Shown here: positions 1-64,000 of the stretch, piece after piece
Numbering within the stretch: the stretch's first letter is position 1
Layout of the letters: each line of letters starts with the position of its first letter
Source of the DNA: Candidatus Phosphitivorax anaerolimi
Lineage (GTDB): Bacteria; Desulfobacterota; Desulfomonilia; UBA1062
Direction of reading: 5' to 3'
DNA length: 64,000 nt
Assembly (NCBI GenBank): GCA_001896555.1
Contig: MPOS01000011.1
Span: 30,223 to 94,222 of the forward strand
Translations under genes and position numbers: made by a program
The notes under the pieces: model-generated
Databases searched by the model: none
The model's input: the letters and a program-made list of their open reading frames with translations, nothing else
Told to the model about the DNA's origin: nothing

Positions 1-1797
1 CAGTATCAGCTCTCGGGCATTCTCCACATCGCCAACATCCTGGCCCATATGACCTCAGCAGGGGCATCCGGGAACCGGTTTCCCCAGAAGCTGACGACTC
101 CTCTCTTGAAAAGGTTCGGCCTGAGCGCCGATGTCCTGGATTCACTGATGGAGAAGGTGTCCGGGCAGATCGATGCCATATGCAAGGAGATCGGCATCGG
201 CAAGCCGGTCGAAGGGCTGTTCGGCATCGTAAACACTGCGAACACGAGGCTCGCAGATATCTCCCTGCAGCTCAAGCAGCGTGCCGACGAGGCCCGGAAG
301 GCCAAGCGGAACGCGGATGTCCTCATCGGGCTCCTGGGCAAGCTCAACGATTCGGCCCGGATATCCGACGCCCTCGAAAAGGCATCGGGCTCACTGCTTG
401 AGGCAGGTCTTATCCGGAGCTTCCTGGGAGGAATCAAGGCGGGCGGATACCACCTGGTCTACGAGGTCACCCCGGAACGCAGCTCCCGTTTCATCCGGGT
501 GAAAGACGAGGAGCTCAAGGCAATAATATTTTCCCGCCAGTCTCTGGTGGGCACGATGCTGCCCAGCGGGGTGTTCGTGTACTTCGAGCCTGCAGACGGC
601 GAGGCGGCTGAGGATCACGCGTTCATATCCGCTGTGGTGGGGGCGATCTCGTCATCGCTCAGGCGCATTTATATGGAGAGCAGCATGGCCGAAGGAGAAG
701 ACAGTTTGCGAAAAGCCCTGAAGGGTGCAGCAGAGGAAAAGCAGAAGGCTATGGATGCCTTGAGCCTCAACCAGGAACTCATGAATGCCTCGCCGTACGG
801 TCTGTGCCTCTTGGATGAGAACAGCCGGGTGAGACTCGAGAACGAGAGCTCCCGCGATATACGCCGTGATCTGGGCATTGCAGGAGACGATCTGCTCGCC
901 GCCCTGCCGGACGATTCCCGCGAGGAATGCCGCCGGCTTCACGCCGCTATCGAGTCCAGGCAGGAGGTCGCCTTTGACTGGCACGAACGCGGCCGGTCTT
1001 TCAGGGTCGAGACAAAACCGGTCAAGGTCAACAACTGGCTGCTCGTCGTGTTCCGTGACATCACGAGCGAGCTTCAGGACCAGCGCCGGAAGGTCGCCTA
1101 TGCCAGGATGACCACTGTGGGCAACCTGGCCGCCTCCATGGCGCACAACATGAAGAGCCCTCTGGGCGCCATCCATGGGTTTGGCAGCATCATCAGAGAC
1201 GATCTGAACCAGGGGAGGCTCAAGGTGCTTCGCAACGGGCAGGAGGACGAGGATTTCGGCGAGATGATCGCCAACATCATCACCGGCTCTGAGAACCTGC
1301 TCAAGATCGTGAATCAGCTGCTGAGCTTCACGCGAAAATGGGAGAGCCCAGAAGGCGAGATCGATGTCGAAGGGTTCGTGGACGGCATCTTCCAGATCGT
1401 CTCGGCCCAGGCCAACTCAGCGGGGGTCAAGCTCGTCCGGGAGATCGAGGTGAGCACTGTCCGCACAAGGGCCGAAGCGCTCGAACAGGTGCTCATCAAC
1501 CTTCTGATCAATGCCGTGAAGGCATCGTCCCAGGGCTCCCAGGTCGTCCTGAGGGTGTCGCGCAAAGACGGCGGGGTCGAGTTCGCCGTGACCGACTTCG
1601 GCATCGGCATGGACCAGGATCAGATCATGAAGATTTTCGACCCGCTCTATACGGCATGGCCCGTAAAGACAGGGATGGGGTTGGGGCTTTCCCTTGCAAA
1701 GGACATCGTCGATTCCATGGGCGGACATATCGACGTCACGTCCTCGCCGGGGAAGGGCTCGACATTTTCGGTGTGGATACCGGAAGGTAAAGGATGA
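1..1797 (+). CDS. Cytoplasmic PAS-domain sensor histidine kinase. It is 5'-truncated: the reading frame is open back to position 1, and the first ATG is at 49.
   Basis: HisKA H-box is MTTVGNLAASMAHNMKSPLGAIHGF. HATPase_c G-boxes are DFGIGMD and GMGLGLSLAKDIVDSMGGHIDVTSSPGKGSTFSVWIP. A PAS-like segment lies upstream. No TM helices seen. Confidence 0.85.
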   Translation, partial: QYQLSGILHIANILAHMTSAGASGNRFPQKLTTPLLKRFGLSADVLDSLMEKVSGQIDAICKEIGIGKPVEGLFGIVNTANTRLADISLQLKQRADEARKAKRNADVLIGLLGKLNDSARISDALEKASGSLLEAGLIRSFLGGIKAGGYHLVYEVTPERSSRFIRVKDEELKAIIFSRQSLVGTMLPSGVFVYFEPADGEAAEDHAFISAVVGAISSSLRRIYMESSMAEGEDSLRKALKGAAEEKQKAMDALSLNQELMNASPYGLCLLDENSRVRLENESSRDIRRDLGIAGDDLLAALPDDSREECRRLHAAIESRQEVAFDWHERGRSFRVETKPVKVNNWLLVVFRDITSELQDQRRKVAYARMTTVGNLAASMAHNMKSPLGAIHGFGSIIRDDLNQGRLKVLRNGQEDEDFGEMIANIITGSENLLKIVNQLLSFTRKWESPEGEIDVEGFVDGIFQIVSAQANSAGVKLVREIEVSTVRTRAEALEQVLINLLINAVKASSQGSQVVLRVSRKDGGVEFAVTDFGIGMDQDQIMKIFDPLYTAWPVKTGMGLGLSLAKDIVDSMGGHIDVTSSPGKGSTFSVWIPEGKG

Positions 1798-4541
1798 CCA
1801 TGACGCAGAAGATATTGGTGGTCGAGGATGACCCGGTTTTCAGGAATTACCTGCACCAGGTGCTCAAATACGACTTTGACGTGGTGACGGCGGAGGGGCC
1901 CCTGGAGGCGTTGAAGGCCCTGGAGAAGGACTCGTTCGCGCTCATGATCACCGATCTGAGGATGCCCGACATGGACGGCAGGGCCCTGGTGGAAAAGGTC
2001 CGTGCGGAGATCGATCCGCACCTCATGGTGATCGTCATCACCGCCTTCGAAGACGACTGGCCCATGGACATGGCCATGTCGTCCGATGTGTTCAGGTATC
2101 TGCGCAAGGGCGCCTTCCTCCCCAGCGAGCTCAAGCAGAACGTGTCCAAGGCACTCGAGATGCGGGGCTCCATCGTGTCTCTCGAAGAATACAAGAGGCG
2201 AGCAGACATATCCGAGACCATCTACAAAGACGTGTTCGAGAAGTCTACCGACGCCCTGTTCATCACCGACATCGACCTGCAGCCCGTGGCCCTGAACCGG
2301 CGCTTTACCGAGCTCAGCGGGTATACCCTGGACGACCTCAAGGGCAAGACACTCTTCGACATCATCGACGAGCGGGACCGCCTGGATGCCAAAAGGGCGT
2401 TCAATGCCCAGATCGACGGGAAGCCGCCGGGAACGATCAGGCTGCATTTCGTGAAAAAGGACGGGAGCATCAGATATGTGCGGGTGTGGGCCCGGGTGAT
2501 CCGGGAGATCCAGGACATGTCCAGCGCGGTGTTCTGCATGGCCCGGGACCTGGGCGATGCACAGGAAGAGCGGAGCGCATCAGGCCCGTCCGTCGAAAAG
2601 CTCCAGCAGAGCCTTGTCGAAAAGGACCGTCAGATCGAGAACCTCCAGAGGCAATTCCAGCGTCTTACCGATCACGCCAAGGATATCGTCATCTGGCTGG
2701 ACAAGGATTTTGCCTGCGAGTACGTGAACCAGGAGGTGAGCAGGACGCTGGGGTACACATCGGACGATCTCCTGGGGAAGCAGATCCCCTGGGAAGAGAT
2801 CGTCCACCATGAGGACCTTCCCCTGGTCGAGGCATGGCGGGATGCGACCGGGAAAAAGACCGCAGATATGGAGGGGGAGATACGGGTCTACACGAAGTCG
2901 CGCTACATGCTCTTTCTCTCATACCGCATATCGTTCCAGTACGATGCCCGCGGGATCTTCAGCGGCCTGGACATCATTGCCGAGGATATCACCCAGCAGA
3001 AGATCGCCGAGCAGGAGCTCCGCAACGCAAACCGGAAGATCCAGGAGTTCAACGCCAGGCTCACCAACGGCGTGAGCAGAAAGATCAGGGCGTTGCGGGA
3101 ATCTGAAGAACGCTACAAGCAGATCGTCGAGGATTCCCGCGACATCATCTTCTCTCTCGATAGCGAGGCGCGCCTGGTGTACATGAACCGGATCGGGCTC
3201 AAGACCCTGGGCGTGACCATGGAAGACATCTTCCAGAGGCCCTGCCGGGAGTTCATGGCCGACGAGGCATCCGAAGACATGCTCCGGAAAATGATCGACC
3301 TCATCGGCAGCGGCAAGGCCCCCGGCCCCTTCGATATCTCCATCGAGACCCCGGAGGGCAGGAAGATCTACCGGACCACCCTTACCCAGATCGGAGACCC
3401 GTCGCGGGTCGAATATGTCTGCATCGCGGGCGATATCAGCGAGGAGATCGCCACGAACAAGAGGCTCCAGCTCCTGGCCACCATCGAACACTACAGCGCC
3501 GATGCCATTGTCGGCCTGGACACCGACCGGAGGGTCATCTCATGGAATCACGGCGCCGCCATGATGTTCGGCTGGTCGGAAGAAGAGGCGATTGGCAAGC
3601 CGGGCCTGTTCGTCGTCCCGGACGAGAGGATAAGGGAAGCGGACGAGATCTTCGAAGAGGTGCGCCGCAACGGGCTGGTGAAAGACCGCGAAACCCAGCG
3701 GAAGACCAAGAGCGGCCGGGTTCTCGATGTGCTGTTGACCATCACCGCGCTCAAGGATGCCTCGGGAAACATCTTCGGCTTCTCGGCCATCATCAAGGAC
3801 CTCACCGAGAAAAAGAAGATGGAAGCGGCCCTCATCCAGTCCGAACGCCTGGCCGCGACCGGCAGGCTCTCCGCGAGCATCGCCCACGAGATCAACAACC
3901 CGCTCTATGGCATCCGCAGCTGCCTGAGCCATGTTCTCAACACCCGGAAGGAGGAGATCGACCACCAGTTCGTGAGGCTCGCCATCAAGGAAACCGACCG
4001 GATAGCCGACCTCATCAGGAACATGAAGACCTTCTACATGCCCAACGAGGGCGGGGTGCAGAAGGTCGATATCAGCGAATCGCTGCGCGAGGTGTTCATC
4101 CTCAACAGAAAATATCTCGAAGAGCACGCGGTGAAGTTGAAGTTCGCACCGGACGATGCATATTATGTTGAGTGTATTCCGGATCAGATCAAGCAGGTTT
4201 TCATCAACATCGTCAACAACGCCGTAGAGGCGATGCCGGACGGGGGAGAGCTCCGGGTGGATATACAACACAATGCAGATGCCGGGACGGTCAGCATCTC
4301 GTTCCAGGACAACGGGGTGGGCATTGCGAGTGACGAGCTGCCCCGGGTGTTCGAGATGTTCTATACCAAGAAGACCATGGTCAAGGGCGTCGGCCTGGGA
4401 CTTTCCGTGAGTTACGGCATTGTCAGGCGCCACGGCGGTACTATCGATGTGAAGAGCGAGGAGAGGAAGGGCTCCACGTTCACCGTCACCCTGCCGGTCA
4501 AGAGCCTGTGGGCACGGCAGATGCACCTCGATCTCGAATGA
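1794..4541 (+). CDS. Hybrid signalling protein: N-terminal receiver domain, multiple PAS domains, HisKA and HATPase_c.
   Basis: Receiver motif KILVVEDDPVFRNYL...MITDLRMPDMDG. About four PAS modules. H-box SASIAHEINNPLYGI. G-box GVGLGLSVSYGIVRRHGGTIDVKSEERKGSTFTVTLP. A 4-bp ATGA overlap with the upstream kinase suggests an operon. Confidence 0.85.
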   Translation: MTMTQKILVVEDDPVFRNYLHQVLKYDFDVVTAEGPLEALKALEKDSFALMITDLRMPDMDGRALVEKVRAEIDPHLMVIVITAFEDDWPMDMAMSSDVFRYLRKGAFLPSELKQNVSKALEMRGSIVSLEEYKRRADISETIYKDVFEKSTDALFITDIDLQPVALNRRFTELSGYTLDDLKGKTLFDIIDERDRLDAKRAFNAQIDGKPPGTIRLHFVKKDGSIRYVRVWARVIREIQDMSSAVFCMARDLGDAQEERSASGPSVEKLQQSLVEKDRQIENLQRQFQRLTDHAKDIVIWLDKDFACEYVNQEVSRTLGYTSDDLLGKQIPWEEIVHHEDLPLVEAWRDATGKKTADMEGEIRVYTKSRYMLFLSYRISFQYDARGIFSGLDIIAEDITQQKIAEQELRNANRKIQEFNARLTNGVSRKIRALRESEERYKQIVEDSRDIIFSLDSEARLVYMNRIGLKTLGVTMEDIFQRPCREFMADEASEDMLRKMIDLIGSGKAPGPFDISIETPEGRKIYRTTLTQIGDPSRVEYVCIAGDISEEIATNKRLQLLATIEHYSADAIVGLDTDRRVISWNHGAAMMFGWSEEEAIGKPGLFVVPDERIREADEIFEEVRRNGLVKDRETQRKTKSGRVLDVLLTITALKDASGNIFGFSAIIKDLTEKKKMEAALIQSERLAATGRLSASIAHEINNPLYGIRSCLSHVLNTRKEEIDHQFVRLAIKETDRIADLIRNMKTFYMPNEGGVQKVDISESLREVFILNRKYLEEHAVKLKFAPDDAYYVECIPDQIKQVFINIVNNAVEAMPDGGELRVDIQHNADAGTVSISFQDNGVGIASDELPRVFEMFYTKKTMVKGVGLGLSVSYGIVRRHGGTIDVKSEERKGSTFTVTLPVKSLWARQMHLDLE

Positions 4542-4542
4542 T

Positions 4543-5430
4543 ATGGAACATGCCTTCACCATCCGATCAGGCTTTGTTGCGATCGTGGGAAGGCCCAATG
4601 TCGGGAAGTCCACCTTCCTGAACAGGGTCATCGGCTCCAAGATCTCCATCACCGCCAGCAGACCCCAGACCACCAGAGACCGTATCTTGGGGATCTACGA
4701 CACCGAGGACACCCAGATCATCTTCCTGGACACCCCGGGCATCCATGAGGCCGGAAAGGCCCTGAACCAGTACATGGTCGACAAGGCGCTGAGCACGCTC
4801 TCCGATGCGGACATCGCCATGGTCATGACAAGCCCTGAGGAGACCGCTGAGAAGCTCTCCCGGGTGATGGACCACGTCGGCACGTCGGGAAAGGATGCAG
4901 TGCTCGTCCTGAACAAGGCCGATCTGATCCCTGAGGCAGAGCGGGAGAAAAGGCTCGATCTGCTCGGATCTGTGGGGGCGTTCAGGGGTGCGTATGCGGT
5001 TTCCTCCCTCACCGGCGAGGGCATTGCTGAGCTGCTGGCCGGGCTTAAAAGCCTGCTGCCGGAAGGTCCCAGGTTCTTTCCCGACGACATGATCACCGAT
5101 GCGAGCCTGCGTTTCCTCTGTCAGGAGCTCATCCGCGAGAAGGTGTTCATGCTGACGGGCAAGGAGATCCCCTATGCAACGGCCGTAGAGGTGGAGAAGT
5201 TCCGGGAGGGAGAGCCCACGTATATCAGTGCCGCCATTCATGTGGAGCGGCCCTCCCAGAAGGGCATCGTGATCGGCGCGGGCGGAAAGATGTTGAAAGA
5301 AATCGGGAAACAGGCGAGAATGGACATCCAGAGGCTTCTGGGCACCCGGGTGTTTCTCGAACTGTTCGTGAAGGTGACCAAAGACTGGACCAAGAAGCCC
5401 GCGCGTCTGAAGGAACTGGGATACAAGTAA
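4543..5430 (+). CDS. era: GTPase Era
   Basis: G1 motif AIVGRPNVGKSTFLN, DTPGIH, NKADL, and a C-terminal KH domain (VERPSQKGIVIGAGGKMLKEIG). Length 295 aa. Confidence 0.9.
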   Translation: MEHAFTIRSGFVAIVGRPNVGKSTFLNRVIGSKISITASRPQTTRDRILGIYDTEDTQIIFLDTPGIHEAGKALNQYMVDKALSTLSDADIAMVMTSPEETAEKLSRVMDHVGTSGKDAVLVLNKADLIPEAEREKRLDLLGSVGAFRGAYAVSSLTGEGIAELLAGLKSLLPEGPRFFPDDMITDASLRFLCQELIREKVFMLTGKEIPYATAVEVEKFREGEPTYISAAIHVERPSQKGIVIGAGGKMLKEIGKQARMDIQRLLGTRVFLELFVKVTKDWTKKPARLKELGYK

Positions 5431-6740
5431 TGCCGGTTGTCGCCATTGTTGGAAGACCCAATGTGGGGAAGTCAACCCTGTTCAACCACCTGGTGGGGCA
5501 GAAACGGGCCATCGTAGGGCCCGAGCGGGGGATCACCCGGGACAGGATCTACGGAAGGCTGTCTCTGGACGGCGGCCTTGAGGCCGATCTCGTGGACACC
5601 GGGGGGTTCGACACCACGGGCGAAGGGGATTTTTCCCGGCACATGTTCGATCAGACCATGATGGCGATCCGTGAATCCGACCTCGTCGTGTGCCTGTTCG
5701 ATGCGCTCTCCGAGCTCACCGCAGACGACCGCGAGCTGGTGCGCATCTTGAGAGAGTCTGCGATACCGGTGATCTATGTCGCCAACAAGGTGGACGACCC
5801 AAACAGGAGCGCGGCTTCGGCCATGCTCTACGAGCTCGGCCTCCAGGACTTTGTCGAGATATCGGCGCGGAAGAAGACCGGGCTCAAGGAGCTGAAAGAA
5901 CGGATCAGACTGGCCGTGCAGGACATGCCCGGCACGGATCTGGAACACGAGACCGATGCCGTCAGGGTGAGCATTCTCGGACGGCCCAATGTTGGCAAGT
6001 CGCTTCTGCTCAACCGGATCATCGGTGAGGAACGGGCCATTGTCTCGCCCGTGGCCGGGACCACCAGGGATTATATCGACATCCGGGTGAGCCACGGGGG
6101 AAAAGACTATGTATTCGTGGACACGGCCGGCATCAGGCGAAAATCGCGCATCCAGGACATGCTGGAGCGGGAGAGCGTGCTGCGTTCGCTCAAGAACGTC
6201 AACCTCTCGCATGTCTGTCTGCTGCTCATCGACCCGGCCGAGGGCGTGACCGAGCAGGACAAGCGCATCAGCAGCATCATGGCCGAGCACGGCAGGGCCT
6301 TCGTGGTGGTGGTGAACAAGAGCGACCTCATTGAGCCCGGCAAGCGCACCGAGATCAGGGAGGCGGTCCACCATTCCCTGAAGTTCATCCCCGATGTCAG
6401 GGTCGTGTTCATCTCCGCACTTACCGGCAAGAATGTGGGGAAGATCTATCCCCTCATCGACGAGCTTTTTGCCAAGACCACCACCCAGGTCACCACCGGG
6501 CGGCTCAACCGGGTTCTCGCGGAGGTCACGGAGTCATACACCCCGCCGGTGGTCAAGGGCAGGCAGGTCAAGTTCTTCTACGCCAACCAGGTGGGGACGG
6601 TGCCTCCGGAGTTCCGGATCGTCACGAACTTTCCGGATTCCATCCAGCCCGGTTATCACCGCTATCTCATCCACTCCTTCAAAAAGGCGCTCTCTCTTCA
6701 GGGCGTGCCCATAAAGCTCAGGTTCGTGCCCAGATCGTGA
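5430..6740 (+). CDS. der: Ribosome-associated GTPase Der/EngA, with two tandem GTPase domains.
   Basis: Two P-loops, VAIVGRPNVGKSTLFN and ILGRPNVGKSLLLN, plus a C-terminal KH-like domain. The start overlaps the era stop (TAATG). Confidence 0.9.
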   Translation: MPVVAIVGRPNVGKSTLFNHLVGQKRAIVGPERGITRDRIYGRLSLDGGLEADLVDTGGFDTTGEGDFSRHMFDQTMMAIRESDLVVCLFDALSELTADDRELVRILRESAIPVIYVANKVDDPNRSAASAMLYELGLQDFVEISARKKTGLKELKERIRLAVQDMPGTDLEHETDAVRVSILGRPNVGKSLLLNRIIGEERAIVSPVAGTTRDYIDIRVSHGGKDYVFVDTAGIRRKSRIQDMLERESVLRSLKNVNLSHVCLLLIDPAEGVTEQDKRISSIMAEHGRAFVVVVNKSDLIEPGKRTEIREAVHHSLKFIPDVRVVFISALTGKNVGKIYPLIDELFAKTTTQVTTGRLNRVLAEVTESYTPPVVKGRQVKFFYANQVGTVPPEFRIVTNFPDSIQPGYHRYLIHSFKKALSLQGVPIKLRFVPRS

Positions 6741-6980
6741 GAGATTGAAGAACATCGCACCCTGCATGAGGGTCTTCCCGGATACGATCCGCCTATGGTC
6801 ATCTACGATCTTTTGCCCGCAAGAGCAAAGGCATCCCAAGGTGCACCGGCATAACCGTTGCTGGCGGAATGGAATCTCACCGAATCGTTACGGCCAAACA
6901 TCCCTCACCCAGGTTCGACAAGGGATTTCCCGAATTTTTGTGCCGTTTTGTAAGGTTGGATAATCTATTTGATTTTGTTG

Positions 6981-7153
6981 TTGACACGGGCGTGACCTTA
7001 TGTTTCTATGCAAAGAAACATAGTGATCGCCTGCAGACAGGGATGCGGCCGACGGTGATACATCACCTTCCTCTCCTCCCGCGGGGAGGGGAGGCCTTAG
7101 GGGGCCGGAAGGTTCTTTCCCTCTGCACACGATAACTGATAAGGAGGTTTACC
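6981..7153 (+). promoter_or_regulatory. Candidate promoter (TTGACA at 6981) and a structured leader upstream of trpB2. The leader has perfect palindrome GGTGATACATCACC (7041-7054) and GC hairpin CCTCTCCTCCC-GCG-GGGAGGGGAGG (7060-7084).
   Basis: Read directly from the sequence. The leader is about 150 nt between the -35-like hexamer and the RBS AAGGAGG. Confidence 0.35.
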
Positions 7154-8542
7154 ATGAGCACCAAGATATTATTGAATGAAGATGAGATCCCGAGGCAGTG
7201 GTACAATCTCGCGGCGGATCTGCCCACTCCCATGCAGCCGCCCCTGGGCCCGGACGGGAATCCCATCAAACCCGAGGATCTCGCTCCGATCTTCCCCATG
7301 AACCTCATCGAGCAGGAAGTGAGCCAGGAGCGCTGGATCGACATCCCGGAGGAGGTACTGGAGATTCTCTACCGGTGGCGTCCTTCACCCTTGCGCCGGG
7401 CAGTGCATCTCGAAAAGTTCCTGGGCACCCCGGCACGGATTTACTACAAGGACGAGGGGGTTTCTCCTCCCGGGAGCCACAAGCCCAACACCGCCGTTGC
7501 CCAGGCATGGTACAACAAGCAGTTCGGCATCAAAAAGATCACCACCGAGACCGGTGCAGGGCAGTGGGGCTGCGCCCTGGCGTTTGCGTGCGCCCTTCTG
7601 GGGCTGGAATGCAAGGTGTACATGGTGCGGATCTCCTTCGACCAGAAGCCGTTTCGGAAGCTGATGATGAACGTATGGGGCGCCACGTGCGTGGCAAGCC
7701 CCAGCCCGGACACCCAGGCCGGCCGGGACATCCTGGCAAAGACGCCTGATACCCCGGGGAGCCTCGGCATCGCCATCAGCGAGGCCATTGAAGAGGCGGT
7801 CTCGGACCCGAGCGGTCAGACCCGCTATGCCCTGGGCAGCGTGCTCAATCACGTGATGCTCCATCAGACTATCATCGGCCTGGAGGCCAAGAAACAGCTG
7901 AGCAAGGCAGGCGAGAAAAAGGTCGATGTAGTCATCGGCTGTGCCGGAGGAGGCAGCAACTTCGCAGGCATCGCCTTCCCCTTCGTGGCCGACAAGATCA
8001 ACGGTGCACAGATCGAGATCTATCCGGTAGAGCCCACCTCCTGTCCCACCCTGACGCGGGCTCCTTTCACGTATGACCACGGCGATGTGGCAAAGATGAC
8101 CCCGATGCTGCCCATGCACACCTTGGGGCACGGCTTTGTTTCTCCTCCTATCCATGCGGGCGGGCTCCGATACCACGGGATGGCCCCGCTGGTGAGCCAG
8201 GCCGTAGTAGAGGGCCTTCTCACACCCAAGGCCTACGACCAGCTCCACTGTTATCGGAGCGCACTCATCTGGGCCAAGACCGAGGGGTTCATCCCTGCCC
8301 CAGAGACCTCCCACGCCATTGCCGCGGTCATCGACGAGGCGAACAAGGCAAAGGAGGAAGGCAAGGAGAAGGTGATACTGTTCAACTGGAGCGGTCACGG
8401 CCTCATGGACCTGGTGGGGTATGCAAATTTCATGGACGGCAAGCTCATAGACTTTCCTCTGCCTGAAGAAGACCTCAAGGCATCGCTCAAGTCGATTGAG
8501 GGGCTACCCAAGGCGCCCATGGTAAAGTCCGGAAGGTGGTAA
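7154..8542 (+). CDS. trpB: TrpB2-type tryptophan synthase beta-subunit-like PLP enzyme.
   Basis: PLP-lysine motif GSHKPN. Long TrpB2-type N-terminus ([18 protein letters not shown]). Length 462 aa. Strong RBS AAGGAGG. Confidence 0.85.
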
Positions 8543-8811
8543 TGCAGCAACGCGCGGTTGAATTCGACGAACTGAGCACCCGATGCCCCATGTTGGGGCA
8601 TCAGGTGCCCTTCTCTTACTGCAGGCAGTGCGGCGGTATGCTTCCCTGCCGGAAGATCGCCGACTGCTGGTCCGGGAGAATCGATATTCTGGGTTTTCTG
8701 AGCAACAGCTTTTCTGAGGAAGAGCTGTTGCAGATAACCGCCCCTCCCAAGCCCAAGCTGCTCCAGATCGTCGAGCTGGCCCGGGCGGCCAGGGACAGGA
8801 ACGGTCAGTAG
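8542..8811 (+). CDS. Small Cys-rich hypothetical protein (about 89 aa, 5 Cys), translationally coupled to trpB2.
   Basis: The ATG overlaps the trpB2 TAA (TAATG), preceded by GGAAGGTGG. Cys spacing CP...YCRQC...PC...DC suggests a zinc ribbon. I recognise no homology. Confidence 0.35.
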   Translation: MQQRAVEFDELSTRCPMLGHQVPFSYCRQCGGMLPCRKIADCWSGRIDILGFLSNSFSEEELLQITAPPKPKLLQIVELARAARDRNGQ

Positions 8812-10082
8812 AGATCAGCCAGCACGTTCAGGTGGCGGTAGACGTTTCTGGGCAGGAAGCCCAGGGCGAGCAGGCTCGACTGGAGGTTCGAGGTGTCTAC
8901 CTTCTCAAGCTCCAGTCCGGGAAGGAGCCTGTTGGTGAGCACATCGGCCACATAGGTGAGGTTGACGATCTCGCTGTTGTCAGGGGCGCTTTCCGGGGCA
9001 TGGTGAAAGGTTATGACGTCCTTGAGAACATCCGGCAGGTTCCATTTTTCCGCGAGCATGAGCCCTGCCTGGCAGTGGTCGATGCCTATGATGTCCTGCT
9101 CGACCTTGCTGGAATTTTCCTTGTTCTCGATGATCATCCGGTAGAAGAGGGGCTGCATCTTACCGATGTACTGGTCGAGCACGACCTTTCCGATGTCGTG
9201 GAGCAGCCCGGCGGTGTAGGCGATATCGGGGTCGATCTTCTTCTGAGCCGTGGCCAGGGCCCTGCACAGCCGGGCCGTTGCCACCGCGTGGTGGAACATC
9301 CCGCCCTGGCAGAGGGAATATCCGCGGTCGGAAGAGTGATAGATGTTTTCGATCTGGGCCGTGACCACCATCTGGAGCAGAACCTTGCTGCCCAGGTAGA
9401 CGATGGCCTGGTCGATCGACGCGATCTTGCGGGGCAACCCGGTATATGACGAATTGCACATCCTGAGCACCTTGGCGCTCAAGACCTGGTCTTTCTTGAT
9501 CTCTGCGGCAACGGTGTTGATGTCGACATTCTCGTCGGAAAGCATCTGGGCGATGTTGAAGGTGATTTGGGGAACCGGGAGAAGCCTTTGGATGGTTTTC
9601 TCGATAGTCTCCTTGTCAACGGACTTTTTCCGGACGACCCCCATGGGCTTCTCCAGCAGAATCGGTTCAATGCTGCACGCCCCGGTATCGAGCCTGAAGG
9701 TCAGGCAGAAAGGGTTTACCCCGCTCGCCTCGAGCGTCTTGATGGCGATGCCCAGCTTTTTCAGAATAGACAGAGTGATCTCGACAGTCTTATAGGCGAA
9801 ATTGATGCTCAGGTCGTGGATGGAGGAGGAATCGACCAGCGCCCCACCGGCAATGAATGCCTCCATGGTCTCGATGCATGCCCCCTGTTCGACCATGGCA
9901 TCGATGAATGTGGGAATCCCGGTGCGCGCATAATACGAGGTGTGATAATCAGGGATGTCGGATACGGGCTCGGGCAGAAGGATGTGGAGCATGCCTCCCA
10001 GCTTGCTCTTGTGATCGTATATGGCAAGGCCTACGCATGAGCTCAGAAAGGCCTTCAGCAGACCGTGCCTGCCGATAACCAT
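8805..10082 (-). CDS. CheD-like chemoreceptor deamidase domain fused to a C-terminal HDOD domain.
   Basis: CheD motif LSSCVGLAIYDHKSKLGGMLHILLPEP. HDOD segment TFNIAQMLSDENVDINTVAAEIKKDQVLSAKVLRMCNSS...AYTAGLLHDIGKVVL. I trimmed the Arg-rich 5' extension of the 583-aa ORF and set the start at the ATG at 10082 (MVIGRHGLLKAF). Confidence 0.7.
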   Translation of the reverse strand: MVIGRHGLLKAFLSSCVGLAIYDHKSKLGGMLHILLPEPVSDIPDYHTSYYARTGIPTFIDAMVEQGACIETMEAFIAGGALVDSSSIHDLSINFAYKTVEITLSILKKLGIAIKTLEASGVNPFCLTFRLDTGACSIEPILLEKPMGVVRKKSVDKETIEKTIQRLLPVPQITFNIAQMLSDENVDINTVAAEIKKDQVLSAKVLRMCNSSYTGLPRKIASIDQAIVYLGSKVLLQMVVTAQIENIYHSSDRGYSLCQGGMFHHAVATARLCRALATAQKKIDPDIAYTAGLLHDIGKVVLDQYIGKMQPLFYRMIIENKENSSKVEQDIIGIDHCQAGLMLAEKWNLPDVLKDVITFHHAPESAPDNSEIVNLTYVADVLTNRLLPGLELEKVDTSNLQSSLLALGFLPRNVYRHLNVLADLY

Positions 10083-10177
10083 ACCCCCGGTGGGAACGAT
10101 CGTTGTCAAGGATGCCCCTCCTGCTCCTTGCAAAGCTGTTTTCCGGTCATTGCCGGATAGCCGGTTGTCTCTCAATA

Positions 10178-10687
10178 TCAGGACGATAACAAGTGCCTCT
10201 GATGCATCTCCATTACATGGATGATCAACATGGCGCAATATCCATTTATCACGCCGGTAACGACCGATACAAGGAGAAACACGGGTATGATATGGGCCAA
10301 TGAGACGTGCGCGACGAGAAACAGGGCGATGGCGAGCTGCGCCGACATGTGTGCGGCAGCACCCGCCACGCTCACCCCGATGGGAGAAAACAGCGACTTG
10401 GGCATGGCCCACATGGTGAATGCCGCGGCAAGCCCGCCGCCCAGAGAAAAGGCGAACATGGGCGAGAAGATGCTGCCCGTGAGGGCCGACCCGATGACGA
10501 CCCTGCCGATGACCACGACGATCGCCCACGAACCCCCGAAGGTATACAGGGCGCACAGGGTAAGGATGTTGGCCAGTCCGAACCTTAAAAACGGGGCGGG
10601 CCGGGGAATGAACGACTCCATCCAGTGCAGGGCCACCGCCATGGCAACGAAGAGGGCCAGGGTCGCGATGCGGGTGTTTCGATTCAT
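10178..10687 (-). CDS. Gx transporter family membrane protein (heptaprenyl diphosphate synthase component I-like).
   Basis: Polytopic membrane protein of 169 aa with the LRFGLANILTL motif typical of the Hpre_diP_synt_I/Gx family. Confidence 0.6.
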   Translation of the reverse strand: MNRNTRIATLALFVAMAVALHWMESFIPRPAPFLRFGLANILTLCALYTFGGSWAIVVVIGRVVIGSALTGSIFSPMFAFSLGGGLAAAFTMWAMPKSLFSPIGVSVAGAAAHMSAQLAIALFLVAHVSLAHIIPVFLLVSVVTGVINGYCAMLIIHVMEMHQRHLLSS

Positions 10688-10831
10688 GGTTCTTTCAAGC
10701 CCCTCCAGAGCTTTACCCTATGCCTTACCACGAGCCGTGCGTTTTTGCCACCCTGGGTGGGGAGAGTGATCAGCTCCTCGCCCGGGAAATGGGAGCAGAA
10801 GTTTACCGCCCAGGATGGAAAGGCGGTCCCA

Positions 10832-11701
10832 TCAGGGCCAGGAGTAGAAGCCGCCCCGGTTCTCACCCTTGCGGCGGTACACGATCACCGTGGGCTCCTC
10901 GACACGGGCAAGCGATTCGATCTTTTTGAGGGCGTCCTCATAATAGCCTACCTCGTCCACCAGGTGCAGGGCCTTGCCCATCGTTGAGGTCATGACCCTC
11001 CCGTCCTGAAACACTGCGATATCCTGCTCGGTCACCGGACGCGACTCTTTCACTCTGGACATGAAGTTGGAATAAAACTCCATGACGATCCCTTTGAGGA
11101 GCTCGTATTCCTCGGGTGTCATATCGCGCAGCGGTGTACCGGCATCCTTGAGGTTGCCCGAGGTGATGGTCTGGTTGTCGATGCCCACCTTTTCCATCAG
11201 GCCTTCAAGGCTGATGGACGGGAGAAGGACGCCCACGTTTCCCACCACGGAGGAGGGCAGGGCGATGATGTGGTCGGCGGCCAGGGCCGCCATGTAAGCC
11301 CCGGAGGTGCCATTGTCCACGATGCAGCACACCACGGGTATTCCCTGCTTTGTCTTGTATTCCCGGATCCTTCTATACACCAGGTCCGATGCCGTGTATG
11401 AACCGCCGGGAGAGTCTACCTTCAGGATCACCCCTTTGATGCTCTTGTCCTTCTCCGCCATCTCGAGCACGTTATCGAGCCTCTCCAGGGTCCCCTGCCT
11501 GTGGATGAAGGTGTCTCGCGAGCCGGTGGTCCGGATGAGCCCCAGGATCTCGATCACCAGGATCTTCTGGTCCGATCCCTCCCGGATGACACGTTCCTCC
11601 AGGGGGGGGAGCTGCGTGAGGCTGGACAGATCGACAGAAACAAAGGCGCAGCCGCTCAAGAGAAAGAGCAGGGCCGCGCATAAGAACAGTCTTTTCTCCA
11701 T
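10832..11701 (-). CDS. sppA: Signal peptide peptidase SppA (36K type).
   Basis: N-terminal lipoprotein-like signal MEKRLFLCAALLFLLSGCA. ClpP/crotonase fold motifs GVILKVDSPGGSYTASD and VVCCIVDNGTSGAYMAALAADHI. Confidence 0.85.
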   Translation of the reverse strand: MEKRLFLCAALLFLLSGCAFVSVDLSSLTQLPPLEERVIREGSDQKILVIEILGLIRTTGSRDTFIHRQGTLERLDNVLEMAEKDKSIKGVILKVDSPGGSYTASDLVYRRIREYKTKQGIPVVCCIVDNGTSGAYMAALAADHIIALPSSVVGNVGVLLPSISLEGLMEKVGIDNQTITSGNLKDAGTPLRDMTPEEYELLKGIVMEFYSNFMSRVKESRPVTEQDIAVFQDGRVMTSTMGKALHLVDEVGYYEDALKKIESLARVEEPTVIVYRRKGENRGGFYSWP

Positions 11702-11740
11702 GATTTCCTCCTCTCTATCTAAAAAGAAGCATCTAATCTA

Positions 11741-11760
11741 GAGAATACACAAATATTCTC
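11741..11760. promoter_or_regulatory. Perfect inverted repeat GAGAATA-cacaaa-TATTCTC, 40 bp upstream of the sppA start codon. Candidate operator.
   Basis: Palindrome read from the sequence. It lies in the 316-bp non-coding gap between tldD and sppA. Confidence 0.3.
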
Positions 11761-12016
11761 CTGATTCAAAGGACGGGCAGCACTATTGGGACGGGTTCAC
11801 ATTTCCTCAAGCTTGTAGCCCCAACCGGGTCCAGAACTTGCCCTAAAAGGCCCATGCCATTGATCAGGGACATTCATTCCTGGCCGGGATAACCGATACA
11901 GGCTCATCGTTCACACTGCATGTCCTGTGGGAGCAACAATGCAAATACACTTCTTATGTGCCTGAACCGGCGTGCAATAGCACGGCCCGGACACGCTGAT
12001 CTTGAGGATGCAGGCG

Positions 12017-13423
12017 TTAGCCTTCGGAAGGGGCGCTTCCGATCTCTCCGCCGACCGTGATCTCGGGGATCAGCAGGGTGGGCTGGGCATCCGCCACTCC
12101 TACACCCTGGCCGTCTTTGCCGCAGGTCCCGATGCCGAAGCCCAGATCGTTGCCCACATGCGTGATGGAGCCCAGGATCTTCGGGCCGTTGCCGATGAGG
12201 GTTGCCCCCCGGATGGGCTCTCCGACCTTTCCGTTCTCGATGAGATAGCCTTCTGCGATGTTGAACACGAAGTCGCCGTTTACCGTGTTGACCTGCCCGC
12301 CGCCCATCTTCTTCACGAATACGCCTTTGTCTACCTTGGTGAGGATCTCCTCGGGTTTGAGCGTTCCGGGCTGGATCATGGTGTTGCTCATGCGGGGGAT
12401 GGGCCGGTTGCGGTATGATTCTCTTCTCCCGTTTCCACTCAAGGGAAGGCCGAACTTCATGGAGGTGATGAAATCGGTGAGATAGGCCTTCAGGATACCG
12501 TTCTCCACCAGCACGGTGCGGGTTGCAGGGTTTCCCTCGTCGTCATAGCCCATGCTGCCCCTCAGACCTTTGATGGTCCCGTCGTCGATGACGGTGATGA
12601 CATCCGAGGCAACCTTTTTGCCGATCTGACCGGAATAAACGGACAATCCCTCGCCTGCAAGGTCGGCCTCGAGCCCGTGGCCGATCGCCTCGTGAACCAT
12701 GGTCCCACCCGCCTCACTGGACAGGACGACCGGCATGGTCCCGGCAGGCGCCCGCCTGGCTTTGAGAGTCTGAAGCGCCCGGGAAAGGGCGCGTTCGGCA
12801 ATGAGCTCAGGGGGGTCTTCTTCGAGGAGCTCGAAGCCCCTGGCGCCGCCCACCGGCTCGTATCCGGTCTCGATGAGGGAATCCCGCGCCACCACTCCCT
12901 GGACCACGAACACGATGGAGTCACGCCGGTCCTCCACGATAAAGCCTTTCGAGTTTGCCACGACAACGCTGCGCACGCCGTCACCGTACATCACCTTCAC
13001 CTGCGCGACGGATGGATCGTATCCCCAGGCCTTTGTCTGTGCCCGGTTGACCATCTCGATCTTTTTATCCGGATCGACACCCGTGGGATCGATCCGGGAG
13101 AGCACCACCTCCCGGACAGGTCTCCTCTCCAGGGAGATGGCCTGCTCGAAGCTGCCTCTCTTTACCGCTGCAGCAACGGTGTCGGCAAGCTCGTCAAGCG
13201 CAGAGAAGTCGTTGGTATATGCATAGGCGCTGCGGTCCCCTACCACGACGCGCAGCCCCAGGCCGCTCTCGGTCGTGCTGACGAACCGCTCGATCCTCCT
13301 GGCTTCGGACACGATGGACGTGCCCTGTTTGTGCTCGAAATAGACTTCGGAGAAGTCGCCTCCGTTTTTCAAGGCCTTTTTCAGCAGTCTTTCGAATGGT
13401 ATACCGCTTAGCGATGTTTCCAT
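12017..13423 (-). CDS. tldD: Metalloprotease TldD
   Basis: HEAIGHGLEAD motif. Length 468 aa. TldD/PmbA-family architecture. Confidence 0.85.
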   Translation of the reverse strand: METSLSGIPFERLLKKALKNGGDFSEVYFEHKQGTSIVSEARRIERFVSTTESGLGLRVVVGDRSAYAYTNDFSALDELADTVAAAVKRGSFEQAISLERRPVREVVLSRIDPTGVDPDKKIEMVNRAQTKAWGYDPSVAQVKVMYGDGVRSVVVANSKGFIVEDRRDSIVFVVQGVVARDSLIETGYEPVGGARGFELLEEDPPELIAERALSRALQTLKARRAPAGTMPVVLSSEAGGTMVHEAIGHGLEADLAGEGLSVYSGQIGKKVASDVITVIDDGTIKGLRGSMGYDDEGNPATRTVLVENGILKAYLTDFITSMKFGLPLSGNGRRESYRNRPIPRMSNTMIQPGTLKPEEILTKVDKGVFVKKMGGGQVNTVNGDFVFNIAEGYLIENGKVGEPIRGATLIGNGPKILGSITHVGNDLGFGIGTCGKDGQGVGVADAQPTLLIPEITVGGEIGSAPSEG

Positions 13424-13845
13424 GATTTCACCTCTCGGGCCATGTCTCTTTTTATGTCCCGCTCCTTGATCACCTCTTTTTTCCGGTATTCCTTTCTGCC
13501 TTTGGCGAGACCCAGCTCCACCTTGATGAGATTCCCCTTCAGGTAGACGCTCAAAGGCACCAGTGTCAGCCCCTTTTCCTTGATTTTGCCCGAGAGTCTG
13601 GTGATCTCTCTTCTGTGCAGCAGGAGTTTCCTTTTGCGCTCGGGGTCCACATTGAATATGGAGGCCTGCACATAGGGGGCGATGTGGAAATTGATGATAT
13701 ACGCCTCCGAGTCTGTTATCTGCGCATAGCTGTCCTTGATGCTGCCTCCGCCTCCCCTCAGCGATTTCACTTCAGGGCCGCTCAGCGCGATGCCGGCTTC
13801 TATGGTTTCCAGGATGTCGTAAGCGCCGCGGGCCTTCTTGTTCAT
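13408..13845 (-). CDS. smpB: SsrA-binding protein SmpB
   Basis: MNKKARGAYDILETIEAGIALSGPEVKSLRGG and the C-terminal basic tail KGRKEYRKKE. I trimmed to the MNKKA start. Confidence 0.85.
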   Translation of the reverse strand: MNKKARGAYDILETIEAGIALSGPEVKSLRGGGGSIKDSYAQITDSEAYIINFHIAPYVQASIFNVDPERKRKLLLHRREITRLSGKIKEKGLTLVPLSVYLKGNLIKVELGLAKGRKEYRKKEVIKERDIKRDMAREVKSWKHR

Positions 13846-13864
13846 GCACAGAACGCGCCTGGCC

Positions 13865-14275
13865 TCACTCTTCATGAATGACCTCGATGATCCTGGGCGC
13901 CTCGATCTTTTTTCCCAGACGTCTGACAACCGCAAGACTCACCGCAAAGGCAAGGACCGCGCCCAAGGCCTGGAGCGTGACGGATGCACCTGCGGCCTGG
14001 GTGAGGAAAAGTGCGGCCAGGATGGCGGCCAGGGGAACCATGAATGCAAAGACCGAGGCCTTGAGCACAGAGGAGCCTTCCATGGCGATGACTACGGTAT
14101 CACCCCTGCGGACATGCTCCGGCGGCCGGGACAGCATCAGGTCCATGCGTTTTTTCGTGAAGCTGTGGCAGACCCCCGCTGCCTGGCAGCCCTCGCAGGA
14201 CGCCTTCCGGTCCACGATCACGCGGACTTCGGAATCGAAAACGTCTTCAATGGTTCCGCACACCGTTTTTATCAT
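13865..14275 (-). CDS. RseC/MucC-family membrane protein (SoxR-reducing / sigma-E regulator family).
   Basis: N-terminal CxxC-containing segment (CEGCQAAGVCHS) followed by two TM helices. Length 136 aa. Confidence 0.6.
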   Translation of the reverse strand: MIKTVCGTIEDVFDSEVRVIVDRKASCEGCQAAGVCHSFTKKRMDLMLSRPPEHVRRGDTVVIAMEGSSVLKASVFAFMVPLAAILAALFLTQAAGASVTLQALGAVLAFAVSLAVVRRLGKKIEAPRIIEVIHEE

Positions 14276-14282
14276 GAGAGAA

Positions 14283-16052
14283 TCAGCTCAGTACAAAGAG
14301 ATCGGGGGATTTGCCCACGATCTCCTGGTTCATGAACTCGTAGATCTCGTCCGCAGTCTTCATATGGAAGACATGCTCGGCGATCCGCCGGCACTGATCG
14401 AGGTCGACCTTTCTGGCCATCTCTTTCACGTGGGAGATAGCGAAGGCATTCGTTGAGAGTATGTCGATTCCCATGCCCAGCAGGATGGGTGTATAGATCT
14501 CCCTGCCCGCCATCTCACCGCACATGGATACCGTGATTCCGGCATCGTGGGCGGCATCGACGGTGAACTTGATCAGCCTCAGCACCGCGGGATGCAGGGG
14601 TTCGTAGAGGTAGTTCACATATTCGTTGCCCCGGTCGATGGCCAGGGAATACTGGATCAGGTCGTTGGTTCCGATGCTGAAGAAATCCACCTCGCTGGCA
14701 AGGATGTCTGCAATGATGGCTGCGGAGGGGACCTCGATCATGATTCCCACCGGGATGTTCTCGTCGAAGGGGATGCCTTCCTTGAGCAGGTTATCTTTTG
14801 TTTCTTCGAGGATTTCCTTTGCCTTCATGAGCTCGTCCATGCCCGAGATCATGGGGAACATGATGGATGTGTTGCCGTAGTGGCTCGCCCTCAGGATTCC
14901 CCTGAGCTGCGTCCTGAAGACGTCCACCTCTTTGAGGCACAGCCGGATGGCCCTCAGGCCCATGACCGGGTTCATCTCATTGCGGAGCTTGCCCAGCGAT
15001 GAATAGAGCTTGTCACCGCCCAGGTCCAGTGTCCTGATCACGGTGTTGTAGGGCGATACGGCCTCCACCACGGTCTTGTACGCCTGGTAGTGGTCCTCCT
15101 CGCTGGGGACGTGGTTTCTGTTGAGATAGAGAAACTCGGTGCGGTAGAGCCCGATGCCCTCGGCCCCGTGGTCGAGGACGGTCTTCACCTCGTCCTTGAA
15201 CTCCAGGTTTCCCTTGACCTTGACATACTTCCCGTCCCGGGTGACGGCCGGGGACTTTGCCTTTTCCTTGAGCTTCAGCTCGAGGGTGATGAACGAGCGT
15301 TCCCGGTGCTCATACTCCAGGATCTGATTCTCGGAGGGGTTGACGATCACTACGCCGGAAATCCCGTCGAGGATCAGGTTGTCCCCCGGATTGATCAGCA
15401 TGGAGGCGTTCTCCAGACCGACCACGGCGGGCATCTCCAGGGAATGGGCGATGATGGAGGTGTGGGATGTCAGACCGCCCACGTCGGTGGCAAAGCCCAG
15501 AATCTTTTCCTTGTTCAGCATGGCGGTGTCAGCGGGAGAGAGATCGTGGGCCACGATGATGCTGTTGTCGAGGAGGTGGCACCTGCTGGTCTTTTTGCCG
15601 ATGAGGTTCCTGAGGAGGCGCTCTCCCACGAAGGTCGTATCCGCGACCCTGCTCTTGATGTATTCATCGCCGATTGACTCAAAACTCTTCTCGATCTCGA
15701 GCAGCGCGGTCTTGAGAGCCCATTCGGCATTGATGTGCTCCGTAGTGATGAGCTCTCTGACCCTGCCGCTGAGCGCGGGATCGGTGAGCATCATCATATG
15801 CGTCTCAAGGATGAAGGAATGCTCTTTCCCCACATTGTGGGCCTCGAGTTCCTTGATCGCCTCCCTGATCTGTTTTTCGGATGTCTTGACCGCGTCGTCG
15901 AAGCGCTTGATCTCGTCTGACAGAAGAGACTCCGTGATCCGGATCTTGGGATAACGCTCGATCTTTCTGGTGTCCATGATCACGGCCTTGCCGATGGCAA
16001 TGCCTGCCGAAGCGGCTACGCCGTGCAGGATGTGGACCTGCCGCTGATCCAT
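14283..16052 (-). CDS. ptsI: Phosphoenolpyruvate-protein phosphotransferase (PTS Enzyme I).
   Basis: MDQRQVHILHGVAASAGIAIGKAVIMD N-terminus, PEP-utilizing domain GGLTSHTSIIAHSLEMPAVVG, and a C-terminal TIM barrel. The start overlaps the ptsH stop (TGATG). Confidence 0.9.
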   Translation of the reverse strand: MDQRQVHILHGVAASAGIAIGKAVIMDTRKIERYPKIRITESLLSDEIKRFDDAVKTSEKQIREAIKELEAHNVGKEHSFILETHMMMLTDPALSGRVRELITTEHINAEWALKTALLEIEKSFESIGDEYIKSRVADTTFVGERLLRNLIGKKTSRCHLLDNSIIVAHDLSPADTAMLNKEKILGFATDVGGLTSHTSIIAHSLEMPAVVGLENASMLINPGDNLILDGISGVVIVNPSENQILEYEHRERSFITLELKLKEKAKSPAVTRDGKYVKVKGNLEFKDEVKTVLDHGAEGIGLYRTEFLYLNRNHVPSEEDHYQAYKTVVEAVSPYNTVIRTLDLGGDKLYSSLGKLRNEMNPVMGLRAIRLCLKEVDVFRTQLRGILRASHYGNTSIMFPMISGMDELMKAKEILEETKDNLLKEGIPFDENIPVGIMIEVPSAAIIADILASEVDFFSIGTNDLIQYSLAIDRGNEYVNYLYEPLHPAVLRLIKFTVDAAHDAGITVSMCGEMAGREIYTPILLGMGIDILSTNAFAISHVKEMARKVDLDQCRRIAEHVFHMKTADEIYEFMNQEIVGKSPDLFVLS

Positions 16053-16318
16053 CAAGCCTCTCCGAACCCCTGTTCGACTAGTCTTGCAAGCGCTTCGACT
16101 GCCTGGCATTCATCATCGCCGGCGGCCTTGATGACAATATGGCTGCCTTTTGTGGCAGCGAGGGTTAGCAGTTCCATGATGCTTTTTCCATTTACCTCCA
16201 TGTGGTCTTTTATTACGATGATATGGGAAGTGAACTCCGACGCCTGACGGGAGAATGCCGCAGCGGCACGGGCGTGCAATCCCAACTTGTTCTGGATGGT
16301 TACTCTTTGCTCCTTCAT
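16052..16318 (-). CDS. ptsH: Phosphocarrier protein HPr
   Basis: His15 region KLGLHARAAAAF. Length 88 aa after trimming the spurious 5' extension of the 181-aa ORF. Confidence 0.85.
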   Translation of the reverse strand: MKEQRVTIQNKLGLHARAAAAFSRQASEFTSHIIVIKDHMEVNGKSIMELLTLAATKGSHIVIKAAGDDECQAVEALARLVEQGFGEA

Positions 16319-17028
16319 TTTATAATAGTCCATACCAAACTGAGAGTAAATACTCCATAGAATATCCATAACACCCCCAGTTTGAGTCTGAATGCAACGG
16401 CTGCGGCGATAAAGACCAGCAGATTCGCTCCCAGCAGGGTCAACCCCGTATCGTTCTTGAGCGACATCACGGCAATGACCATCCCTGCCAGCAGGGGGAT
16501 GGCCAGGGCAATGCGTTTCGTCCTGTCGATCGCCAGGGTCGCGGCCAGCTCCAGGGCCCCTGCCGGCCCGTTTCGATAACCCCGGGCAAACCCCCATGTC
16601 ATGGTCCAGAGATGGATACCGTTGTAGAGCAGGAGCACCAGGATCATGGCCCAGACGTTATCCCCCATGAGAGCAAGGAGCAGGAGGAGCGCGAAGATCG
16701 GCTTGAGCGTGGCCCAGAAAAAGGTGTCGCCCAAGGCGGCCAGCGAACCGGAGATCCCGGGCCTGAGCTTCTCGATCACCGCCTCGTCGCCGCGCTCCTC
16801 GATGTTCAGGAAGACACCGCCGATGGCGGGTGCCATGTAGGGGTGGGTGTTGAAAAAGCGGACGTATTTCTCAGCCGCTTTTTCCGCGTCAGCCGGGCGC
16901 ACCTTCTTCAGGCCGGGCAGCATGGCATACACGAAGCCGATATTCTGCATGCCTCTGAAATTCCACGCACCCTGGACGAAGAAAAAACGCCAGATAATTT
17001 TTGCCATTAGTCTTTTTGACAGTTCCAC
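16315..17028 (-). CDS. PTS mannose/fructose/sorbose-family IID component.
   Basis: IID signature IWRFFFVQGAWNFRGMQNIGFVYAMLPGLKK. Polytopic, 237 aa. Confidence 0.8.
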   Translation of the reverse strand: MELSKRLMAKIIWRFFFVQGAWNFRGMQNIGFVYAMLPGLKKVRPADAEKAAEKYVRFFNTHPYMAPAIGGVFLNIEERGDEAVIEKLRPGISGSLAALGDTFFWATLKPIFALLLLLALMGDNVWAMILVLLLYNGIHLWTMTWGFARGYRNGPAGALELAATLAIDRTKRIALAIPLLAGMVIAVMSLKNDTGLTLLGANLLVFIAAAVAFRLKLGVLWIFYGVFTLSLVWTIIK

Positions 17029-17098
17029 AGCTTGAGAATTACTAGCACAGAAAAAACCGGGAAGGCAATAGCCGCCGGCCAGGAGAGTTCAAGCGGCA

Positions 17099-17752
17099 TT
17101 ACCGCGATTTTTTTACCCCTATTCTCCCGCAGAACCCGGCCAGCCTGCACCGTGAGCAGAAGGGACTTACGGGCACGCAGACGAACTGCCCGTAAGGAAC
17201 GAGATAGTCGTTGATGACGGTCCAGTACTCCACCGGAAGTTTCTCCCTGAGCTTCATTTCCGTTTCGTCGGGATTTCTGGTGGACACATAGCCCCACCGG
17301 TTGGTGATCCGGTGGACATGGGTGTCGACGCAGATGCCCAAGCCGCCAAAGGCGAGGATGATCACGAGGTTGGCTGTCTTTCTCCCCACGCCGGGCAAGG
17401 CCAGGAGCCGGTCCATGTCGTCGGGAACCCGGCCCCCGAAGGTGTCCAGCAGGATCCGGGACACCTCGATGATGTTCCTTGCCTTGGTTTTGTAGAAACC
17501 TACCGGGAATATGGCCTTTTCGATCTCCTCCACAGGGGTGTGCACCATCCGCTCGGGCGTGGGGGCGAGGGCAAAGAGCCTCCGGGACGCCTCTTCCGTG
17601 GTGGCGTCCTTGGTTCTGAGGCTGAGCATGGTCGAGACGAGCACCTGAAAGGCGTCCGACGTCCTGGCCACCTTGCTGACGATGGGTTCGCGCAGCGGTT
17701 TCACATCAGCTTTCAGGATACTGAACACGGTGTCGATCGTCGAGTTGTCCAT
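17099..17752 (-). CDS. nth: Endonuclease III
   Basis: HhH-GPD motif LLALPGVGRKTANLV and a C-terminal 4Fe-4S cluster C-X6-C-X2-C-X5-C (CVPVSPFCSRCRLAGFC). Confidence 0.9.
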   Translation of the reverse strand: MDNSTIDTVFSILKADVKPLREPIVSKVARTSDAFQVLVSTMLSLRTKDATTEEASRRLFALAPTPERMVHTPVEEIEKAIFPVGFYKTKARNIIEVSRILLDTFGGRVPDDMDRLLALPGVGRKTANLVIILAFGGLGICVDTHVHRITNRWGYVSTRNPDETEMKLREKLPVEYWTVINDYLVPYGQFVCVPVSPFCSRCRLAGFCGRIGVKKSR

Positions 17753-17852
17753 GATTTCTTCCTACACGATGAGCGCGAGGAACGGAAGAGAATCGATGCG
17801 CGTCTTTTTCAATCTTGCTTCGACAGATACGGATTCCGGCGGCCTGTTTGAG

Positions 17853-18923
17853 CTAGAAGCCGAACTTGAGCCCGATCACGTATCTCCGGTCATCCATCTG
17901 CCCTGCATACGTCCCTACTTCTTCGGCATAGGTGAGCAGGTCGAGTTGGACATACTTTGCGTCGATCTCGAGGCCGAGCGTGAGATATCCCTGATAAAAG
18001 CCCGCCCGCACGGTGAAGAGGTTTCCGAAATCGTACTCTGCCCCTATACGGAGTCTTTTGCCGGGATCGTCGTCGTCATCGATCATGCCCGCCACATCGA
18101 CATAATCCAGGGCAAAGACCCAGGAGTCGACATAGACTGCGAATCCGATGTCGATGTGCTCCTCGAGGTCGCGAGCGTCTCCCATATCCGACCCGATGAG
18201 ATTGTTTGCGCTCAGGCCGACCTGAAAATCGACGTTCTTCTGGCCAATGGTTACATCTCTGAACCGGTAGATGACCCCCACATCGAGCAGCGTTCCGGAT
18301 CCGTCCTGGACATCGTCGTCCACCATATCGTCAAAATTGTCACTGGTGATGTCGGGGACGGTGTATTCCTCGTTGATACTCTTGCGGACGACATATTTCA
18401 GGCTTGCGCCGATTGAGAGGTCGTCATCGAGAAGGGAATGGGCATATCCTATCGCCGCACCCGCATCCCCCGTGCTGTCGATGATGAGGCTGGGATACTG
18501 GAAATTTCTGGCAATGAAGTTTGTCTTGGCGGAGCTGAAAATCCCGAAGGCGAAGTGAGGCCTGATGTAATAGGGGAAGACGGCTGCAGCGGCGTGGGAA
18601 TAATCGCCGATATACTCCCTCAGGAATTCCGCCACCTCCTGCTCGTTATCGGTATCCACGTCGAGGGCGTCGGTGTAGGCGTCATAGGCTCCCTGTCCGA
18701 GCTCCGCCTCGACGGACAGGAGAATGAGCCTTCTCTGCTCGATAAAGGACAGGCCGGCAGGATTGTAGAAGAGAGCGTTCTGATCGTTCGACACCGCCAC
18801 GAACGCCCCTCCCATGCCCAACGGCCGGATACCCTTGTAAATAGAGGAATATTCGACAGCATGCAGCGCGGATGAAAAAAGGATGAAAGCGAGCACGGGA
18901 AAGCAAAACAGAAGTTTCTTCAT
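17853..18923 (-). CDS. Outer-membrane beta-barrel protein (PorV/TraF-like family).
   Basis: Signal peptide MKKLLFCFPVLAFILFSSALHA. Motif LGMGGAFVAVSNDQNALFYNPAGL. C-terminal LKFGF ending in Phe. Confidence 0.6.
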   Translation of the reverse strand: MKKLLFCFPVLAFILFSSALHAVEYSSIYKGIRPLGMGGAFVAVSNDQNALFYNPAGLSFIEQRRLILLSVEAELGQGAYDAYTDALDVDTDNEQEVAEFLREYIGDYSHAAAAVFPYYIRPHFAFGIFSSAKTNFIARNFQYPSLIIDSTGDAGAAIGYAHSLLDDDLSIGASLKYVVRKSINEEYTVPDITSDNFDDMVDDDVQDGSGTLLDVGVIYRFRDVTIGQKNVDFQVGLSANNLIGSDMGDARDLEEHIDIGFAVYVDSWVFALDYVDVAGMIDDDDDPGKRLRIGAEYDFGNLFTVRAGFYQGYLTLGLEIDAKYVQLDLLTYAEEVGTYAGQMDDRRYVIGLKFGF

Positions 18924-18953
18924 CGTATCCCCCAGTCCATTCTCTTCGGTCAT

Positions 18954-19946
18954 CTACTCGGCTGAGAAACTGTTGACGAGATCATAGACACCGGAAGTGG
19001 TCATGATGGAGACAATGGTGTTCTCGTCGATTCCGGTAGTCGGCATCATAAGTGCAAATGCGAGGAAGTCCTCCAACGTGTCCCTCACGTCGTTCTGCTC
19101 CGGCGCGGCCCTGTCGAATGCCCGGATGGCGTTGAGGACATTGATCAGGTCTTCCTGATAAGGGTTCAGAGATTGCGGATCATACGGCCCGAAATCACTC
19201 TCATCTACGCTGCTCCATCTGTACAGTATTCCCGAGGAGTAATTGATGTAATACTGATAGGCCGTTTTGTTAATGGGCACCGGTATCATTCCAGGATCCC
19301 AGTTCTCGGGATCCTGGGTCAGGGTGTAGTTCATGGCATCGGCAACCCGGTTGCCGGTGAATAAGATGAAGTGGGCCGCGGATGCCACTCCGAGCTGGAT
19401 CTCGTCATCGTCGGAATGGCGGTTCGCTCTGATCAGGATGTCCAGAATATACTGGGCCGACTCGAGGTTTTCGATAAGCTCGCCCGCACAGTATCCGTCG
19501 ATGAACAGCGCGTCCTTGTACAGGTCGTAATTCCTGTCATATTCATCGACAAAGACAAGCACGGTTCTGCTCTCTGCGTCGCACTTGCTCGTATCGTCAT
19601 CCTCGAGCTCTGGCGCGGGATAGAGGTCCAATATTTCCGCGACCATGTCGAAATTCTCTCGCTCTTCCAGCCCGGCAAAAAAGATGAGATTTACGAAATC
19701 GACCCCGGCCTTTCCCATGTACGCGGAGCTCAGAAGCCTCGATACCCGCGGGTCGGGGCTTGTGGTGGTGTAGATTTCCGTCAGCAGGTTGATGGCTGAC
19801 GTATAATCCAGATCATCGAGGGCAATGGCCGCTTCTTCGATAACGGCTTTGCGGCCCGAATCATCGGATATGCCCTCAAACGCACTGTCATTGCTGCACC
19901 CGGACAGCAAAAGGAGCAGCGCCAGTATCGTGGTGAATGCTTTCAT
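18954..19946 (-). CDS. Hypothetical lipoprotein
   Basis: Lipobox LLLLSGCS. Abuts the barrel gene on the same strand (0-bp gap), probably co-transcribed. Confidence 0.55.
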   Translation of the reverse strand: MKAFTTILALLLLLSGCSNDSAFEGISDDSGRKAVIEEAAIALDDLDYTSAINLLTEIYTTTSPDPRVSRLLSSAYMGKAGVDFVNLIFFAGLEERENFDMVAEILDLYPAPELEDDDTSKCDAESRTVLVFVDEYDRNYDLYKDALFIDGYCAGELIENLESAQYILDILIRANRHSDDDEIQLGVASAAHFILFTGNRVADAMNYTLTQDPENWDPGMIPVPINKTAYQYYINYSSGILYRWSSVDESDFGPYDPQSLNPYQEDLINVLNAIRAFDRAAPEQNDVRDTLEDFLAFALMMPTTGIDENTIVSIMTTSGVYDLVNSFSAE

Positions 19947-20488
19947 TCCAAGCCTCCTGCGGAAGAGAACGCCTTAATATTCACGGATTCCCCGGATAGC
20001 CATAAAAAGATTGTGCAAATTACACGCCATTATAACCGGTTCTTTTCTTATGTCAAAAGGATTTCCTGGGAGGGCGGTATGTCTTCCGGGAAAGGAGCAT
20101 ATCTTTGGCGCCGATGCCATTGCCCGATTTTCCTTCAAGGCAATGATTCCTGAGAGGATCTCCAGAGCGGATAACGTGTCGGTCGATGCTCAAAAAAACC
20201 ATACCGTCTCGTTCCGGCAGGCAGATGAGGGCCGGCGGGTGCTTCAGGCCATGTGCCTCATTCGGCAATGGAAAATCTTTTCGGATAATGGGTAAAAATT
20301 TACACACGAACCGGCTCTTCCCACAGGGGAAATGTGTCGCGCCTGCCATAAAGACATTCCTGAAGCGCATGCCAAAGAAGCTTACCGCCGGTTATCGAGC
20401 GGTTGGGAAGTGTACCCCCTGCCAGCATGGAAAACCGAAGATGCAGGAATAGAAATTGCATTTAAATAATTAAAAAGAATACTTACGA

Positions 20489-20509
20489 AGTAATGATGAT
20501 TCATTATTA
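20489..20509. promoter_or_regulatory. Palindromic operator AGTAATGATGATTCATTATTA (Fur-box-like), 110 bp upstream of the large lipoprotein gene.
   Basis: 16 of 19 positions are self-complementary. An identical 21-mer recurs at 23189-23209. It resembles the Fur consensus GATAATGATAATCATTATC. Confidence 0.5.
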
Positions 20510-20620
20510 GACAAGGGTGCAGGATGTATGGATTTGTCAGGGCATTTCGGATTCTTCTGCGGTATAATGATGTGAGAAACACGTGAGATCCGGCCTGTGG
20601 ACGATGCAGGAGATGCGGTG

Positions 20621-23044
20621 ATGAAGATACGTTCTATCTGGACCTTGCCGGCAGTGGGCTGTATGATGCTTTTCATGGCGTCCTGTTCCGGGAGCAGCCA
20701 TACCGATGAAGTGATCGCCGAAGAATCGATATACGACCCCGGCGCTCCCGTCTCGGCCGTGGGCTTTGGCGAGGCCTGCGGCATCCGGCTCTTTCTCCAG
20801 GATGAGAACGGCGGCCTTTCTCCCCTGAACGATGGCGATTATGTGGAACCCGGAAGCAGGAGGTTCGCGGTGGAAACTGCGTGCGACCCCTTGTCGATCG
20901 ACCGGGTGCTTGTTTCTGACGGAGCGGCCTACCAGGAGGAGGCCTTGCCCCAGGACGGCAGGTACACCTGCGAGTTCGCCGTGAGCGCAGACGATCTCTA
21001 CCAGGTCGTGCTCATCCAGGCCGTGCATCCGAGCGGGAGGGCGAGCAAGGAAAAGATCGTTCTTCGGACAGCCCCGCCCCTGCCTGCAGGTTCGTATGCG
21101 AAAAACGCCGTGGGAATACTCGTCGCCCAAGAGCTGCTCGATCTGCAGAAGCAGGATCTCGCGGCGCTTCTCGATGAGAAGATACAGGAGTTTTTCTCCT
21201 CCATCCGCCAAAACGGCCCTTCGTTCATAACCGATCTCCGTTATGGCGACAGCGATCCCTCTACCGTGGATGTCGTGGTCCACTCCATCGATGCGGTCCG
21301 TTTCGATGCTGAGCCGTCGGCGGTCCTTCGTGTTAGATTCACCATCCGGGACGTGACCCTCGCCGCCCTGCCCATGTTCGGCCAGGACTTCCTCTCGACC
21401 TCGGCAAACGATCTCCTGGTGGATGCGTATCTCGCCGTCGATGACTCGGGGGAGGGGGGAGAGGTCCGCCTGGTGCTCGATCTCCTGGATTCAGTGAGTG
21501 CCGCTTTTTCCCAGCCGTTTTTCCTCAGGAGCTCGATCGAGCACATGATCGCATCCGAGCTCAGGAAGATCGAGCTGCCCCCGCTCTCATTCGACTCGGC
21601 GGGCGGCGGATATGATCCTGCGGAATTCCTGCCCGGGCAGGTTGAGGTATTCGGCTCTGTCGTGAATGTCCATGAACTCATCGAAGGGTTCGAGCTCGAT
21701 CCCGGCAGGCGTTTCTTTGCAGACGTCTACAGCATTCCCGGGGCGACCACGCATGAGATGCTCGCGCTGGGTCTCGGGCTCTGCTCACAGACGTCCGAGG
21801 ACGTCTCCTGGAGTTTCCCGGATGAGGTTCCGCCCTCTGAAAGTTTGGATATGGAAAAAGTGGTCTGCGGGCTTTTCGAGGATGCCGTCAACGAGGTGTT
21901 CGAAGGTATCAGGCAGGAATACGTTGGCGTGGTGACGAGCCTTGCCTACGGGGACGGTGACCCGGCAACCGACGATGTTATCATCGACTCCTTCATCCTC
22001 GGCAATACGGACGATCCGGGTGTGAGGACCGCTTCCGTCCGGTTCACCGTGAAGCAGGTCGATCTGGAGGCGGCAACCCTGTTCGGGGTTCCGATCATCT
22101 CCACCCGGGACAACGACCTTGCCGTCGATGCCGTGTTTTTTATAGAGCAGAGGGATGATGATACGGGAAGATGGATGGTCCTCTCTCCCGATTCACGGAC
22201 GGACCCGGTCGTATCGTTTGGAACGTGGTTTCTCGGAAGAGAGCTCGTGGAGGAACTGGTCAGGCAGGATCTGAAGGAGATGGCATCCCGCCCGTACGGC
22301 ATCGACGAGCTGCTTGCAGGGTTCGGGCTCGGGCTCGATCCGGGCTCGGTGTTCACCTCGGAGCCGTACGCCCTGTTCCCCGACGTTTCTCCCTTCTTCC
22401 AGGACCCCGGATGTATTTTGGCACTGCCGGACACCTTCTCTGTGAGCCTCGCCGTATCCCAGAACGCGATCAACAGGCTTCTTGAGGATATCGCAGGGGC
22501 TCAAGCCGAGCGGGACGTCTACGAGCTGATCAAGAAGCTTCTGGGAGAGGACTTTCCGGGCTTCCGGAGAGAGCCTTCCGCGGGAGAGCAGACGGTCATG
22601 CGGCTGAGCGTGCCGCCCGCTGTCGATGTCAGAGACTCCCGGATTCGGCTTTCCATTCCGGATATCGTCTTCCAGTACCGGACATCGGGAGGGCCGCAGT
22701 GGGAGGCGTCCGTGGATGTATGCCTGACCGTCACACCCGCAGCGTATTGGAACCGGCTCGACATCGACCTTTCCTGCGTTTCCGGGAAGAACCGGTTCCA
22801 CGTGATGAGAGACAACCCCAGCAATCTCGGCATCTTCGACCATTCCTCCCTGGTCGAGGATATTCTGGGCGGTCTGCCCAGACTGCTCGGAGGCTCTCCG
22901 GGCTCCGCTTTCCTGTCGCTCGGGCTCGACAGCTGGGAGCCCTCGCTTGTCTTCGAGGACAGGGACGAGCCGGTGCTCATATCGGCAGGAGGCGGCTACC
23001 TATTTGTCGATATGGCGGTGGGCGGCATCGATATCCTGCAATGA
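20621..23044 (+). CDS. Large (about 807 aa) hypothetical lipoprotein with an internal domain duplication.
   Basis: Lipobox LFMASCSG. Repeated module: LRYGDSDPSTVDVVVHSIDAVRFDAEPSAVLRVRFTIRDVTLAALPMFG versus LAYGDGDPATDDVIIDSFILGNTDDPGVRTASVRFTVKQVDLEAATLFG. Confidence 0.6.
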   Translation: MKIRSIWTLPAVGCMMLFMASCSGSSHTDEVIAEESIYDPGAPVSAVGFGEACGIRLFLQDENGGLSPLNDGDYVEPGSRRFAVETACDPLSIDRVLVSDGAAYQEEALPQDGRYTCEFAVSADDLYQVVLIQAVHPSGRASKEKIVLRTAPPLPAGSYAKNAVGILVAQELLDLQKQDLAALLDEKIQEFFSSIRQNGPSFITDLRYGDSDPSTVDVVVHSIDAVRFDAEPSAVLRVRFTIRDVTLAALPMFGQDFLSTSANDLLVDAYLAVDDSGEGGEVRLVLDLLDSVSAAFSQPFFLRSSIEHMIASELRKIELPPLSFDSAGGGYDPAEFLPGQVEVFGSVVNVHELIEGFELDPGRRFFADVYSIPGATTHEMLALGLGLCSQTSEDVSWSFPDEVPPSESLDMEKVVCGLFEDAVNEVFEGIRQEYVGVVTSLAYGDGDPATDDVIIDSFILGNTDDPGVRTASVRFTVKQVDLEAATLFGVPIISTRDNDLAVDAVFFIEQRDDDTGRWMVLSPDSRTDPVVSFGTWFLGRELVEELVRQDLKEMASRPYGIDELLAGFGLGLDPGSVFTSEPYALFPDVSPFFQDPGCILALPDTFSVSLAVSQNAINRLLEDIAGAQAERDVYELIKKLLGEDFPGFRREPSAGEQTVMRLSVPPAVDVRDSRIRLSIPDIVFQYRTSGGPQWEASVDVCLTVTPAAYWNRLDIDLSCVSGKNRFHVMRDNPSNLGIFDHSSLVEDILGGLPRLLGGSPGSAFLSLGLDSWEPSLVFEDRDEPVLISAGGGYLFVDMAVGGIDILQ

Positions 23045-23188
23045 AAATACGCTCCCTGCGATGAAAAGACGAGGATAACCGGGAAATCTCCTGTTTCCGT
23101 GGGGTAGGGTTCTATAAGGGCGTCCAGTCGGGTTTTTTCGGAATGATAAAGGGATAAACAGAGGTTGCGAATAATACAGGATTTATAA

Positions 23189-23209
23189 GAGTAATGATGA
23201 TTCATTATT
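23189..23209. promoter_or_regulatory. Second copy of the palindromic operator AGTAATGATGATTCATTATTA, 130 bp upstream of the MMPL exporter gene.
   Basis: Exact 21/21 identity to 20489-20509, and exactly 2700 bp away. Confidence 0.5.
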
Positions 23210-23340
23210 ATTGATTGGGCTGTGATCTCGGGAACATAAGCCTGATACGCCGTGGCGGGAGAGGTTTCATCGCTGCCGGTGGCGGCTGCATGGGCACGGT
23301 AGGTACCGGGATGAATCCGGCTTGAACAAAGAGGGGGTAT

Positions 23341-25770
23341 ATGAAAAAAATCGTTCGCTTCAGTGTAAATCGCCCTTGGCGGGTGATCGGTGCCGTGCTC
23401 TGCATCACAGTGTTTTTCCTTTTCCAGATTCCCCGGGTGAAGATCGATCCCCGGGTGGAGATCGTCCTGAAACAGAACAACCCGGTGGAAGAGGTGTATA
23501 ACCGCAACAGACAGGAGTTCGAATCGTATGCGGACGTGCTCATCGGGATGCTCCATGACGACGTCTATAACCCCGGCTCGCTGGAAAAGATCCGCAGGAT
23601 CACCGAAGAGGTGGAAAACATCCCGGGGGTGAAGAAGGTCACCAGCATCCTCAACGTGAAGAACATTGCGGGCGGCGAGGAAGGACTCAACGTCTCCCCT
23701 ATGGTCGAAGAAGGAGAGCTGCCCAGATCAGGAGAAGAACTGAAGGAGCTGCGGGAAAAGGCGCGGTCCTGGAGCGTGTACGAGGGTGTTTACATCACTG
23801 AGGACGGCAGCGGCACGGCCCTATCCGTGGTGCTCGATAACACGGTGGAGACCGATGACATCGTACCCATCTATTACACCCTGCTCGACATCGTGAAGAA
23901 ATACGAAGGACCGGAAGAGTTCTTCATCTCCGGGCCCACGGTGGTGGAGGCGCTTCAGGGACACTACATGATCAAGGACCTGAAGCTCCTGGTGCCCCTG
24001 GTCAATATCGTCCTGCTGGGGTTCCTATTTCTGTTCTTCCGGAACTTCAGGGGCACGGTGCTTCCCCTTGTCTCTGTAGGCATAGCATCCATCTGGACCA
24101 TCGGCCTGATGCCCATGTTCGACATCCCGTTGACCATGGTCACGAGCGTGCTTCCCGTGGCCCTGATCGCCGTGGGCTCTGCCTACGGCATCCATGTTCT
24201 GGAAAACGTATTTTCAGACGCGGAAGAGGGGAAGGCGGGCCTGTCCGGCATCATCACCGCGGCCACCCGTGTGAGCCTGCCCGTGATCATGGCGGGGCTC
24301 ACCACCATTGCATCGTTCATATCCCTGTGCACTTCCGCCATCGTCCCCTTAAAGCAGTTCGGCGCCCTGTCGAGCTTCGGGCTCCTCGCCGCGCTCATGA
24401 TATCGCTGACGTTTCTGCCTGCAGTGCTCGCAGTGGCAGACTCCCGGGGATGGAAATACCGGCCCCACCACCATTCGAGCAGGGACTGCATCGGGCCGGT
24501 GCTGGTATTCTTTTCCCGTATCAGCCTGAGAAGGAGCGGGCTCGTTCTGGGAATCAGTGCCGTCCTGCTCGTCCTTTCGGTGGGTGGCGGCCTTCAGGTC
24601 AAGAGCGACCTGAACCTCATCGAGGACTTCCGGAAGGGGAGCCCCATCCGCATCGCGGATGAGGTGCTGAATGAAAAATTCGGAGGAACGTCTCTGTTCA
24701 ATGTGGTGCTGGACGGCATGGAGCCCGACGATATCAAGGACCCCGCCGTCCTGCGCGAGATGGACGCCCTTCAGAACAGGCTCATGGGCATGAACAATAT
24801 CGGAAAGGCAGTGTCGGTGGTGGACTTCATCAAGCGGATGAATCAGGCCATGCACGACGGAGATCCGGCGTTCTATACCATCCCCGAATCAAAGGACCTC
24901 GTGGCCCAGTACCTGCTCCTTTTTTCATTCTCGGGCGGGAGCGGCGAGCTCGACAGCTTCGTGAACTTCGACTGCAAAAGCGGTCAGATCCTGCTGCAGA
25001 TGAAATCCCAGAGCGGGTATCTGGCACAGGATGTGGTGAACCTGGTCAACGGCTATCGGAAGCAGGAGCTGAAGACCTCCCGCGTCGCGGATATATTCAC
25101 CACCGGCCTGGCCATGCTTGCAAAGGAGTTCAACCGCCTGGTGGTGGAAAGCCAGGCCAGCAGCTTCGCTGTTTCCTTTATCCTGGTAATTTTCATCGTC
25201 TCCGCGATGTTCAGGTCCTTCAAGCTGGGGTGCTACAGCGTGGTGCCGCTCGTGGTTCCCATTTTCCTGAACTTCGGGATCATGGGTCTGACGGGCATCA
25301 AGCTCAATGCCGCGACAGCAGTGATCGCCAGCCTTGCTATCGGCATCGGCATTGACTACTCCATCCATTTTCTCAGCCGGTACCGTCACGAGATCACGAT
25401 GCAGGGCAGCGTGGAAAAGGCCATCGAGAGATCGCTGCACACCTCCGGCAGAGCAATTCTGTACAACGCCCTTGCTGTTGCGGCGGGCTTTCTGGTTCTC
25501 GTGCCGTCGAACTTCGTCATCATCAGTCAGCTGGGCATACTCGTGGCCCTGGTCATGATCACCACATCACTTGCATCTCTCACCCTGCTGCCCGCCATAC
25601 TCAAAGTATTTCCCCCCCGGCTGGCTCACAGAACGGCCGAGACGACAATGTCGGTGTTTCCCGCCCGGGTTTTTCCTCAAGGTGTTCATCCCGGAGAGGA
25701 AAATGTGGTAGGATATCAGTACAAAACAACGGACAGACCAACGAACAGGAGGATCGAACATGACATGTAG
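23341..25770 (+). CDS. MMPL/RND-superfamily exporter.
   Basis: Twelve-TM, two-lobe architecture with large periplasmic loops, typical MMPL topology and motifs. Length 809 aa. Confidence 0.8.
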   Translation: MKKIVRFSVNRPWRVIGAVLCITVFFLFQIPRVKIDPRVEIVLKQNNPVEEVYNRNRQEFESYADVLIGMLHDDVYNPGSLEKIRRITEEVENIPGVKKVTSILNVKNIAGGEEGLNVSPMVEEGELPRSGEELKELREKARSWSVYEGVYITEDGSGTALSVVLDNTVETDDIVPIYYTLLDIVKKYEGPEEFFISGPTVVEALQGHYMIKDLKLLVPLVNIVLLGFLFLFFRNFRGTVLPLVSVGIASIWTIGLMPMFDIPLTMVTSVLPVALIAVGSAYGIHVLENVFSDAEEGKAGLSGIITAATRVSLPVIMAGLTTIASFISLCTSAIVPLKQFGALSSFGLLAALMISLTFLPAVLAVADSRGWKYRPHHHSSRDCIGPVLVFFSRISLRRSGLVLGISAVLLVLSVGGGLQVKSDLNLIEDFRKGSPIRIADEVLNEKFGGTSLFNVVLDGMEPDDIKDPAVLREMDALQNRLMGMNNIGKAVSVVDFIKRMNQAMHDGDPAFYTIPESKDLVAQYLLLFSFSGGSGELDSFVNFDCKSGQILLQMKSQSGYLAQDVVNLVNGYRKQELKTSRVADIFTTGLAMLAKEFNRLVVESQASSFAVSFILVIFIVSAMFRSFKLGCYSVVPLVVPIFLNFGIMGLTGIKLNAATAVIASLAIGIGIDYSIHFLSRYRHEITMQGSVEKAIERSLHTSGRAILYNALAVAAGFLVLVPSNFVIISQLGILVALVMITTSLASLTLLPAILKVFPPRLAHRTAETTMSVFPARVFPQGVHPGEENVVGYQYKTTDRPTNRRIEHDM

Positions 25771-26554
25771 AAGCCTGGCAGGATTGTTTCTTGGGCTGAT
25801 GGCGGCCGTCGCCGTGGTTCTGACGGCTCAGGGTCCGGCTGTGGGCGCGGAGATGAGCGCGTATGACATCGTGAAGAAGGCCGAAGACCTTCTCGACCAG
25901 GCCAAGGACAGCAAGGCCGACATGATCATGACCCTCGTGAACGACAAGGGCCAGAAGCGCGAGAGGAAGCTCAGCGCATTTGTAAAGAAATACGGGGAGA
26001 ACAGCTCGAAATCCATCCTGTTCTTCAACTCTCCGGCAGACGTCAAGGGCACAAGCTTTCTGGTGTGGACCGAAAACAAGGAAGACAAGCAGTGGCTCTA
26101 CCTCCCGGCTCTGCAGCGGGTGCGGCAGATCAGCGCGAGCGGCAGGGGAGAGAGCTTCATGGGCACCGAGCTCACCTTCTTCGACATGGGCAGCCACGAC
26201 ATCGACGAATACACCTTCAAAACGATCAAGGAAGAGGATGTCGACGGCGAGATGTGCTACATGATCGAGGCCCTGCCCAGGAAGGTGGAGTTCTACAGCA
26301 AAATCGATCTCTGGATCCGCAAAGACAGCTTCATCCCCGCAAAGGCGGATTTCTACGACCCCAAGGGCCGGTACGAGAAACAGGGCAGGTTCTCTCAGGT
26401 CAAGAACATCCAGAACATCAACACCCCCACACGCATCGAGATGCACAATGTGCAGAACGGCAGGACGACCATCATCGAGCTGAGCGATGTGGTGTATGAC
26501 TCCGGGCTGAAAGATGATATATTCACCGAGAGATACATGAAAAGGGGAAAATGA
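25760..26554 (+). CDS. Outer membrane lipoprotein-sorting (LolA-like) protein associated with MMPL exporters.
   Basis: Signal peptide. Segment KLSAFVKKYGENSSKSILFFNSPADVKGTSFLVWTEN...QWLYLPALQRVRQIS is typical of the LolA-like partner of MMPL/DUF1302 clusters. Confidence 0.7.
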   Translation: MTCRSLAGLFLGLMAAVAVVLTAQGPAVGAEMSAYDIVKKAEDLLDQAKDSKADMIMTLVNDKGQKRERKLSAFVKKYGENSSKSILFFNSPADVKGTSFLVWTENKEDKQWLYLPALQRVRQISASGRGESFMGTELTFFDMGSHDIDEYTFKTIKEEDVDGEMCYMIEALPRKVEFYSKIDLWIRKDSFIPAKADFYDPKGRYEKQGRFSQVKNIQNINTPTRIEMHNVQNGRTTIIELSDVVYDSGLKDDIFTERYMKRGK

Positions 26555-26813
26555 GATCGGAATGCCGGACCGCGAACACAGCAGAACCGTTCATTTCTGC
26601 AAGACTCGATTGCTTGGGCTCCCTCTCCCCTTGCAGGAGATGGATAGGGTGAGGTGGAAATAAAGTCACAGCTTCCACGCCTTCTCTCTGCCCCTCTGGG
26701 TACCCGCTTCAGCGGTTCGTGCGGAGGGGGCCCTGAGGGATTGCATGGTGGAGAATGCAACAGCCCCGAGTTTTGCGGAAGAAGGTGAGAGAACACACAA
26801 GAGCCGCGCACAA

Positions 26814-27164
26814 ATGCCGAAAACTCACGTCAGGCGCACCAGAGACCTCAGGAAGCGCTCCACCGACACAGAGCAGCCTCTCCGGCGGCACCTGCTGGCA
26901 AGGCAGATGTCAGGCCAGAAATTCAGTCGCCGGCAGACAGCCGGCGATTATATTGTCGATTTTCTCTGCTGTGAGAAAAGGGTGATCATCGAGCTCTATG
27001 GAGGCCAGCACGGCATTCACCAGGAAAAGGACATTATGCACGATTCATGGCTCAAAAAGCAGGGCCTTCGAGCTCTCCGGTTCAGGAACAACGAGGTTTT
27101 TTCCAATACTGACGGGGCACTGCAGACTGTCCCGGATGCATGCTCAGGGGGGGACGGGGCTTGA
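26814..27164 (+). CDS. DUF559 (Vsr-like endonuclease fold) protein.
   Basis: Segment LRKRSTDTEQPLRRHLLARQMSGQKFSRRQTAGDYIVDFLCCEKRVIIELYGGQH...LRFRNNEV matches the DUF559 consensus. I trimmed to the MPKTH start. Confidence 0.7.
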   Translation: MPKTHVRRTRDLRKRSTDTEQPLRRHLLARQMSGQKFSRRQTAGDYIVDFLCCEKRVIIELYGGQHGIHQEKDIMHDSWLKKQGLRALRFRNNEVFSNTDGALQTVPDACSGGDGA

Positions 27165-27298
27165 TCTTCAATTTCAACTCCCCCCACCCTGTCCCGCCTC
27201 CACTCAAGGAGGAGGGCGCGTGCACCCGTCGCGCCCAGCAGGGCTTCGCAGTGGGAGAGGGTCGGCGCTCCATTCCCCGGCATGCCGCTCAACTGCTG

Positions 27299-28792
27299 AT
27301 GCTGCTGGCTGCAGCGTTCATCCCGGCCTTCTTTTCCCCGCTCTACGCTTATGAGTACGATGGCGAGAACCTGGACATCTCCCTGAGCGGCTATCTCGAG
27401 GCCGGCGCCGTCTACGTACTGGACGACGAGTCGCCGGACGAGGATCCCACCACCGAGCTTGGCCTCGAGCTCAAGGCGGACTTTTCGACCGTGTCCACGC
27501 TCAAGATTTTTCTCCAGGCGGTGAACGACGGGACAGTCATCGACCCCCAAAACGGTCTGCTGTTCAATGAATTCGACAAGGTCTATCAGGACAAGAACCC
27601 GTACGTCGATATCGACGAGGCCTATGTGGACCTGTACTCGTCCTTCGTTGATCTGCGCATCGGCATCCAGAAGTTCGCCTGGGGCAGACTCGACGAGATC
27701 AACCCCACCGACAACCTCAACCCCGAGGACTTCAGGCATGGCATCACGGCCGACGAGATCGACCGGAAGATCGGCGTGCCCGCTCTCCGGGCCAACACGT
27801 ATTCGGATATCGTCAATGTGGAGCTGGCCTGGATACCCTGGTTTGTCCCCTATCGTCTGCCCACACCCGAGGAACGGTGGTTTCCGGGCGTGCTTCAGCC
27901 TCCTTCGTCTATCGACACCGGCACGTCGGCCGGCGCCATCCCGGTGGCCGCCCGATACAAGGATGTCGACGTCCCCGAGTTCAGCCTCGACGACTCCCAG
28001 GCAGGGATCCGACTGTCGAAATATGTCGGAGGCTGGGATCTCTCCGTAAGCTATTTCAGGGGCTACGATACCGTACCGCTCACCGATGTGGTCTCCGACC
28101 TTACCGTGGACCTTATCGACCCGCTGTCCCTCTCGTACGACCTTGCCCTAGACCTCACCTATCAACCGGCTCTCCATCGGATCCAAGTCTTCGGCTTCGA
28201 CTTCGCCACCACGGTGAGCTCGTTCACCATCCGCGGCGAGTTCGCTTATTTCAAGGGCAGGCATTACAACCGCAAGCTCGAGTCCGTTCTCAGGCAGGAG
28301 ATCACCCCGGCCCGCCAGCAGGCGATCATCGACGAGTTCATGCAGAACTATCTCGACTCCGGGGGGGCGGCGTCGCGGCAGACCTTCCGCATCGACCCGG
28401 AGGTGAACATCCAGATGGATTCCATGAAGTACGGGCTCGGCATCGACTATATCTACGGCGACACGAGCGTAAGCCTGCAGATGATCCAGGAGCTCATACC
28501 GGACTACGACAGGGACAGGCCGGTCTACTTCAACAAGGAGGGCCTGGATACCTTCCTCACCCTTCAGCTCAAGCAGTTCTTCCTCCAGAACACCATGGAG
28601 CTCGACCTGCGCGCCGCGTACGGCATCGAGTTTCAGGAGTATCTCGTGAAGCCCTCGCTGAAGTACAATTTCACCAACACGCTGCAGGGATCTATCGGGG
28701 TCGTGGTCCTGGGCGGCAAATACGACGACTCGCTCCTGGGTCAGTTCGACGACAACGACCAGATCTATGCGTTGCTGAAGTGCTTTTTCTGA
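27299..28792 (+). CDS. Outer-membrane protein, DUF1302-like, partner of the MMPL and LolA-like genes.
   Basis: Signal peptide MLLAAAFIPAFFSPLYA. Alternating beta-strand-like pattern. C-terminal KCFF ending in Phe. Genomic context with the MMPL and LolA-like genes. Confidence 0.5.
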   Translation: MLLAAAFIPAFFSPLYAYEYDGENLDISLSGYLEAGAVYVLDDESPDEDPTTELGLELKADFSTVSTLKIFLQAVNDGTVIDPQNGLLFNEFDKVYQDKNPYVDIDEAYVDLYSSFVDLRIGIQKFAWGRLDEINPTDNLNPEDFRHGITADEIDRKIGVPALRANTYSDIVNVELAWIPWFVPYRLPTPEERWFPGVLQPPSSIDTGTSAGAIPVAARYKDVDVPEFSLDDSQAGIRLSKYVGGWDLSVSYFRGYDTVPLTDVVSDLTVDLIDPLSLSYDLALDLTYQPALHRIQVFGFDFATTVSSFTIRGEFAYFKGRHYNRKLESVLRQEITPARQQAIIDEFMQNYLDSGGAASRQTFRIDPEVNIQMDSMKYGLGIDYIYGDTSVSLQMIQELIPDYDRDRPVYFNKEGLDTFLTLQLKQFFLQNTMELDLRAAYGIEFQEYLVKPSLKYNFTNTLQGSIGVVVLGGKYDDSLLGQFDDNDQIYALLKCFF

Positions 28793-29001
28793 AGCCCCCT
28801 CAACATTTCATTCAGAGGACCCTGCTGCTTTTCCGCGGGGGTTTCTCTTCCTCCTCTCCCCCCCAGGCAGCCGCTCGATCGTGCCAGAGAGATGAGACAG
28901 CAAGAAGGAGAGACAAAAGAGGTTTTTGATATCCCGCTGCTTGGCCTGAGGGGTGCATCATATGCGCAGGTGGTCAGCTCGTAAGGGCCTTCTCTCCCCG
29001 A

Positions 29002-29024
29002 CCCTCTCCCGCAAGGGGAGAGGG
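29002..29024. repeat. GC-rich hairpin CCCTCTCCC-GCAA-GGGGAGAGGG, REP-like. Related copies at 7060-7084, 26620-26650 and 42761-42790.
   Basis: Read from the sequence. It sits between convergent genes, in a bidirectional-terminator position. Confidence 0.4.
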
Positions 29025-29037
29025 AAGAGATTGCGCG

Positions 29038-31851
29038 TCAGCTCAAAGAGAGGAGATACGATCTCAGGTTCGCCTTTTCTTTCTTCAGCCCCAGCTTGTC
29101 TCTGATGTTGTTCCGGTGGAACTCTACGGCACGCTTGGAAATGTTGAGCAACTCCGAGATTTCCTTGGTCGACTTGCCCTCGCGCACCAGGTTCGCCACC
29201 TGGATCTCGGTGGGGGTGAGATTCAGATATTGGGCGGAGAGCTTCTGGAGGAAGGGAGAGATGATGTCGCCCAGGCTCGATTCCAGGAGCTGCACGTAGG
29301 CGGCCTGCCTGTCGTCGAGCGAGCATGCCTTGAGCTTTTCCAGATAGGGCAGGGCCAGCTCCTTGATGTTGGACAGGACCTTTTCCTCGAGCTCCTTCTT
29401 GTCCTGCTCGCCGCGCTTGAGCAGCACCTTGAGCGCGGTGTTGGCCTCCTCGAGATTCAGCGACTTGAGCTGAAGCTCCTCTTCCTTGCGCATGAGCGTC
29501 TGCTCGGCCAGCTTGCGCTCCTCGATCTCCCGCTTCAGCCTGATGTTCGCCCGGACGAGCTCCTCGGTCCGCTCCTCGACCCGTTGCTCGAGGCTCTCGT
29601 AGGCCTTCTGCAGCTTCTGCTCGGTGAGCTTGCGCTCGGTGATGTCCACGAACGAGCACAGCAGGCAGATGGGCCTGCCGTTCTCGTCCTTCACCATGCT
29701 CGCGGAGAGCTGCACCGCGATGGGCGTCCTGTTTTTCTTGACCGCGATGATCTCCCCGAACCAGGTGCCCTTTGCGAGCACGGTCTGGAGAATAGCGTCC
29801 GCGTCTTCCCGGGACTGGGCGAAGGTGAGCGCCGACTTTCCCAGGACCTCGGACGGATCCTTGCCGCCCCACATGCGGAGAAAGGCATCGTTGACATAGG
29901 TGATGTTGCCCTGAAGATCGCCGATAGCGATGCCGTTGATGGATGACGAGATGGCAAAGTCCTTGACCCTGAGCTCCTCTTCCATCTTCTTGCGCTCGGT
30001 GATGTCCACGAACGAGTCCATCACGCAGATGGGCTCGCCCCTGTCGTTGTACACCATGCTTGCCGAGAGGTGGACCGTGATCGGCGAGCCGTCGCTCCGG
30101 AAGCCGGACACCTCCCCTGACCAGCTTCCCTTCTCCACCACGGCCTGGAATATCTCCAGGGCTTCTTCTTCCGACTGCGCCAGATCGAGAACCGACCTGC
30201 CCAGTACCTCGGAGGGGTCTTCAGCACCCCACATGGCCAGCGCCGCGTCGTTGACGTAAGTGATCTTCCCTTCCAGATCACAGAAACCGATGCCGTCGAT
30301 GGACGAGGCGATGGCGTTTTCCCTGACCCTGAGCTCCTCTTCCATCTTCTTGCGCTCGGTGATGTCAACGAACGAGTCCATCATGCAGATGGGCTCGCCT
30401 TTGTCGTTTTTCACCAGGCTTGCCGAGAGCAGGACCGTAATCGGCGAGCCGTCCTTGCGGAAGCCGGACACCTCGCCCGTCCAGCTTCCCTTTTCCACGA
30501 TGGCCTGGAAGATCTCCAGGGCCTCCTGCTCGGATTGCGCGAGGTCCAGCGCAGACCTTCCCAGCACATCGGAGAGATCGCTGTCTCCCCACATCTTCAG
30601 GGCCGCATCGTTCACATAGGTGATTCTGCCTTCCAGATCGGAAATTCCGATGCCGTTGATGGACGAGGCGATGGCGTATTCTTTTATCTGTAGATCCTCC
30701 TCCATCTTCTTGCGCTCAGTGATGTCCACGAACGAGTCCATCATGCAGATGGGCTCGCCTTTGTCGTTTTTCACCAGGCTTGCCGAGAGCAGGACTGTAA
30801 TCGGCGAGCCGTCCTTGCGGAAGCCGGACACCTCGCCGGTCCACCCGCCTTTCTCCAGAACGGCCTGATAGATTTCTATGGCCTCTTCCTCCGACTGGGC
30901 TAGACTGAGCGCCGAGGTGCCGATGACCTCGGACGCATCCGGGGCCCCCCACATCTTCAGGGCCGCGTCGTTGACGTAGATAATGTTGCCCTCCAGGTCC
31001 GATATGCCGATGCCGTTGATGGACGACGCTAGGGCATTGTTCCTGATGCGCAGCTCCTCCTCCATCTTCTTGCGGTCAGTGATGTCCACGAACGAGCACA
31101 TGATGCAGATGGGCTCGCCTTTGTCGTTTTTCACCAGGCTTGCCGAGATGAGCACGGTGAAAGGATCACCGACTTTCCTCTTTGCGTTGACCTCTCCCTC
31201 CCACCTGCCGCTGGTGCGGATGGTGTCGATAATATCGAGGATCTCCTCCTGTGACTGGGCGAAAATCATCGCAGGTTTTCCCAGGACCTCATCGGGCTTT
31301 CCGGCACCCCACATCTTCAGGGCCGAATCGTTTGCATAGGTGATGACGCCGTCGAGGTCGGCGATGACGATGCCGTTGATGGACGAGGCCAGGGCGCTTT
31401 CCTTGACCCGCATCTCTTCTTCCATTTTCTTGCGGTCGGTGATGTCCACGAATGAGCACATCATGCACACGGGCTCGTTCGATTCATTGCGGACCAGGCT
31501 GGCCGAGAGCAGGACGGTGACCGGCGAGCCGTTTTTCCGCCGGCCGTTGATCTCTCCCGTCCAGTCGCCTTTGCACAGCACGGTCTCCATGATCTCCAGG
31601 GCCTCCTGCTCGGACTCGGCGAACACGGTCACCGGCTTGCCGATGATCTCCGCTGGGTCGGTCCCGCCCCACATCATGACGGCTGCCTGGTTCACATAGG
31701 TGATGGTGCCCTGCAGGTCGCCGATCGCAATGCCGTTGATCGACGATGCGATGGCGAACTCCTTGATCCGCAGCTCTTCCTGGATATACCTGAGCTCGTC
31801 GATCTTGTCTTTCAGGGGCTTGACTTCCTCGCTCATGCGGCTCGGCGGCAT
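29038..31851 (-). CDS. LuxR-family transcriptional regulator with eight tandem PAS domains and a C-terminal GerE-type HTH.
   Basis: C-terminal TPTEIQVANLVREGKSTKEISELLNISKRAVEFHRNNIR. Eight repeats of about 120 aa, each ending DITDRKKMEEELR/DITERKKMEE. Confidence 0.85.
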   Translation of the reverse strand: MPPSRMSEEVKPLKDKIDELRYIQEELRIKEFAIASSINGIAIGDLQGTITYVNQAAVMMWGGTDPAEIIGKPVTVFAESEQEALEIMETVLCKGDWTGEINGRRKNGSPVTVLLSASLVRNESNEPVCMMCSFVDITDRKKMEEEMRVKESALASSINGIVIADLDGVITYANDSALKMWGAGKPDEVLGKPAMIFAQSQEEILDIIDTIRTSGRWEGEVNAKRKVGDPFTVLISASLVKNDKGEPICIMCSFVDITDRKKMEEELRIRNNALASSINGIGISDLEGNIIYVNDAALKMWGAPDASEVIGTSALSLAQSEEEAIEIYQAVLEKGGWTGEVSGFRKDGSPITVLLSASLVKNDKGEPICMMDSFVDITERKKMEEDLQIKEYAIASSINGIGISDLEGRITYVNDAALKMWGDSDLSDVLGRSALDLAQSEQEALEIFQAIVEKGSWTGEVSGFRKDGSPITVLLSASLVKNDKGEPICMMDSFVDITERKKMEEELRVRENAIASSIDGIGFCDLEGKITYVNDAALAMWGAEDPSEVLGRSVLDLAQSEEEALEIFQAVVEKGSWSGEVSGFRSDGSPITVHLSASMVYNDRGEPICVMDSFVDITERKKMEEELRVKDFAISSSINGIAIGDLQGNITYVNDAFLRMWGGKDPSEVLGKSALTFAQSREDADAILQTVLAKGTWFGEIIAVKKNRTPIAVQLSASMVKDENGRPICLLCSFVDITERKLTEQKLQKAYESLEQRVEERTEELVRANIRLKREIEERKLAEQTLMRKEEELQLKSLNLEEANTALKVLLKRGEQDKKELEEKVLSNIKELALPYLEKLKACSLDDRQAAYVQLLESSLGDIISPFLQKLSAQYLNLTPTEIQVANLVREGKSTKEISELLNISKRAVEFHRNNIRDKLGLKKEKANLRSYLLSLS
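29560..31720. repeat. Tandem array of about 360-bp direct repeats (about 6-7 units) encoding the PAS modules of the regulator. Units 30360-30720 and 30720-31080 are near-identical.
   Basis: Out-of-frame ORFs recur at 30260, 30620, 30980 and 31340 with near-identical translations. The protein segment GEVSGFRKDGSPITVLLSASLVKNDKGEPICMMDSFVDITERKKMEE is repeated. Confidence 0.8.
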
Positions 31852-31978
31852 GATGATCTCCTCCTGATAACAGTAATCATCGATGTATCGAGAATGACGA
31901 TAGTATCATATCTCCGGTCCAGGTATCAAATAAACTGCTCACATTTGATGCTGCGAAAAGAGGTTTTCTTAAATACTA

Positions 31979-32959
31979 TCAGAACGGGATCACCACGCCG
32001 ATGGAAAAGGTTGATATGATCTCCTGCTCGAACACACCAATCTTGACGGGATCTTCAGGGTTATACGAGGACATGTCGTCGCCCTCGTAATAGTCGGGGT
32101 CTCTGGTTTTGTACGACACCTCCAGCACGGGGTCGAAGTTGTCCAGATCATACATGGCCGCGCCGGCCTCCGCCACGAGTCTGATATTGTTCTTGAACGG
32201 GATATAGATCCCGGCAAAGACCTGCAGGAGCTGCCCGAACACGGTTTCGGAATCATCGAGCCTGATCCGGTATTCAGACCCCTGGTAAGACTGCTCTCTG
32301 ATCGCGTCGCTTTCCACCTCGCGCGTCGCCATGCAGAAACCCAGGCCCCCTCCGATATAGGGGTTGATCCTTTTTTTGTCTCCTCCGTGGTGCTCGTAGA
32401 CGATGTTGAATGAAAGGGGCACGATGTAGAGCGTGGTGTCGAGGTCGACTCTCCGGAGCAGCTCGGCGCTGGTGATGATGGCCTCTCCTTCACCGCGGTA
32501 GCTGCTGCCCAGGTTTTTGTCGTTGATGTCCTCTGCGGTGACGCCCGGCTCGTTGGAGCCGGGGAAGGTCTCTTCCGCCTCCATGATGATCGACTCCCGG
32601 TTGCTGCCCGTGTCCCACTCCCCCCTGAGCATGATCACCTCGAGCGAGGCGAGGAACGAGATCTTTTCCTTGATCTTTTTTTTCGCACCCAGCGAGACGG
32701 ACAGTCCGTAGTCGAGGAAATCACGGAAGTCGCTGTCGTACACCGCGAATGCGCCGCCGGATTTTATCGAGTAGGAGAAGGTCTGGTCGCGGGGAAACTG
32801 CTGTTTTCTGGGCGCCGACACCAGGATCTCTTCGTCCTGGGTGAGGGCTGCCTTCATGGCGGGAGACTCGGGATTTGCCGTGCGTGAGAGGTTTTCGGAA
32901 CTCCAGACAACGAGCGGAAACGCCAGGATAAAAACAGTGTATGCAGCTATACGGCTCAT
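31979..32959 (-). CDS. Hypothetical outer-membrane beta-barrel protein.
   Basis: Signal peptide MSRIAAYTVFILAFPLVVWSS. C-terminal FSIGVVIPF ending in Phe. Alternating hydrophobic pattern. Confidence 0.5.
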   Translation of the reverse strand: MSRIAAYTVFILAFPLVVWSSENLSRTANPESPAMKAALTQDEEILVSAPRKQQFPRDQTFSYSIKSGGAFAVYDSDFRDFLDYGLSVSLGAKKKIKEKISFLASLEVIMLRGEWDTGSNRESIIMEAEETFPGSNEPGVTAEDINDKNLGSSYRGEGEAIITSAELLRRVDLDTTLYIVPLSFNIVYEHHGGDKKRINPYIGGGLGFCMATREVESDAIREQSYQGSEYRIRLDDSETVFGQLLQVFAGIYIPFKNNIRLVAEAGAAMYDLDNFDPVLEVSYKTRDPDYYEGDDMSSYNPEDPVKIGVFEQEIISTFSIGVVIPF

Positions 32960-33382
32960 TATAACGATCCTTAAGGCCCTTTCTTTCATATGTGCTGCCT
33001 GGAAAAAACATCCTCACCCCCGGCTGCCGCAAGGGGATAACATGTGTTCGATTCACGAGTCATGCAAGAATTATTCCCTGCCATCTATTTCGCAGGAAGC
33101 GGATAAGACTTGACATTTTATCCATGAATCTTTCATGATCCGCAGCCTGAAAGAAAATAATTTCTCCTAAAGGGCAAAACCTTGCATATTCACAAGTGAC
33201 TGCCCTTGTGATCATATCTGTTGCAATGGCGGGGCAAAGATGATTAAATAAAACAGCCATAATGAGGTCCGCTCCCGTGATTGCTGCGTTTGTCTGTTAT
33301 GCAATGGATACTGATCCAGGTCTCATCTGCAGTCATCTCTGCCGAGCAGGACGGCGAGAACCTGTGTAGGAGGTTAGAACAT

Positions 33383-34354
33383 ATGAAGGGACACCGGATA
33401 TTCCCTCTTGTCGCGGCAATCTTCTTTCTGGCATGTGCGTGCGTTTCGTGTGAAAGCGGTTCAAGCAGCAGCGACCCCGGAGAGGTCCTGCCTCCGAGAC
33501 CATGGGATAACCCTATGCCCGATCCTTCAGACGATACGACATCCTCTAGCATGGAATTGATAGGGTCTTGGGTTGGGTATTTTCTTGCCGGTGACGACGA
33601 TGTATTTGACGATGTATTTAATTATAGCAACGAAAACGATAATCCCCTGGAATTTGATTTTGATGATGATGATCTTTTTGCAATAGGGATCATTACCCGG
33701 GAAAAAGAAGCAAGATTTATTGGAGATACGTCGCAGTTCGTATGTCCTGAAGGTTCATTGGGAGCAAGTAATATTGCTGGCATTAGAACTATATTCGGAG
33801 GATACTTTGACTATTATACGTGGAACACTCAGGGGCTCGAACCATACACCGCCAATGTGGAGCCTATCTCCATCTATGGAAATGCACTCTTTTCCATATA
33901 CTTTCTTGACGGCTTCTATTGGTATACTGACACACCGGAAGCCGACAGGGATTTCTGGCAATTCCAGTTCTTCAACTACACCACCACCGGGATATCCGCG
34001 GATATTGAAAAGATCGCGGGCCAGTGGAAGATCAGCGATGCGTTCTGGAAGGGCAACACCCTGACTTTCACCATAGAGCCCAACGAAGACCGTAGGAGCG
34101 CTACCATAACCGGCACCGACACTCATACCCCTCAAAATACCTTCGAGGGAACCATCATCGAGATACACTATGACGACACCGACTTGTACGATGTCTCGCT
34201 CAAGCTCAACGAGGAATTCGACCTGGAAGGCCTGGCGACCTATGTGTCCAGCTACGATAACCAGGGTATACACGCCGAGTCTTCCCTCGCCATCGGCGTA
34301 TCCGACGGGCAACGCATGGTCACCGGCCTGGCGGCGCCGGTGCCCGAGGAATGA
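33383..34354 (+). CDS. Hypothetical lipoprotein with an acidic low-complexity segment.
   Basis: RBS TAGGAGG 8 nt upstream. Signal peptide MKGHRIFPLVAAIFFLACACVSC. Acidic run DDDVFDDVFNYSNENDNPLEFDFDDDDLF. Confidence 0.55.
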   Translation: MKGHRIFPLVAAIFFLACACVSCESGSSSSDPGEVLPPRPWDNPMPDPSDDTTSSSMELIGSWVGYFLAGDDDVFDDVFNYSNENDNPLEFDFDDDDLFAIGIITREKEARFIGDTSQFVCPEGSLGASNIAGIRTIFGGYFDYYTWNTQGLEPYTANVEPISIYGNALFSIYFLDGFYWYTDTPEADRDFWQFQFFNYTTTGISADIEKIAGQWKISDAFWKGNTLTFTIEPNEDRRSATITGTDTHTPQNTFEGTIIEIHYDDTDLYDVSLKLNEEFDLEGLATYVSSYDNQGIHAESSLAIGVSDGQRMVTGLAAPVPEE

Positions 34355-34810
34355 CGCGCGGCAAGTGCTTCATTCACCGAGGATGCTTGCTATGTCTTTC
34401 TGTTGGTAATTATTTTAAGATATTGCCGGATGCTCTCTCGATCATGCCTCCGGTAGACCGTTTCGTCCCATCATTCTCTTCTGGGTGATGGATCTTCGCT
34501 CCCATCGACCAGGGAGGTCAGCACACCCCCTTTGAACAGTACGCCATCCGAGCGGCATGCCGGGGCTCCTCTCCTCGATCCGCTCAAGCGGATACCCCGG
34601 AGAGAGGGGCAGGGAGAGTTGTTTGCAAACCAGGGGTCTGCAAACCTGTCCCCCTACCGGAGAAACGGCGTATTTCCCGTGTTTCTGCCAGGAGGTACGA
34701 CCCCGGAATGGATGAAAATCTTTTCATTAATTCATGGAAAAATGTTTCTCTTTTTCCTTTCGTGTTTGAGAGCATAGATTATAACTAATTGAATTATAGA
34801 TAATTTTATA

Positions 34811-34826
34811 TGGCATGCTTATTGCT
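34811..34826 (+). promoter_or_regulatory. Sigma-54 (-24/-12) promoter TGGCAT-N5-TTGCT, upstream of the 34900 gene.
   Basis: TGGCATgcttaTTGCT matches the RpoN consensus TGGCAC-N5-TTGCW with GG to GC spacing of exactly 10 nt. It is preceded by an AT-rich tract. Confidence 0.55.
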
Positions 34827-34899
34827 GAATGGGTAGCCCATGGAGACCAGAGAAAGAGGCGTGCATCCAGAGCATATCTTATTCAATTCGGAGAGATCA

Positions 34900-35478
34900 A
34901 TGCGAGGTCGGATGTTTGTAGCGATTCTTCTTGCCCTGTGTCTGTTCTGTTCCCCCGCCCACGCCTGGATGTGGGAAGTCGGCGACGAGGTTCTGGCCGA
35001 GATAACCGGCGAAGGCTATTCCAGTTTTACCCTCGAAAACGAAGTCGCCCGTGCATACTTCAACATCACCACCACCACCTACACCGAGATCGATTCCCTG
35101 AAAATGGGTTACTACGACAACGGCACCGGATACGGGTGGGACGAAAACTGGGAAGGCGTATCCCTGGGTTCTGCCTCCGAGAGTCTCGTGTGCAAGGGCG
35201 TGTACATCGAGGCGGGTTTTTCCAACATGACAGACCCTGCCACCCGGCAACTCAATTTCGTCAGGGTGGGCACACCGTCCATGACAGGCCCCATCAGCGC
35301 AAACTTTATTTCGTTCAGCGGCCGCATCGAGAACCCCACGGACGGCGTTCTCGTGGACGGCAGCCGGCTGAATCTCGGCCAGAGAACGATCTACTGCAAC
35401 AATTCGGAGTTTTCCGTAACCCTGGACAGGACCTCCGGCTGGTGGTTCCACTGGGACAATGCAACGATTACCCCGTGA
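34900..35478 (+). CDS. Secreted hypothetical protein (193 aa) carrying the cluster-specific mature-N-terminal motif.
   Basis: Signal peptide MRGRMFVAILLALCLFCSPAHA, then WMWEVGDEVLAEITGEGYS. RBS GGAGAG. Confidence 0.6.
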   Translation: MRGRMFVAILLALCLFCSPAHAWMWEVGDEVLAEITGEGYSSFTLENEVARAYFNITTTTYTEIDSLKMGYYDNGTGYGWDENWEGVSLGSASESLVCKGVYIEAGFSNMTDPATRQLNFVRVGTPSMTGPISANFISFSGRIENPTDGVLVDGSRLNLGQRTIYCNNSEFSVTLDRTSGWWFHWDNATITP

Positions 35479-35737
35479 TATGAGCAGAGAGGAAAACTGA
35501 CAGGGAGTATGCATTCGGTTGTTTTGAATTGAAGTAGGGAGATCGAGTTCAAGGAGCATCTCCTTAGCCCCTGTGGTTTTGGTTATACAAAGTACCGTGA
35601 AAAGGGGGTGATGTGCTGGCAAACGTGAAACAGGAGAAATCGAAAAGCGTTACACCGTTAGGCATGAGTAGTTGGGTAAAAAACTAAAAAGCAAGTAACA
35701 GGCACCACAAAAAATAAATTTTTGGAGGCATTAAGTT

Positions 35738-36784
35738 ATGAAGAGAGTATTGACGTTTTTGGCTATCATGTTGCTGCCATTGTCCGTAATGGCAATGACA
35801 CCGGTTTCCGACCAGACCCTCTCCGATGTTACCGGCCAGGCCGGAGTCAACATCAATGCTGACCTTATGATGGACATCGCCATCGGCACCATGGCATGGG
35901 GCGATGCCGACGGTATCACTGCAAGCGGCAGCTGGCCTACCTGGGGCACCACTGCTGACGGCGGCTACGTGGGAGTCACCGGGTTCGACATTGACGGCCT
36001 GAGAATCAAGGCCCGCGAAACCGACACCTATCACGAATATGCGGCACCTGCACAGCTGAAGCCCATCACCATCGACGTTGCCACCGATCCAAACATCTAC
36101 GACGGAGCGACCTTTGTGCGGTTCGGCCTCGGCTCCCTCCAGATCACCATGGGCGCCCTCGACTTCGACGTGAGGCTCGGGACTGACGCGGCAACCCTCG
36201 CGGCTTCCGGCAACCTGCTCGGTGTTGTGAGCATCGGCGCCATGGGCATCTACATCGATCCCAAGAGCTATGTTGACATCTTCTCCGACGGCACCTGCGG
36301 CGTGAACATAGCCATGGACATCGAGATCGATCAGTTCAACATCGGCTACGTGTCCTGGGGCGACACCGACGGCGTGACCAACACAGGCATGGGCGCGATG
36401 CCCTGGATGGCTGCGGCTAGCGCCGGTTATGTCGGACTTGCCAACCTCGAGATCGGCGGCCCGATCACCGTCAGCGGTCAGCTGGCAATCGATGTCAACA
36501 CCGCCTATGCCGGCATCTACTCCCACGGCATAGTCGGGACCGATGCGGGCGCAGCCCCTGTGAGCGTTGTTCACATCCAGTTCGGCTCCGACGTCTACTC
36601 GGATCCCACTCTGGGCGCTGCTGACCTCTTCTCCGTACTCGTCGGCCCGATCACTGCCGAGGTGAAACTCGACGGCGTGGCAGCCCTGGACGGCGCCAAT
36701 GCCGGCACGCTGGGCGACATCTACATCAGCAGCTTCGGCCTCGACATCTATGGCGGCAGCTGGGTGGACATCTGGGCCCACTAA
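35738..36784 (+). CDS. Secreted protein, paralog A (348 aa). It carries the N-terminal LSDVTGQAGV motif, internally duplicated WGDxDG modules and the C-terminal SWVDIWAH.
   Basis: Signal peptide MKRVLTFLAIMLLPLSVMA, mature N-terminus MTPVSDQTLSDVTGQAGVNIN. The duplication WGDADGIT...GGYVGVTGFDIDG versus WGDTDGVT...AGYVGLANLEIGG. Confidence 0.7.
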   Translation: MKRVLTFLAIMLLPLSVMAMTPVSDQTLSDVTGQAGVNINADLMMDIAIGTMAWGDADGITASGSWPTWGTTADGGYVGVTGFDIDGLRIKARETDTYHEYAAPAQLKPITIDVATDPNIYDGATFVRFGLGSLQITMGALDFDVRLGTDAATLAASGNLLGVVSIGAMGIYIDPKSYVDIFSDGTCGVNIAMDIEIDQFNIGYVSWGDTDGVTNTGMGAMPWMAAASAGYVGLANLEIGGPITVSGQLAIDVNTAYAGIYSHGIVGTDAGAAPVSVVHIQFGSDVYSDPTLGAADLFSVLVGPITAEVKLDGVAALDGANAGTLGDIYISSFGLDIYGGSWVDIWAH

Positions 36785-36811
36785 TCAACTGCTGACTCAT
36801 GTGTAATCGAG

Positions 36812-36839
36812 AAAGGAGGGTTGGCTGCAACCCTCCTTT
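36812..36839 (+). terminator. Perfect 12-bp-stem hairpin AAAGGAGGGTTG-GCTG-CAACCCTCCTTT between paralogs A and B. Candidate partial terminator or mRNA stabiliser.
   Basis: Read from the sequence, 28 bp after the paralog A stop. There is no strong U-tract. Confidence 0.45.
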
Positions 36840-36898
36840 CTCTTCCAGGGAACATCATGCAATGCGGTGACAGGTGAGAATCGGAGGAAGAGAATTTT

Positions 36899-37924
36899 AT
36901 GAAGATAATGAAAAGCGCATCACTGGCCGTGCTGATCGTTGCGTTCCCGCTCTCCATGATGGCCATGACGCCGGTGCGGGATCACGATCTCTCCCAGGTG
37001 ATCGGCCAGGCCGGTGTGAGCATCAATACCGACATCATGATGAACATCGCCATCGACACCCTGGCATGGGGTGATTACGACGGCATTTTCGAAGGCGGCC
37101 ATCCCTCCTGGGGCACCACCGCTGACGGCGGCTATGTGGGACTGGCCGGGTTCGACGTCATCGGGCTCAGGATCAAGGCCCGCGAAAACGACACCTTCGG
37201 CGGGTATTCCGCTGCAGCGGACTTCAAGCCGATCACCATCGACGTCGCCTCCGACCCGACCTACAGCCTCTACAGCGGGTTCACCTTCGTGCGGTTCGGC
37301 CTCGGCTCCCTCCAGATCACCGTGGACCAGATGGACTTCGCGGTCTTTCTTGCAGCCCCCGGCGCCCCGGGCCAGGTGCTCGGCACGGTAAATCTCGGCG
37401 CGCTCGCCATGTACGTCAACCCGTGGAGCTACGTAGACATCTATAACAGCAGGCCGGGCAACCAGTGCGGGGTTTTCGTGACCATGAGCGTCGTGATCGA
37501 CCAGCTCGATATCGGCTATCTGTCGTGGGGCGACATTGACGGCGTGGCCAATGAAGGCATCGGCGCGATGAGCTGGATGTCAGATGGCGCGCAGGGAGCC
37601 GGCTATGTCGGGCTCTCCAACCTGCGAGTGTGGGGGCCCATCATCATGCAGGGAACGGTCGCCATCGATGTGACGACCTCGTATGAAGGCATCTACGCCC
37701 ACGGCTCGTTTGGGGACCCGGGCTGGGCCCCTGTGAGCGTTGTGCACATCGGGTTTCCCCAGGTATTCAGCCTGGATGTGGCGGGACCCATCACCGCCGA
37801 TGTGAAGCTGGACAGCTTCGCTTCCCTGAACAGTCCTGATGCCGGCACACTGGGCAACATCTATATCTCGGGACTCGGCATCGATATCCTGAACCGCAGC
37901 TGGGTGGACATCTGGGCGCACTGA
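36899..37924 (+). CDS. Secreted protein, paralog B (341 aa). A tandem duplicate of paralog A.
   Basis: Signal peptide, then MTPVRDHDLSQVIGQAGVSIN. Same WGDxDG modules and the identical C-terminus SWVDIWAH. Confidence 0.7.
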   Translation: MKIMKSASLAVLIVAFPLSMMAMTPVRDHDLSQVIGQAGVSINTDIMMNIAIDTLAWGDYDGIFEGGHPSWGTTADGGYVGLAGFDVIGLRIKARENDTFGGYSAAADFKPITIDVASDPTYSLYSGFTFVRFGLGSLQITVDQMDFAVFLAAPGAPGQVLGTVNLGALAMYVNPWSYVDIYNSRPGNQCGVFVTMSVVIDQLDIGYLSWGDIDGVANEGIGAMSWMSDGAQGAGYVGLSNLRVWGPIIMQGTVAIDVTTSYEGIYAHGSFGDPGWAPVSVVHIGFPQVFSLDVAGPITADVKLDSFASLNSPDAGTLGNIYISGLGIDILNRSWVDIWAH

Positions 37925-38114
37925 GCCCTCTCCGAGAGTCAAGCCCCGAGGCGCGGCACTGGTATAGATTCTTGAGGATGAAGATCAGGCTCTTGAGGCA
38001 GGGAAATTTTTCTTGCCTGTCTCAAGATAATGAGTGAATAGATCGAAGAGACAGTATGTGCAGAAAACAAGTGCAGGTTCGTATGGAGCGGCGGGAATGA
38101 AAGGAGATAAAGGT

Positions 38115-38999
38115 ATGAGCCCTGGCAGGAAAGGATACCGTCTTTTTTCCCGGCATTTCGCACTGTTTGCTCTTTTCGTTTTCTTTCTCCCCATTTCCGC
38201 TCCGGCTCAGATGAGCCGGCTGAGCGATGACGAGCTCTCCGAGGTGAGCGCCCGCTCGGGCATCACCTATGTGATCGGCGATTCACAGCTGCGCGTCTAC
38301 GCCGACTCATACCGGGTCTCCGACACAGATCACACCCCGCGCCACTGGATCGAGCTCAACGATTTCACCGTCGATGACGGCCAGGGCGGCTACTTCTCCA
38401 TGAACACCCCCGCTGACTACGACGACTTCAACACCCTCGACATCGGCACCACCGGCGAGGGGGATACGTATATTTTCATGAATCTTTCCACTCACGTAGA
38501 GCCGAGGACCTACACTGTCGGGAACTTCGTCTTCTGCGACCAGGACCTGGGCGGAATCAGGCTGGAAAACCTCAGGAAGGGGACTTCGGACACGTTTATC
38601 ATAGGCCCCCACGGCGATGGGATGTCCGGCATCGACATCGAGTATCAGACAGAGATCACCATCGACTCTCTGCAGTACACCTACAATACCCAGCCCGAAT
38701 CGCTCAACCTCACCGGCATCCGATTTGCCGGCAGCGCGCTCGGTGCGCCGGAAGATCCGTCATCCTGGATCTTTTCGGGAAAGTTCAAGTTCGGCGATCT
38801 TGCGAACAACAGGCCTGTGACCATTGATGTCGGTACCTATGATGACGGTGCTGTCACGTCGACCTCGGTGTTCTACAACGCACCCATGTCCGGCAGCATC
38901 CGGGTGGAAAACGTGGATTTCGGAGGGAACCAGTTCGGCCCCTGCGCCATCGACGGCATAACCGTTCATCATCTCGGCATCCAGATACCCGGTAATTGA
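38115..38999 (+). CDS. Secreted hypothetical protein with a related mature-N-terminal motif (protein C).
   Basis: Signal peptide MSPGRKGYRLFSRHFALFALFVFFLPISAPA, then QMSRLSDDELSEVSARSGITYVIGD. RBS AAAGGAGATAAAGG. The stop overlaps the next gene. Confidence 0.6.
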   Translation: MSPGRKGYRLFSRHFALFALFVFFLPISAPAQMSRLSDDELSEVSARSGITYVIGDSQLRVYADSYRVSDTDHTPRHWIELNDFTVDDGQGGYFSMNTPADYDDFNTLDIGTTGEGDTYIFMNLSTHVEPRTYTVGNFVFCDQDLGGIRLENLRKGTSDTFIIGPHGDGMSGIDIEYQTEITIDSLQYTYNTQPESLNLTGIRFAGSALGAPEDPSSWIFSGKFKFGDLANNRPVTIDVGTYDDGAVTSTSVFYNAPMSGSIRVENVDFGGNQFGPCAIDGITVHHLGIQIPGN

Positions 39000-39808
39000 C
39001 AGGGGCGGGCAAATCTGGGAGAATCCGGACTATGGAGGTTATCGCGGGCTTCCTCATCGTTCTGGCTATACTTACCACGCTCCATCCCGTCAGTGACGTA
39101 TCGGAAAGCGAACTGACGTTGTACCCGGAAGTGCCTGGAATTCAGCATGTTTTGAGATATGAGGTCAAGCCGTACTCTGTCATGAAGGACGAGAACATCG
39201 TCAAGCAGCAGTTCGACTACAGTTGCGGTTCTGCGGCGCTGGCAACCCTCCTGAACTACTACCTGGGCGAGAACTTCACCGAGGAGCAGGTGATCCAGGG
39301 GCTGATGGAGTATGGCGACATCAAGCAGCTGGAGGAGAGGCGCGCGTTCTCTCTGCTGGATATGAAGCGGTTTGTTACGGTTCTCGGCTACCAGGGCACG
39401 GGCTACACTGCGGAGCTCGAAGATCTGAAGAAGCTCGACAAGCCATGCATCGTTCCGATCGAGTTTTTCGGGTACAGGCACTTCGTGGTTTACCGTGGCA
39501 TATATGGCGATCATGTGTTCTTCGCCGACCCCTTCATGGGCAACATCAGCTTCACCTTATCGGAATTTGAAGAAATGTGGCACAGAAATATCGTGTTTAT
39601 CGTGACCGACGGCGGAGTCACCATGGATGCGCTTCTCCTCAAGGAGGAGGATTTGCGGCTCGTGGAGATCATCAGGACGAGCGATGCTCTTCCCGAGCAT
39701 GCACGTTCGACCATTCTGATCGAGCAGCAGAAGTTCATGGAATCCATCGGGAGGATCGACGAGGACGCGAACAGGAGATACCAGTTCAAGAGCATCAATG
39801 TCTATTGA
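38996..39808 (+). CDS. Membrane-anchored peptidase C39-family cysteine protease, standalone and predicted periplasm-facing.
   Basis: One N-terminal TM helix (EVIAGFLIVLAILTTL). Catalytic Cys in QQFDYSCGSAALATLLNYYLG. His and Asp in GYRHFVVYRGIYGDHVFFADPFMG. The TTG start overlaps the upstream TGA; an alternative ATG at 39032 has RBS GGGAGA. Confidence 0.7.
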   Translation: MTGAGKSGRIRTMEVIAGFLIVLAILTTLHPVSDVSESELTLYPEVPGIQHVLRYEVKPYSVMKDENIVKQQFDYSCGSAALATLLNYYLGENFTEEQVIQGLMEYGDIKQLEERRAFSLLDMKRFVTVLGYQGTGYTAELEDLKKLDKPCIVPIEFFGYRHFVVYRGIYGDHVFFADPFMGNISFTLSEFEEMWHRNIVFIVTDGGVTMDALLLKEEDLRLVEIIRTSDALPEHARSTILIEQQKFMESIGRIDEDANRRYQFKSINVY

Positions 39809-39841
39809 TGTCGCACTGCGTGCTCCGGGCCCAATCATGAA

Positions 39842-40915
39842 TTGACAGGTTACAGCAAGAGGAGACCATACGTGAAGAGACTCGCTGTTTTGATTGCTGT
39901 GTTTTTTTGCTGCCTTGTTTGTGCTGCCGACGGGAGCGCCCAGGAGCAGGAAACAGGAAGAGAGGAGCTTCTGAACCGTATCGAGGAGCTGGAGAAACGG
40001 ATCAATGAATTGACGGAAGAGAGCCGCGCCAGAAGAAGACTGGAGATCACCGAGCAGGAGAAGCAGGAGAAGGAGAAGGAAGTGCTCGAAGCAGTGGGCA
40101 GAGAATACTCTCTCGAACCAAAGCGCACGCTCGGGCTCGACTATACGCTGTCGTACAAGTATACCCCAAGCGAGAGGATTCTCAATCAGCTCCTGATCGA
40201 ACGCCAGATAGATCACGAGATCAAGCACACCATCACTACATCGTACAGCATCCTCGACAATCTGACCTTCAGCGCGGGCATTCCTTTCGTATACCGGTAC
40301 AACGAAGTGGGCACGGACAAAGAGCTGGATGAAACCGACATCGGTGATATTACCCTGGGATTTTTGATCCAGCCCATCAAGTCGAAGGCCGGCGATGTGC
40401 GGACAATTCTGGGCCTGAGCGCCTCATTGCCCACGGGCAGGAGCCCCTTCAAGATCAACCCCGAGACAGAGCTCTCGACCGGCAACGGTGTGTATGACTT
40501 TTCGCTCACCGCAAGCTTCAGCAAGCAGATCGATCCTGTTGTGGCCTTCTGGAACCTCGGCTACACCTACCGCATGGATGCCACTGGTCTGGATTACAGA
40601 GTTATGGAGCAACTAATATTGGAAGAGGTGGAGACAGGGAACTCCATCTCCGCGGGGGCAGGGATCGGCTATGCACTTTCTTACAAAGTATCGGTGAACT
40701 CGTCTTTCAGCTACACCTATCATTTCAGCTCTGCATATAAGTATACGGGTGCAGCTCAGGACGTTGAGTCCGGAGACAGATCTGAGGCCACGTTCGGCGT
40801 GGGCTTGGGCTGGAAAGCAACAAACAAGACCACCCTTTCTTTCAGTCTCGGGTACAGTCTCACGGGGTCGGGCTTCACGTTTACGGTCAGGGCCCCGTTC
40901 AGCTTTGTCCTATGA
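39842..40915 (+). CDS. Outer-membrane beta-barrel protein with an N-terminal coiled-coil segment.
   Basis: Signal peptide LAVLIAVFFCCLVCAADG. Coiled coil EELLNRIEELEKRINELTEESRARRRLEITEQEKQEKEKE. Beta-strand-rich remainder ending FSFVL. Confidence 0.55.
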   Translation: MTGYSKRRPYVKRLAVLIAVFFCCLVCAADGSAQEQETGREELLNRIEELEKRINELTEESRARRRLEITEQEKQEKEKEVLEAVGREYSLEPKRTLGLDYTLSYKYTPSERILNQLLIERQIDHEIKHTITTSYSILDNLTFSAGIPFVYRYNEVGTDKELDETDIGDITLGFLIQPIKSKAGDVRTILGLSASLPTGRSPFKINPETELSTGNGVYDFSLTASFSKQIDPVVAFWNLGYTYRMDATGLDYRVMEQLILEEVETGNSISAGAGIGYALSYKVSVNSSFSYTYHFSSAYKYTGAAQDVESGDRSEATFGVGLGWKATNKTTLSFSLGYSLTGSGFTFTVRAPFSFVL

Positions 40916-40929
40916 GGGGAGAGTGTATT

Positions 40930-42615
40930 ATGCTATTGAGGAGGTTTCCGGCTATTTGCCTGCTGCTGATCGCGGGTTTGATCAGCCCCATGCCGGCGCG
41001 TGCCGGGCTTTTCGAGCAGCTCGCGGTCTGCCCCGCGGCCTCGTCCCTGGGCAGCGCGGTGACCGCCTATCCCGAGGGGTGCGGCGGGCTGGCCGTGCAT
41101 TTCAACCCGGCCCATCTGGCGACCTATGAGGCCAGCCGCTTCGACAATGCGCTGATATTCACCATAAACAAGCGGGAGGCAACGTACACCCAGGGGATCG
41201 ACCCGGAAACCGGCGAGCTCTGGGCGCCATTCGGCGGCTGGTTCAACGACGGCAAAGACCCTCTGGACGGTGCACATGCCGAGCAGCAGAGCGGGTATAT
41301 GGTGATCCCCATCGTCGACTACGAGATCCCCTACCTGGCAGGTGCGGGCATGGGGATCATCTACAAGCCGCCCGAGCCCGAGTCGCGGCTCACCTTCGGA
41401 TTCGGACAGTATGCCCCCTTTGCGGTGGGGCTGAAGAATCACAGCGGAGACCCGTTCAGCTTCATGGGCAGGAAGGCCTTCTTCCTCCGCATGGTCCTGG
41501 CGGCCCCGGCGGTTGCATATAAGCTCACCGACACCATATCCATAGGCGCCTCGGTAGGGATCGGGGTCACCCTGTTCAGCTTCCAGACGAACATGAGAAC
41601 GCCCAACACCATGGTCGCACTGACCGGCGCCCTGGGTGAGGCGACCGAAGGTCTGGAGATCCCGGTGATATCAGAGCTGACTTTCCCGCCGCCCTGGTTC
41701 GGCGGCGGAATGCACCCCTATGAGAAATCGGGCGAGCTTGAGCTCCTGGTGGAGGACTACTTCACCACCTCGTACAACCTGGGCTTTCTGTGGGAGCCCA
41801 CGCCCTGGTTTGCCTTCGGGGCCTGTTACCAGAGCGAGTCCGAGACCACTATGGAAGGCGACTACAAGTTTTCCTACGAACGTAGATTTCAGAACACGGT
41901 CGCCTGGCTGGGGCGTTCTCCCCTGACGATCATAACAGCCGCCATGTTCGACCTGCCCTACCAGGCAGTGCCCCATCAGAAGGGCACCGCCACCGTCAGC
42001 ATGACCTGGCCCGCCCGCCTTCAGCTCGGCGTCAAACTGAAGCCCATAAAACAGCTCGTGCTCACCTGCGACGCCCACTGGACCGACTGGGAGGCATGGC
42101 CTACTCTCGAGATACAGTTCGACCAGAAGATTCAGCTTCTGAGATTCGCCCGGATGCTCGGGTATATGAACAGTCCCAAGGCCATGGTTTTGAATCTGGG
42201 TTTTGAGAACACCTGGCATTTCAGCTACGGAATCGAGATACGCCCCATCAAGCGGCTCGCCCTGCGCTTCGGGTATGAGCCCAGACCCACTTCCGTGCAG
42301 GACGACCTCTTCGGCCCTGTGCCCATGTCGGATATGGATATCTATTCTGTGGGGATCGGGTTTACCATCGAGGACCATCCCAAGCCCAAGCCCGGCAACT
42401 TCCATGAACTGCTCAAACAGATTCAGCATCCGACCGCAATCGACCTCAATGTGACGCTTGTGCAGCTCAAAGACAAGACGGTGGGGTTCAACGAAAGCAC
42501 GAATATGAACTCGATAGATTTCACCGACATTGTCTACAACCCGTATGCGGGCCTTGAGTACGAGCAGGAGATGTCCGTATGGGTGATATCGCTGAATCAG
42601 GTGTTCAAGTGGTGA
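40930..42615 (+). CDS. FadL/TodX-family outer-membrane hydrophobic-compound channel.
   Basis: Signal peptide MLLRRFPAICLLLIAGLISPMPARA. FadL-like N-terminus GLFEQLAVCPAASSLGSAVTAYPEGCGGLAVHFNPAHLA containing the NPA motif. RBS GAGGGGAGAG. Confidence 0.65.
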   Translation: MLLRRFPAICLLLIAGLISPMPARAGLFEQLAVCPAASSLGSAVTAYPEGCGGLAVHFNPAHLATYEASRFDNALIFTINKREATYTQGIDPETGELWAPFGGWFNDGKDPLDGAHAEQQSGYMVIPIVDYEIPYLAGAGMGIIYKPPEPESRLTFGFGQYAPFAVGLKNHSGDPFSFMGRKAFFLRMVLAAPAVAYKLTDTISIGASVGIGVTLFSFQTNMRTPNTMVALTGALGEATEGLEIPVISELTFPPPWFGGGMHPYEKSGELELLVEDYFTTSYNLGFLWEPTPWFAFGACYQSESETTMEGDYKFSYERRFQNTVAWLGRSPLTIITAAMFDLPYQAVPHQKGTATVSMTWPARLQLGVKLKPIKQLVLTCDAHWTDWEAWPTLEIQFDQKIQLLRFARMLGYMNSPKAMVLNLGFENTWHFSYGIEIRPIKRLALRFGYEPRPTSVQDDLFGPVPMSDMDIYSVGIGFTIEDHPKPKPGNFHELLKQIQHPTAIDLNVTLVQLKDKTVGFNESTNMNSIDFTDIVYNPYAGLEYEQEMSVWVISLNQVFKW

Positions 42616-42760
42616 GAGCGCCTATGCGGGCGGCATATCGAGCTTGATGCCGTTATTTTCGGACAATGGCAGGCAAAGGACTGGTACTGCACCTGTGCGG
42701 AAATGCTCCCGGATCTTCTCGCGGACACCTCCGCGCCCAGCTCAATGCGGGATTGCATGC

Positions 42761-42790
42761 CCACTCTCTCCTTGAGGGAGAGGGACTTGG
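42761..42790. repeat. REP-like GC hairpin CTCTCTCC-TTGA-GGGAGAGGG, downstream of the FadL-like gene.
   Basis: Read from the sequence. It belongs to the same CTCTCC/GGAGAG family as the hairpins at 7060, 26620 and 29002. Confidence 0.35.
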
Positions 42791-42929
42791 GAGAGGCGTC
42801 ATAATGAAATACACCCAAAAATCCCGTCCCCAAACCCCGGCGAACCTTGCAACATCCAGTCTGAGGCGGTATAGTGAAGGCATCGGGAAAAACCGGTTAA
42901 TGTTTCTAACATGACAAAGGAGAAGATCT

Positions 42930-44441
42930 GTGAAGAGGAAGGCTGCTTACACCATATTGGTTTCCCTGGTATTCTGCGGACTTGCGCCCATGACGATTAC
43001 TGCGGAGGATAAGGCCGCCCTCAGGGAAGAGATCATTCGGCTGGTGGAGCCGGTCGAGAAGTATCAGATCATATTTGAGTCGTTCGTGCCGAGCCCTGAT
43101 TCCCAGCACGTGGCCTGCGTGGCCCGGTCGGGCAAAAAGTTTGTCGTGATGCATGACGGCAAGGCCCAGAAGGAGTATCACTCAATCGCCAAGGAAACCC
43201 CTGTCTTCAGCCCTGATTCCCAGCACATGGCCTACAAGGCCCAGGAAGGCATCAAGTGGGTCGTCGTGCGCGACGGCAAGGAGGAAGAGCGGTTCGACAA
43301 CGTGAGCGTCCCTGAGTACAGCCCTGATTCGAAGCACCTGGCATATGTCGCCCAGAACGGAAAAAAGCAGCAGGTGGTGTTTGACGGCAAGAAGCACAAG
43401 GCCTACGACGGCATACCCCTGAAGCACAACCTGGTGTTCAGCCCCGATTCGCAGCATTTCGCCTACTCCGTCCTGAAGGGGGGCAAAATGGTGGTGGTGA
43501 TGGACGGCAAGGAGGGAAAGGAATACGACCAGGTTTCGTTCCCGATATTCAGCCCGGACTCGAAGCACATGGTCTACCCTGCCAGGAGAGGGGATAAATG
43601 GTTTGTGGTAAAGGACGGGGAAGAAGGGCCCGAGTATGACCTTGTTGGTGTGTTCAGGTTCAGCCCTGACAGCTCCCGGTTTGCCTACACGGCAAAGATC
43701 GGCGGCAAGGCAGTGATGGTGGATGACGGCAAGGAGGGGCCGAAATTCACAGACATCGCCATGCCCATGTTCAGCCCTGACTCGAAGCACATGGCCTATC
43801 TGGCCATCGACGGCGACAAGATGCTCATGGTCATGGACGGGAATAAGGGCAAAAAGTATGACGAGATCAACGACCTGGCCTTCAGCCCGGACTCCGCCCG
43901 GTATCTCCTCACCGTAAGAAGCGGCAAAGACTGGACGGCCATTGTCGACGGAAAAGAAGCGGGCAGATACACGAACATCTTCCTGCCCGGCTTCAGCCCG
44001 GATTCAAAGCATTATTCGTTCATGGCCAGGAAGGGCGAGAAGTGGCTCCTAGTGTATGACGGGAAAGACGGCACGCTCTACGATTTCGTCACCCTCGCCC
44101 AGTTCAGCAGGGATTCGAACCACTATGCCTTCATGGCGAAAAAAGGCGAAAAGTGGGTGGTGGTGAAGGACGGCAGGGAGTCTCAGGAGTACGACGGGGT
44201 AGCGCTTCCGATGTTCTCGCCTGATTCCAGGCACTTCGCCTTCGCTGCAGTGAGAGACAACGCCTGGTTCGTGGTGGCGGACGGGGTGGAGGGGAACGAG
44301 CGCTTTGCCGGGTTCCTGAAAGGAACCGCTCTGCTGTTCGAAACAGATGATGTCTTTCACATCCTGGGCCTCCAGCTCAACATGGTCAGCCCCACCGAAG
44401 CGAGCATGAATATCGTGAAGCTCAAAGGGGAGATCAAATAA
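42930..44441 (+). CDS. Lipoprotein composed of about 11 tandem PD40/TolB-like repeats.
   Basis: GTG start with RBS AAGGAG. Signal peptide VSLVFCGLAPMTITA. The repeat is FSPDS(K/Q)H(M/L/F)AY.A..G.KW.VV.DGKEG.(E/K)YD. Confidence 0.7.
   Translation: MKRKAAYTILVSLVFCGLAPMTITAEDKAALREEIIRLVEPVEKYQIIFESFVPSPDSQHVACVARSGKKFVVMHDGKAQKEYHSIAKETPVFSPDSQHMAYKAQEGIKWVVVRDGKEEERFDNVSVPEYSPDSKHLAYVAQNGKKQQVVFDGKKHKAYDGIPLKHNLVFSPDSQHFAYSVLKGGKMVVVMDGKEGKEYDQVSFPIFSPDSKHMVYPARRGDKWFVVKDGEEGPEYDLVGVFRFSPDSSRFAYTAKIGGKAVMVDDGKEGPKFTDIAMPMFSPDSKHMAYLAIDGDKMLMVMDGNKGKKYDEINDLAFSPDSARYLLTVRSGKDWTAIVDGKEAGRYTNIFLPGFSPDSKHYSFMARKGEKWLLVYDGKDGTLYDFVTLAQFSRDSNHYAFMAKKGEKWVVVKDGRESQEYDGVALPMFSPDSRHFAFAAVRDNAWFVVADGVEGNERFAGFLKGTALLFETDDVFHILGLQLNMVSPTEASMNIVKLKGEIK
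43060..44300. repeat. About 117-bp tandem DNA periodicity underlying the PD40-like protein repeats.
   Basis: The recurring peptide FSPDSKH-AY at roughly 39-aa spacing implies in-frame DNA repeats. Confidence 0.6.
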
Positions 44442-44629
44442 CCGGCCCGGATAAAGCCGCCGAAACACCGGCATAGCGCCGGTTTGGAAGAGAGATTGGA
44501 GCCCTGCTCCCAGCGGGAAAGCGGAGAGCAGGGCTCCTACTGTACGCATCCTGTGCTTCGAAGGACTGGGATTCCTGGAAACACGCCGCAGGCTCCAGGG
44601 ATACTCTCCAGTGTGGCTCTTTGCGGGCC

Positions 44630-45712
44630 TCAGCCCCGGGTTTCCTGCGGGATGGTCCTCACCAGCTTCACGCCGATGATCATGGCGGACCCGATGCCCA
44701 CGATGATGACCGGGACCATGTGGAAGAAGTGATAGGCAAGAGTAAGCCCTGCGGCCTCTGTCGCCGGGATGCCGAAGATCATGAGCCCGAACACCCCGCC
44801 CGCCTCCCACAGGCCCCAATATCCCGGAACCGATGGGAGCATGATGAAAAAGCAGATGATGAGCTCCACGGCAAATGCCTGAAGGAACGATATCTGCACT
44901 CCAGGGAAACCGAATGTCAGGAGATACAGCGCCAGGCCGAGCATCGCCCAGAGGGCAAAGGAGAGCAGCAGGCACAGTACAAGGTTCAGGGGACTTTTCA
45001 GGATGTCGAACCCTACGGCGAAGTTATCCAGGAGACAGGTTATTTTCGTACACAGACCTGCCCGGAGCTTTTCCCTGAACGGCTGCTGCGCGAAGAACAT
45101 CATGTCGGGCGTCTTGAGGATGATCCGGTTGAAGACACTTCTCGTCGATGAGAAGCTGATGAGTAATGTGACCACCACGAGGACGAGACTGAACTTGAGC
45201 GTGGCCTTCCAGAGGCCGTCAAGCAGCGCCGGGGTGAGATGATAGGTTGCGAAGGTGATGTCCAGAGATGGATCGATAGGAACGGCGGCCAGTATATAAA
45301 TGAAGAATGAGAGCAGGGCCGCTGCATCGAATATTCTGTCTATTCCCGCCGTGGCGAGCACTTTAGAGAACTCGACGTTTTCCTTCTTGTAAAACACGGC
45401 GGGCCTGGCTATCTCCCCCACGCGGCCCGGGAAGACACTGCTCATCATAAAACCGATCATTACCGGGTGAAAAGCACTCCAGAAGCCGGTTTTTTTCACG
45501 GGCAGCAGGATGAGCTGCCAACGCCACACCCTGAGCACATAGCTCAGAAAAGCCACGAGGAGCGAAGGGATGACCCACCAGTAGTTGATGACCTTCAGAT
45601 AGTCGATGAGCTCCCGCAAGGGGATATTGACAAACGTGAGATAGAGAGCGGCTCCGGAGAAGACAATGCCCGCAATCAGTGAAAAGATAGTTTTTTTATT
45701 CAGTGTGATCAT
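44630..45712 (-). CDS. Lysylphosphatidylglycerol-synthase-TM-like (flippase-like, UPF0104) membrane protein.
   Basis: Polytopic. Segment LRVWRWQLILLPVKKTGFWSAFHPVMIGFMMSSVFPGRVGEIARPAVFYKKE is typical of the LPG_synthase_TM family. I trimmed to the MITLNKK start. Confidence 0.6.
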   Translation of the reverse strand: MITLNKKTIFSLIAGIVFSGAALYLTFVNIPLRELIDYLKVINYWWVIPSLLVAFLSYVLRVWRWQLILLPVKKTGFWSAFHPVMIGFMMSSVFPGRVGEIARPAVFYKKENVEFSKVLATAGIDRIFDAAALLSFFIYILAAVPIDPSLDITFATYHLTPALLDGLWKATLKFSLVLVVVTLLISFSSTRSVFNRIILKTPDMMFFAQQPFREKLRAGLCTKITCLLDNFAVGFDILKSPLNLVLCLLLSFALWAMLGLALYLLTFGFPGVQISFLQAFAVELIICFFIMLPSVPGYWGLWEAGGVFGLMIFGIPATEAAGLTLAYHFFHMVPVIIVGIGSAMIIGVKLVRTIPQETRG

Positions 45713-45941
45713 ACTGCTGCTGCACTCTCCGCCCTTTCCTGAAATTTCTGCATGCAGGTTTCGTCTGCCTTTTTGCCGGGTATTTCGAGCAGATGGTGCC
45801 ATTCCTCCAAAGTATTGGCGTGTAGGGTATACGGCATTCGAGAAAAGAAGCAAGATGTAAATGAAGCTCATGACGCCCGATCGTTCATGCTTTCACTGGA
45901 AAAAAATATGGAGATCGGGTAATGTGTTCGAATATTATTCG

Positions 45942-48287
45942 ATGAAAGTCAGAAATGGGGATTTGAAGATGGGGGCGGGAGTCATCCGGTTTGCCGGCAG
46001 GTATCGAAGCATCATCTGCTGTCTCGTTCTGATTCTATCCACGGCGCTTGCCTATTCCCGCATTGCCGGCAACGACTTCGTCAATTATGACGACCCATAT
46101 CAGGTGACGCAGGAAGATCACGTTCTCGGCGGCCTTACCTGGGAAAACATTCTCTGGTCTTTCGGCCCCGAGGCGCGCTGTTCACCGCTCACATGGATGG
46201 CCTACGCAGCGGGCCATAGCTTGTTCGGGCTGAATCCCGGCATGTTTCATATCATGAGCCTCGTTATCCATATCGCAGGCAGTGTGCTGCTTTTCTCTCT
46301 TCTCCGAAGAATGACCGGCAAGTTCTGGGAGAGCGCCTTCGTGGGCGCGTTGTTCGCCCTGCACCCCATCAATGTCGAGTCCGTCGCATGGGTTGCCGAG
46401 CTGAACAATGTCCTGAGCGGCCTCTTTTTTATGCTGACCCTGCTCCTCTATTCCCGGTACGCGGAGCAGCCGATCTTGAGGAGATACGTTGCAGCACTGC
46501 TGGCGTTCGGCCTCGGGCTGCTTGTCAAGCCGGTGCTCATGACCCTTCCCTTCATTCTGCTTCTGATCGATCTGTGGCCGCTCAAGCGCATTCAGCCGGA
46601 AAGGGATGACAGCAGGCACAACATGTGGGGTATGACCATCCGGGGAGTGCCTCTTTCCCGGATTCTCCTGGAAAAGGTCCCCTTCGCCCTTCTGGCGGCG
46701 GCGTCTCTTATAAGCAATATATATGGGGCGGAAAAGCGCATGGGGTTGTATAGTGCCGATATTGTGCCCATGGGCCTCCGGATTTCCAATGCCCTTGTTT
46801 CGTCCATAAAGTATCTGGGGAAGCTGTTCTGGCCGCATGATCTGACCATTTTTTACCCGTACCCGAGCGCGATCCCTCTGTGGCAGGTGGCAGTCGCTGT
46901 TCTCATACTGGCGCTTTTCACCGTATCGGCGGTGCGCATGGTCTTGAAGCGCCCATACATTCTCGTGGGATGGCTGTGGTTTCTGGCCGGTCTCGTTCCG
47001 TTCCTCGGCATCATCCAGGCCGGCATATGGCCCGAGCTGGCGGACCGCTATGCATATCTCACGTTTATCGGGATCTTTATCGTAATATCATGGGGTGCCT
47101 CTGAGCTGCTGGGAAGATTCAGATACCGCCGCGTTGTCATCACTGCGGCAGGTACGGCAGCAGTTCTCATTTTGACGGCAGCGACATGGAATCAGACCGG
47201 ACATTGGAAAAACAGCGAGACCCTGTTTCGCCATGCGCTCGAGGTGACGGAGAACAATCACCTGGCGCACTACAATCTCGGGTTTTTTCTGCTCGAACAG
47301 GGCAATATGCAGGAAGCCATAAGCCATTTTCGCCGGTCGCTCGAAATCTTGCCCAAAAATCCATCGGTGCTGAACAATCTGGGGCTCGCCCTCTTTTTCG
47401 AGGGGGATATGGATGGCGCTATCAGCGCATATCGCGAGGCTCTCGAGGCTAGCCCGGGGTCTCATATAGCACATGTCAATCTGGGCTATGCATATACACG
47501 AAAGGGAGATGAAGAGAAGGCGATCGAGCACTTTATCAGGGGATTGCAGTCTGATCCTCACGACAGCAAGGCCCGGAACTGTTTGAGCGATCTTTTCCTG
47601 CGGTCCGGGAGAATTGATGAAGCTCTCGAGCACTATCATGAGTCACTGCGGCTCAATCCGCACCAGCCGTTCGTTCATAACAGCCTTGGGCATGCCTATA
47701 TGAAAAAAGGCAACATGAGGAAAGCCGTTGAATATTATGAGAATGCGGTCAGGCTCGATCCCCGTGACAGCGAGGCGAAAAACAATCTCATAAACGCCAG
47801 AGCCACCCTGGCAAAAAGCGAAGAACTGATCGCTCAGGTAAAGGCAACGATACAGCAGAGGCCGCAGGATCCCCGGCTGTACATGCACCTGGGAGACCTT
47901 TATTTCCGGCAGGGAGCATACGATGAAGCCATTACAGAGTACCAGAAGTCGCTTTCGATTCAGCACGAATCCGTCAATGCACTATATGGGCTTGCTGTCG
48001 CCTATTCTCAGACAAAGGACTATGGAATGGCGCTGGAGTCGCTGCAGAGCATCCTTCGACTCATGCCGGACAGTCCGGACGTTCACTACAATATCGCCTG
48101 CATCTACGCCAAACAGAGCAAGGTAGACGAATCAATTTATTGGCTCGACAAATCCATTCAAAAGGGTTTTAACAACTGGAACCTGATCAGGACAGACCCG
48201 GATCTGCATTCCATTCGGGGCACGGAAGGCATGCAGAGGCTCGTCCGGGAAAACGAGGCGATCGGCGCAGGGCGGAGGGCACAGTAG
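45942..48287 (+). CDS. TMTC/PMT-like membrane glycosyltransferase-fold protein (DUF1736) with a C-terminal TPR array, paralog 1.
   Basis: N-terminal polytopic domain with FVNYDDPYQVTQ, FGLNPGMFHIMSLVIH and FALHPINVESVAWVAELNNVLSGLFFMLTLLLY. About 9 C-terminal TPR units. The start is uncertain (45861, 45942 or 45969). Confidence 0.75.
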   Translation: MKVRNGDLKMGAGVIRFAGRYRSIICCLVLILSTALAYSRIAGNDFVNYDDPYQVTQEDHVLGGLTWENILWSFGPEARCSPLTWMAYAAGHSLFGLNPGMFHIMSLVIHIAGSVLLFSLLRRMTGKFWESAFVGALFALHPINVESVAWVAELNNVLSGLFFMLTLLLYSRYAEQPILRRYVAALLAFGLGLLVKPVLMTLPFILLLIDLWPLKRIQPERDDSRHNMWGMTIRGVPLSRILLEKVPFALLAAASLISNIYGAEKRMGLYSADIVPMGLRISNALVSSIKYLGKLFWPHDLTIFYPYPSAIPLWQVAVAVLILALFTVSAVRMVLKRPYILVGWLWFLAGLVPFLGIIQAGIWPELADRYAYLTFIGIFIVISWGASELLGRFRYRRVVITAAGTAAVLILTAATWNQTGHWKNSETLFRHALEVTENNHLAHYNLGFFLLEQGNMQEAISHFRRSLEILPKNPSVLNNLGLALFFEGDMDGAISAYREALEASPGSHIAHVNLGYAYTRKGDEEKAIEHFIRGLQSDPHDSKARNCLSDLFLRSGRIDEALEHYHESLRLNPHQPFVHNSLGHAYMKKGNMRKAVEYYENAVRLDPRDSEAKNNLINARATLAKSEELIAQVKATIQQRPQDPRLYMHLGDLYFRQGAYDEAITEYQKSLSIQHESVNALYGLAVAYSQTKDYGMALESLQSILRLMPDSPDVHYNIACIYAKQSKVDESIYWLDKSIQKGFNNWNLIRTDPDLHSIRGTEGMQRLVRENEAIGAGRRAQ

Positions 48288-48392
48288 ACCGAATCGTGGA
48301 GGTACTATGCTGTGGCCCCTCTGTTCACGAATGGCGTTTTCCGATAAGACCGGGGCATATGAAGTGTTCGGCTGCCTACAGGAGAACATGCT

Positions 48393-49511
48393 ATGAAAAA
48401 GGCCCTCATTACGGGTATCACCGGGCAGGACGGGGCATACCTCGCAGAATTTCTGCTGGAGAAGGGTTACACGGTCCACGGGATAAAGAGACGATCCTCG
48501 AGCTTCAACACCTACCGGGTCGATCATCTCTATCACGATCCGCATGAAGAAAACGTCAAGTTCCACATGCATTACGGGGATCTCACCGATGCCACAAATA
48601 TCATCAGGATCATCCAGGACGTCGAGCCCGACGAGATCTACAACCTGGGGGCGCAGAGCCATGTTCAGGTTTCCTTCGAAACCCCGGAATACACCGCCCA
48701 GGCCGACGCCCTGGGCACCCTGAGGATCCTGGAGGCATTGAGAATACTGAACATGGGGGGCAAGGTGCGGTTTTACCAGGCATCCACCAGCGAATTGTTT
48801 GGCAAGGTCCGGCAGATTCCCCAGGATGAGAATACGCCGTTCTATCCCAGGAGCCCTTATGGGGTGGCAAAACTCTATGCCTACTGGATAGCCGTCAATT
48901 ACCGCGAGGCGTACGGCATGTTTGCCTGCAACGGTATTCTCTTCAACCATGAATCCCCGGTTCGAGGCGAGACATTCATAACCAGGAAGGTCACCCGGGC
49001 TGCCAGCCGGATTGCGCTGGGGCTTCAGGATACCCTGTATATCGGCAATCTCGATGCCAGAAGGGACTGGGGGCATGCCAGGGATTATGTTATCGCCCAG
49101 TGGCTTATCCTGCAGCAGGACGTGCCGGATGACTACGTCATTGCTACAGGCATCCAGCATTCGGTACGGGATCTCTGCGCACTCGCCTTCTCCAAGGTCG
49201 GGATCGGGATAGAATGGGAAGGCGCCGGGGTGGAGGAGCAGGGTATCGCAAGCAGTGTCCTTCACCGGGACAGTGATATGGTAGTGAGGCCCGGCGATGT
49301 AGTCGTGAGGATCGATCCGAGATATTTCAGGCCGACCGAGGTGGATACCCTGCTCGGCAACCCCGGGAAGGCAAAGGAAAAACTCGGATGGGAGGCGAGG
49401 ATCAGCTTCGAGGATATGATCAGTGAGATGGTCGAACATGACCTGGCCGATGCCCGCCGTGATATCCTGTGTCTGAACAGCGGGTTCAGGGTGTTGGAAG
49501 GCAGAGAATGA
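48393..49511 (+). CDS. gmd: GDP-mannose 4,6-dehydratase
   Basis: [40 protein letters not shown], YxxxK and extended-SDR motifs. Length 372 aa. Confidence 0.9.
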
Positions 49512-49609
49512 TTCCCGGGTTTCAGGAAAATGTGTTTCAGGAGAGCGAGTTTCTTCTTATCCTGCGGGAATGGTTCTGACATGCCGGCGGCAGCGATTTT
49601 CGGTATGAA

Positions 49610-50590
49610 TTGACCGATACGGGTATGGCGATGGATAGAGATTCAAAGATTTTCATTGCGGGGCACACCGGTCTCGTCGGCGCCGCCGTTCAGCGCAGAC
49701 TGGAGTCGGAAGGTTTCGGCAATCTTCTCGTCCGTGCGCACCCCGAGCTGGATCTGACCAGGCAGAGAGAGGTCGAGGATTTCTTCAGGCAGGAGAAGCC
49801 CGAATATGTCTTCCTCTGTGCTGCCAGGGTGGGTGGAATACTGGCCAACGCAACATATCCGGCGGAATTCATCTATGACAATATCATGATCGCGGCCAAT
49901 GTCATCCATGCCGGATTTCGTTTCGGGGTGAAGAAGCTTTTAAACCTGGGCTCATCCTGCATCTATCCAAAGCTTGCACCGCAGCCGCTGAAAGAGGAGC
50001 ACCTGCTCACCGGCATCCTGGAGTCGACCAACGAGCCGTACGCCATTGCAAAGATAGCCGCCATAAAACTCTGCCGTTACTACAACACGCAATACGGCAC
50101 GAATTTTCTCTCGGTCATGCCGACCAACCTTTACGGCCCGCACGATAACTTCGACCTCGAGACATCTCATGTTCTGCCGGCGCTTATCAGACGATTTTAT
50201 GAGGCAAAGAGGAGCTCGGCGTCACAGGTGACGCTCTGGGGAACAGGGGGCCCCCTGAGGGAGTTTCTTTATGTCGATGATCTGGCGGATGCATGTGTGC
50301 ATCTCATGAAAAACTACGATGCGAAAAGCATCGGGGAATTCATCAACGTTGGAACCGGCAACGATATAGCGATCAGGGACCTTGCGGAGATGGTTTCCCG
50401 GATCGCCGGATACGGCGGCAAAGTTCTCTGGGATTCGGGCAAGCCGGACGGAACCCCGCAGAAGCTCCTGGATATATCGAGGATTCTGGCAACAGGGTGG
50501 TCTCCGAGCACGGGCCTGGCAGAAGGCATCGAGAGGACCTTCCAATGGTATGTTGAAGAAAGGCGGCGCGAGCTGGCCCGGCACGAATAG
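49610..50590 (+). CDS. fcl: GDP-L-fucose synthase (GDP-4-keto-6-deoxymannose 3,5-epimerase/4-reductase).
   Basis: KIFIAGHTGLVGAAVQRRL and PTNLYGPHDNFDLETSHVLPALIRRF. About 320 aa. Confidence 0.85.
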   Translation: MTDTGMAMDRDSKIFIAGHTGLVGAAVQRRLESEGFGNLLVRAHPELDLTRQREVEDFFRQEKPEYVFLCAARVGGILANATYPAEFIYDNIMIAANVIHAGFRFGVKKLLNLGSSCIYPKLAPQPLKEEHLLTGILESTNEPYAIAKIAAIKLCRYYNTQYGTNFLSVMPTNLYGPHDNFDLETSHVLPALIRRFYEAKRSSASQVTLWGTGGPLREFLYVDDLADACVHLMKNYDAKSIGEFINVGTGNDIAIRDLAEMVSRIAGYGGKVLWDSGKPDGTPQKLLDISRILATGWSPSTGLAEGIERTFQWYVEERRRELARHE

Positions 50591-50775
50591 CCGTGCAGGC
50601 TCACTTTCAAAAGAAAAATCCATAACCGGCCGGAAGTTCTTTCTCAGGGTATGATCAGGCGCGATGAGAACAATGGCGAAGCAATTAATATAATGATATA
50701 TATTATTCGATGAGATACGTTGATATGGAGGCGGCGGCTTTCAATGAGAAACAGTGAGATGCGTCAGGAGCGCAC

Positions 50776-51723
50776 ATGGCTATTTCCGTAGTGATACCGG
50801 TGTATAACAGCGGGAAGATTTTGCCCCTGCTGGTTGAGCGGCTGGAGCCCGTGCTGAAGGCCCTCGGTCCGACCTACGAGCTCATACTGGTGAACGATGG
50901 AAGCGCCGACGGCAGCTGGAATGCCATTGAAGACCTTGCCCTGCAGCATACCTGGATCTGCGGTATCAATCTCATGCGCAACTATGGCCAGCACAACGCC
51001 CTGTTGTGCGGAATCAGGGCTTCCCGTTACGACACTATCGTTACCATGGATGACGACTTGCAGAATCCTCCTGAGGAGATCCCGGTAATGATCCGGAAGC
51101 TTCGGGAGGGATACGATGTAGTGTACGGCACACCGATGAGAGAGCGGCACGGGCTGATGAGAGACATCTCCTCGCAGATCACCAAGCTGGCCCTGAAGAC
51201 CGCCATGGGCATCGAGACCGCACGAATGGCGAGCTCTTTCCGTGTTTTCAGGTCGAAGATTGCGGAAGCCTTTGCGGATTACAAGGGGTCGTTCGTATCC
51301 ATCGATGTGCTCCTGACATGGGGAACAACCCGTTTTGCAGCCATACCGGTGAAGCACGATGTCCGGCAGAGCGATGCGTCGAACTATACCTTCAAGAAGC
51401 TCATCACCCATGCGTTCAACATGATGACGGGATTCAGCACATTGCCGCTGCAGTTGGCAAGCATCCTCGGCTTCTTCGTCACTTTTTTCGGAATAGGCAT
51501 TTTCATTTATGTGATCGCCAGCTACATTATCCATGGAGGAAGTGTTCCGGGCTTTGCTTTCCTGGCGTGCATCATCGTCATATTCTCCGGAACCCAGTTG
51601 CTCGTATTGGGAATAATCGGGGAATATCTCGCACGGGTGCATTTCCGGAGCATGGACCGTCCGTCAAGTGTTGTCAGTGAAACAGTCAGGAATTCTTCAG
51701 TAGGAAAACAAGAGCAGAGATGA
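50776..51723 (+). CDS. GT2 polyprenyl-phosphate glycosyltransferase (GtrB/ArnC/DPM1-like) with two C-terminal TM helices.
   Basis: ISVVIPVYNSG...ELILVNDGSADGS...TMDDDLQNPPEEIP and the C-terminal membrane anchor. Confidence 0.8.
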   Translation: MAISVVIPVYNSGKILPLLVERLEPVLKALGPTYELILVNDGSADGSWNAIEDLALQHTWICGINLMRNYGQHNALLCGIRASRYDTIVTMDDDLQNPPEEIPVMIRKLREGYDVVYGTPMRERHGLMRDISSQITKLALKTAMGIETARMASSFRVFRSKIAEAFADYKGSFVSIDVLLTWGTTRFAAIPVKHDVRQSDASNYTFKKLITHAFNMMTGFSTLPLQLASILGFFVTFFGIGIFIYVIASYIIHGGSVPGFAFLACIIVIFSGTQLLVLGIIGEYLARVHFRSMDRPSSVVSETVRNSSVGKQEQR

Positions 51724-52457
51724 GTCCGGATAGTGCCAAAATAAAATTATCCGACATCGACGAGGAAAGGTTCGGAATAAGAACGGCAAAATCTTCCTGC
51801 ACGACAAGGGAAGACATCCCCGAACTATTGGAGTTCTGCGAGGCGCACCAGGTCGAATTGCTCATAGCCCGGTGTCCCGCAGCTGATATCGAGGCCGTTC
51901 AGCGCATGGAAAGGCACGGGTTTTTTATCACCGATACGCTCGTCTACTATTCGTTCTTCCTGAAAAATAAACCTATTCCGGAAGACGCTGCAGGAATCCG
52001 AGTGAGACCGGTCAGCCCGGGAGAAGAGTTCGTGGTGAAGGATATCGCCCAAGGATCATTCCAGGGTTACAGGGGACACTACCATGCAGACCCCAGGCTC
52101 GACAGAAAGAAGTGCGATGATGTCTATACGGATTGGGCATATCGCTCCTGCTTCCGGGGAAGCCTGGCAAACGAGGTCATGGTCGCGGAATATGATTCTA
52201 CGCCTGCCGGTTTCGCTACGCTGAGGATCAACAGCGACTCGGAAGGAGAAGGTGTCCTCTTTGGAGTTGCACCGGTCTTTCAGGGGAAGGGTATTTACCG
52301 CTCTTTGATGATCGGCGGGTTGACATGGTGTGTTTCCCTGGGTCTCGATGTCATGATTGTCTCGACTCAGATCGTCAATACAGCCGTTCAGAAGGTCTGG
52401 ACCAGACTGGGGTTCGAGCCAAGCCATTCTTATTACACTTTTCACAAGTGGTTTTGA
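51720..52457 (+). CDS. GNAT-family N-acetyltransferase, WecD-like (dTDP-4-amino-4,6-dideoxyhexose acetyltransferase-like).
   Basis: About 245 aa with a C-terminal acetyl-CoA-binding-like segment VLFGVAPVFQGKGIYRSLM. Lies immediately upstream of the WecE-like aminotransferase. The assignment is by context and length. Confidence 0.5.
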   Translation: MSPDSAKIKLSDIDEERFGIRTAKSSCTTREDIPELLEFCEAHQVELLIARCPAADIEAVQRMERHGFFITDTLVYYSFFLKNKPIPEDAAGIRVRPVSPGEEFVVKDIAQGSFQGYRGHYHADPRLDRKKCDDVYTDWAYRSCFRGSLANEVMVAEYDSTPAGFATLRINSDSEGEGVLFGVAPVFQGKGIYRSLMIGGLTWCVSLGLDVMIVSTQIVNTAVQKVWTRLGFEPSHSYYTFHKWF

Positions 52458-52628
52458 GAGCTTGGAGCATTTGTATGATTGCGTGGCATGAGACCGGTTC
52501 AGGGCCGTACAGGACACTAGAAAGCCTGAGTCACCGGCAAAGGGTACAAGCATTCATTTTCGTTACGTTACGGTCCGATGTCAGGCAGAAAACCGCCTGA
52601 CATCGGTTCCATAACCGGGAAGAGAAGA

Positions 52629-53507
52629 ATGAAGCAATGTCTCGCATGCAGCAAGCGTTTCATTTCAGAAGACTGGGTTTGCCCCCGATGCGGTAATATC
52701 CCGGAGAGCAGGAACGGTTATCTTTCCTTCACACAGCCGGCAGCGGATACGGGCCGGGGTTTCGACTCCGGCAGTTATCGTCATCTTGCCCGTCTCGAGG
52801 CGAAGAATTTCTGGTTCAGGTCGCGCAACCGATTGTTGATATGGGCCCTTCGAAGATGTTTTCCGGATGCGGAGCGGTTTCTCGAGATCGGCAGCGGCAC
52901 AGGGTTCGTTTTATCCGGTATACGCCGTGAATTCCCGAAAATGAAAATAACCGGCAGTGACATCTATCCCCAGGGGCTCGATTATGCCAGAGAGCGGGTG
53001 TCCGATGCGGCATTTCTGCACATGGACGCCTGCGCGATTCCCTTTGAAGATGAATTCGACGTGATCGGGGCATTTGATATTCTCGAGCATATCCAAGACG
53101 ATGCTTTGGCGCTGCGCGAGATGTACCGTGCGGTTCACAGGGGAGGCGGGATTGTTCTCACCGTCCCCCAGTATATGTGGCTCTGGAGCGCTCAGGACAA
53201 GGCAGCGTTTCACGTTCGGAGATACTCCCGGGGTCGGCTGCTGAAGAGGGTGGAGGAAGCAGGATTCACCGTGGGGTATATGACATCTTTCATCACCTTC
53301 CTGTTTCCTCTCCTGGCGGTTTCCAGACTGTGTTCACGCTGGATGAACCGGCATGACGGGGCACATGACTGGACACGGGAATTGAATCTGAATCCTGCAG
53401 CAAACACTTTATTCGAGGCAATCTGTAATGCAGAGCTGTTTTTTGTGAAAAAAGGAGTGAAAATGCCCGCAGGAGGGTCTCTCCTCTGTATAGGCATAAA
53501 GGAGTAG
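52629..53507 (+). CDS. Class I SAM-dependent methyltransferase with an N-terminal zinc ribbon.
   Basis: CLACSKRFISEDWVCPRCGNIP, then the SAM motif FLEIGSGTGFV. Confidence 0.7.
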   Translation: MKQCLACSKRFISEDWVCPRCGNIPESRNGYLSFTQPAADTGRGFDSGSYRHLARLEAKNFWFRSRNRLLIWALRRCFPDAERFLEIGSGTGFVLSGIRREFPKMKITGSDIYPQGLDYARERVSDAAFLHMDACAIPFEDEFDVIGAFDILEHIQDDALALREMYRAVHRGGGIVLTVPQYMWLWSAQDKAAFHVRRYSRGRLLKRVEEAGFTVGYMTSFITFLFPLLAVSRLCSRWMNRHDGAHDWTRELNLNPAANTLFEAICNAELFFVKKGVKMPAGGSLLCIGIKE

Positions 53508-53510
53508 TCC

Positions 53511-54686
53511 ATGAAAAACGAATCCCTGGTGAGAATGCCTTTCAATAAGCCCTTCATTGCAGGCAAGGAGCTGTACAACATAGCGCAGGCCGTCATAAAC
53601 GGGCATCTTGCCGGAGACGGGCCCTTTACGAAACAGTGCCATGCGTGGCTGGAAAAACGCCTGGGATGCTCCAAGGCGCTGCTTGTCCACTCCTGCACGG
53701 CTGCACTGGAAATGGCCGCCATGCTCTGCGATATAGGCAGCGGAGACGAGGTTATCATGCCCTCGTTCACCTTTGTCTCCACGGCGAATGCCTTTGTCCT
53801 GCGAGGCGCCGTCCCGGTGTTTGTGGATATCCGTCCGGACAATCTCAATCTGGACGATAAAAAGATCGAGCAGGCAATAACATCAAAAACAAAAGCCGTC
53901 GTGCCCGTTCACTATGCCGGCGTTCCCTGCGAAATGGACGCAATCATGCGCATTGCCGATGTGCATGATCTATTTGTGGTGGAAGACGCTGCCCAGGCAC
54001 TGTTCTCGTCATACAAGGGCAGGCTTCTCGGCACCATCGGGCATTTCGGGTGCCTCAGCTTCCACGAGACGAAGAATATCATCAGCGGCGAGGGCGGTGC
54101 TTTGCTGGTGAACGACAAGAGGTTTGTCGAGCGCGCAGAGATCATCAGGGAAAAGGGGACCAATCGATCCCGGTTCTTCCGGGGCGAGGTGGACAAGTAC
54201 ACATGGGTCGATATCGGATCGTCGTATCTTCCGAGCGAGCTGATCGGCGCTTTTCTGTATGCCCAGATGGAGAACGCGAGCACCATCATCTCCGCTAGGA
54301 GGAGGATCTTCGAACGGTACTACAACCTGCTCCGTCCTCTCGAGGATGAGGGCGTCCTCCGCCTTCCGTTTGTAGAAAGCGAATGTGCGGGCAACGGCCA
54401 TATGTTCTATATCGTCATGAGATCGTTGGATGAGCGGACAAGCCTGCTGGAGCATTTGAAGAAAGAAGGGATTCTGGCCGTGTTCCATTATGTGCCGCTC
54501 CACTCGTCACCTGCCGGTCGGAAGTACTGCCGGGCAAGCGGATCCATGGAAGTCACGGACGATCTGAGCGGCAGGGTGCTGAGGCTCCCCATGTATTACG
54601 AGATGGGCGAGGACGATATCCATCGAGTGGTGGAAAGTATCAAGAGATACTTTCGCATCATGCGGGAAAAGAGCCATGTACTTTAA
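53511..54686 (+). CDS. DegT/DnrJ/EryC1-family PLP aminotransferase (WecE-like dTDP-4-keto-6-deoxyhexose 4-aminotransferase).
   Basis: MPFNKPFIAGKELYNIAQAVINGHLAGDGPFTKQCHAWLEKRLG and SFHETKNI (the PLP lysine). Length 391 aa. Confidence 0.85.
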   Translation: MKNESLVRMPFNKPFIAGKELYNIAQAVINGHLAGDGPFTKQCHAWLEKRLGCSKALLVHSCTAALEMAAMLCDIGSGDEVIMPSFTFVSTANAFVLRGAVPVFVDIRPDNLNLDDKKIEQAITSKTKAVVPVHYAGVPCEMDAIMRIADVHDLFVVEDAAQALFSSYKGRLLGTIGHFGCLSFHETKNIISGEGGALLVNDKRFVERAEIIREKGTNRSRFFRGEVDKYTWVDIGSSYLPSELIGAFLYAQMENASTIISARRRIFERYYNLLRPLEDEGVLRLPFVESECAGNGHMFYIVMRSLDERTSLLEHLKKEGILAVFHYVPLHSSPAGRKYCRASGSMEVTDDLSGRVLRLPMYYEMGEDDIHRVVESIKRYFRIMREKSHVL

Positions 54687-54731
54687 CAGCACTTTCGAAG
54701 AGTAGCTCAGTGTTTTCTCACAGGAGATGCA

Positions 54732-56192
54732 ATGGAAGAGGTTAACCGGACGCAGGGGCACATGACGGCATCGGCGCTCCGCTATAGAAAACAGCGGCAG
54801 GAACATTGGTCTTCGCTCGCGCGCAGGATGGATACGTGGAAATCAAGGGGCGTGCATTACCATGAGAGAATTACGGAAGTATATCGGTTTCTCGTGAGCC
54901 CGGGACAGAAGGTCATCGAGATCGGCTGTGGAAAAGGAGATCTCCTCGCATCACTCGAGCCGAGCATCGGTGTGGGCGTAGATTTTTCAGAAGAAATGGT
55001 CGACCGCGCCAGACGGAAATACCCCGAACTTCGTTTCATGGCCTGCGATGCGCACGAGATCGATCTCGATGAAAAATTCGATGTGATCATCCTCTCCGAC
55101 CTGGTGAACGACCTGTGGGACGTCCAGGCTGTTCTGAGCCGGCTCGACCGGCTCTGCTCTCCCAGGACCCGGATCGTCATCAACACCTACAGCCGGGTGT
55201 GGGAGCTTCCGCTGCGGCTCACGCAGAAGCTCGGCCTCTCCACTCCGCTGCTTGCCCAGAACTGGCTCACCGTGGAGGATATCTGCAATCTGCTCCATCT
55301 GGCCGGATATGAAGACATCAGGCACTTCAACGAGATTCTCTGGCCCGTGAAAACGCCCTTTCTGGCGGGATTTTTCAACCGGCACCTCGTGAAAATATGG
55401 CCGTTCTCCTGCTTTTCCCTGTCCAATTTCATCATCGCGAGGAAACGGCCGGAAAAAGATGCGGGGGCAAAGGAACCTCTGGTCTCGGTTATCGTGCCTG
55501 CCCGCAACGAGGCCGGCAATATCGACGAGATCTTTGCCCGCGCCCCGGAGATGGGCGCGGGAACGGAGCTCGTCTTCGTGGAGGGAAATTCCGGGGACAA
55601 CACCTACGAGGCGATCGCCAAAGCCATGGCGAAACATCCTCAGAGGAGGTGCAGGCTGCTCCGGCAGACAGGCACGGGCAAGGGCGACGCCGTCAGGCTG
55701 GGCTTCAGGGAGGCGTCAGGGGATGTTCTCATGATTCTCGACGCCGATATGACCGTGCCTCCGGAAGACCTGCCGCGGTTTTACGAGGCGCTCCGGTCGG
55801 GCGAAGGCGAGTTCATCAACGGCGTGCGCCTTGTCTATCCCATGGAGAAGCAGGCCATGCGCTATGCGAACCTCCTGGGAAACAAGTTTTTCTCCCTGGC
55901 CTTTTCCTGGCTTCTGGGCCAGCCGATCAAGGACACCCTCTGCGGCACCAAGGTGCTTAGCAGGGCAAACTATGAGAAGATCGAGAAGAACAGGGCCTAC
56001 TTCGGCGATTTCGACCCGTTCGGCGATTTCGATCTCCTCTTCGGTGCGGCGAAGCTGAATCTGAAGATCGTGGAAATGCCCATCAGATACCGGGAGCGCA
56101 GATACGGCGAAACGAATATCGACCGGTGGAGGCACGGGATGATCCTGCTCCGGATGGTTCTGTTTGCGATGAGGCGGATCAAGTTTTTCTAA
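54732..56192 (+). CDS. Bifunctional fusion: N-terminal class I SAM methyltransferase plus C-terminal GT2 (DPM1-like) glycosyltransferase.
   Basis: MTase motif VIEIGCGKGDL. GT2 motifs SVIVPARNEAGNI, LVFVEGNSGDNT and ILDADMTVPPEDL. Confidence 0.75.
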   Translation: MEEVNRTQGHMTASALRYRKQRQEHWSSLARRMDTWKSRGVHYHERITEVYRFLVSPGQKVIEIGCGKGDLLASLEPSIGVGVDFSEEMVDRARRKYPELRFMACDAHEIDLDEKFDVIILSDLVNDLWDVQAVLSRLDRLCSPRTRIVINTYSRVWELPLRLTQKLGLSTPLLAQNWLTVEDICNLLHLAGYEDIRHFNEILWPVKTPFLAGFFNRHLVKIWPFSCFSLSNFIIARKRPEKDAGAKEPLVSVIVPARNEAGNIDEIFARAPEMGAGTELVFVEGNSGDNTYEAIAKAMAKHPQRRCRLLRQTGTGKGDAVRLGFREASGDVLMILDADMTVPPEDLPRFYEALRSGEGEFINGVRLVYPMEKQAMRYANLLGNKFFSLAFSWLLGQPIKDTLCGTKVLSRANYEKIEKNRAYFGDFDPFGDFDLLFGAAKLNLKIVEMPIRYRERRYGETNIDRWRHGMILLRMVLFAMRRIKFF

Positions 56193-56956
56193 TGAAGGTC
56201 TTGTGCAGGCAATGGAGAGGAACAGTGGCCAGACCGCAGAATGAAATAGAGCACGGCAGAAAGCTCTCCCGGAATGACCCCGAGCTGATATGGGGCTGGG
56301 GGACGCCGGCGGGCAGGATAAGGGCCCGGCGCCGCGCCGCTCTCATAGCCGAAGGGGCCCGGCTGGGGCCTCATGTCAGGGCCCTGGAGATCGGGTGCGG
56401 CACCGGTGTTTTTACAGAATATTTTGTGAAAAGCGGAGCACACATCGTCGCTGTGGATATTTCGTCCGACCTCCTGGAAGAGGCGAGAGAAAGAGGCCTG
56501 CCGGAAGACAGGGTGCAGTTCATCGAAAAAGCGTTCGAAGAGTGCGAGGTGGACGGCCCCTTCGATGCCGTGATCGGGTCATCGATTCTGCATCACCTCG
56601 ATCTTGCCGGGTCACTTCCCCGGATATTTTCTCTTCTCAGGCCGGGCGGGTGGATGAGCTTCGCCGAGCCGAACATGCTGAACCCCCAGATCTTTTTCCA
56701 GAAGAACATCCCCTGGCTGAAAGAGCGGCTGGGCGACTCTCCCGATGAGACCGCATTCGTGAGGCATTCCCTCAAGAGGAGATTGGAATCGTCCGGGTTC
56801 GACAGGGTGGCAATTACCCCGTTCGACTGGCTGCATCCCCTCACGCCGGCGAGAGTCATTCACATTGTCTCGAAAATCGGGGCATTTCTGGAGGCGGCCC
56901 CTCTGGTGCGGGAGTTCGCCGGATCACTGTACATCCGGTGCAGGAGGCCGGCGTGA
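56192..56956 (+). CDS. Class I SAM-dependent methyltransferase.
   Basis: ALEIGCGTGVFTEYF motif. The ATG overlaps the upstream TAA (TAATG). Confidence 0.7.
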   Translation: MKVLCRQWRGTVARPQNEIEHGRKLSRNDPELIWGWGTPAGRIRARRRAALIAEGARLGPHVRALEIGCGTGVFTEYFVKSGAHIVAVDISSDLLEEARERGLPEDRVQFIEKAFEECEVDGPFDAVIGSSILHHLDLAGSLPRIFSLLRPGGWMSFAEPNMLNPQIFFQKNIPWLKERLGDSPDETAFVRHSLKRRLESSGFDRVAITPFDWLHPLTPARVIHIVSKIGAFLEAAPLVREFAGSLYIRCRRPA

Positions 56957-57636
56957 AAAAGGTTGAGGAGACGGGAATCAGGGAGAAGGGGCGGGCGAAG
57001 CTCCGGCTGCTGCCACTGAGCCACTACCGGGGCATAGACTCGGGAGACCCCATCCGGTTCTACTTCTGGCCTGTCCTCGGTTCCCTTTACCGGCGCAGGG
57101 TCGAGCTCTGTCTGGAAGAGCTCTGCGGGGGAGAAAAGATCCTTGAGGTGGGGTTCGGGTCCGGTATTACCTTTCTCAATCTCGCACAACTCTACGGCAC
57201 TGTTTGCGGAGTCGATCCGAACCCCTTGGTCGGCGACGTTCGTGCCGCGTTTGCGTCTGTCGGAATACACGCACATCTGCTGCGGGGGAGCGTTCTGGAG
57301 ATCCCCTATCAGGACAGCTGCTTCGACGCGGTTCTTCTCATCAGCATTCTCGAGCATCTCAAGCCGAACGAGCTGGACAGGGCCTTCGCCGAGATACGGA
57401 GGGTGCTCAGGCAGGGAGGGCAGGCCGTGTATGGGGTCCCGGTGGAACGGCCTTTCATGGTCATGATGTTTCGTCTCCTTGGATACAATATCAGAAGGCA
57501 CCATTTTTCGACGCAGAAAGATGTGGCCGACGCGGCTGGAAGATTTCTGACAAAGGTCCGCATCACTCCTATGTACGGCATTCACCGCCTTCTGGGGGCT
57601 GTGTACGAGGTCGGGCATTTCAGAAAGGCAGTCTGA
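56953..57636 (+). CDS. Class I SAM-dependent methyltransferase.
   Basis: ILEVGFGSGITFLNL motif. GTG start overlapping the upstream TGA, with RBS CAGGAGG. Confidence 0.65.
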   Translation: MKKVEETGIREKGRAKLRLLPLSHYRGIDSGDPIRFYFWPVLGSLYRRRVELCLEELCGGEKILEVGFGSGITFLNLAQLYGTVCGVDPNPLVGDVRAAFASVGIHAHLLRGSVLEIPYQDSCFDAVLLISILEHLKPNELDRAFAEIRRVLRQGGQAVYGVPVERPFMVMMFRLLGYNIRRHHFSTQKDVADAAGRFLTKVRITPMYGIHRLLGAVYEVGHFRKAV

Positions 57637-57649
57637 AAGGCAGAGGATC

Positions 57650-59869
57650 ATGAAAGCGAATGACCGCCGGAAAATACTGGTAATCCTTCTGCTGGCAGTG
57701 CTGTCGGCAGCGGTCTACTGGCAGGTGGCAGGCCATGGCTTCATCAACATGGACGATGCGATGTACGTTGCGGACAACCCGCACGTGCAGAAAGGCATTA
57801 CGGGGGAGGGGCTGTTCTGGGCCTTCGGGTTCGCCGACAGGGCATACTGGCATCCCGTCAGCTGGCTGTCCCACATGCTGGACTGCGAGCTGTTCGGCCT
57901 GGATCCGGGAATGCACCATCTCGTGAACGTTTTTTATCACATCATCAACGCGACGGTCCTGTTTCTCGCATTGAACATGATGACAGGGGCGTTGTGGCGA
58001 AGCGCCTTCGTCGCCGGAATGTTCGCGATGCACCCTGTCAATGTGGATACCGTTGCCTGGATTGCCGAGCGGAAGAACCTCGTGAGCACCCTGTTCTGGA
58101 TGCTCACGCTCCTGAGCTATGCCTGGTATGTTCGCAGGCAGACCACCTTCAGGTATCTTTCGGCCTTCGGGCTCTTCATTCTGGGCATACTCTCCAAGCC
58201 CATGCTCGTCACGCTCCCCTTTGTCCTTCTGCTTCTCGACTACTGGCCGCTGCAAAGGATGCCGCTCGGGTTCGGTCGCATCCGGGAGGACGGTGGTGGA
58301 GAAGGCCTGTTCTCGAGGCGTGGGCTGTCAGCCATGGCGAGACTCGTGTCCGAGAAGCTTCCCTTTCTCGCCGTGGCCCTGGTTGCCATCCATGTCTCGA
58401 TGATTTCCATGCACGGGCACGTGGACGTCATATCCACCGATGCCGTGAGCATGAAGCTCCGCTTGGAAAACGCCGTGGTTGCATATGTGCACTATCTCTG
58501 GAAAATGCTGTGGCCGTGGAACCTGACCGTCTACTACCCCTACCCCAAAAGCGTGCCGCTTGCCCACGTGATCTTCGCAGGCGCTGCCGTGGCTGCGGTC
58601 ACGGTCATGGTCCTTTCCAAGATCCGGAAATACCCTTATCTGGCGGTAGGCTGGCTCTGGTACCTGGGCGCCCTGGTGCCGGTGAGCGGGATCATCCAGG
58701 CAGGTCTGTGGCCGGCCATTGCCGAGCGGTGGATGTATGTCCCCGGCATCGGGCTGTTCATCATGGCCTCCTGGGGTGTGCGCGATCTTCTCTCGCGGCT
58801 GGAGAGCGGCAGGCAGCTGTACCGGTATGCCTCGCTCGCCGTGATCATGCTGCTTGCATTGCTCACGTTCCGCCAGGCAGGGTTCTGGAAAGATGATTTC
58901 ACGCTGTTCTCTCATGCCGTCTCCGTCAGTGAACGCAACAGCGTGGCTCACGGGAACCTGGCCGACTGGCACCTGGCGCAGGGTTCATACGAGGATGCGC
59001 ACAACCATTATCTCAAGGCCTTGGAGGCGAACCCCCTCGATCCGCTCATACACCGCAACTTTGCCGTAGCCCTGCTCAGGATGGGGAGATACGGCGAGTC
59101 CGTGCATCATTTCCGCATAGCTGCGAAGAAGTTCGCGCATGACGAGGACGTGCTCATCGGCCTGGGAACAGCCCTGGCAAGGCTGGGAGATCTGTCAGGG
59201 GCCATCGGGTCTTTCACCAGGGCACTGGACATAAATCCAGGCAATGCCCAGACCCATTTCAAGCTGGCCGTGGTCCTCGGTGAATCGGGCCGGATCGATG
59301 ATGCGGTGGATCACTATCGGGAGGCTTTGAGGCTGGAGCCGGGGTTCGAACAGGCCGGGAAGAATCTCGATCATCTGCTGGCTTTGTACGGGCAGCTCGA
59401 CTCGGCTGTCGCGCTGCTGCGGGAGAGGCTTCGCGATGAGCCGGGCAATGCGTCCCTCCATTACAGCCTGGGGGGCCTGCACGAGAAGAAAGGAAACTAT
59501 GCCGACGCCTCGGACGCGTACCGGAAATTCCTGTCTCTGAATCCCGACGGCGTTCAGGCCATGGAGCGGCTGGCCTTCATCCATTCCAGGGAAAACGACT
59601 TGCCCAGCGCCCTGTTCTGGCTCAGGGAAATGCTCAAGCGTGACCCGGGCAATCCCGGAATTCACTACAACATCGCCTGCGTGTACGCCAGGCAGGGAAA
59701 GGCGGACGAAGCACTGAAATGGCTCGGCAGCGCCGTGGAAAAAGGCTTTTCCGACCGAGGGCTCCTGGAGAGCGATCAGGATCTCGAGAGCCTCCGCGCC
59801 ACCGCACAATTTCGGGAGCTGGTGAGCAGGCTGGGATCGGAAGCGCCGGACGGCGGAACAGACGAGTAG
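57650..59869 (+). CDS. TMTC/PMT-like membrane protein (DUF1736) with a C-terminal TPR array, paralog 2.
   Basis: FINMDDAMYVADNPHVQ, FGLDPGMHHLVNVFYH and FAMHPVNVDTVAWIAERKNLVSTLFWMLTLLSY are colinear with paralog 1. C-terminal TPRs. Confidence 0.75.
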   Translation: MKANDRRKILVILLLAVLSAAVYWQVAGHGFINMDDAMYVADNPHVQKGITGEGLFWAFGFADRAYWHPVSWLSHMLDCELFGLDPGMHHLVNVFYHIINATVLFLALNMMTGALWRSAFVAGMFAMHPVNVDTVAWIAERKNLVSTLFWMLTLLSYAWYVRRQTTFRYLSAFGLFILGILSKPMLVTLPFVLLLLDYWPLQRMPLGFGRIREDGGGEGLFSRRGLSAMARLVSEKLPFLAVALVAIHVSMISMHGHVDVISTDAVSMKLRLENAVVAYVHYLWKMLWPWNLTVYYPYPKSVPLAHVIFAGAAVAAVTVMVLSKIRKYPYLAVGWLWYLGALVPVSGIIQAGLWPAIAERWMYVPGIGLFIMASWGVRDLLSRLESGRQLYRYASLAVIMLLALLTFRQAGFWKDDFTLFSHAVSVSERNSVAHGNLADWHLAQGSYEDAHNHYLKALEANPLDPLIHRNFAVALLRMGRYGESVHHFRIAAKKFAHDEDVLIGLGTALARLGDLSGAIGSFTRALDINPGNAQTHFKLAVVLGESGRIDDAVDHYREALRLEPGFEQAGKNLDHLLALYGQLDSAVALLRERLRDEPGNASLHYSLGGLHEKKGNYADASDAYRKFLSLNPDGVQAMERLAFIHSRENDLPSALFWLREMLKRDPGNPGIHYNIACVYARQGKADEALKWLGSAVEKGFSDRGLLESDQDLESLRATAQFRELVSRLGSEAPDGGTDE

Positions 59870-59891
59870 GCAAAAGGCCGGACTATACCGG

Positions 59892-60764
59892 CTACCGCCC
59901 GACCATCTCCCAGTAGGGCATATAGCTCTCTTTCAGCCTGAGCCCGCGGGCCTGGAGATAATTCTCGAAGATATCGCCCAGATATATGTGACGGTAGATG
60001 CGGTTCATGCACGCACACAGCGCCGTCACCCGGGGTTTGGCCGCTTCGAGCAGGTTCGCCATGGGCTTCCCTGACTTCTTGTGCCGCAGCACATCGTATT
60101 TGGTGAGCAGCTCTCCGATCCGGAAGTCTTTCTGGAGGTAGAGGACGCCCGTATCCTTGTCGGCAAAGACAGGCACCGCGCCGTAGTGGGTGGCGTGGTG
60201 GCGGATGTCGAGCTGCTTATCGCAGTCGTTGAACATGTTGCTCAGGGTTCTGAAGCTGGGGTGTCTGTTGAGCTTGAGCCAGTAGCGCAGGTCGGAGGGG
60301 CTCATGGCCACAGGCCTCCTCTGATCCACCTTGATGGGGGTGTACTCCGGCCTGTTGAGCAGCATGTAGATTTGGTTTGCGATGGCGCAGGATGCCTGGT
60401 ACATGTCTTCGTTCACCGCATCGAAGGCCTCTTTTGCCTCGAACACGCGCAGATCGAGGCTCGAATCGCTCCCCAGAGGGGAGTTGAACAGGCGCTCCAT
60501 GTGTTCCATCTGGTAGTAGGCGCCGGAGAGCTTTACCTCGACCGTGTAGTGCAGGAGCTGAATATAGGCTACTTCATTCTCCTGCTGCTGGGTGAGTTTT
60601 TCACCTGAGGAGGTCTCATAGTTGTTGATGTCGAAGTCTGCCGCAAGCTCTCGAAGGCCCCACCAGTAGTCCAGTGCGGTGCGGTCCTTATACTTCTCTT
60701 CCTTGTCTTTGCCGTGGCACCTGTGACGGTCTATGGTTTCCGGTTTCGGCATCCGACTCTCCAC
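59892..60764 (-). CDS. Hypothetical protein (290 aa), convergent with the glycosylation island.
   Basis: Long ORF with coding-like codon usage. I recognise no motif. Confidence 0.4.
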   Translation of the reverse strand: MESRMPKPETIDRHRCHGKDKEEKYKDRTALDYWWGLRELAADFDINNYETSSGEKLTQQQENEVAYIQLLHYTVEVKLSGAYYQMEHMERLFNSPLGSDSSLDLRVFEAKEAFDAVNEDMYQASCAIANQIYMLLNRPEYTPIKVDQRRPVAMSPSDLRYWLKLNRHPSFRTLSNMFNDCDKQLDIRHHATHYGAVPVFADKDTGVLYLQKDFRIGELLTKYDVLRHKKSGKPMANLLEAAKPRVTALCACMNRIYRHIYLGDIFENYLQARGLRLKESYMPYWEMVGR

Positions 60765-61043
60765 TGCTTCTCGGGATTCTGTCAGCGATCATCACTCTCT
60801 GATTCGCTCGACTTGTATGCTCGATGACCCTTCCAAAACCCCCTTGCAATAATGCATATCATCTCATGCACAGAAACGATAATTGTAATTACACAAAATC
60901 GGGAGTTCGGGCAACCGCTTTTCATCTAAGCGTGCCGGAGGCTCCTCCGGGGCAATCCCAGGTGCGAGCCGTTCGGCTGAGCCAGGCATGGGTCAATATA
61001 CAGTATTGCTTGACGTAAACCCTGGAAATGCCTTAGCCTGACA

Positions 61044-62426
61044 GTGAATGAAAGGAGAGGCAACGTGAACGATGCATACCGGAGCATACCCAAGGTCGAT
61101 GTCGTGTTGAAGGAGCCCGCGCTGGCGGAGCTGCCATATGCGCCCGAGCTGGTCAAGCGGGCGGTCAAGGACGCCCTGGAAAAGATCCGCGAGGCGATCG
61201 GATCGGGTGAGATCAGCCGGAGCCCGGATGCGTCGCAGGTCGCGGCCGGGGTTTCCGGCGAGCTGGTAAAGGTCTTGGAGACGGGTCTGAAAGAGGTGAT
61301 CAATGCCGCGGGCGTGGTAGTCTATACAAACCTGGGCAGGGCCCCCCTGGCGGATGAGGCCGTGGACGCCCTGGTCTCTGCGGCCCGGGGATACTCAGAC
61401 CTGGAGTTCGACCTGGAAAAGGGCTCGCGCGGGTCGCGGCAGAACCACATCCGGCCTCTCACCCGCTCCTGCTTCGGGGCCGAGGACGCCCTGGTGGTGA
61501 ACAACAACGCCGCCGCCGTGCTGCTGGTTCTGAACACACTTGCACGAGGAAAGGAGGTCATCGTGTCCCGGGGCGAGCTGGTGGAGATCGGGGGCTCATT
61601 CCGCATGCCCGAGGTCATGAGCATGAGCGGGGCCGTGATGCGCGAGGTGGGCGCCACCAACAAGACCAGGCTCTCCGACTACCGCTCAGCCATCACGGAC
61701 AACACCGGGCTCATCGTCAAGGTGCATCGGAGCAACTTCTCCATCGTAGGCTTCACCGACGAGGTTGAGATCCGCGAGCTCTCCGGCCTGGCCAGGGAGT
61801 TCGGCATCCCGCTCTATGTAGACATGGGCTCTGGCATTCCCTTCGATCTTTCCCCCTACGGCATCCCGGACGAGTGGACCATACCGGGCTGCCTTGAATT
61901 TTCCGACGTGCTCTCCTTCAGCGGCGATAAGGTCCTGGGCGGACCGCAGGCAGGCATCATCCTGGGTAAGTCCGGGCTCATCGGGCAGATGGCCGCCAAC
62001 CCCCTGCACCGGGCCATACGTATCGACAAGCTCGGCATCGCATCTCTGGGCGCCACACTCAGGCTCCTCGCAAAGGGAAGGTATCACGACATCCCGGTCC
62101 TGCGGATGATCATGGAGGACATAACCAGCGTGCGCGCACGGGCCGAGGAGCTGAAATCGCTCCTGAACATAGAGCATGCCGAGATAGTTCCCACCCGGGC
62201 CGTAGTGGGCGGCGGTTCCGCCCCGACCAAGAGCTTTCCCTCATATGGACTGATGATCACCTCGCCGCTGGCGGTCGCTGTTCACACGCGGCTGCGCAGA
62301 GGAAAACCCGCCGTGGTGGCCCGGATAGAGGAGGACCGGCTCATCTTCGACATGAAGGCCGTTGATTCCTCTCTCATCCCGGTGCTGGCTGAAAAGATCC
62401 GCGAGGCCTTCGACCATGGGTTTTAA
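61044..62426 (+). CDS. selA: L-seryl-tRNA(Sec) selenium transferase.
   Basis: SelA architecture of 460 aa: VVNNNAAAVLLVLNTLARGKEVIVSRGELVEIGGSFR and the PLP lysine region. Confidence 0.85.
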   Translation: MNERRGNVNDAYRSIPKVDVVLKEPALAELPYAPELVKRAVKDALEKIREAIGSGEISRSPDASQVAAGVSGELVKVLETGLKEVINAAGVVVYTNLGRAPLADEAVDALVSAARGYSDLEFDLEKGSRGSRQNHIRPLTRSCFGAEDALVVNNNAAAVLLVLNTLARGKEVIVSRGELVEIGGSFRMPEVMSMSGAVMREVGATNKTRLSDYRSAITDNTGLIVKVHRSNFSIVGFTDEVEIRELSGLAREFGIPLYVDMGSGIPFDLSPYGIPDEWTIPGCLEFSDVLSFSGDKVLGGPQAGIILGKSGLIGQMAANPLHRAIRIDKLGIASLGATLRLLAKGRYHDIPVLRMIMEDITSVRARAEELKSLLNIEHAEIVPTRAVVGGGSAPTKSFPSYGLMITSPLAVAVHTRLRRGKPAVVARIEEDRLIFDMKAVDSSLIPVLAEKIREAFDHGF

Positions 62427-63330
62427 GCTGGGAGTGGCCCTGGGCGGGGGAGGGGTGCGCGGGCTTGCCAACATCGGGGTCATGCAGGCGCTCTTCGACG
62501 CCGGCATTGTGCCCGACATGGTCGCCGGCACGAGCATGGGCGCCATCGTGGGCGCCCTCTATGCCGACACCCTCGATATCGCAAAAACCCGCGAGATCGT
62601 CTGCGGCGCGCTCTGTTCCGAAGATTTTCAGAAAAAGGCCCGGCGCCTCGCATCATCGCCGGGCGACGAGCAGGGGCTCTTCGATCAGATCTACGGCAAG
62701 GCCCGCAAAGGCTACCTGTTCTACCGGTTCCTGTTCATGAAGTCCATGATTCCCGCCGGGGTCTTCTTTGCCGGGGTGGACGATCTCATCCCTGACAAGG
62801 ATTTCTCCGAGCTCAAACTGCCCTTTGCCTGCATGGCCCTGGACATCGTGTCCGGATATCCCGAGATCCTGCGCTCGGGTTCTGTCCGGCAGGCGGTCCG
62901 TGCATCGAGCTCGGTGCCGGGCATGCTGCCCCCGGTTCAGATCGGCCGGAGCAGATATGTAGACGGCGGCTGGGCTGAGCGGGTCCCGGTGTCAGCGGCC
63001 CGGTTTCTCGGGGCGGACTTCGTGCTGGGTGTCGATGTGTCGCGCGAGACCGCACTGCTCGAGTACGATGAACAGATCCGCAACAGCATGGACGTTCTCT
63101 TCCGCGCGGACGACATTGCCCGGGCGCTGATGAACACGCTGCGCATCCGTCAGGCCGACTTTGTGATCTACCCCGAGGTGGGCGACGCACCGTGGTCGGA
63201 TTTCAGCAACATCGAGGAATACATAACCGCAGGCTACCAGGCCGCGGCCCGGGCCGTGCCCGCCCTGAAGAAGGCGATGCGCACAGCGAGGATCAAGAGG
63301 TTCCTGTGGAAAAGGCGCTCGATGTCATAG
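62416..63330 (+). CDS. Patatin-like phospholipase.
   Basis: GGGVRG oxyanion motif and GTSMG nucleophile elbow. The start overlaps the selA stop. Confidence 0.8.
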   Translation: MGFKLGVALGGGGVRGLANIGVMQALFDAGIVPDMVAGTSMGAIVGALYADTLDIAKTREIVCGALCSEDFQKKARRLASSPGDEQGLFDQIYGKARKGYLFYRFLFMKSMIPAGVFFAGVDDLIPDKDFSELKLPFACMALDIVSGYPEILRSGSVRQAVRASSSVPGMLPPVQIGRSRYVDGGWAERVPVSAARFLGADFVLGVDVSRETALLEYDEQIRNSMDVLFRADDIARALMNTLRIRQADFVIYPEVGDAPWSDFSNIEEYITAGYQAAARAVPALKKAMRTARIKRFLWKRRSMS

Positions 63331-64000
63331 TCGACAGTGGACAGGAAGATGCTCGGCTCGATGTCTTTCTCTCCCGCAGCCTGGGTGTCACCCGCACCTC
63401 GGCGGCGCGAGCCGTCGAAGAAGGGCTGGTCCTGGTGGACGGCAGGCCGAGAAAGCCCTCGTTCAGGCTGAAAGCAGGCATGCGAATCGAGGCGGAAGCC
63501 TTCGGGGAAAAAGAGGCTGATACCAGTCTGGAGGCTGTGGACATCCCCTTGAACATCCTCTATGAGGACCGGGACATCATCGTGCTGGACAAGCCCGCTG
63601 GACTGGTGGTCCATCCTGGGGCCGGAGTGCACAGGGCAACCCTGGTGCACGCGCTCCTGCATCAGTATCCCGAGATCGCAGGTGTGGGGAGCCCGGAGAG
63701 GCCCGGGATCGTGCACCGGCTCGACAGGCTGACCTCAGGCGTCATGGTGATCGCCCGATCGTCCGGGGCGTATGACGTTCTGATCACGGCCTTCAAGGAG
63801 CACCGGCATACCCGCGTCTACCAGGCGATCTGCTATGGCCGCATGGGCGGGCAGAGCGGCCGGATCGAGACCTTTATGGACCGGCACCCGAAGGACCGGA
63901 AAAAGATGAGCTCCAAGGTCGTGCAGGGAAGGCGGGCTGTCACCGACTGGCGGGTGATCAGGCAGTGGGAGCAGTTTTCCTTCCTGGAGCTCACGCTCCA
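63307..64000 (+). CDS. RluA/RluD-family pseudouridine synthase, 3'-truncated by the window end. GTG start.
   Basis: S4-like N-terminus, then VLDKPAGLVVHPGAG and the catalytic HRLDRLTSGVMVIAR. The frame is open to 64000. It is not in the supplied ORF table because it lacks an ATG start. Confidence 0.6.

Follow-up and report, generated by a model that had tools for sequence, protein, structure and literature searches.

Why does one 21-bp palindrome stand, letter for letter, in front of two neighboring transcription units? In the window, by which we mean the whole 64,000-nucleotide stretch of DNA that was analyzed, AGTAATGATGATTCATTATTA lies on the + strand upstream of a gene for a large lipoprotein and again upstream of an MMPL/LolA-like/DUF1302 operon (Table 1). 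The original prediction, which had pointed to an identical 21-mer in these two places, was right about both, and the 21-mer is present exactly twice; it had put the second copy at 23189-23209, exactly 2700 bp from the first, and was off by one, the true distance being 2701 bp. Its count of 16 self-complementary positions in the 19-bp core, TAATGATGA-T-TCATTATTA, was the one that we obtained. There was no further match to the 21-mer in the window when up to three mismatches were allowed (zero expected from 100 shuffles), and with a PWM no weaker site besides the two copies scored above 8 bits.

Table 1. Features of the locus, with positions counted from the first letter of the window.
Feature	Position	Strand	Basis or remark
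Sigma54-type -24/-12 promoter element GGAATagaaaTTGCA of lipoprotein gene	20446..20460	+	Conserved pattern; function inferred
Operator copy 1 (putative)	20489..20509	+	Exact 21-mer; core TAATGAtgatTCATTA at 20491-20506
Lipoprotein, 807 aa, lipobox MASC	20621..23044	+	Predicted BPI/LBP-like lipid-binding fold
-35-like hexamer TTGCGA	23165..23170	+	21 nt upstream of operator copy 2; inferred promoter
Operator copy 2 (putative)	23190..23210	+	Exact 21-mer; core 23192-23207
MMPL / HAE3-family RND transporter	23341..25770	+	PF03176, 1e-47
LolA-like periplasmic protein	25760..26554	+	PF17131, 1.7e-61
DUF1302 putative outer-membrane beta-barrel protein	27140..28792	+	PF06980, 2.1e-11; conserved synteny
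PAS x6 + GerE/LuxR helix-turn-helix regulator	29038..31851	-	Pfam; convergent with operon; candidate binder

The sequence is part of a pattern found well beyond this window. The conserved element, as read from 35 related genome loci and 13 from metagenomes, is TAATGA-N4-TCATTA. Over the window and L001-L035 together, TAATGA and TCATTA are paired across exactly four bases 38 times and never across 0-3 or 5-8 bp; without the duplicate locus L001, 37 exact sites were observed, whereas 50 shuffles of the 528 kb gave none. About 40 of 46 sites keep all twelve core bases unchanged, and the four central bases are free to vary. The majority consensus of 43 sites (leaving out the window, L001 and L024) is identical to the window 21-mer at 21 of 21 positions. 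PWM scores are bimodal, with sites at 25-38 bits and almost nothing between 10 and 25. Copy 1 scores 35-36 bits, where shuffled sequence (528 kb) gave four hits that reached 10 bits, and copy 2 scores 36-39 bits.

The position of the element is conserved as well. Orthologous loci keep it upstream of both transcription units even where MMPL identity is as low as about 57%. Orthologous sites upstream of the MMPL gene occur in 20 or more loci, often as two sites 94-140 bp apart, and these distances show no 10.5-bp periodicity of the kind that helical phasing for DNA looping would produce. The lipoprotein gene also has a site in L004, L011, L014, L015, L016, L019 and L033, and a degenerate one in L002, L003 and L029. 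Apart from one extra site in L033, all sites in L002-L035 are upstream of an MMPL or lipoprotein gene, and sites also precede unlinked MMPL genes. An independent scan of metagenomes for the two-site pattern gave 13 contigs with a recognizable MMPL-family gene, and in 13 of 13 the sites were directly upstream of that gene, two of the genes being only 26% identical to that of the window. Based on these comparisons, we conclude that the 21-mer is an evolutionarily conserved, putative protein-binding site. The lipoprotein gene and the MMPL/LolA-like/DUF1302 operon are very probably co-regulated through a dimeric regulator, as originally proposed.

It is very improbable that the 21-mer is not a DNA operator but an RNA hairpin in the 5' leader (UAAUGA-loop-UCAUUA), a duplicated or mobile remnant, or a chance match. 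Two observations fit a hairpin: all sites are probably transcribed, being downstream of predicted promoters, and the last spacer position is strand-specific, being T in 39 of 46 sites and always oriented with the downstream gene. This slight asymmetry is not accounted for by a simple symmetric dimer. However, no compensatory change is seen in the stem, and the flanking pairs lack RNA-type covariation (five A-C pairs observed, 4.7 expected); an Rfam scan of the region found no family. A remnant is contradicted by flanks that are unrelated and have no duplication or terminal-repeat structure. The bases bordering the two copies differ at once (cga before and gac after copy 1, aag before and ttg after copy 2) and identity ends at 21 bp, which rules out a longer duplication carrying both 21-mers; extended flank identity had been named beforehand as the sign of one. 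A chance match has an expectation of zero in the shuffles.

If the element is an operator, which family of proteins recognizes it? The original prediction likened it to the Fur consensus and proposed metal-responsive lipid or siderophore-like export. Both the E. coli Fur box GATAATGATAATCATTATC and the deltaproteobacterial box WTGAAAATNATTTTCAW (PMC545781) are, like the element, AT-rich palindromes found at promoters, with TAATGA/TCATTA. With one gap allowed, the match to the E. coli box is about 15/19, counted by eye, and the PerR box of D. psychrophila, GTTAATGATAATCATTAAC, is related (PMC545781). The spacing, however, is wrong. Fur boxes have 3 bp between TAATGA and TCATTA, a spacing found in none of our sites (38 have four), and they are odd-centered with a conserved center, whereas the element has a strict 4-bp spacer, a free center and a dyad that falls between bases. 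Fur-family boxes with readable symmetry are 7-1-7, 9-1-9 or 7-3-7, all odd-centered (PMC545781). Ungapped, the best matches are 10/18 (10/18-19) for E. coli Fur and 11/18 for the PerR box, and the Fur box of the deltaproteobacterial lineage is poorly matched, at 9/16.

The surroundings do not suggest metals either. The targets are solely MMPL and lipoprotein genes, with no iron, zinc or peroxide genes among them. A phmmer search with E. coli Fur as the query covered all open frames of 60 codons or more in the window and L001-L075 (about 0.8 Mb) and gave no Fur homologue; the main ORFs of the window have no Fur-family Pfam match. A full-text literature search for TAATGA/TCATTA operators returned Fur papers and noise alone. 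We consider a Fur, Zur or PerR box giving metal- or peroxide-responsive control to be highly unlikely. Of the earlier reading, the operator-type palindrome stands and co-regulation through a dimeric regulator is very probable; the Fur family and the metal or siderophore function are not supported. More generally, the likeness of an AT-rich palindrome to the Fur box is unreliable without a test of spacing.

The location of the two copies relative to predicted promoters could indicate how the operator works. Copy 1 is 112 nt upstream of the lipoprotein ATG, and its core would cover about +21 to +36 of the predicted sigma54 transcript. In each of the 11 orthologous loci examined, a GG-N10-GC pattern with TTGCW occupies the same position, in the variants GGAAT, GGAAC or GGTAT-N5-TTGCW, and the sigma54-like GGAAT-N5-TTGCA precedes the lipoprotein site by 23-36 nt in 11 of 11. 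In the alignment, this element and the operator are the sole conserved island of the intergenic region. The sigma54 pattern by itself is not rare (four in the window, 1.9 expected), and the window ORFs scanned include no Sigma54_activat domain, the mark of a cognate AAA+ enhancer-binding protein, whose gene may lie elsewhere. An 88-aa ORF with CxxCH upstream of copy 1 is not conserved in relatives and is thus probably not a gene.

Copy 2 is 131 nt upstream of the MMPL ATG and overlaps the predicted core promoter and start region of the operon. The site is preceded by a TTGCNN hexamer, at a distance of 21 nt in the window, L003, L029 and L015 and of 28 nt in L011, L014, L016, L019 and L033; in these last five, a -10 hexamer follows it after 17 nt. 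For the window, promoter prediction gave TTTATA-18-TATTAT at 23182-23211, overlapping copy 2. The -10 element of the window's own MMPL promoter is ambiguous. Sigma70-like promoters (at least 8/12) ending no more than 12 nt upstream of a site were found for 17 of 46 sites; with the orientation reversed the count was 6 of 46, and AT-rich controls gave 14%. By these predictions, the sites lie directly downstream of promoters or overlap them. The geometry of an activator was looked for and rejected: on inspection, the proximal sites have no consistent -10 element 20-27 nt downstream.

Because the sites are downstream of or overlap promoters, we favor repression of an envelope lipid-export regulon by a dimeric helix-turn-helix protein. 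The putative operator, RR-TAATGA-NNN(T)-TCATTA-YY, is a 6-4-6 inverted repeat whose half-sites are one helical turn apart. Copy 1 would be about 20 nt downstream of the start of the conserved sigma54-type promoter of the BPI-like lipoprotein gene, and copy 2 would overlap the core of the sigma70-type promoter of the MMPL(HAE3)/LolA-like/DUF1302 operon. From these positions, a bound regulator would be expected to stop both units at once, at initiation or in early elongation. Unlinked MMPL paralogues in related Syntrophaceae and 'Desulfomonilia' MAGs are also preceded by the element, usually in two sites, and it would thereby mark a regulon of exporters for envelope lipids or hydrophobes that spans the clade. 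Taken as a whole, this model, with consensus-strength operator copies, a dimeric helix-turn-helix regulator that is likely a repressor, both promoters blocked and a clade-wide exporter regulon, is in our judgment likely to be correct; repression is its positional component, suggested by where the sites fall.

The products of the regulated genes are consistent with such a role. PF03176, PF17131 and PF06980 are all above their own cut-offs, placing an HAE3/MMPL pump, a LolA-like/DUF1329 protein and a DUF1302 protein in one cluster. The MMPL transporter scores 272.6 bits with the HAE3 model TIGR00921 (cut-off 351.9), and its HpnN-like match is also below the curated cut-off. The 807-aa lipoprotein matches no Pfam or NCBIfam family, and its own family comprises only 17 clusters. 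The top Foldseek matches of its AF2 model (pLDDT 67.8) are BPI (1ewf, E 1e-6) and LBP (4m4d). The AF2 model also has repeated units of a helix plus a long sheet; an internal duplication was not found by BLASTP self-comparison at E<1e-3. What seemed a second MMPL gene in the window, ORF 45861-48287, encodes a TPR protein. The targets, MMPL/HAE3 transporters and a BPI-like lipoprotein, point to the handling of lipids or hydrophobes, and a lipid or hydrophobic metabolite, not a metal, is the probable signal.

Which protein binds the element? One possibility, which we put forward tentatively, is the adjacent PAS-array protein, a LuxR-type 'solo' with a GerE helix-turn-helix that would sense a ligand or redox state and bind the 6-4-6 palindrome as a dimer. 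N4-spaced even palindromes are common for proteins of the NarL/LuxR family, for example ComA (6-4-6) and SsrB (7-4-7). The element has the even inverted repeat of LuxR/NarL sites, with half-sites about 10 bp apart, a property generic to many helix-turn-helix dimers. ComA, SsrB, GerE and EL222 are among the solved domains nearest to the helix-turn-helix of the PAS-LuxR protein. No other DNA-binding regulator is encoded near the sites, and the PAS-LuxR gene is convergent with and directly downstream of the operon in all nine orthologous loci with enough flank (L002, L003, L004, L006, L008, L011, L019, L029 and L033). In P. putida, a LuxR-type regulator adjoining DUF1302/DUF1329 genes shares their fitness phenotype. 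Experimentally, the control of DUF1302/DUF1329 genes has a single precedent, positive regulation by a LuxR-type protein in P. putida (bioRxiv 10.1101/2020.07.04.188060); this is activation and counts against a repressor, whereas the site positions here suggest repression.

Several other observations do not favor the PAS-LuxR protein as binder. A syntenic genome keeps g336 and the PAS-LuxR gene, with a DNA-binding module that is 83% identical, and lacks both the operon and the sites there; in L076-L079 the protein is present without operon or sites. In no locus is there a site before the g336/PAS-LuxR unit, and none of the loci studied has a regulator gene preceded by its own site. The motif also occurs before unlinked MMPL genes without a LuxR gene in their vicinity, and paralogues of the regulator occur in unrelated contexts without TAATGA sites. 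The recognition helix, RAVEFHRNNIRxKLG, hardly varies among more than 2000 homologues, whether these are fused to PAS, to REC or to nothing. Asking whether LuxR paralogues co-vary with the motif was uninformative, since near-identical recognition helices occur in unrelated, site-free contexts.

A far-reaching form of this proposal is that a six-PAS 'solo' LuxR-type sensor represses a trans-envelope lipid exporter (HAE3 pump, LolA-like carrier, DUF1302 barrel and BPI/LBP-like lipoprotein) and unlinked MMPL paralogues in syntrophic Thermodesulfobacteriota, through a TAATGA-N4-TCATTA operator downstream of sigma54 and sigma70 promoters. We regard it as rather unlikely. Such an exporter would be previously undescribed, and the whole scheme, if true, would represent a new kind of regulation for the homeostasis of envelope lipids in syntrophs that degrade fatty acids or alkanes.

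The regulator might also be encoded elsewhere. An unlinked TetR-family (FadR-like) or similar small repressor, released by fatty acyl-CoA, fatty acid or another lipid, is conceivable as the binder, although we would not call it probable. Operators that overlap or follow a promoter, several to a promoter, are typical of TetR repressors, and a regulon spread over unlinked MMPL paralogues fits a regulator acting in trans. Among the known boxes tested, the best match (12/17) was the box of the Bacillus TetR-family FadR, WTGAATGAMTANTCATTCAN (PMC5397183), which has the inner AATGA-N4-TCATT core and the spacing of the element; this is a resemblance and not a test. The outer half-site bases differ, the element having R-T and A-Y in place of the FadR-type TG..../....CA. 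In addition, no TetR, MarR or Fur gene adjoins any site in about 0.8 Mb of window and loci. The one TetR gene that was found (L005/L045) comes with a different palindrome, TTAACATACTGAC-CA-GTCAGTATGTTAA, of its own, and this local protein was rejected as binder.

Uncultured syntrophic Thermodesulfobacteriota are central to methanogenic degradation of fatty acids and hydrocarbons, and to our knowledge almost nothing is known of their gene regulation. The regulon motif described here is new yet ordinary. It offers a testable cis-regulatory code for MMPL/HAE3 exporters, a 16-bp core with strict spacing, and ties four poorly characterized families (DUF1302, LolA-like, HAE3 and the BPI-like lipoprotein) into one co-regulated unit. 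Applied to complete genomes, the motif could show how far the regulon extends, and it could serve as bait for the regulator.

The proposed system shares parts with several known ones. AmeABCD of Castellaniella defragrans consists of an HAE3 RND protein, a DUF1302 outer-membrane protein, a DUF1329/LolA-like protein and a BNR protein (PMC6394551). The hardware here, known from its genes, is similar in its HAE3/MMPL pump, LolA-like periplasmic protein and DUF1302 barrel. The fourth component differs: no BNR/Ycf48-like protein was found in the cluster, and its fourth gene encodes the family-less lipoprotein with the predicted BPI/LBP-like fold. GerE-type (LuxR) precedent systems also have a 6-4-6 even inverted repeat and a regulator gene adjoining a DUF1302/LolA-like transport cluster. 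In contrast, their half-site sequence is unrelated, the site position here suggests repression and not activation, and the regulator here, whose link to the site is only putative, has six PAS domains but lacks a receiver or AAA domain. The Bacillus FadR (YsiA) box, with the same 4-bp spacer and inner AATGA-N4-TCATT, is a repressor operator at lipid-metabolism promoters, where more than one operator or dimer per promoter occurs (PMC5397183). The outer bases are GTAATGA/TCATTAY in the element and TGAATGA/TCATTCA in the FadR box; the targets are exporters here and beta-oxidation genes there, the lineages are unrelated, and no TetR gene is linked to our sites. Lastly, several mmpL genes of M. tuberculosis are repressed by the TetR protein Rv3249c, which palmitate releases, as stated in PMC5397183, and in that respect TetR control of mycobacterial mmpL genes is a precedent for lipid-responsive repression of MMPL genes.

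The 64-kb window contains two exact copies of the 21-mer AGTAATGATGATTCATTATTA, on the same strand (see the table). The original prediction was right about the identical copies but placed the second one base off, so the spacing is 2701 bp. No further match was found in the window with up to three mismatches allowed, and none is expected by chance. Identity between the copies ends right at the 21-bp edges. The flanks differ at once, and thus the copies do not belong to a longer duplicated segment, the main alternative that had been raised. The 19-bp core is self-complementary at 16 of 19 positions, as had been noted, and only 4 of the 21 bases are G or C in a window of about 57% G+C.

Features of the window and of related loci discussed in the text
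Feature	Position	Strand	Remark
g330	18954-19946	-	divergent
Perfect sigma70 consensus promoter	20029-20056	-	TTGACA-16-TATAAT, 12/12; ~80 nt upstream of g330
Conserved block ATGGAAAATCTTTTCGGATAATGGGTAAAA	~20309-20340		~110-140 nt upstream of lipoprotein sigma54-like promoter
Sigma54-type element of lipoprotein gene, GGAATagaaaTTGCA	20446-20460	+	
Operator copy 1	20489-20509	+	before lipoprotein gene
Lipoprotein gene, 807 aa	ATG 20621, ends 23044	+	lipobox MASC
Operator copy 2	23190-23210	+	before MMPL operon
MMPL/HAE3-type RND transporter	23341-25770	+	first of four genes after copy 2
LolA-like protein	25760-26554	+	second gene
DUF559 ORF	26745-27164	+	third gene
DUF1302 protein	27140-28792	+	fourth gene
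PAS x6 + GerE/LuxR helix-turn-helix regulator (PAS-LuxR)	29038-31851	-	convergent with operon
360-nt tandem repeat in PAS-LuxR gene	29812-31781	-	5.5 copies, 74-81% nucleotide identity
g336	31979-32989	-	
Second sigma54-like element, GGAATAATTCTTGCA	33063-33077	-	88 nt before g336 start
Three tandem paralogous DUF6160 genes	35738-38999		identical DNA stretches, e.g. 36005/37172, 36756/37896
Sigma70-like promoters before distal MMPL site	L011, L014, L009		TTGCAC-17-TATACA; TTGCCT-17-TATATT; TTGACA-16-TATTTA
13-2-13 palindrome TTAACATACTGAC-CA-GTCAGTATGTTAA	L005 5775-5802		before TetR-family gene
Fourth operator copy	L033 16283-16298; L056 4543		between DUF1302 stop and PAS-LuxR stop

With the MMPL protein as query, 35 loci were retrieved from related MAGs. 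The element kept among them is not the whole 21-mer but TAATGA-N4-TCATTA, which occurs 38 times with a 4-bp spacer and never with a spacer of any other length from 0 to 8 bp. Without L001, the duplicate of the window locus, there are 37 exact sites, compared to none in 50 shuffles of the 528 kb. A 46-site matrix reads RR-TAATGA-NNN(T)-TCATTA-YY; there is virtually no variation at its twelve core positions, and the spacer is unconstrained apart from its last position, where 39 of the 46 sites have T, giving the site a strand-oriented asymmetry. Matrix scores are bimodal, with real sites at 25-38 bits. With the window, L001 and L024 left out, 43 non-redundant sites give a majority consensus identical to the window 21-mer at all positions, and L024 has the identical 21-mer upstream of an unlinked MMPL paralogue. 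Thus, the two window copies are identical because both are consensus sites, not because of duplication. As a conserved operator, the cis-element is well supported. An RNA element was also considered and rejected: there were no compensatory changes in the operator core, no R/Y covariation in the flanks (A-C combinations, 5 observed versus 4.7 expected), and no Rfam matches in 19900-23400.

The conserved gene order is HhH-GPD, TraF_2/PorV-like and g330 (-), then lipoprotein, MMPL, LolA-like and DUF1302 (+), then PAS-LuxR and g336 (-). Sites are kept before both the lipoprotein gene and the MMPL operon in orthologous loci, supporting the proposed co-regulation of the two units. The lipoprotein gene is preceded by a single site in seven loci (L004, L011, L014, L015, L016, L019 and L033), and in the closest relatives (L002, L003, L029) by a degenerate one, TAATGAyaatTCACTC. 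Upstream of MMPL there is one site or, more often, two, 94-140 bp apart. The two-site arrangement recurs before stand-alone MMPL paralogues of 60-62% identity in unrelated neighbourhoods (L009, L012 and L013), with no regulator gene nearby; one site each is found upstream of further paralogues in L010, L024 and L031, and weaker sites (18-20 bits) upstream of a third paralogue class. Metagenomes, scanned independently for pairs of sites 95-125 bp apart, gave 40 stretches. A recognisable MMPL-family gene was present in 13, in all of which the sites were directly upstream, and two of these genes have just 26% identity to that of the window. The remainder are mostly chance matches or tandem repeats of low G+C.

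Several other features of these loci were noted. On low-G+C metagenome contigs (L036, L041, L043, L050, L052, L060, L063, L065, L067-L070 and L073) the element lies within tandem arrays of regular period (about 24, 33, 31-43, 57 and 71 bp), and these appear unrelated to the operator. The three closest relatives have an extra half-site, RAATGAT, 5 nt 3' of the MMPL operator (TCATTAttaatRAATGAT; L002 ~9835, L003 ~9702, L029 ~9609), which is absent from the window and could belong to a second binding register that overlaps the first. In L033 the fourth operator copy lies behind a good promoter (TTGCAT-17-TATAAA) that reads into the PAS-LuxR gene in antisense direction, and a GC-rich hairpin comes after the operator. 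A small or antisense RNA under control of the operator could be made from here. The DUF559 ORF, Vsr-like endonuclease in type, is an insertion that separates the LolA-like gene from the DUF1302 gene, whose start it overlaps. By tblastn it was detected in L001, the locus of 100% identity, and in none of the other orthologous loci. Syntrophaceae bacterium UBA1062 (phylum Thermodesulfobacteriota) has a protein with 100% identity to the window's MMPL. Elsewhere in the window, the genes after the DUF6160 trio encode a C39 peptidase-like protein and two outer-membrane proteins, one of the MetA phenol-degradation type and one FadL/TodX-like.

The positions of the sites suggest a repressor. A sigma54-type element, GG(A/T)A(T/C)-N5-TTGC(A/T), is conserved upstream of every lipoprotein orthologue, and the operator starts 23-36 nt past it; when the four closest loci are aligned, the intergenic region has no conserved island other than these two together. 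If GC is taken as -13/-12, the window operator would lie at about +21 to +36. The distal MMPL site in many loci lies 4-6 nt after a sigma70-like promoter. In the window, L003, L029 and L015, a TTGCNN hexamer is 21 nt ahead of the MMPL site, which would therefore overlap the -10/+1 region. Promoter-like matches (at least 8/12) end within 12 nt upstream of 17 of the 46 sites, compared to 6 of 46 in reverse orientation and 14% of AT-rich controls. Two different promoter types have sites that overlap them or lie downstream, which points to repression, and we infer that the operator acts in this way.

Other promoter-associated sequences were also seen. Block ATGGAAAATCTTTTCGGATAATGGGTAAAA, common to L029 and partly to L002 and containing the near-palindrome GAAAATCTTTTC, is a candidate enhancer for a sigma54 activator. 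GGAATAATTCTTGCA, upstream of g336 and PAS-LuxR, is identical in L003, with related elements in L004 and in L076/L078 (a genome without the operon); the near-palindrome GGAGAAATTATTTTCT, ~70 nt further upstream, is a possible enhancer site.

What binds the operator? Fur, as originally suggested, is a poor fit. TAATGA and TCATTA are without exception 4 bp apart, against 3 bp in the Fur box, and the centre is free, with the dyad axis between bases; deltaproteobacterial Fur-family boxes with readable symmetry are odd-centred (Fur WTGAAAATNATTTTCAW, Zur ATGCAACNNNGTTGCAT and PerR boxes; PMC545781). Ungapped, the 21-mer matches the deltaproteobacterial Fur box at 9/16 positions, E. coli Fur at 10/18 and the D. 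psychrophila PerR box at 11/18. A phmmer search with an E. coli Fur sequence as query found no Fur homologue in the window and related loci (~0.8 Mb), and no target is metal-related. Together, these results leave both a Fur-family operator and metal-responsive control unsupported.

The binder might be the adjacent PAS-LuxR regulator, whose gene adjoins the operon in each of the nine orthologous loci that have enough flank. DUF1302/DUF1329 genes of P. putida share their fitness phenotype with a LuxR-type regulator encoded beside them. However, in a related genome with the same synteny g336 remains, as does PAS-LuxR (with one PAS domain and a DNA-binding module 83% identical), but the operon and sites are missing, and no site precedes the regulator's own transcription unit. 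Uninformative on this point are its recognition helix, almost invariant among >2000 homologues, and its paralogues, which occur in unrelated contexts without sites. The 360-nt repeat in this gene is an array of PAS domains, numbering one in orthologue P0004, six in the window and seven in L033, indicating that the sensor array expands and contracts.

About equal in our rating, and likewise tentative, is an unlinked TetR/FadR-like repressor. The Bacillus FadR box WTGAATGAMTANTCATTCAN has the inner AATGA-N4-TCATT core and spacing in common with the element and is the best match among known boxes tested (12/17), and TetR-type control of mmpL genes has a precedent in Rv3249c (PMC5397183). However, no TetR/FadR-like gene lies near any site in the window or related loci, and Pfam scans of the window's other main ORFs found no Fur-, TetR- or MarR-family genes. 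The sole TetR found (L005/L045) carries its own, different palindrome, unrelated to the TAATGA element; it lies downstream of the DUF1302 gene in that lineage.

Of the original prediction of lipid or siderophore-like export, the lipid part has tentative support. HAE3 is the best-scoring family for the pump, which is HpnN-like as well; both scores fall below curated cut-offs. The lipoprotein has no Pfam or NCBIfam family and only 17 clusters of homologues. Its AF2 model (moderate confidence, pLDDT 67.8) has an N-terminal Ig-like domain followed by repeated units of a helix and long sheet. Among solved structures, BPI and LBP match best (E 1e-6 to 1e-4, low TM-scores), and the predicted fold resembles these TULIP lipid-binding proteins. 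Pump family, partner proteins and fold together tentatively favour handling of a lipid or hydrophobe rather than siderophore export. The motif and regulon, from an uncultured lineage, are new and of a familiar kind, and the pump, with its LolA-like and DUF1302 partners, is reminiscent of AmeABCD, a monoterpene efflux system (PMC6394551).

Follow-up and report, generated by a model that had tools for sequence, protein, structure and literature searches.

A GerE-type transcription regulator with six tandem PAS units and differing unit numbers in Desulfomonilia assemblies

Proteins with several PAS domains are common, and why sensors need several of them is poorly understood. KinA has three PAS domains, while regulators of the PimM/PteF type contain a single PAS within about 200 aa. 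Serial PAS domains in front of an output domain are found in KinA, in MmoS (tandem PAS, PDB 3ewk) and in Synechocystis DgcA (PMC10124867), and the latter study reports that PAS number affects DgcA output. The actinobacterial PAS-LuxR proteins (PimM/PteF type) carry their PAS N-terminal to a LuxR-type HTH and act as cluster-situated transcription regulators (PMC9394381). Likewise, the light-regulated LOV-HTH protein EL222 of Erythrobacter litoralis (PDB 3p7n, 8a5r) combines a PAS-type sensor and a LuxR/GerE-type HTH in one polypeptide.

Here, we analysed a regulator gene within 64,000 nt of Candidatus Phosphitivorax anaerolimi contig MPOS01000011.1 (the window; all positions refer to it). Its product shares PAS and LuxR-type HTH domains with the PimM/PteF type, but those proteins possess neither a repeat array nor a long stalk. 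The HTH of EL222 matches that of the regulator by sequence (E 2e-4) and by fold. However, EL222 has one flavin-binding LOV packed directly on its HTH, whereas the protein described here has six PAS domains without the LOV Cys motif, and a helix of about 100 residues plus a hairpin lie between sensor and HTH. The general kind of protein is already known, and its unusual feature is the variation in unit number.

Gene, product and neighbourhood

The ORF at 29038-31851 (minus strand) is a real gene. It is complete and encodes 937 aa, comprising an N-terminal helix, six PAS units, a helical stalk and a GerE HTH (ORF list, Pfam). The start codon is the ATG at 31851, 5' of which lies the ribosome-binding site AGGAGGAG (31858-31865, minus strand) with a GGAGGA that is conserved in orthologs. 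Public Desulfomonilia MAGs contain 100% identical proteins (P0002/P0003).

A sequence-only reading of this DNA had described a LuxR-type regulator with a GerE HTH, preceded by eight PAS modules of about 120 aa, each with a recurring DIT linker and all encoded by 360-bp direct repeats. Our analysis bears out this architecture but not the module number, which is six. Pfam PAS_9 (E 3e-100), PAS and PAS_4 each matched six stretches, as did TIGR00229 (sensory_box), and an HMM built on the unit gave exactly six matches in the whole window. TRF reported a period of 360, and a repeat search returned six copies with successive spacings of 360, 360, 360, 360 and 360 without indels, a regularity far beyond chance. 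The 120 aa (360 nt) units follow each other head-to-tail and in frame, with the VDIT[DE]RK linker at aa 135, 255, 375, 495, 615 and 735 and DIT(D/E)R present in 6/6 units. In the AF2 model (pLDDT 72.5), linker helices join six PAS folds. Each unit displays strands A, B, G, H and I plus helices (pLDDT 70-87), and the 18-residue linker helices start at the DIT(D/E)RK motif, with low model confidence at the linker midpoints (pLDDT <55).

All units lie on the minus strand. Units 1 (aa 21-140; 31432-31791), 2 (aa 141-260; 31072-31431) and 6 (aa 621-740; 29632-29991) are of a CxxC type, and the internal units 3 (aa 261-380; 30712-31071), 4 (aa 381-500; 30352-30711) and 5 (aa 501-620; 29992-30351) are of a CxxD type. 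Among relatives, unit 1 and unit 6, which adjoins the output module, are always kept. Unit 2 is missing from the P0041-48 and P0065 lineages, unit 5 from P0031 (one low-coverage contig), and unit 4 is cleanly missing from the near-isogenic strains L001, L094 and L095.

Downstream of the array, AF2 predicts a long helix (aa 738-841; 29329-29640, minus strand), presumably a coiled-coil stalk, that matches no Pfam family and appears in the C-terminal model as one helix of about 104 residues (pLDDT 86). A return helix (aa 847-876; 29224-29313, minus strand) forms a hairpin with the stalk end in the AF2 models. For stalk and hairpin together (aa 741-876), Pfam gave no significant match (PrgH, CREPT and similar entries stayed below threshold and count as noise), and a Foldseek search with the C-terminal model found no PDB counterpart, the HTH alone being matched. 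This GerE/NarL-type DNA-binding domain (aa 877-937; 29041-29223, minus strand) scored 49.9 bits against Pfam GerE (PF00196, aa 877-924; cut-off 23.5). Its sequence matches in the PDB include EsrB, EL222 and RhlR, and its fold matches are NarL, RcsB, FixJ, VpsT and EL222 (Foldseek, C-terminal AF2 model). The four-helix HTH superposes on NarL 1je8 with an rmsd of 0.9-1.0 A over 47 columns and on RcsB with 1.1-1.2 A over 61 columns (Foldseek).

Two familiar protein classes were rejected. Pfam detected PAS families, GerE, related HTH families and marginal partial matches; Autoind_bind, expected for a quorum-sensing LuxR (AHL receptor), was absent, and the protein carries the label 'LuxR-family' through its HTH only. 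Response_reg was absent from the Pfam results as well, which argues against a NarL-type two-component response regulator; the match to NCBIfam response-regulator models is confined to the HTH (aa 869-933). No hydrophobic segment was found in the 937-aa protein. A soluble, cytoplasmic one-component transcription regulator, with the array history outlined below, is in our view the probable explanation of the locus as a whole.

The 127-nt gap 5' of the gene contains a putative promoter-like element, TTGATA-N16/18-(GATACT/TACTAT), at 31900-31929 (minus strand; consensus scan), and TTTGATA and ATATGAT are conserved in this window, L001, L002 and L003. Alignment of the upstream intergenic region revealed no clear palindrome that could serve as a conserved operator; among close relatives, conservation was confined to promoter-like and RBS sequences. 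Rfam and tRNA scans yielded nothing in the window. The gene had been described as divergent from a secreted-protein operon. This does not apply directly, since a same-strand 336-aa ORF (31979-32989) separates it from the secreted-protein cluster; it does apply to regulator and 336-aa ORF as a two-gene unit, which is divergent from the DUF6160 cluster and kept in the syntenic orthologous loci examined. The regulator may control these adjacent, syntenically conserved envelope and hydrophobic-compound-transport genes; we found essentially no literature on DUF6160.

Unit divergence and proposed signal transfer

Pairs of units share 67-81% DNA identity, with inter-unit paralog dS of 0.7-1.0 and dN/dS of 0.14-0.48, while ortholog dN/dS is 0.06-0.21 for every unit. 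By these measures the units are old duplicates, each under purifying selection. Adjacent units had been taken as nearly identical, which is not the case overall: units 3 and 4 share 81% of their DNA and 82% of their protein sequence, and 97-98% identity is reached only in their last ~126 nt (30712-30837 and 30352-30477). Within these tracts lies a 68-nt exact repeat (30728-30795 in unit 3, 30368-30435 in unit 4; minus strand). Identical hairpin matches 360 nt apart agree with this repeat. Near-identity of whole units is found in a relative, L013, whose four units share 93-96% of their DNA.

Synonymous differences between units 3 and 4 drop from 26/53 to 3/40 in codons 79-120 (p=1.2e-5), and the unit pairs 3-5 and 4-5 show this drop too. 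Homogenisation is confined to the 3' third in units 3-5, the remainder of which is diverged. The tract shared by units 3 and 4 looks like the result of gene conversion, judging from these substitutions. We suggest that the array arose when a single 120-aa unit was duplicated in tandem long ago, that gene conversion homogenises the 3' thirds of units 3-5, and that recombination among the units continues. With exact inter-unit runs of only 11-68 nt and a dS close to saturation, recombination should be rare in this genome.

Part of the gene also seems to be imported. A divergent segment at 31492-34679, recognized by a drop in DNA identity, covers the first 360 nt of the gene and two upstream signal-peptide ORFs. 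It shares 73-88% DNA identity with L001, L009 and L010, versus 96-99.6% in the flanks, and its proteins are 54-77% identical, versus 84-87% to the L002/L003 lineage. One breakpoint falls at the 3' end of unit 1. On this evidence the segment, of which unit 1 forms part, was imported by recombination.

In the predicted architecture, six PAS modules on linker helices would feed into the ~100-residue helix, the return helix and the NarL/GerE-type HTH. A parallel dimer is presumed, in which a signal from the PAS array would travel along the helical spine and alter DNA binding. Heme or LOV sensing found no motif support: [NG]C[RK]F (the LOV NCRFL motif) occurs nowhere in the protein (regex), CxxCH is absent from the 937 aa, and only 2 His are present.

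The PAS units might instead be ligand-free structural or oligomerisation modules, so that the array would be a spacer or scaffold of loosely constrained length. The missing motifs and the weak similarity of the units to flavin-binding PAS domains (E 1e-6 to 1e-3) fit ligand-free units, and a spacer role agrees with the close likeness of all six units and with a unit number tolerated from 1 to 9. However, every unit is under the strong purifying selection described above, unit position 109 is a conserved Cys, orthologs retain CxxC in units 1, 2 and 6, and the variable positions cluster in the helical region that in PAS domains usually forms the pocket wall. Furthermore, a passage of PMC10124867, citing Ishikawa 2020, states that PAS removal strongly changes the activity of a multi-PAS diguanylate cyclase, which speaks against a mere spacer. 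We regard the scaffold reading as rather unlikely and favour sensor modules that act on the HTH.

Somewhat more doubtful is a further step, in which unit number itself would be a selectable tuning parameter. The recurrent loss of the same internal unit and a recent four-fold unit amplification in a relative would then reflect an adapted gain or threshold, modules with the conserved Cys might be sensitive to redox or thiol chemistry, and the strict 120-aa register would let modules be added or removed without breaking transmission. If true, the locus would be a natural counterpart of modular sensor engineering.

Unit number among relatives

Modules of homologs were compared after HMM alignment, and unit numbers were read from assemblies. 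Among 120 homologs, 431 of 502 unit spacings equal 120 aa, and homolog lengths step by 120 aa from 697 to 1297 aa. Comparison with orthologs of related strains had been proposed as a check of the sequence-only reading, and unit number indeed differs at loci of the same synteny: unit numbers of 4, 5, 6 and 7 occur at orthologous, syntenic loci in Desulfomonilia MAGs, and those of 8 and 9 at related loci. Species representatives have 1-7 units and relatives overall one to nine. From nt 361 of the gene, L001 matches the window at 99-100% identity except for one 360-nt gap, and over 8 kb downstream at 99.5%. Near-isogenic strains differ by one clean 360-nt unit (assembly evidence only). The three unit-4 deletion alleles (L001, L094, L095) carry different junction haplotypes, with at least two junction types, and the 68-nt repeat copy in unit 4 is likely to be the substrate of these deletions.

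These comparisons support a sensor array that would gain and lose whole modules over evolutionary time. The expansion and contraction by recombination foreseen in the sequence-only reading accordingly finds support in the orthologs of different unit number, the single-unit 360-nt indels and the 3' homogenisation, at a slow pace. Unequal crossover in the conserved 3' third or linker would delete or duplicate whole internal units, with the first and last units retained. Because of the exact 120-aa register, any unit-to-unit crossover would be in frame and preserve linker geometry; unit number would differ between strains and species as a consequence, and change slowly.

Short-read metagenome assembly could produce similar differences from a static array, by collapse or path skipping. 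One public contig of UBA1062, L023, probably was collapsed in this way, a risk that had been anticipated: it is 99% identical where it aligns, from unit 5 to the C-terminal part, yet has only 2 units, with unit 5 following immediately on unit 1. In the population, units share exact runs of up to 68-110 nt, a 110-nt exact repeat is present in the pair with 9 and 8 units, and the contig with the unit-5 deletion allele (P0031) has a coverage of only 3.3x. The unit-4 deletion occurs on at least 3 haplotype backgrounds, a pattern that recurrent assembly error would also give. However, L094 and L095 stem from k=141 unitig-based MEGAHIT assemblies, and since no exact repeat between units is as long as 141 nt, their deletion junction must exist in the reads. 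In addition, diverged lineages show the unit orders 13456 (on a 520-kb contig) and 1356 although their neighbouring units share only 20-32-nt runs, L007 and L008 contain an identical 7-unit gene in two independent assemblies, and contigs with names suggesting long-read assembly have 2, 6 and 7 units. A purely artefactual origin of the variation is therefore improbable. Nevertheless, since mis-assembly is possible and one public MAG contig looks collapsed, copy numbers from short-read MAGs should be distrusted without read support.

The gene might alternatively be a contingency (phase-variation-like) locus, in which high-frequency switching within a clone diversifies regulator output. In-frame 360-nt indels that separate near-isogenic strains and have at least two independent junctions would fit, as would conversion tracts that vary between strains; the exact run shared by units 3 and 4 is 68, 83 or 110 nt long among six-unit strains. 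Yet the repeats of known switching loci are much shorter and nearly identical to one another, quite unlike these PAS units, whose 67-81% identity and high dS stand against fast switching. Six units are found in 20 of 25 distinct strain-level protein sequences, and six is the predominant state in the species of this genome; the six-unit protein P0012 is unchanged on 16 contigs. Such constancy points to slow turnover, and we consider a fast-switching locus very improbable.

Finally, the alternative-frame ORFs reported every 360 bp do recur (plus strand, within 29930-31699: 29930-30259, 30260-30619, 30983-31339 and 31340-31699; 109-119 aa each), but they are not genes and have no significance of their own. 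At 5/6 of the 360-nt steps the antisense stop lies opposite, and reverse-complements, two codons for Thr and Tyr (unit nt 93), and unit 3, with Ile-Tyr there, has none; the ORFs are a trivial by-product of the repeat. That they encode real antisense proteins is hardly conceivable, as the substitution pattern fits the sense frame (dN/dS 0.06-0.21) and gene calls at related loci lack them.

Comparison with known systems

In surface proteins of the alpha C/Rib and Bap type, in-frame, domain-sized repeats expand and contract by homologous recombination. Those repeats are near-identical, belong to surface antigens and turn over fast, whereas the PAS units are diverged, cytoplasmic and slow to change. 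Our literature searches turned up no direct precedent for LuxR-type proteins with tandem PAS arrays or for variation in PAS copy number, only general multi-PAS, PAS-LuxR and poly-HAMP papers. The natural alleles with 4, 5, 6 and 7 units (8 and 9 at related loci) share their context and have intact frames, and offer a ready-made series for testing PAS number against output. Signal transmission through PAS-linker-PAS chains may follow a structural rule, as the exact 120-aa register suggests.

Among PDB sequences, MmoS gave the best match to a unit (E 3.8e-6). While the PAS domains of DgcA, MmoS and KinA are usually mutually diverged and fixed in number, those of the regulator are homogeneous, spaced by 120 aa and variable in number at an orthologous locus. 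In this respect it resembles the poly-HAMP arrays (for example Aer2; PMC13446029), where a modulatory-domain array of variable length sits on a continuous helical backbone from input to output. Poly-HAMP arrays consist of the four-helix HAMP fold and belong to membrane receptors, and the resemblance is one of analogy only.

Six PAS units and a helical output module

The regulator gene occupies exactly the proposed ORF (29038–31851, minus strand; 937 aa in the ORF list). AGGAGGAG stands before its ATG and a promoter-like TTGATA-N16/18-TACTAT lies within the 127-nt gap upstream; both are kept in close relatives. The sequence-only reading had counted eight PAS modules. Using Pfam, we found six stretches, and a unit HMM gave six matches in the 64-kb window (units 1–6 from N- to C-terminus, 29632–31791). 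The proposed period held to the nucleotide (120 aa or 360 nt, zero indels, VDIT(D/E)RK linkers at aa 135, 255, 375, 495, 615 and 735), as did the terminal HTH (Pfam GerE, aa 877–924). Alternative-frame ORFs do recur every 360 nt on the plus strand, but they follow from the repeat itself: at unit nt 93, five units out of six carry a Thr-Tyr codon pair (ACC TAT or ACT TAC) that reads TAG/TAA on the opposite strand. Unit 3 has Ile-Tyr at this position and thus no antisense stop. We rejected these ORFs as genes, given that their stops lie opposite conserved Thr-Tyr codons.

An AlphaFold model (24-sequence alignment, mean pLDDT 72.5) comprised six canonical PAS folds, consecutive ones being linked by an 18-residue helix that begins at the DIT motif. 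The last 210 aa, modelled separately (pLDDT 86), formed one unbroken helix of some 104 residues (aa 738–841), a return helix (847–876) and a four-helix HTH. Foldseek matched the HTH only, to NarL, RcsB, FixJ, VpsT and EL222, and PDB sequence searches likewise supported the HTH assignment.

All units share a cysteine in strand I (aa 129/132, 249/252, 369, 489, 609 and 729/732). The motif is CxxC in units 1, 2 and 6 and CxxD in units 3–5, a pattern kept in orthologs. It defines two unit classes, and it is CxxD units that relatives have amplified or deleted. The cysteine pattern is a possible lead towards thiol, redox or metal sensing.

Unit number among relatives

Proteins identical to that of the window are present in Desulfomonilia MAGs. 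Among the best 120 homologs, lengths step by 120 aa (697, 817, 937, 1057, 1177 and 1297), complete proteins hold 4 to 9 units by HMM count, and unit spacing is exactly 120 aa in 431 of 502 cases. By synteny, 4-, 5-, 6- and 7-unit genes occupy the same locus. On one flank, a Peptidase_C39-like gene, three DUF6160 genes and two unknown genes are divergent from an ORF of about 330 aa and the regulator that follows it; on the other flank, in most loci, DUF1302, LolA-like/DUF1329 and MMPL/RND-type transporter genes are convergent on it. The latter genes are absent from locus L013 and not visible in L003, whose contig stops just past the regulator gene.

This comparison bears out the suggested recombinational gain and loss of units, albeit as a slow process, with six units predominating in the species. 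Of the strain-level sequences, 20 have the full array 123456, four have 12356 (P0026–29) and one has 12346 (P0031); sister lineages carry 13456, 1356 and 12356. Additional internal-type units occur in more distant relatives, and the first and last units were always retained.

Could such differences be assembly errors? Between gene nt 361 and the stop codon, the five-unit locus L001 matches the window at 99–100% identity, and the 8 kb downstream match at 99.5%, the sole exception being a single clean 360-nt gap. Junction haplotypes differ among the unit-4 deletion alleles (L001, L094 and L095), one fitting a crossover inside a 68-nt exact run and two a crossover closer to the linker; at least two deletion events therefore occurred. 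Both L094 and L095 were assembled by MEGAHIT at k=141, in a study series that also yielded a six-unit contig. Since a 141-mer is longer than any exact inter-unit repeat (110 nt at most), the deletion junction should exist in the reads, given how de Bruijn unitigs are built. Unit-4 deletions were found on several haplotype backgrounds, which fits recurrence or recombination, although recurrent error would look alike. The same seven-unit gene occurs in two independent assemblies (L007 and L008). Other cases carry caveats: a nine- and an eight-unit gene differ by 1 mismatch in 3,534 nt and one 360-nt indel, with a 110-nt exact repeat involved, and the unit-5 deletion contig has only 3.3x coverage.

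Two further loci deserve mention. L023 (DCDF01000058.1, Syntrophaceae bacterium UBA1062, a species-representative MAG) matches the window at 99% identity from unit 5 through the C-terminal part and holds only two PAS units, with unit 5 following directly on unit 1, probably because the assembly collapsed the array. In L013 (8001–11120; ERZ25039512 contig_23602), four adjacent internal units share 93–96% DNA identity with exact runs of up to 185 nt, a recent amplification that further supports real differences in unit number. A transposase and a reverse-transcriptase gene lie downstream of that array.

Probable exchange between units, and selection

The near-identity attributed to adjacent units was overstated: units 4 and 3 (30352–30711 and 30712–31071) are 81% identical. 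Most pairs share 67–72% of their DNA, and units 3, 4 and 5 share 78–81%. Synonymous divergence between units reaches 0.7–1.0, and the duplications are therefore old. Identity of units 3 and 4 is mosaic, at 97–98% in the last ~120 nt (including the 68-nt exact run) and only 60–73% mid-unit. Synonymous differences affect 26 of 53 codons in their first two-thirds versus 3 of 40 in the last third (p=1.2e-5). The same drop occurs in pairs 3-5 and 4-5 but is absent from pairs with units 1 or 2, and the exact run measures 68, 83 and 110 nt in different six-unit strains of one population. Together, these observations indicate ongoing gene conversion limited to the 3' third of internal units.

Orthologous units have dN/dS values of 0.06–0.21 and the output module 0.07–0.09; every unit is maintained. 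Among units, variability peaks at positions 41–90, above all at 61–70, the long helix before strand G, and is minimal in strand I, the DIT motif and the linker. The recombination substrate thus coincides with the most conserved part of the protein, and any crossover within it keeps frame and register.

Neighbouring genes and regulator class

The regulator lies between two plus-strand envelope gene sets. One (33281–44441) encodes three DUF6160 paralogs, a stand-alone Peptidase_C39-like protein, a Phenol_MetA_deg outer-membrane protein, a FadL/TodX transporter and a PD40 protein; the other (20597–28792) an MMPL/RND-like transporter, a LolA-like/DUF1329 protein and DUF1302. This arrangement, conserved in orthologous loci, suggests handling of hydrophobic compounds, and from conserved synteny it is plausible that the regulator controls this cluster (DUF6160, C39-like, Phenol_MetA_deg, FadL/TodX, DUF1302/DUF1329/MMPL). 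A small DUF559 ORF (Vsr-like endonuclease domain; 26745–27164, plus strand) interrupts the spacing of the LolA-like and DUF1302 genes as an insertion; the close strains L001 and L009–11 share it, and it is not at that position in L002 and L007.

A segment of about 3.2 kb (31492–34679) takes in the PAS gene's first 360 nt and two ORFs (31979–32989, minus; 33281–34354, plus) with signal-peptide- or lipoprotein-like N-termini. It shares 73–88% DNA and 54–77% protein identity with strains that are 96–99.6% identical on either side, and is nearer to another lineage (L002/L003, 84–87% aa). The segment resembles a hypervariable surface-protein cassette that has recombined; PAS unit 1 contains one breakpoint, at its conserved 3' end.

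No receiver domain, autoinducer-binding domain or membrane segment was found in the regulator protein, which is therefore of the soluble one-component type and 'LuxR-family' through its HTH only. A single unit's top PDB sequence matches were weak (MmoS, NifL and phototropin LOV, E 4e-6 to 1e-3). Neither the LOV cysteine motif nor CxxCH was found in the protein, and its 937 aa include only two histidines. The output module (aa 741–937; 29041–29631), whose helical part has no Pfam model, is very common: a 50%-identity library contains 3,364 representatives at E<=1e-30, and these carry very different N-terminal sensors of all lengths. It is a large, uncurated family of one-component regulators. 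Scanning GTDB species representatives with it, we found arrays of 1–7 units in Desulfomonilia and Syntrophales/Smithella MAGs, and the bare module in many Thermodesulfobacteriota and some Rhodobacteraceae.

We found no description of such a PAS array in the searchable literature. One-component regulators combining PAS with a LuxR-type HTH are already a known kind; what is unusual here is that the PAS array is homogeneous and strictly periodic and that its unit number differs at a single locus.

Follow-up and report, generated by a model that had tools for sequence, protein, structure and literature searches.

The window, by which we mean the whole 64 kb stretch of DNA that was analyzed, contains all seven open reading frames of the cluster (A–G) on the plus strand in its ORF listing, with their starts and ends set by ribosome-binding sites and by gene calls on homologous contigs. 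These genes, the promoter element and the accompanying genes are as follows:

31979–32989, minus strand: U2, in divergent orientation, adjoining U1 in the same clade
33383–34354, plus strand: U1, secreted or lipoprotein-like, its position 5' of A conserved in the closest clade
34811–34826, plus strand: sigma-54-type promoter element TGGCATGCTTATTGCT (TGGCAT-N5-TTGCT, −24 GG/−12 GC), about 60 nt 5' of the A start
34900–35478, plus strand: A, secreted protein of 192 aa, signal peptide and leader MWEVGDEVLAEITGE
35738–36784, plus strand: B, FilA-like DUF6160 protein of 348 aa, leader MTPVSDQTLSDVTGQ
36899–37924, plus strand: C, paralogue of B, 341 aa, leader MTPVRDHDLSQVIGQ, Pfam DUF6160
38115–38999, plus strand: D, distant DUF6160 paralogue of 294 aa, leader MSRLSDDELSEVSAR
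39032–39808, plus strand: E, standalone C39 cysteine peptidase of FilB type, 258 aa, Pfam PF03412
39872–40915, plus strand: F, outer-membrane protein of FilC/FapF type, 347 aa, NCBIfam FilC and FapF
40930–42615, plus strand: G, FadL/TodX-family outer-membrane barrel of FilD type, 561 aa, Pfam Toluene_X
42930–44441, plus strand: H, secreted PD40/TolB-like repeat protein of 503 aa, PD40 and TmcD_fam, beyond the range originally reported

The sigma-54-driven operon proposed in the initial annotation is consistent with the element at 34811–34826, which is the sole one-mismatch match to TGGCAC-N5-TTGCW within the window. Among 42 loci, 16 have the same element 5' of their A orthologue, including loci whose C39 protein is only about 50–75% identical, and the background is 0.03 sites per 360 nt; the promoter, whose activity is putative, is conserved in related genomes. 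Synteny, on which the initial annotation had staked its reading, is kept across 80 species-representative genomes, and while A–G are all in place as first delimited, the conserved cluster runs on to H. The translational coupling first read from stop/start overlaps at 38996 (TTG) and 40912 (ATG) is, however, most likely a longest-ORF artefact, although the overlaps do exist in the longest ORFs: 39032, 39872, and 40930 are each preceded by a good ribosome-binding site, and homologues of E, F, and G are called at 258, 347, and 561 aa, so that the gaps preceding these genes are really about 32, 63, and 14 nt.

Each of the four consecutive secreted proteins A–D begins with a classical Sec signal peptide ending in AxA (AHA in A, VMA in B, MMA in C, and APA in D), and at 0–1 residue past this site a conserved 15-residue motif forms the mature N-terminus (nucleotides 34969–35013 in A, 35795–35839 in B, 36965–37009 in C, and 38211–38255 in D). 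As had been claimed, the four proteins share this motif right after the signal peptide: a profile built from orthologues (132 training sequences, the window's own four copies included) matches exactly four ORFs, A–D, in all six frames of the window, at 16.6–27.2 bits, with the next-best match at 2.5 bits. The conservation in orthologues by which the claim was to be judged is found in 158 A–D orthologues across 86 related loci, and the leader is carried by 78 of 119 A-family representatives. The roughly 12 residues first reported are conserved and extend to 15, and in B, C, and D they open the DUF6160 domain of Pfam, which spans roughly 60–90 residues.

The leader reads M(−15)-x-x-hydrophobic(−12)-S-D-x-E/D(−8)-L(−7)-x-x-V/I(−4)-T-G/A(−2)-Q(−1), and contains the determinants of double-glycine leaders, namely hydrophobic residues at −15, −12, −7, and −4, E at −8, and G/A at −2. 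Position −7 is L/M in 100% of all four families, −4 is V/I in >90% of A, B, and D and in about 80% of C, and −2 is G/A in about 100%. The published groove-binding helix of C39 substrates comprises L(−12)xxxE(−8)L(−7) plus V(−4), and a position-by-position comparison with these determinants upholds the “rhythm” of double-glycine leaders noted initially, in that −12, −8, −7, −4, and −2 are spaced identically (PMC6363468). Unlike a double-glycine leader, which starts the protein, the A–D leader sits after a Sec signal peptide; its −1 position is mostly Q (also E/R/A) rather than the canonical G/A/S; and the cargo consists of folded proteins of 170–330 residues, whereas C39 exporters carry peptides. 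In AlphaFold2 (AF2) models, the leader lies apart from the folded body and forms a short helix, and the low-confidence linker that comes next falls exactly on −3 to −1; in the model of D (pLDDT 83), the leader helix covers residues 38–43 and pLDDT falls below 50 at residues 43–47 (EVSAR). Judged from these sequence features and models, the leader points to a putative C39 recognition and cleavage element, which is a new point of this analysis.

The candidate protease, E, scores 63.8 bits against Pfam Peptidase_C39 (PF03412, cut-off 22), as well as 207 bits against NCBIfam FilB and 115 bits against FapD, both below the models' own cut-offs. Its uncharged N-terminal hydrophobic anchor (MEVIAGFLIVLAILTTL) is followed by the catalytic domain and, at the C-terminus, by a conserved extension, an N- and C-terminal architecture also found in A. 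baumannii FilB. Residues Q59, C65, H150, and D166 do not vary among 15 homologues and correspond in the alignment to Q21, C27, H101, and D117 of LahT150, in agreement with the earlier description of a standalone, anchored C39 peptidase with intact catalytic motifs, for which catalytic geometry had been named as decisive. This Q/C/H/D set is common to the C39 domains of AMS/PCAT ABC exporters (LahT150, 6MPZ; PCAT1, 4RY2); there, however, C39 is a domain of the exporter, whereas E is separate from any ABC transporter and presumably acts in the periplasm, as its flanking charges and the comparison with FapD suggest. Counting against processing by E, −1 is Q/E/R, and the S1 pockets of canonical C39 peptidases are narrow.

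In curli (type VIII) secretion, the N22 segment at the mature N-terminus of CsgA guides Sec-exported subunits to the CsgG channel, and in concept this resembles the present cluster, without sequence homology. In curli assembly no protease takes part, the CsgG channel is built of nine lipoproteins, and the subunits consist of amyloid repeats. By analogy with N22, the leader could be an uncleaved periplasmic targeting or chaperoning signal that docks the subunits on the coiled coil of F, on H, or on a non-cutting E, with the target of E lying elsewhere, such as in the linker of F, as proposed for FapF. We consider this rather unlikely: E retains all catalytic residues, the motif fits the protease-binding determinants, including the small −2 residue, and a flexible linker and then the folded body come after it. 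The reading does accommodate a −1 residue that is not G/A/S, and it has precedents in FapD, which has no known substrate and for which the FapF linker has been suggested as a cleavage site, and in type I secretion, where C39-like domains without cleavage function occur (PMC5557850).

The bodies that follow the leader, initially described as unrelated or paralogous, fall into two types. B, C, and D are members of Pfam DUF6160 (E = 1e-11 for C and 2.7e-13 for D); B and C are paralogues with 57% identity that both end in ...SWVDIWAH, while D is a distant paralogue, homologous to B over ~190 columns (hhalign probability 99%, E = 7e-18), which ends in ...AIDGITVHHLGIQIPGN and whose gene in related loci almost always lies directly 5' of the C39 gene. 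The C-terminal end of B and C (...AH) is common to Acinetobacter FilA (...GH), a likeness that is new here, and B is a candidate major subunit. In contrast, A shares with B and D only the leader (hhalign E = 1e-5 to 9e-5); its body, ending in ...GWWFHWDNATITP, matches no Pfam or NCBIfam family, and only 119 clusters (50% identity) make up its family among 1.84 billion representatives. A represents an uncurated leader-bearing family, new here. Leader-bearing proteins have DUF6160 or A-type bodies only, some being fusions of both (in P0336 and P0342, the N-terminus is of DUF6160 and the C-terminal domain of A type), and no enzymatic or toxin domain was found in any leader-bearing protein examined.

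The family searches proposed alongside found DUF6160 in B–D, Peptidase_C39 in E, Phenol_MetA_deg in F (48.8 bits), and Toluene_X in G (125 bits), the last two being the coiled-coil outer-membrane beta-barrel and the FadL-like channel of the initial annotation. In F, the signal peptide precedes a charged segment rich in heptads (about residues 25–80) and a C-terminal beta-barrel; F scores 152 bits against NCBIfam FilC and 71 bits against FapF, its residues 153–345 match the FapF crystal-structure sequences 5O65/5O67/5O68 (E = 6e-14), and it matches A. baumannii FilC with E = 1.5e-31. Both the sequence and the similarity to FapF suggest that the heptad-rich segment forms a coiled coil. G matches NCBIfam FilD (279 bits) and, over its full length, A. 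baumannii FilD (E = 1.6e-71). It is a clear member of the FadL/TodX transporters, with a typical N-terminal hatch-type sequence, but unlike these it is embedded in a protein-export operon and is without a known hydrophobic substrate. Both F and G lie 3' of the C39 gene in 42 of 49 species-representative loci.

H, with about 10 PD40/TolB-like repeats (FSPDSKH..AY....G.KW.VV.DGKEG..YD), a Pfam PD40 match, and a match to NCBIfam TmcD_fam (E = 8e-46), is encoded no more than 9 kb from the C39 gene in 26 of 49 loci; several loci of Desulfobacterales and Geobacter have it between D and E. H is a conserved accessory gene and a fifth conserved member of the cluster, which is new here; it has no similarity to Acinetobacter FilE or FilF. 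It is uncertain whether U1 and U2 are part of the system: U1 has no Pfam or NCBIfam match, with orthologues at the same position in loci L001, L002, L004, L011, L012, L014, L016, L017, L020, L021, L025, and L033, and the only family match of U2 is a weak one to PorG (outer-membrane protein).

While the initial annotation knew of no characterized system with this combination of genes, the pairing of a C39 peptidase with a coiled-coil barrel is that of FapD and FapF, and the core matches the Acinetobacter fil locus gene for gene, in the same order. As in the present cluster, the subunits of Pseudomonas Fap (FapABCDEF) are delivered by Sec, its C39 peptidase is standalone and periplasmic, and its barrel has a coiled coil on the periplasmic side; experiments showed that secretion through FapF requires periplasmic FapD and its catalytic Cys (PMC5557850). 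The signal peptide of FapD is cleavable, however, where E has an anchor, and Fap is without a FadL-type barrel. We consider it improbable that the cluster is a Fap-like functional amyloid, with B and C as amyloid subunits exported unfolded via F, despite the homology of E and F to FapD and FapF and the operon-type arrangement with several secreted subunits. The subunits of Fap are amyloids with Q/N-rich repeats and lack a recognizable C39 leader, whereas B, C, and D have neither Q/N-rich imperfect repeats nor FapB, FapC, or FapE family matches, and the AF2 models are confident, globular, and all-beta. Moreover, Fil models outscore Fap models for both E and F, and in the Aeromonas and Cupriavidus fap loci examined, the leader profile had no match and the G-type FadL gene was absent.

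Uptake of hydrophobic substrates through F (COG4313 “phenol MetA” type) and G (FadL/TodX) in a syntrophic fatty-acid or hydrocarbon degrader, with A–D as secreted substrate-binding or surface-conditioning proteins, would fit the Pfam names of both barrels, the hosts (Syntrophaceae, Smithella, and Desulfobacterales), and the appearance of Fil fimbriae on triacylglycerol-grown cells of Acinetobacter Tol 5 (PMC3498257). F is, however, closer to FilC/FapF than to generic COG4313 channels and has, like a secretion pore, a periplasmic segment of coiled-coil type, the cluster has no catabolic genes as neighbours, and a dedicated peptidase and leaders would be left unexplained, which makes this reading very improbable. 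Least credible of all is secretion of a soluble toxin or bacteriocin-like product, as in class II bacteriocin export: a C39 peptidase with a leader is a hallmark of bacteriocin maturation (PMC6363468), but there is neither an ABC transporter nor an immunity gene, the cargo consists of beta-rich paralogues of 170–330 residues with Sec signals and conserved termini, and the leader-bearing proteins examined are without enzymatic or toxin domains.

The closest relative is the little-studied fimbria locus filABCDEF of Acinetobacter (NCBIfam NF050077–NF050080, “putative pilus system”), which has the same core in the same order (FilA/DUF6160, FilB C39, FilC, and FadL-type FilD; gene order of the A. 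baumannii fil locus from PMC4751259, Table S3). A. baumannii FilA carries the same motif, and the leader of Acinetobacter FilA occupies the identical post-signal-peptide position (AMA|MQSMDDAALSAATGQ-DGINI); FilB and E both have an uncharged anchor at the N-terminus and an extension at the C-terminus. Scores against the Fil models are all far below the curated cut-offs (45/220, 207/475 for FilB, 152/630 for FilC, and 279/970 for FilD, in bits), and the relation is therefore one of homology, not equivalence. Acinetobacter has one FilA, where the present cluster has three DUF6160 paralogues and the unrelated leader-bearing A; FilE and FilF homologues are absent, with H (PD40-repeat) and U1/U2 present instead; and the cluster differs further in its sigma-54-type promoter and its phylum (Desulfobacterota). 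FilA is a component of the cell-surface Fil fimbria of Acinetobacter Tol 5 (PMC3498257, PMC11784438). The link between fil genes and fibres is correlative in Acinetobacter itself.

On balance, the cluster, which belongs to the Desulfobacterota (Syntrophaceae UBA1062-like) and is distantly related to Acinetobacter filABCD(EF) and also related to the Pseudomonas Fap amyloid exporter, probably encodes a Fil-type system that exports a proteinaceous surface fibre through the outer membrane and assembles it, with E cutting the leader. This would agree with the earlier guess of periplasmic C39 maturation and of a surface structure being exported or assembled at the outer membrane, as do the Fil/Fap homology, the leader, and the synteny. 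Transcription would start from the sigma-54 promoter at 34811–34826, and A–D, as their signal peptides predict, would cross the inner membrane by Sec and be cut by signal peptidase I at AxA. This would expose the 15-residue leader, whose helix-forming part has the determinants bound by C39 double-glycine peptidases, and membrane-anchored periplasmic E may recognize it and cut, probably at G/A-Q | A/S-G or right beside it, immediately ahead of the body's first beta-strand. The subunits would then pass through F, the FapF-like barrel with its periplasmic coiled coil, with assistance from G, perhaps as an anchor or lateral gate, and from periplasmic H with its beta-propeller repeats, perhaps as a chaperone or scaffold. 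The bulk of the fibre would be formed by the FilA orthologues B and C, which have the ...AH end, and D and A would be minor subunits, for example an initiator, tip, or anchor.

Open reading frame analysis places eight co-oriented genes, A to H, on the + strand between 34.8 and 44.4 kb of the window, closely packed and with zero overlaps, at coordinates set by ribosome-binding sites together with the gene calls on near-identical and related contigs.

Features of the cluster and its flanks (window positions, strand where assigned, description)
23341-28792, +, MMPL/RND-type transporter, LolA-like protein and DUF1302 outer-membrane protein; a separate upstream envelope gene set
29038-31851, -, nearest regulator, 937 aa; six PAS domains and a C-terminal LuxR/GerE helix-turn-helix
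31979-32989, -, U2, divergent gene; sole family match weak (outer-membrane-protein PorG); conserved in the closest clade
33383-34354, +, U1, lipoprotein-like, without family assignment; conserved directly upstream of A in the closest clade
34900-35478, +, A, 192 aa, Sec-exported leader-bearing protein
35738-36784, +, B, 348 aa, Sec-exported leader-bearing protein
36899-37924, +, C, 341 aa, Sec-exported leader-bearing protein
38115-38999, +, D, 294 aa, Sec-exported leader-bearing protein
39032-39808, +, E, 258 aa, C39 peptidase
39872-40915, +, F, 347 aa, FilC/FapF-type barrel
40930-42615, +, G, 561 aa, FilD/FadL-type barrel
42930-44441, +, H, 503 aa, PD40-repeat secreted protein
44630-51723, downstream envelope/glycan genes, including an LPG_synthase_TM-family membrane protein and an 808-aa multi-TPR membrane protein

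The stop/start overlaps that the initial annotation placed at 38996 and 40912 are products of taking the longest open reading frame (from a TTG and from an upstream ATG, respectively); in homologues the downstream start is the one consistently called, so that the D-E, E-F and F-G gaps come to about 32, 63 and 14 nt. The exact sequence of the TTG-start form of E is not on record, whereas the 258-aa form is, and the E gene is 99% identical to a Syntrophaceae bacterium UBA1062 contig. E has more than 4000 homologues. Between the genes, intrinsic terminators and sigma-70 promoters showed no excess over shuffled sequence, and a search for tandem DNA repeats returned none of relevance.

The best NCBIfam matches of E, F and G are FilB, FilC and FilD of a "putative pilus system", with the Fap models second. 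As all of these scores lie under the curated cut-offs, the proteins are homologues of, and not the same as, the named ones.

NCBIfam matches to Fil and Fap models, all under the curated cut-offs
B and C: FilA, 45 and 38.5 bits (cut-off 220); Fap, none
E: FilB, 207 bits (cut-off 475); FapD, 115 bits (cut-off 330)
F: FilC, 152 bits (cut-off 630); FapF, 71 bits (cut-off 700)
G: FilD, 279 bits (cut-off 970); Fap, none

In addition, G matches the Pfam Toluene_X barrel (FadL/TodX family) at 125 bits against a cut-off of 29.7, and phmmer comparison with the A. baumannii fil locus (L087) pairs E with FilB (E 7e-30), F with FilC (E 1.5e-31) and G with FilD (E 1.6e-71). The gene order of that locus (FilA, C39, FilC, FilD, FilE, FilF) agrees with the published fil operon table (PMC4751259, Table S3), and the succession of subunit gene, C39 peptidase, FilC-type and FilD-type barrels is identical here; A. 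baumannii FilB also has the uncharged N-terminal hydrophobic segment and the C-terminal extension seen in E. Unlike the Acinetobacter locus, the cluster encodes multiple cargo proteins, including the uncurated A family, carries H in place of FilE/FilF, has a sigma-54-type promoter and belongs to a different phylum. phmmer finds no homologue of the L087 FilE and FilF reading frames among A-H, U1 and U2, and H and U1 are ruled out as their equivalents by zero sequence similarity. The initial annotation knew of no characterised system with this combination of genes. That view fails, as the kind is named in NCBIfam, has a Pfam domain of unknown function (DUF6160, the family of B, C and D) and is related to Fap; the cluster is a divergent variant of an already known Fil-type system. 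We note separately that in the A. baumannii clinical isolate DETAB-P16 an in-frame stop interrupts the filB C39 gene (L087 7863-8702), a sign of a pseudogene or else of a sequencing error.

The conserved motif that had been noticed after the signal peptides of A-D is real, and it extends beyond the 12 residues first described. Each of the four proteins has a classical Sec signal peptide ending AxA, and the conserved segment starts 0-1 residue later: MWEVGDEVLAEITGE followed by GYSS in A, MTPVSDQTLSDVTGQ followed by AGVN in B, MTPVRDHDLSQVIGQ followed by AGVS in C and MSRLSDDELSEVSAR followed by SGIT in D. A. baumannii FilA has the same leader in the same placement (MQSMDDAALSAATGQ, between ANAMA and DGINI). 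A consensus was derived from 132 distinct leaders of A-, B-, C- and D-type orthologues in 86 related loci, with the last motif residue numbered -1.

Consensus of the leader (position, residues)
-15, M/L
-12, hydrophobic
-11, S
-10, D
-8, E/D
-7, L/M (100%)
-4, V/I (>90% in A, B and D; about 80% in C)
-2, G/A (about 100%)
-1, mostly Q (33-85% by family), else E/R/A
+1, A/S/G
+2, G in B, C and D; the A family has G(+1)-F(+2)

When all six frames of the window are scanned with a 21-mer leader profile, only the A-D genes match (16.6-27.2 bits, next best 2.5), although the four leaders of the window were part of the training set, so that the independent evidence is the conservation in other loci. 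There the profile gave 12 matches outside the A-D groups, all of them in signal-peptide proteins adjoining a C39 gene, and 78 of the 119 A-family representatives found among 1.84 billion cluster representatives carry the leader directly after the signal peptide.

E belongs to Pfam Peptidase_C39 (PF03412; 63.8 bits, cut-off 22), and its residues Q59, C65, H150 and D166, invariant among 15 homologues of 50-76% identity, align with Q21, C27, H101 and D117 of LahT150, which are the oxyanion Gln and the catalytic Cys, His and Asp of that enzyme (PMC6363468). LahT150 and ComA recognize an element L(-12)-x3-E(-8)-L(-7) ahead of a Gly-Gly/Ala/Ser pair, with V-4, L-7 and L-12 on a two-turn helix (-4 to -11) that lies in a hydrophobic groove ~20 Å from the active site (PMC6363468). 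The Fil-type leader shares with double-glycine leaders the hydrophobic residues at -4, -7, -12 (and -15) and the acidic residue at -8, at identical spacing, and adds S(-11) and a small residue at -2; where double-glycine leaders have Gly-Gly/Ala/Ser at -2/-1, however, it has G/A at -2 and mostly Q at -1. When the 40-residue mature N-termini were searched against NCBIfam (E<=10), including the canonical bacteriocin-type leader models, only FilA was returned, and the likeness to double-glycine leaders thus rests on this position-by-position comparison and not on a profile match. In contrast to AMS/PCAT proteins, E is standalone, with no fused ABC transporter and no ABC transporter gene in the cluster.

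In AlphaFold2 models of B and D, the leader forms a short helix apart from the folded body (B residues 25-29, D residues 38-43), pLDDT falls below 50 directly after it (T-G-Q, B 32-34; E-V-S-A-R, D 43-47), and the first strand of the body starts at +2/+3. This modelled geometry is that expected of a removable leader and points to probable cleavage. The catalytic domain of E is taken to be periplasmic, because a strongly acidic segment follows its hydrophobic anchor, because FapD acts in the periplasm, and because a cytoplasmic cut after the leader would strip the signal peptide before export. Alternatively, the leader could target the proteins without being cleaved, and E could act on F, as has been proposed for FapF; what speaks for cleavage of the leader by E is the match to the C39 consensus and the geometry of the models. 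In the searchable literature, nothing links DUF6160, FilA or FilB to leader processing, DUF6160 being mentioned only incidentally, and the position-by-position match of leader and C39 determinants does not appear there.

FapD, the corresponding enzyme of the Fap system, is a C39 peptidase of the periplasm, and secretion of FapC through FapF, a trimeric coiled-coil barrel, depends on its catalytic cysteine. The Fap proteins are without canonical C39 sequences, and the substrate of FapD is unknown (PMC5557850). The cluster has in common with Fap the FapD-type peptidase E and the FapF-type coiled-coil barrel F, both under the equivalog cut-offs, and the F barrel matches FapF crystal-structure sequences (E 6e-14). 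A Fap-like amyloid system is nevertheless disfavoured. A-D have no NCBIfam Fap family matches, and FapA, FapE and the Q/N-rich imperfect repeats of FapB/FapC are absent; where the Fap subunits consist of such repeats, the AlphaFold2 models of B and D are globular beta folds. Moreover, the Fil models outscore the Fap models, the fap loci examined lack a FadL gene, and the leader profile gives zero matches in the Aeromonas and Cupriavidus fap loci. About 25 residues past the signal peptide of Aeromonas caviae FapE (L090 7557-8204) there is a segment, PELADGELAHLRGRY, that by eye fits L-12, D-10, E-8, L-7, L-4 and G-2 of the Fil-type leader. This candidate leader in Aeromonas FapE (PELADGELAHLRGR) scores only -1.4 bits against the profile and was rejected as unsupported, and hhalign of FapE against families A, B and D gives a probability of <1%; the segment would be no more than a tentative lead to the substrate of FapD. 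An uptake system for hydrophobic substrates, as a FadL-type barrel might suggest, and a toxin exporter are likewise disfavoured, with no catabolic genes, and no ABC-transporter or immunity genes, respectively, in the cluster or the flanks scanned.

The cargo proteins themselves fall into two groups. B, C and D have DUF6160 at their N-termini (47.8, 45.4 and 50.4 bits, against a Pfam gathering score of 27); B and C are 57% identical, and hhalign relates D to B as a distant paralogue (probability 99%, E 7e-18). A, by comparison, has no family in Pfam, NCBIfam or PHROGs and has only the leader in common with the other cargo by hhalign; the PHROGs phage families are also without a match for B, D and U1. 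Two representatives, P0336 (431 aa) and P0342 (443 aa), are natural fusions of leader, DUF6160 N-terminus and A-type C-terminal domain, Rosetta-stone-type sequence evidence that A- and DUF6160-type proteins are likely to work in one structure. In B/C-type proteins and A. baumannii FilA, the C-terminus is a strand of alternating hydrophobic residues closed by [A/G/P]-H (SWVDIWAH in B, 36761-36784, and in C, 37901-37924; TITISGH in FilA, L087 7545-7568). This ending, which could be a polymerisation or outer-membrane-targeting signal, is found in about 50 of 56 B-type orthologues; the D and A families each have their own conserved C-terminus. None of the leader-bearing proteins examined has an enzymatic or toxin domain, which argues for dedicated structural subunits over a general secretion route. 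The AlphaFold2 models of B and D (pLDDT 84 and 83) show confident all-beta bodies with no likeness to any solved structure. Among the 120 matches listed, B falls into at least 29 database clusters at 84-99% identity and D into few; B could be a strain-variable, surface-exposed subunit.

Upstream of A, TGGCATGCTTATTGCT at 34811-34826 is the only match in the window to the sigma-54 consensus (TGGCAC-N5-TTGC) with one mismatch; it has the -24 GG and -12 GC, and lies about 60 nt before the ribosome-binding site of A. An equivalent element, TGGCAT/A-N5-TTGCT, is present ahead of the A orthologue in 16 of 42 loci, against a background of 0.03 sites per 360 nt; these include loci whose C39 protein has an identity of only about 50-75%. 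A second sigma-54-like match, TGGCTATCATGTTGCT at 35760-35775, lies inside the signal-peptide coding sequence of B, is conserved because it encodes LAIMLL, and is probably no promoter. No Sigma54_activat domain, the mark of an enhancer-binding protein, was found in the ten flanking ORFs scanned. GerE-type regulators also flank a homologous Smithellaceae cluster (L006 5026-5772 and 15316-15624).

Relatives of E were sought in one genome per species, and 175 were returned. The best 80 of the 175 come from Syntrophales, Smithella, Desulfomonilia, Desulfobacterales and Geobacter-type metagenome-assembled genomes, except for three binned under unrelated taxa (Methanobacteriota, Candidatus Saccharibacteria and an unclassified "bacterium"). 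F and G follow E in 42 of the 49 loci with enough downstream sequence, and at least one upstream leader-bearing gene is present in 29 of 38 loci (three or more in 18 of these 38). H, a secreted protein with about ten PD40/TolB-like repeats (FSPDSKH..AY....G.KW.VV.DGKEG..YD; NCBIfam TmcD_fam, E 8e-46), lies within 9 kb of E in 26 of 49 loci, and between D and E in several Desulfobacterales and Geobacter loci. U1 and U2 are conserved down to a C39 identity of about 53%. One Smithellaceae chromosome, OY821638.1, has two separate C39/FilC/FilD modules, at 5.06 Mb (L023) and 2.38 Mb (L026), one with DUF6160 genes and H and the other with only an A-type gene upstream. Downstream of the cluster, 44630-51723 also encodes a GDP-mannose 4,6-dehydratase, an epimerase and a family-2 glycosyltransferase, and in a related locus (L004) methyltransferases and an RgpF-type gene come after the cluster.

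Taken as a pathway, the cluster would be transcribed from the conserved sigma-54-type element, and A-D, as their signal peptides indicate, would be exported by Sec and cleaved by signal peptidase. E may then recognize the exposed leader and cut at or next to the junction of G/A-Q and A/S-G, after which the cargo would pass through the FapF-like pore F, by analogy with the Fap experiments. G is suggested as an anchor or lateral gate and H as a chaperone or scaffold; B and C may polymerise, with D and A as minor subunits, to judge from the Acinetobacter Fil fimbriae and the conserved termini. We put forward, as a tentative proposal that we hold with less than even confidence, that the leader acts as sorting signal for a distinct pathway of outer-membrane secretion and assembly in two steps, in which recognition and cleavage after Sec by a dedicated periplasmic C39 peptidase with shifted P1 specificity (G/A-Q instead of G-G) would license hand-over to a FapF-like pore and a FadL-like barrel, the subunits being DUF6160 proteins ending in AH with a fold that lacks a solved representative.

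FilA is a cell-surface component of the "Fil fimbria" of triacylglycerol-grown Acinetobacter sp. Tol 5, identified by Edman degradation (PMC3498257, PMC11784438); the fil-fibre data are correlative and from Acinetobacter only (PMC3498257). Standalone periplasmic C39 peptidases (FapD, FilB) are needed for export through FapF-type pores, but what they cut and how they recognize it has been an open question since 2017 (PMC5557850). All putative cargo proteins of Fil-type clusters carry a sharply conserved leader that shares the double-glycine determinants, and this match makes the substrate question for periplasmic C39 peptidases directly testable. If the proposal is true, the same two-step logic would account for the FapD substrate step when Pseudomonas exports its amyloid. 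Three conserved parts of such systems are newly defined: the A family, H and the C-terminal AH motif. FilF of the Acinetobacter locus is a vaccine candidate, which gives the assembly mechanism some medical relevance. Surface fibres matter for aggregation and syntrophy in anaerobic Desulfobacterota, and in these bacteria (Syntrophaceae, Smithella, Desulfobacterales and Geobacter) Fil-type machinery is widespread.
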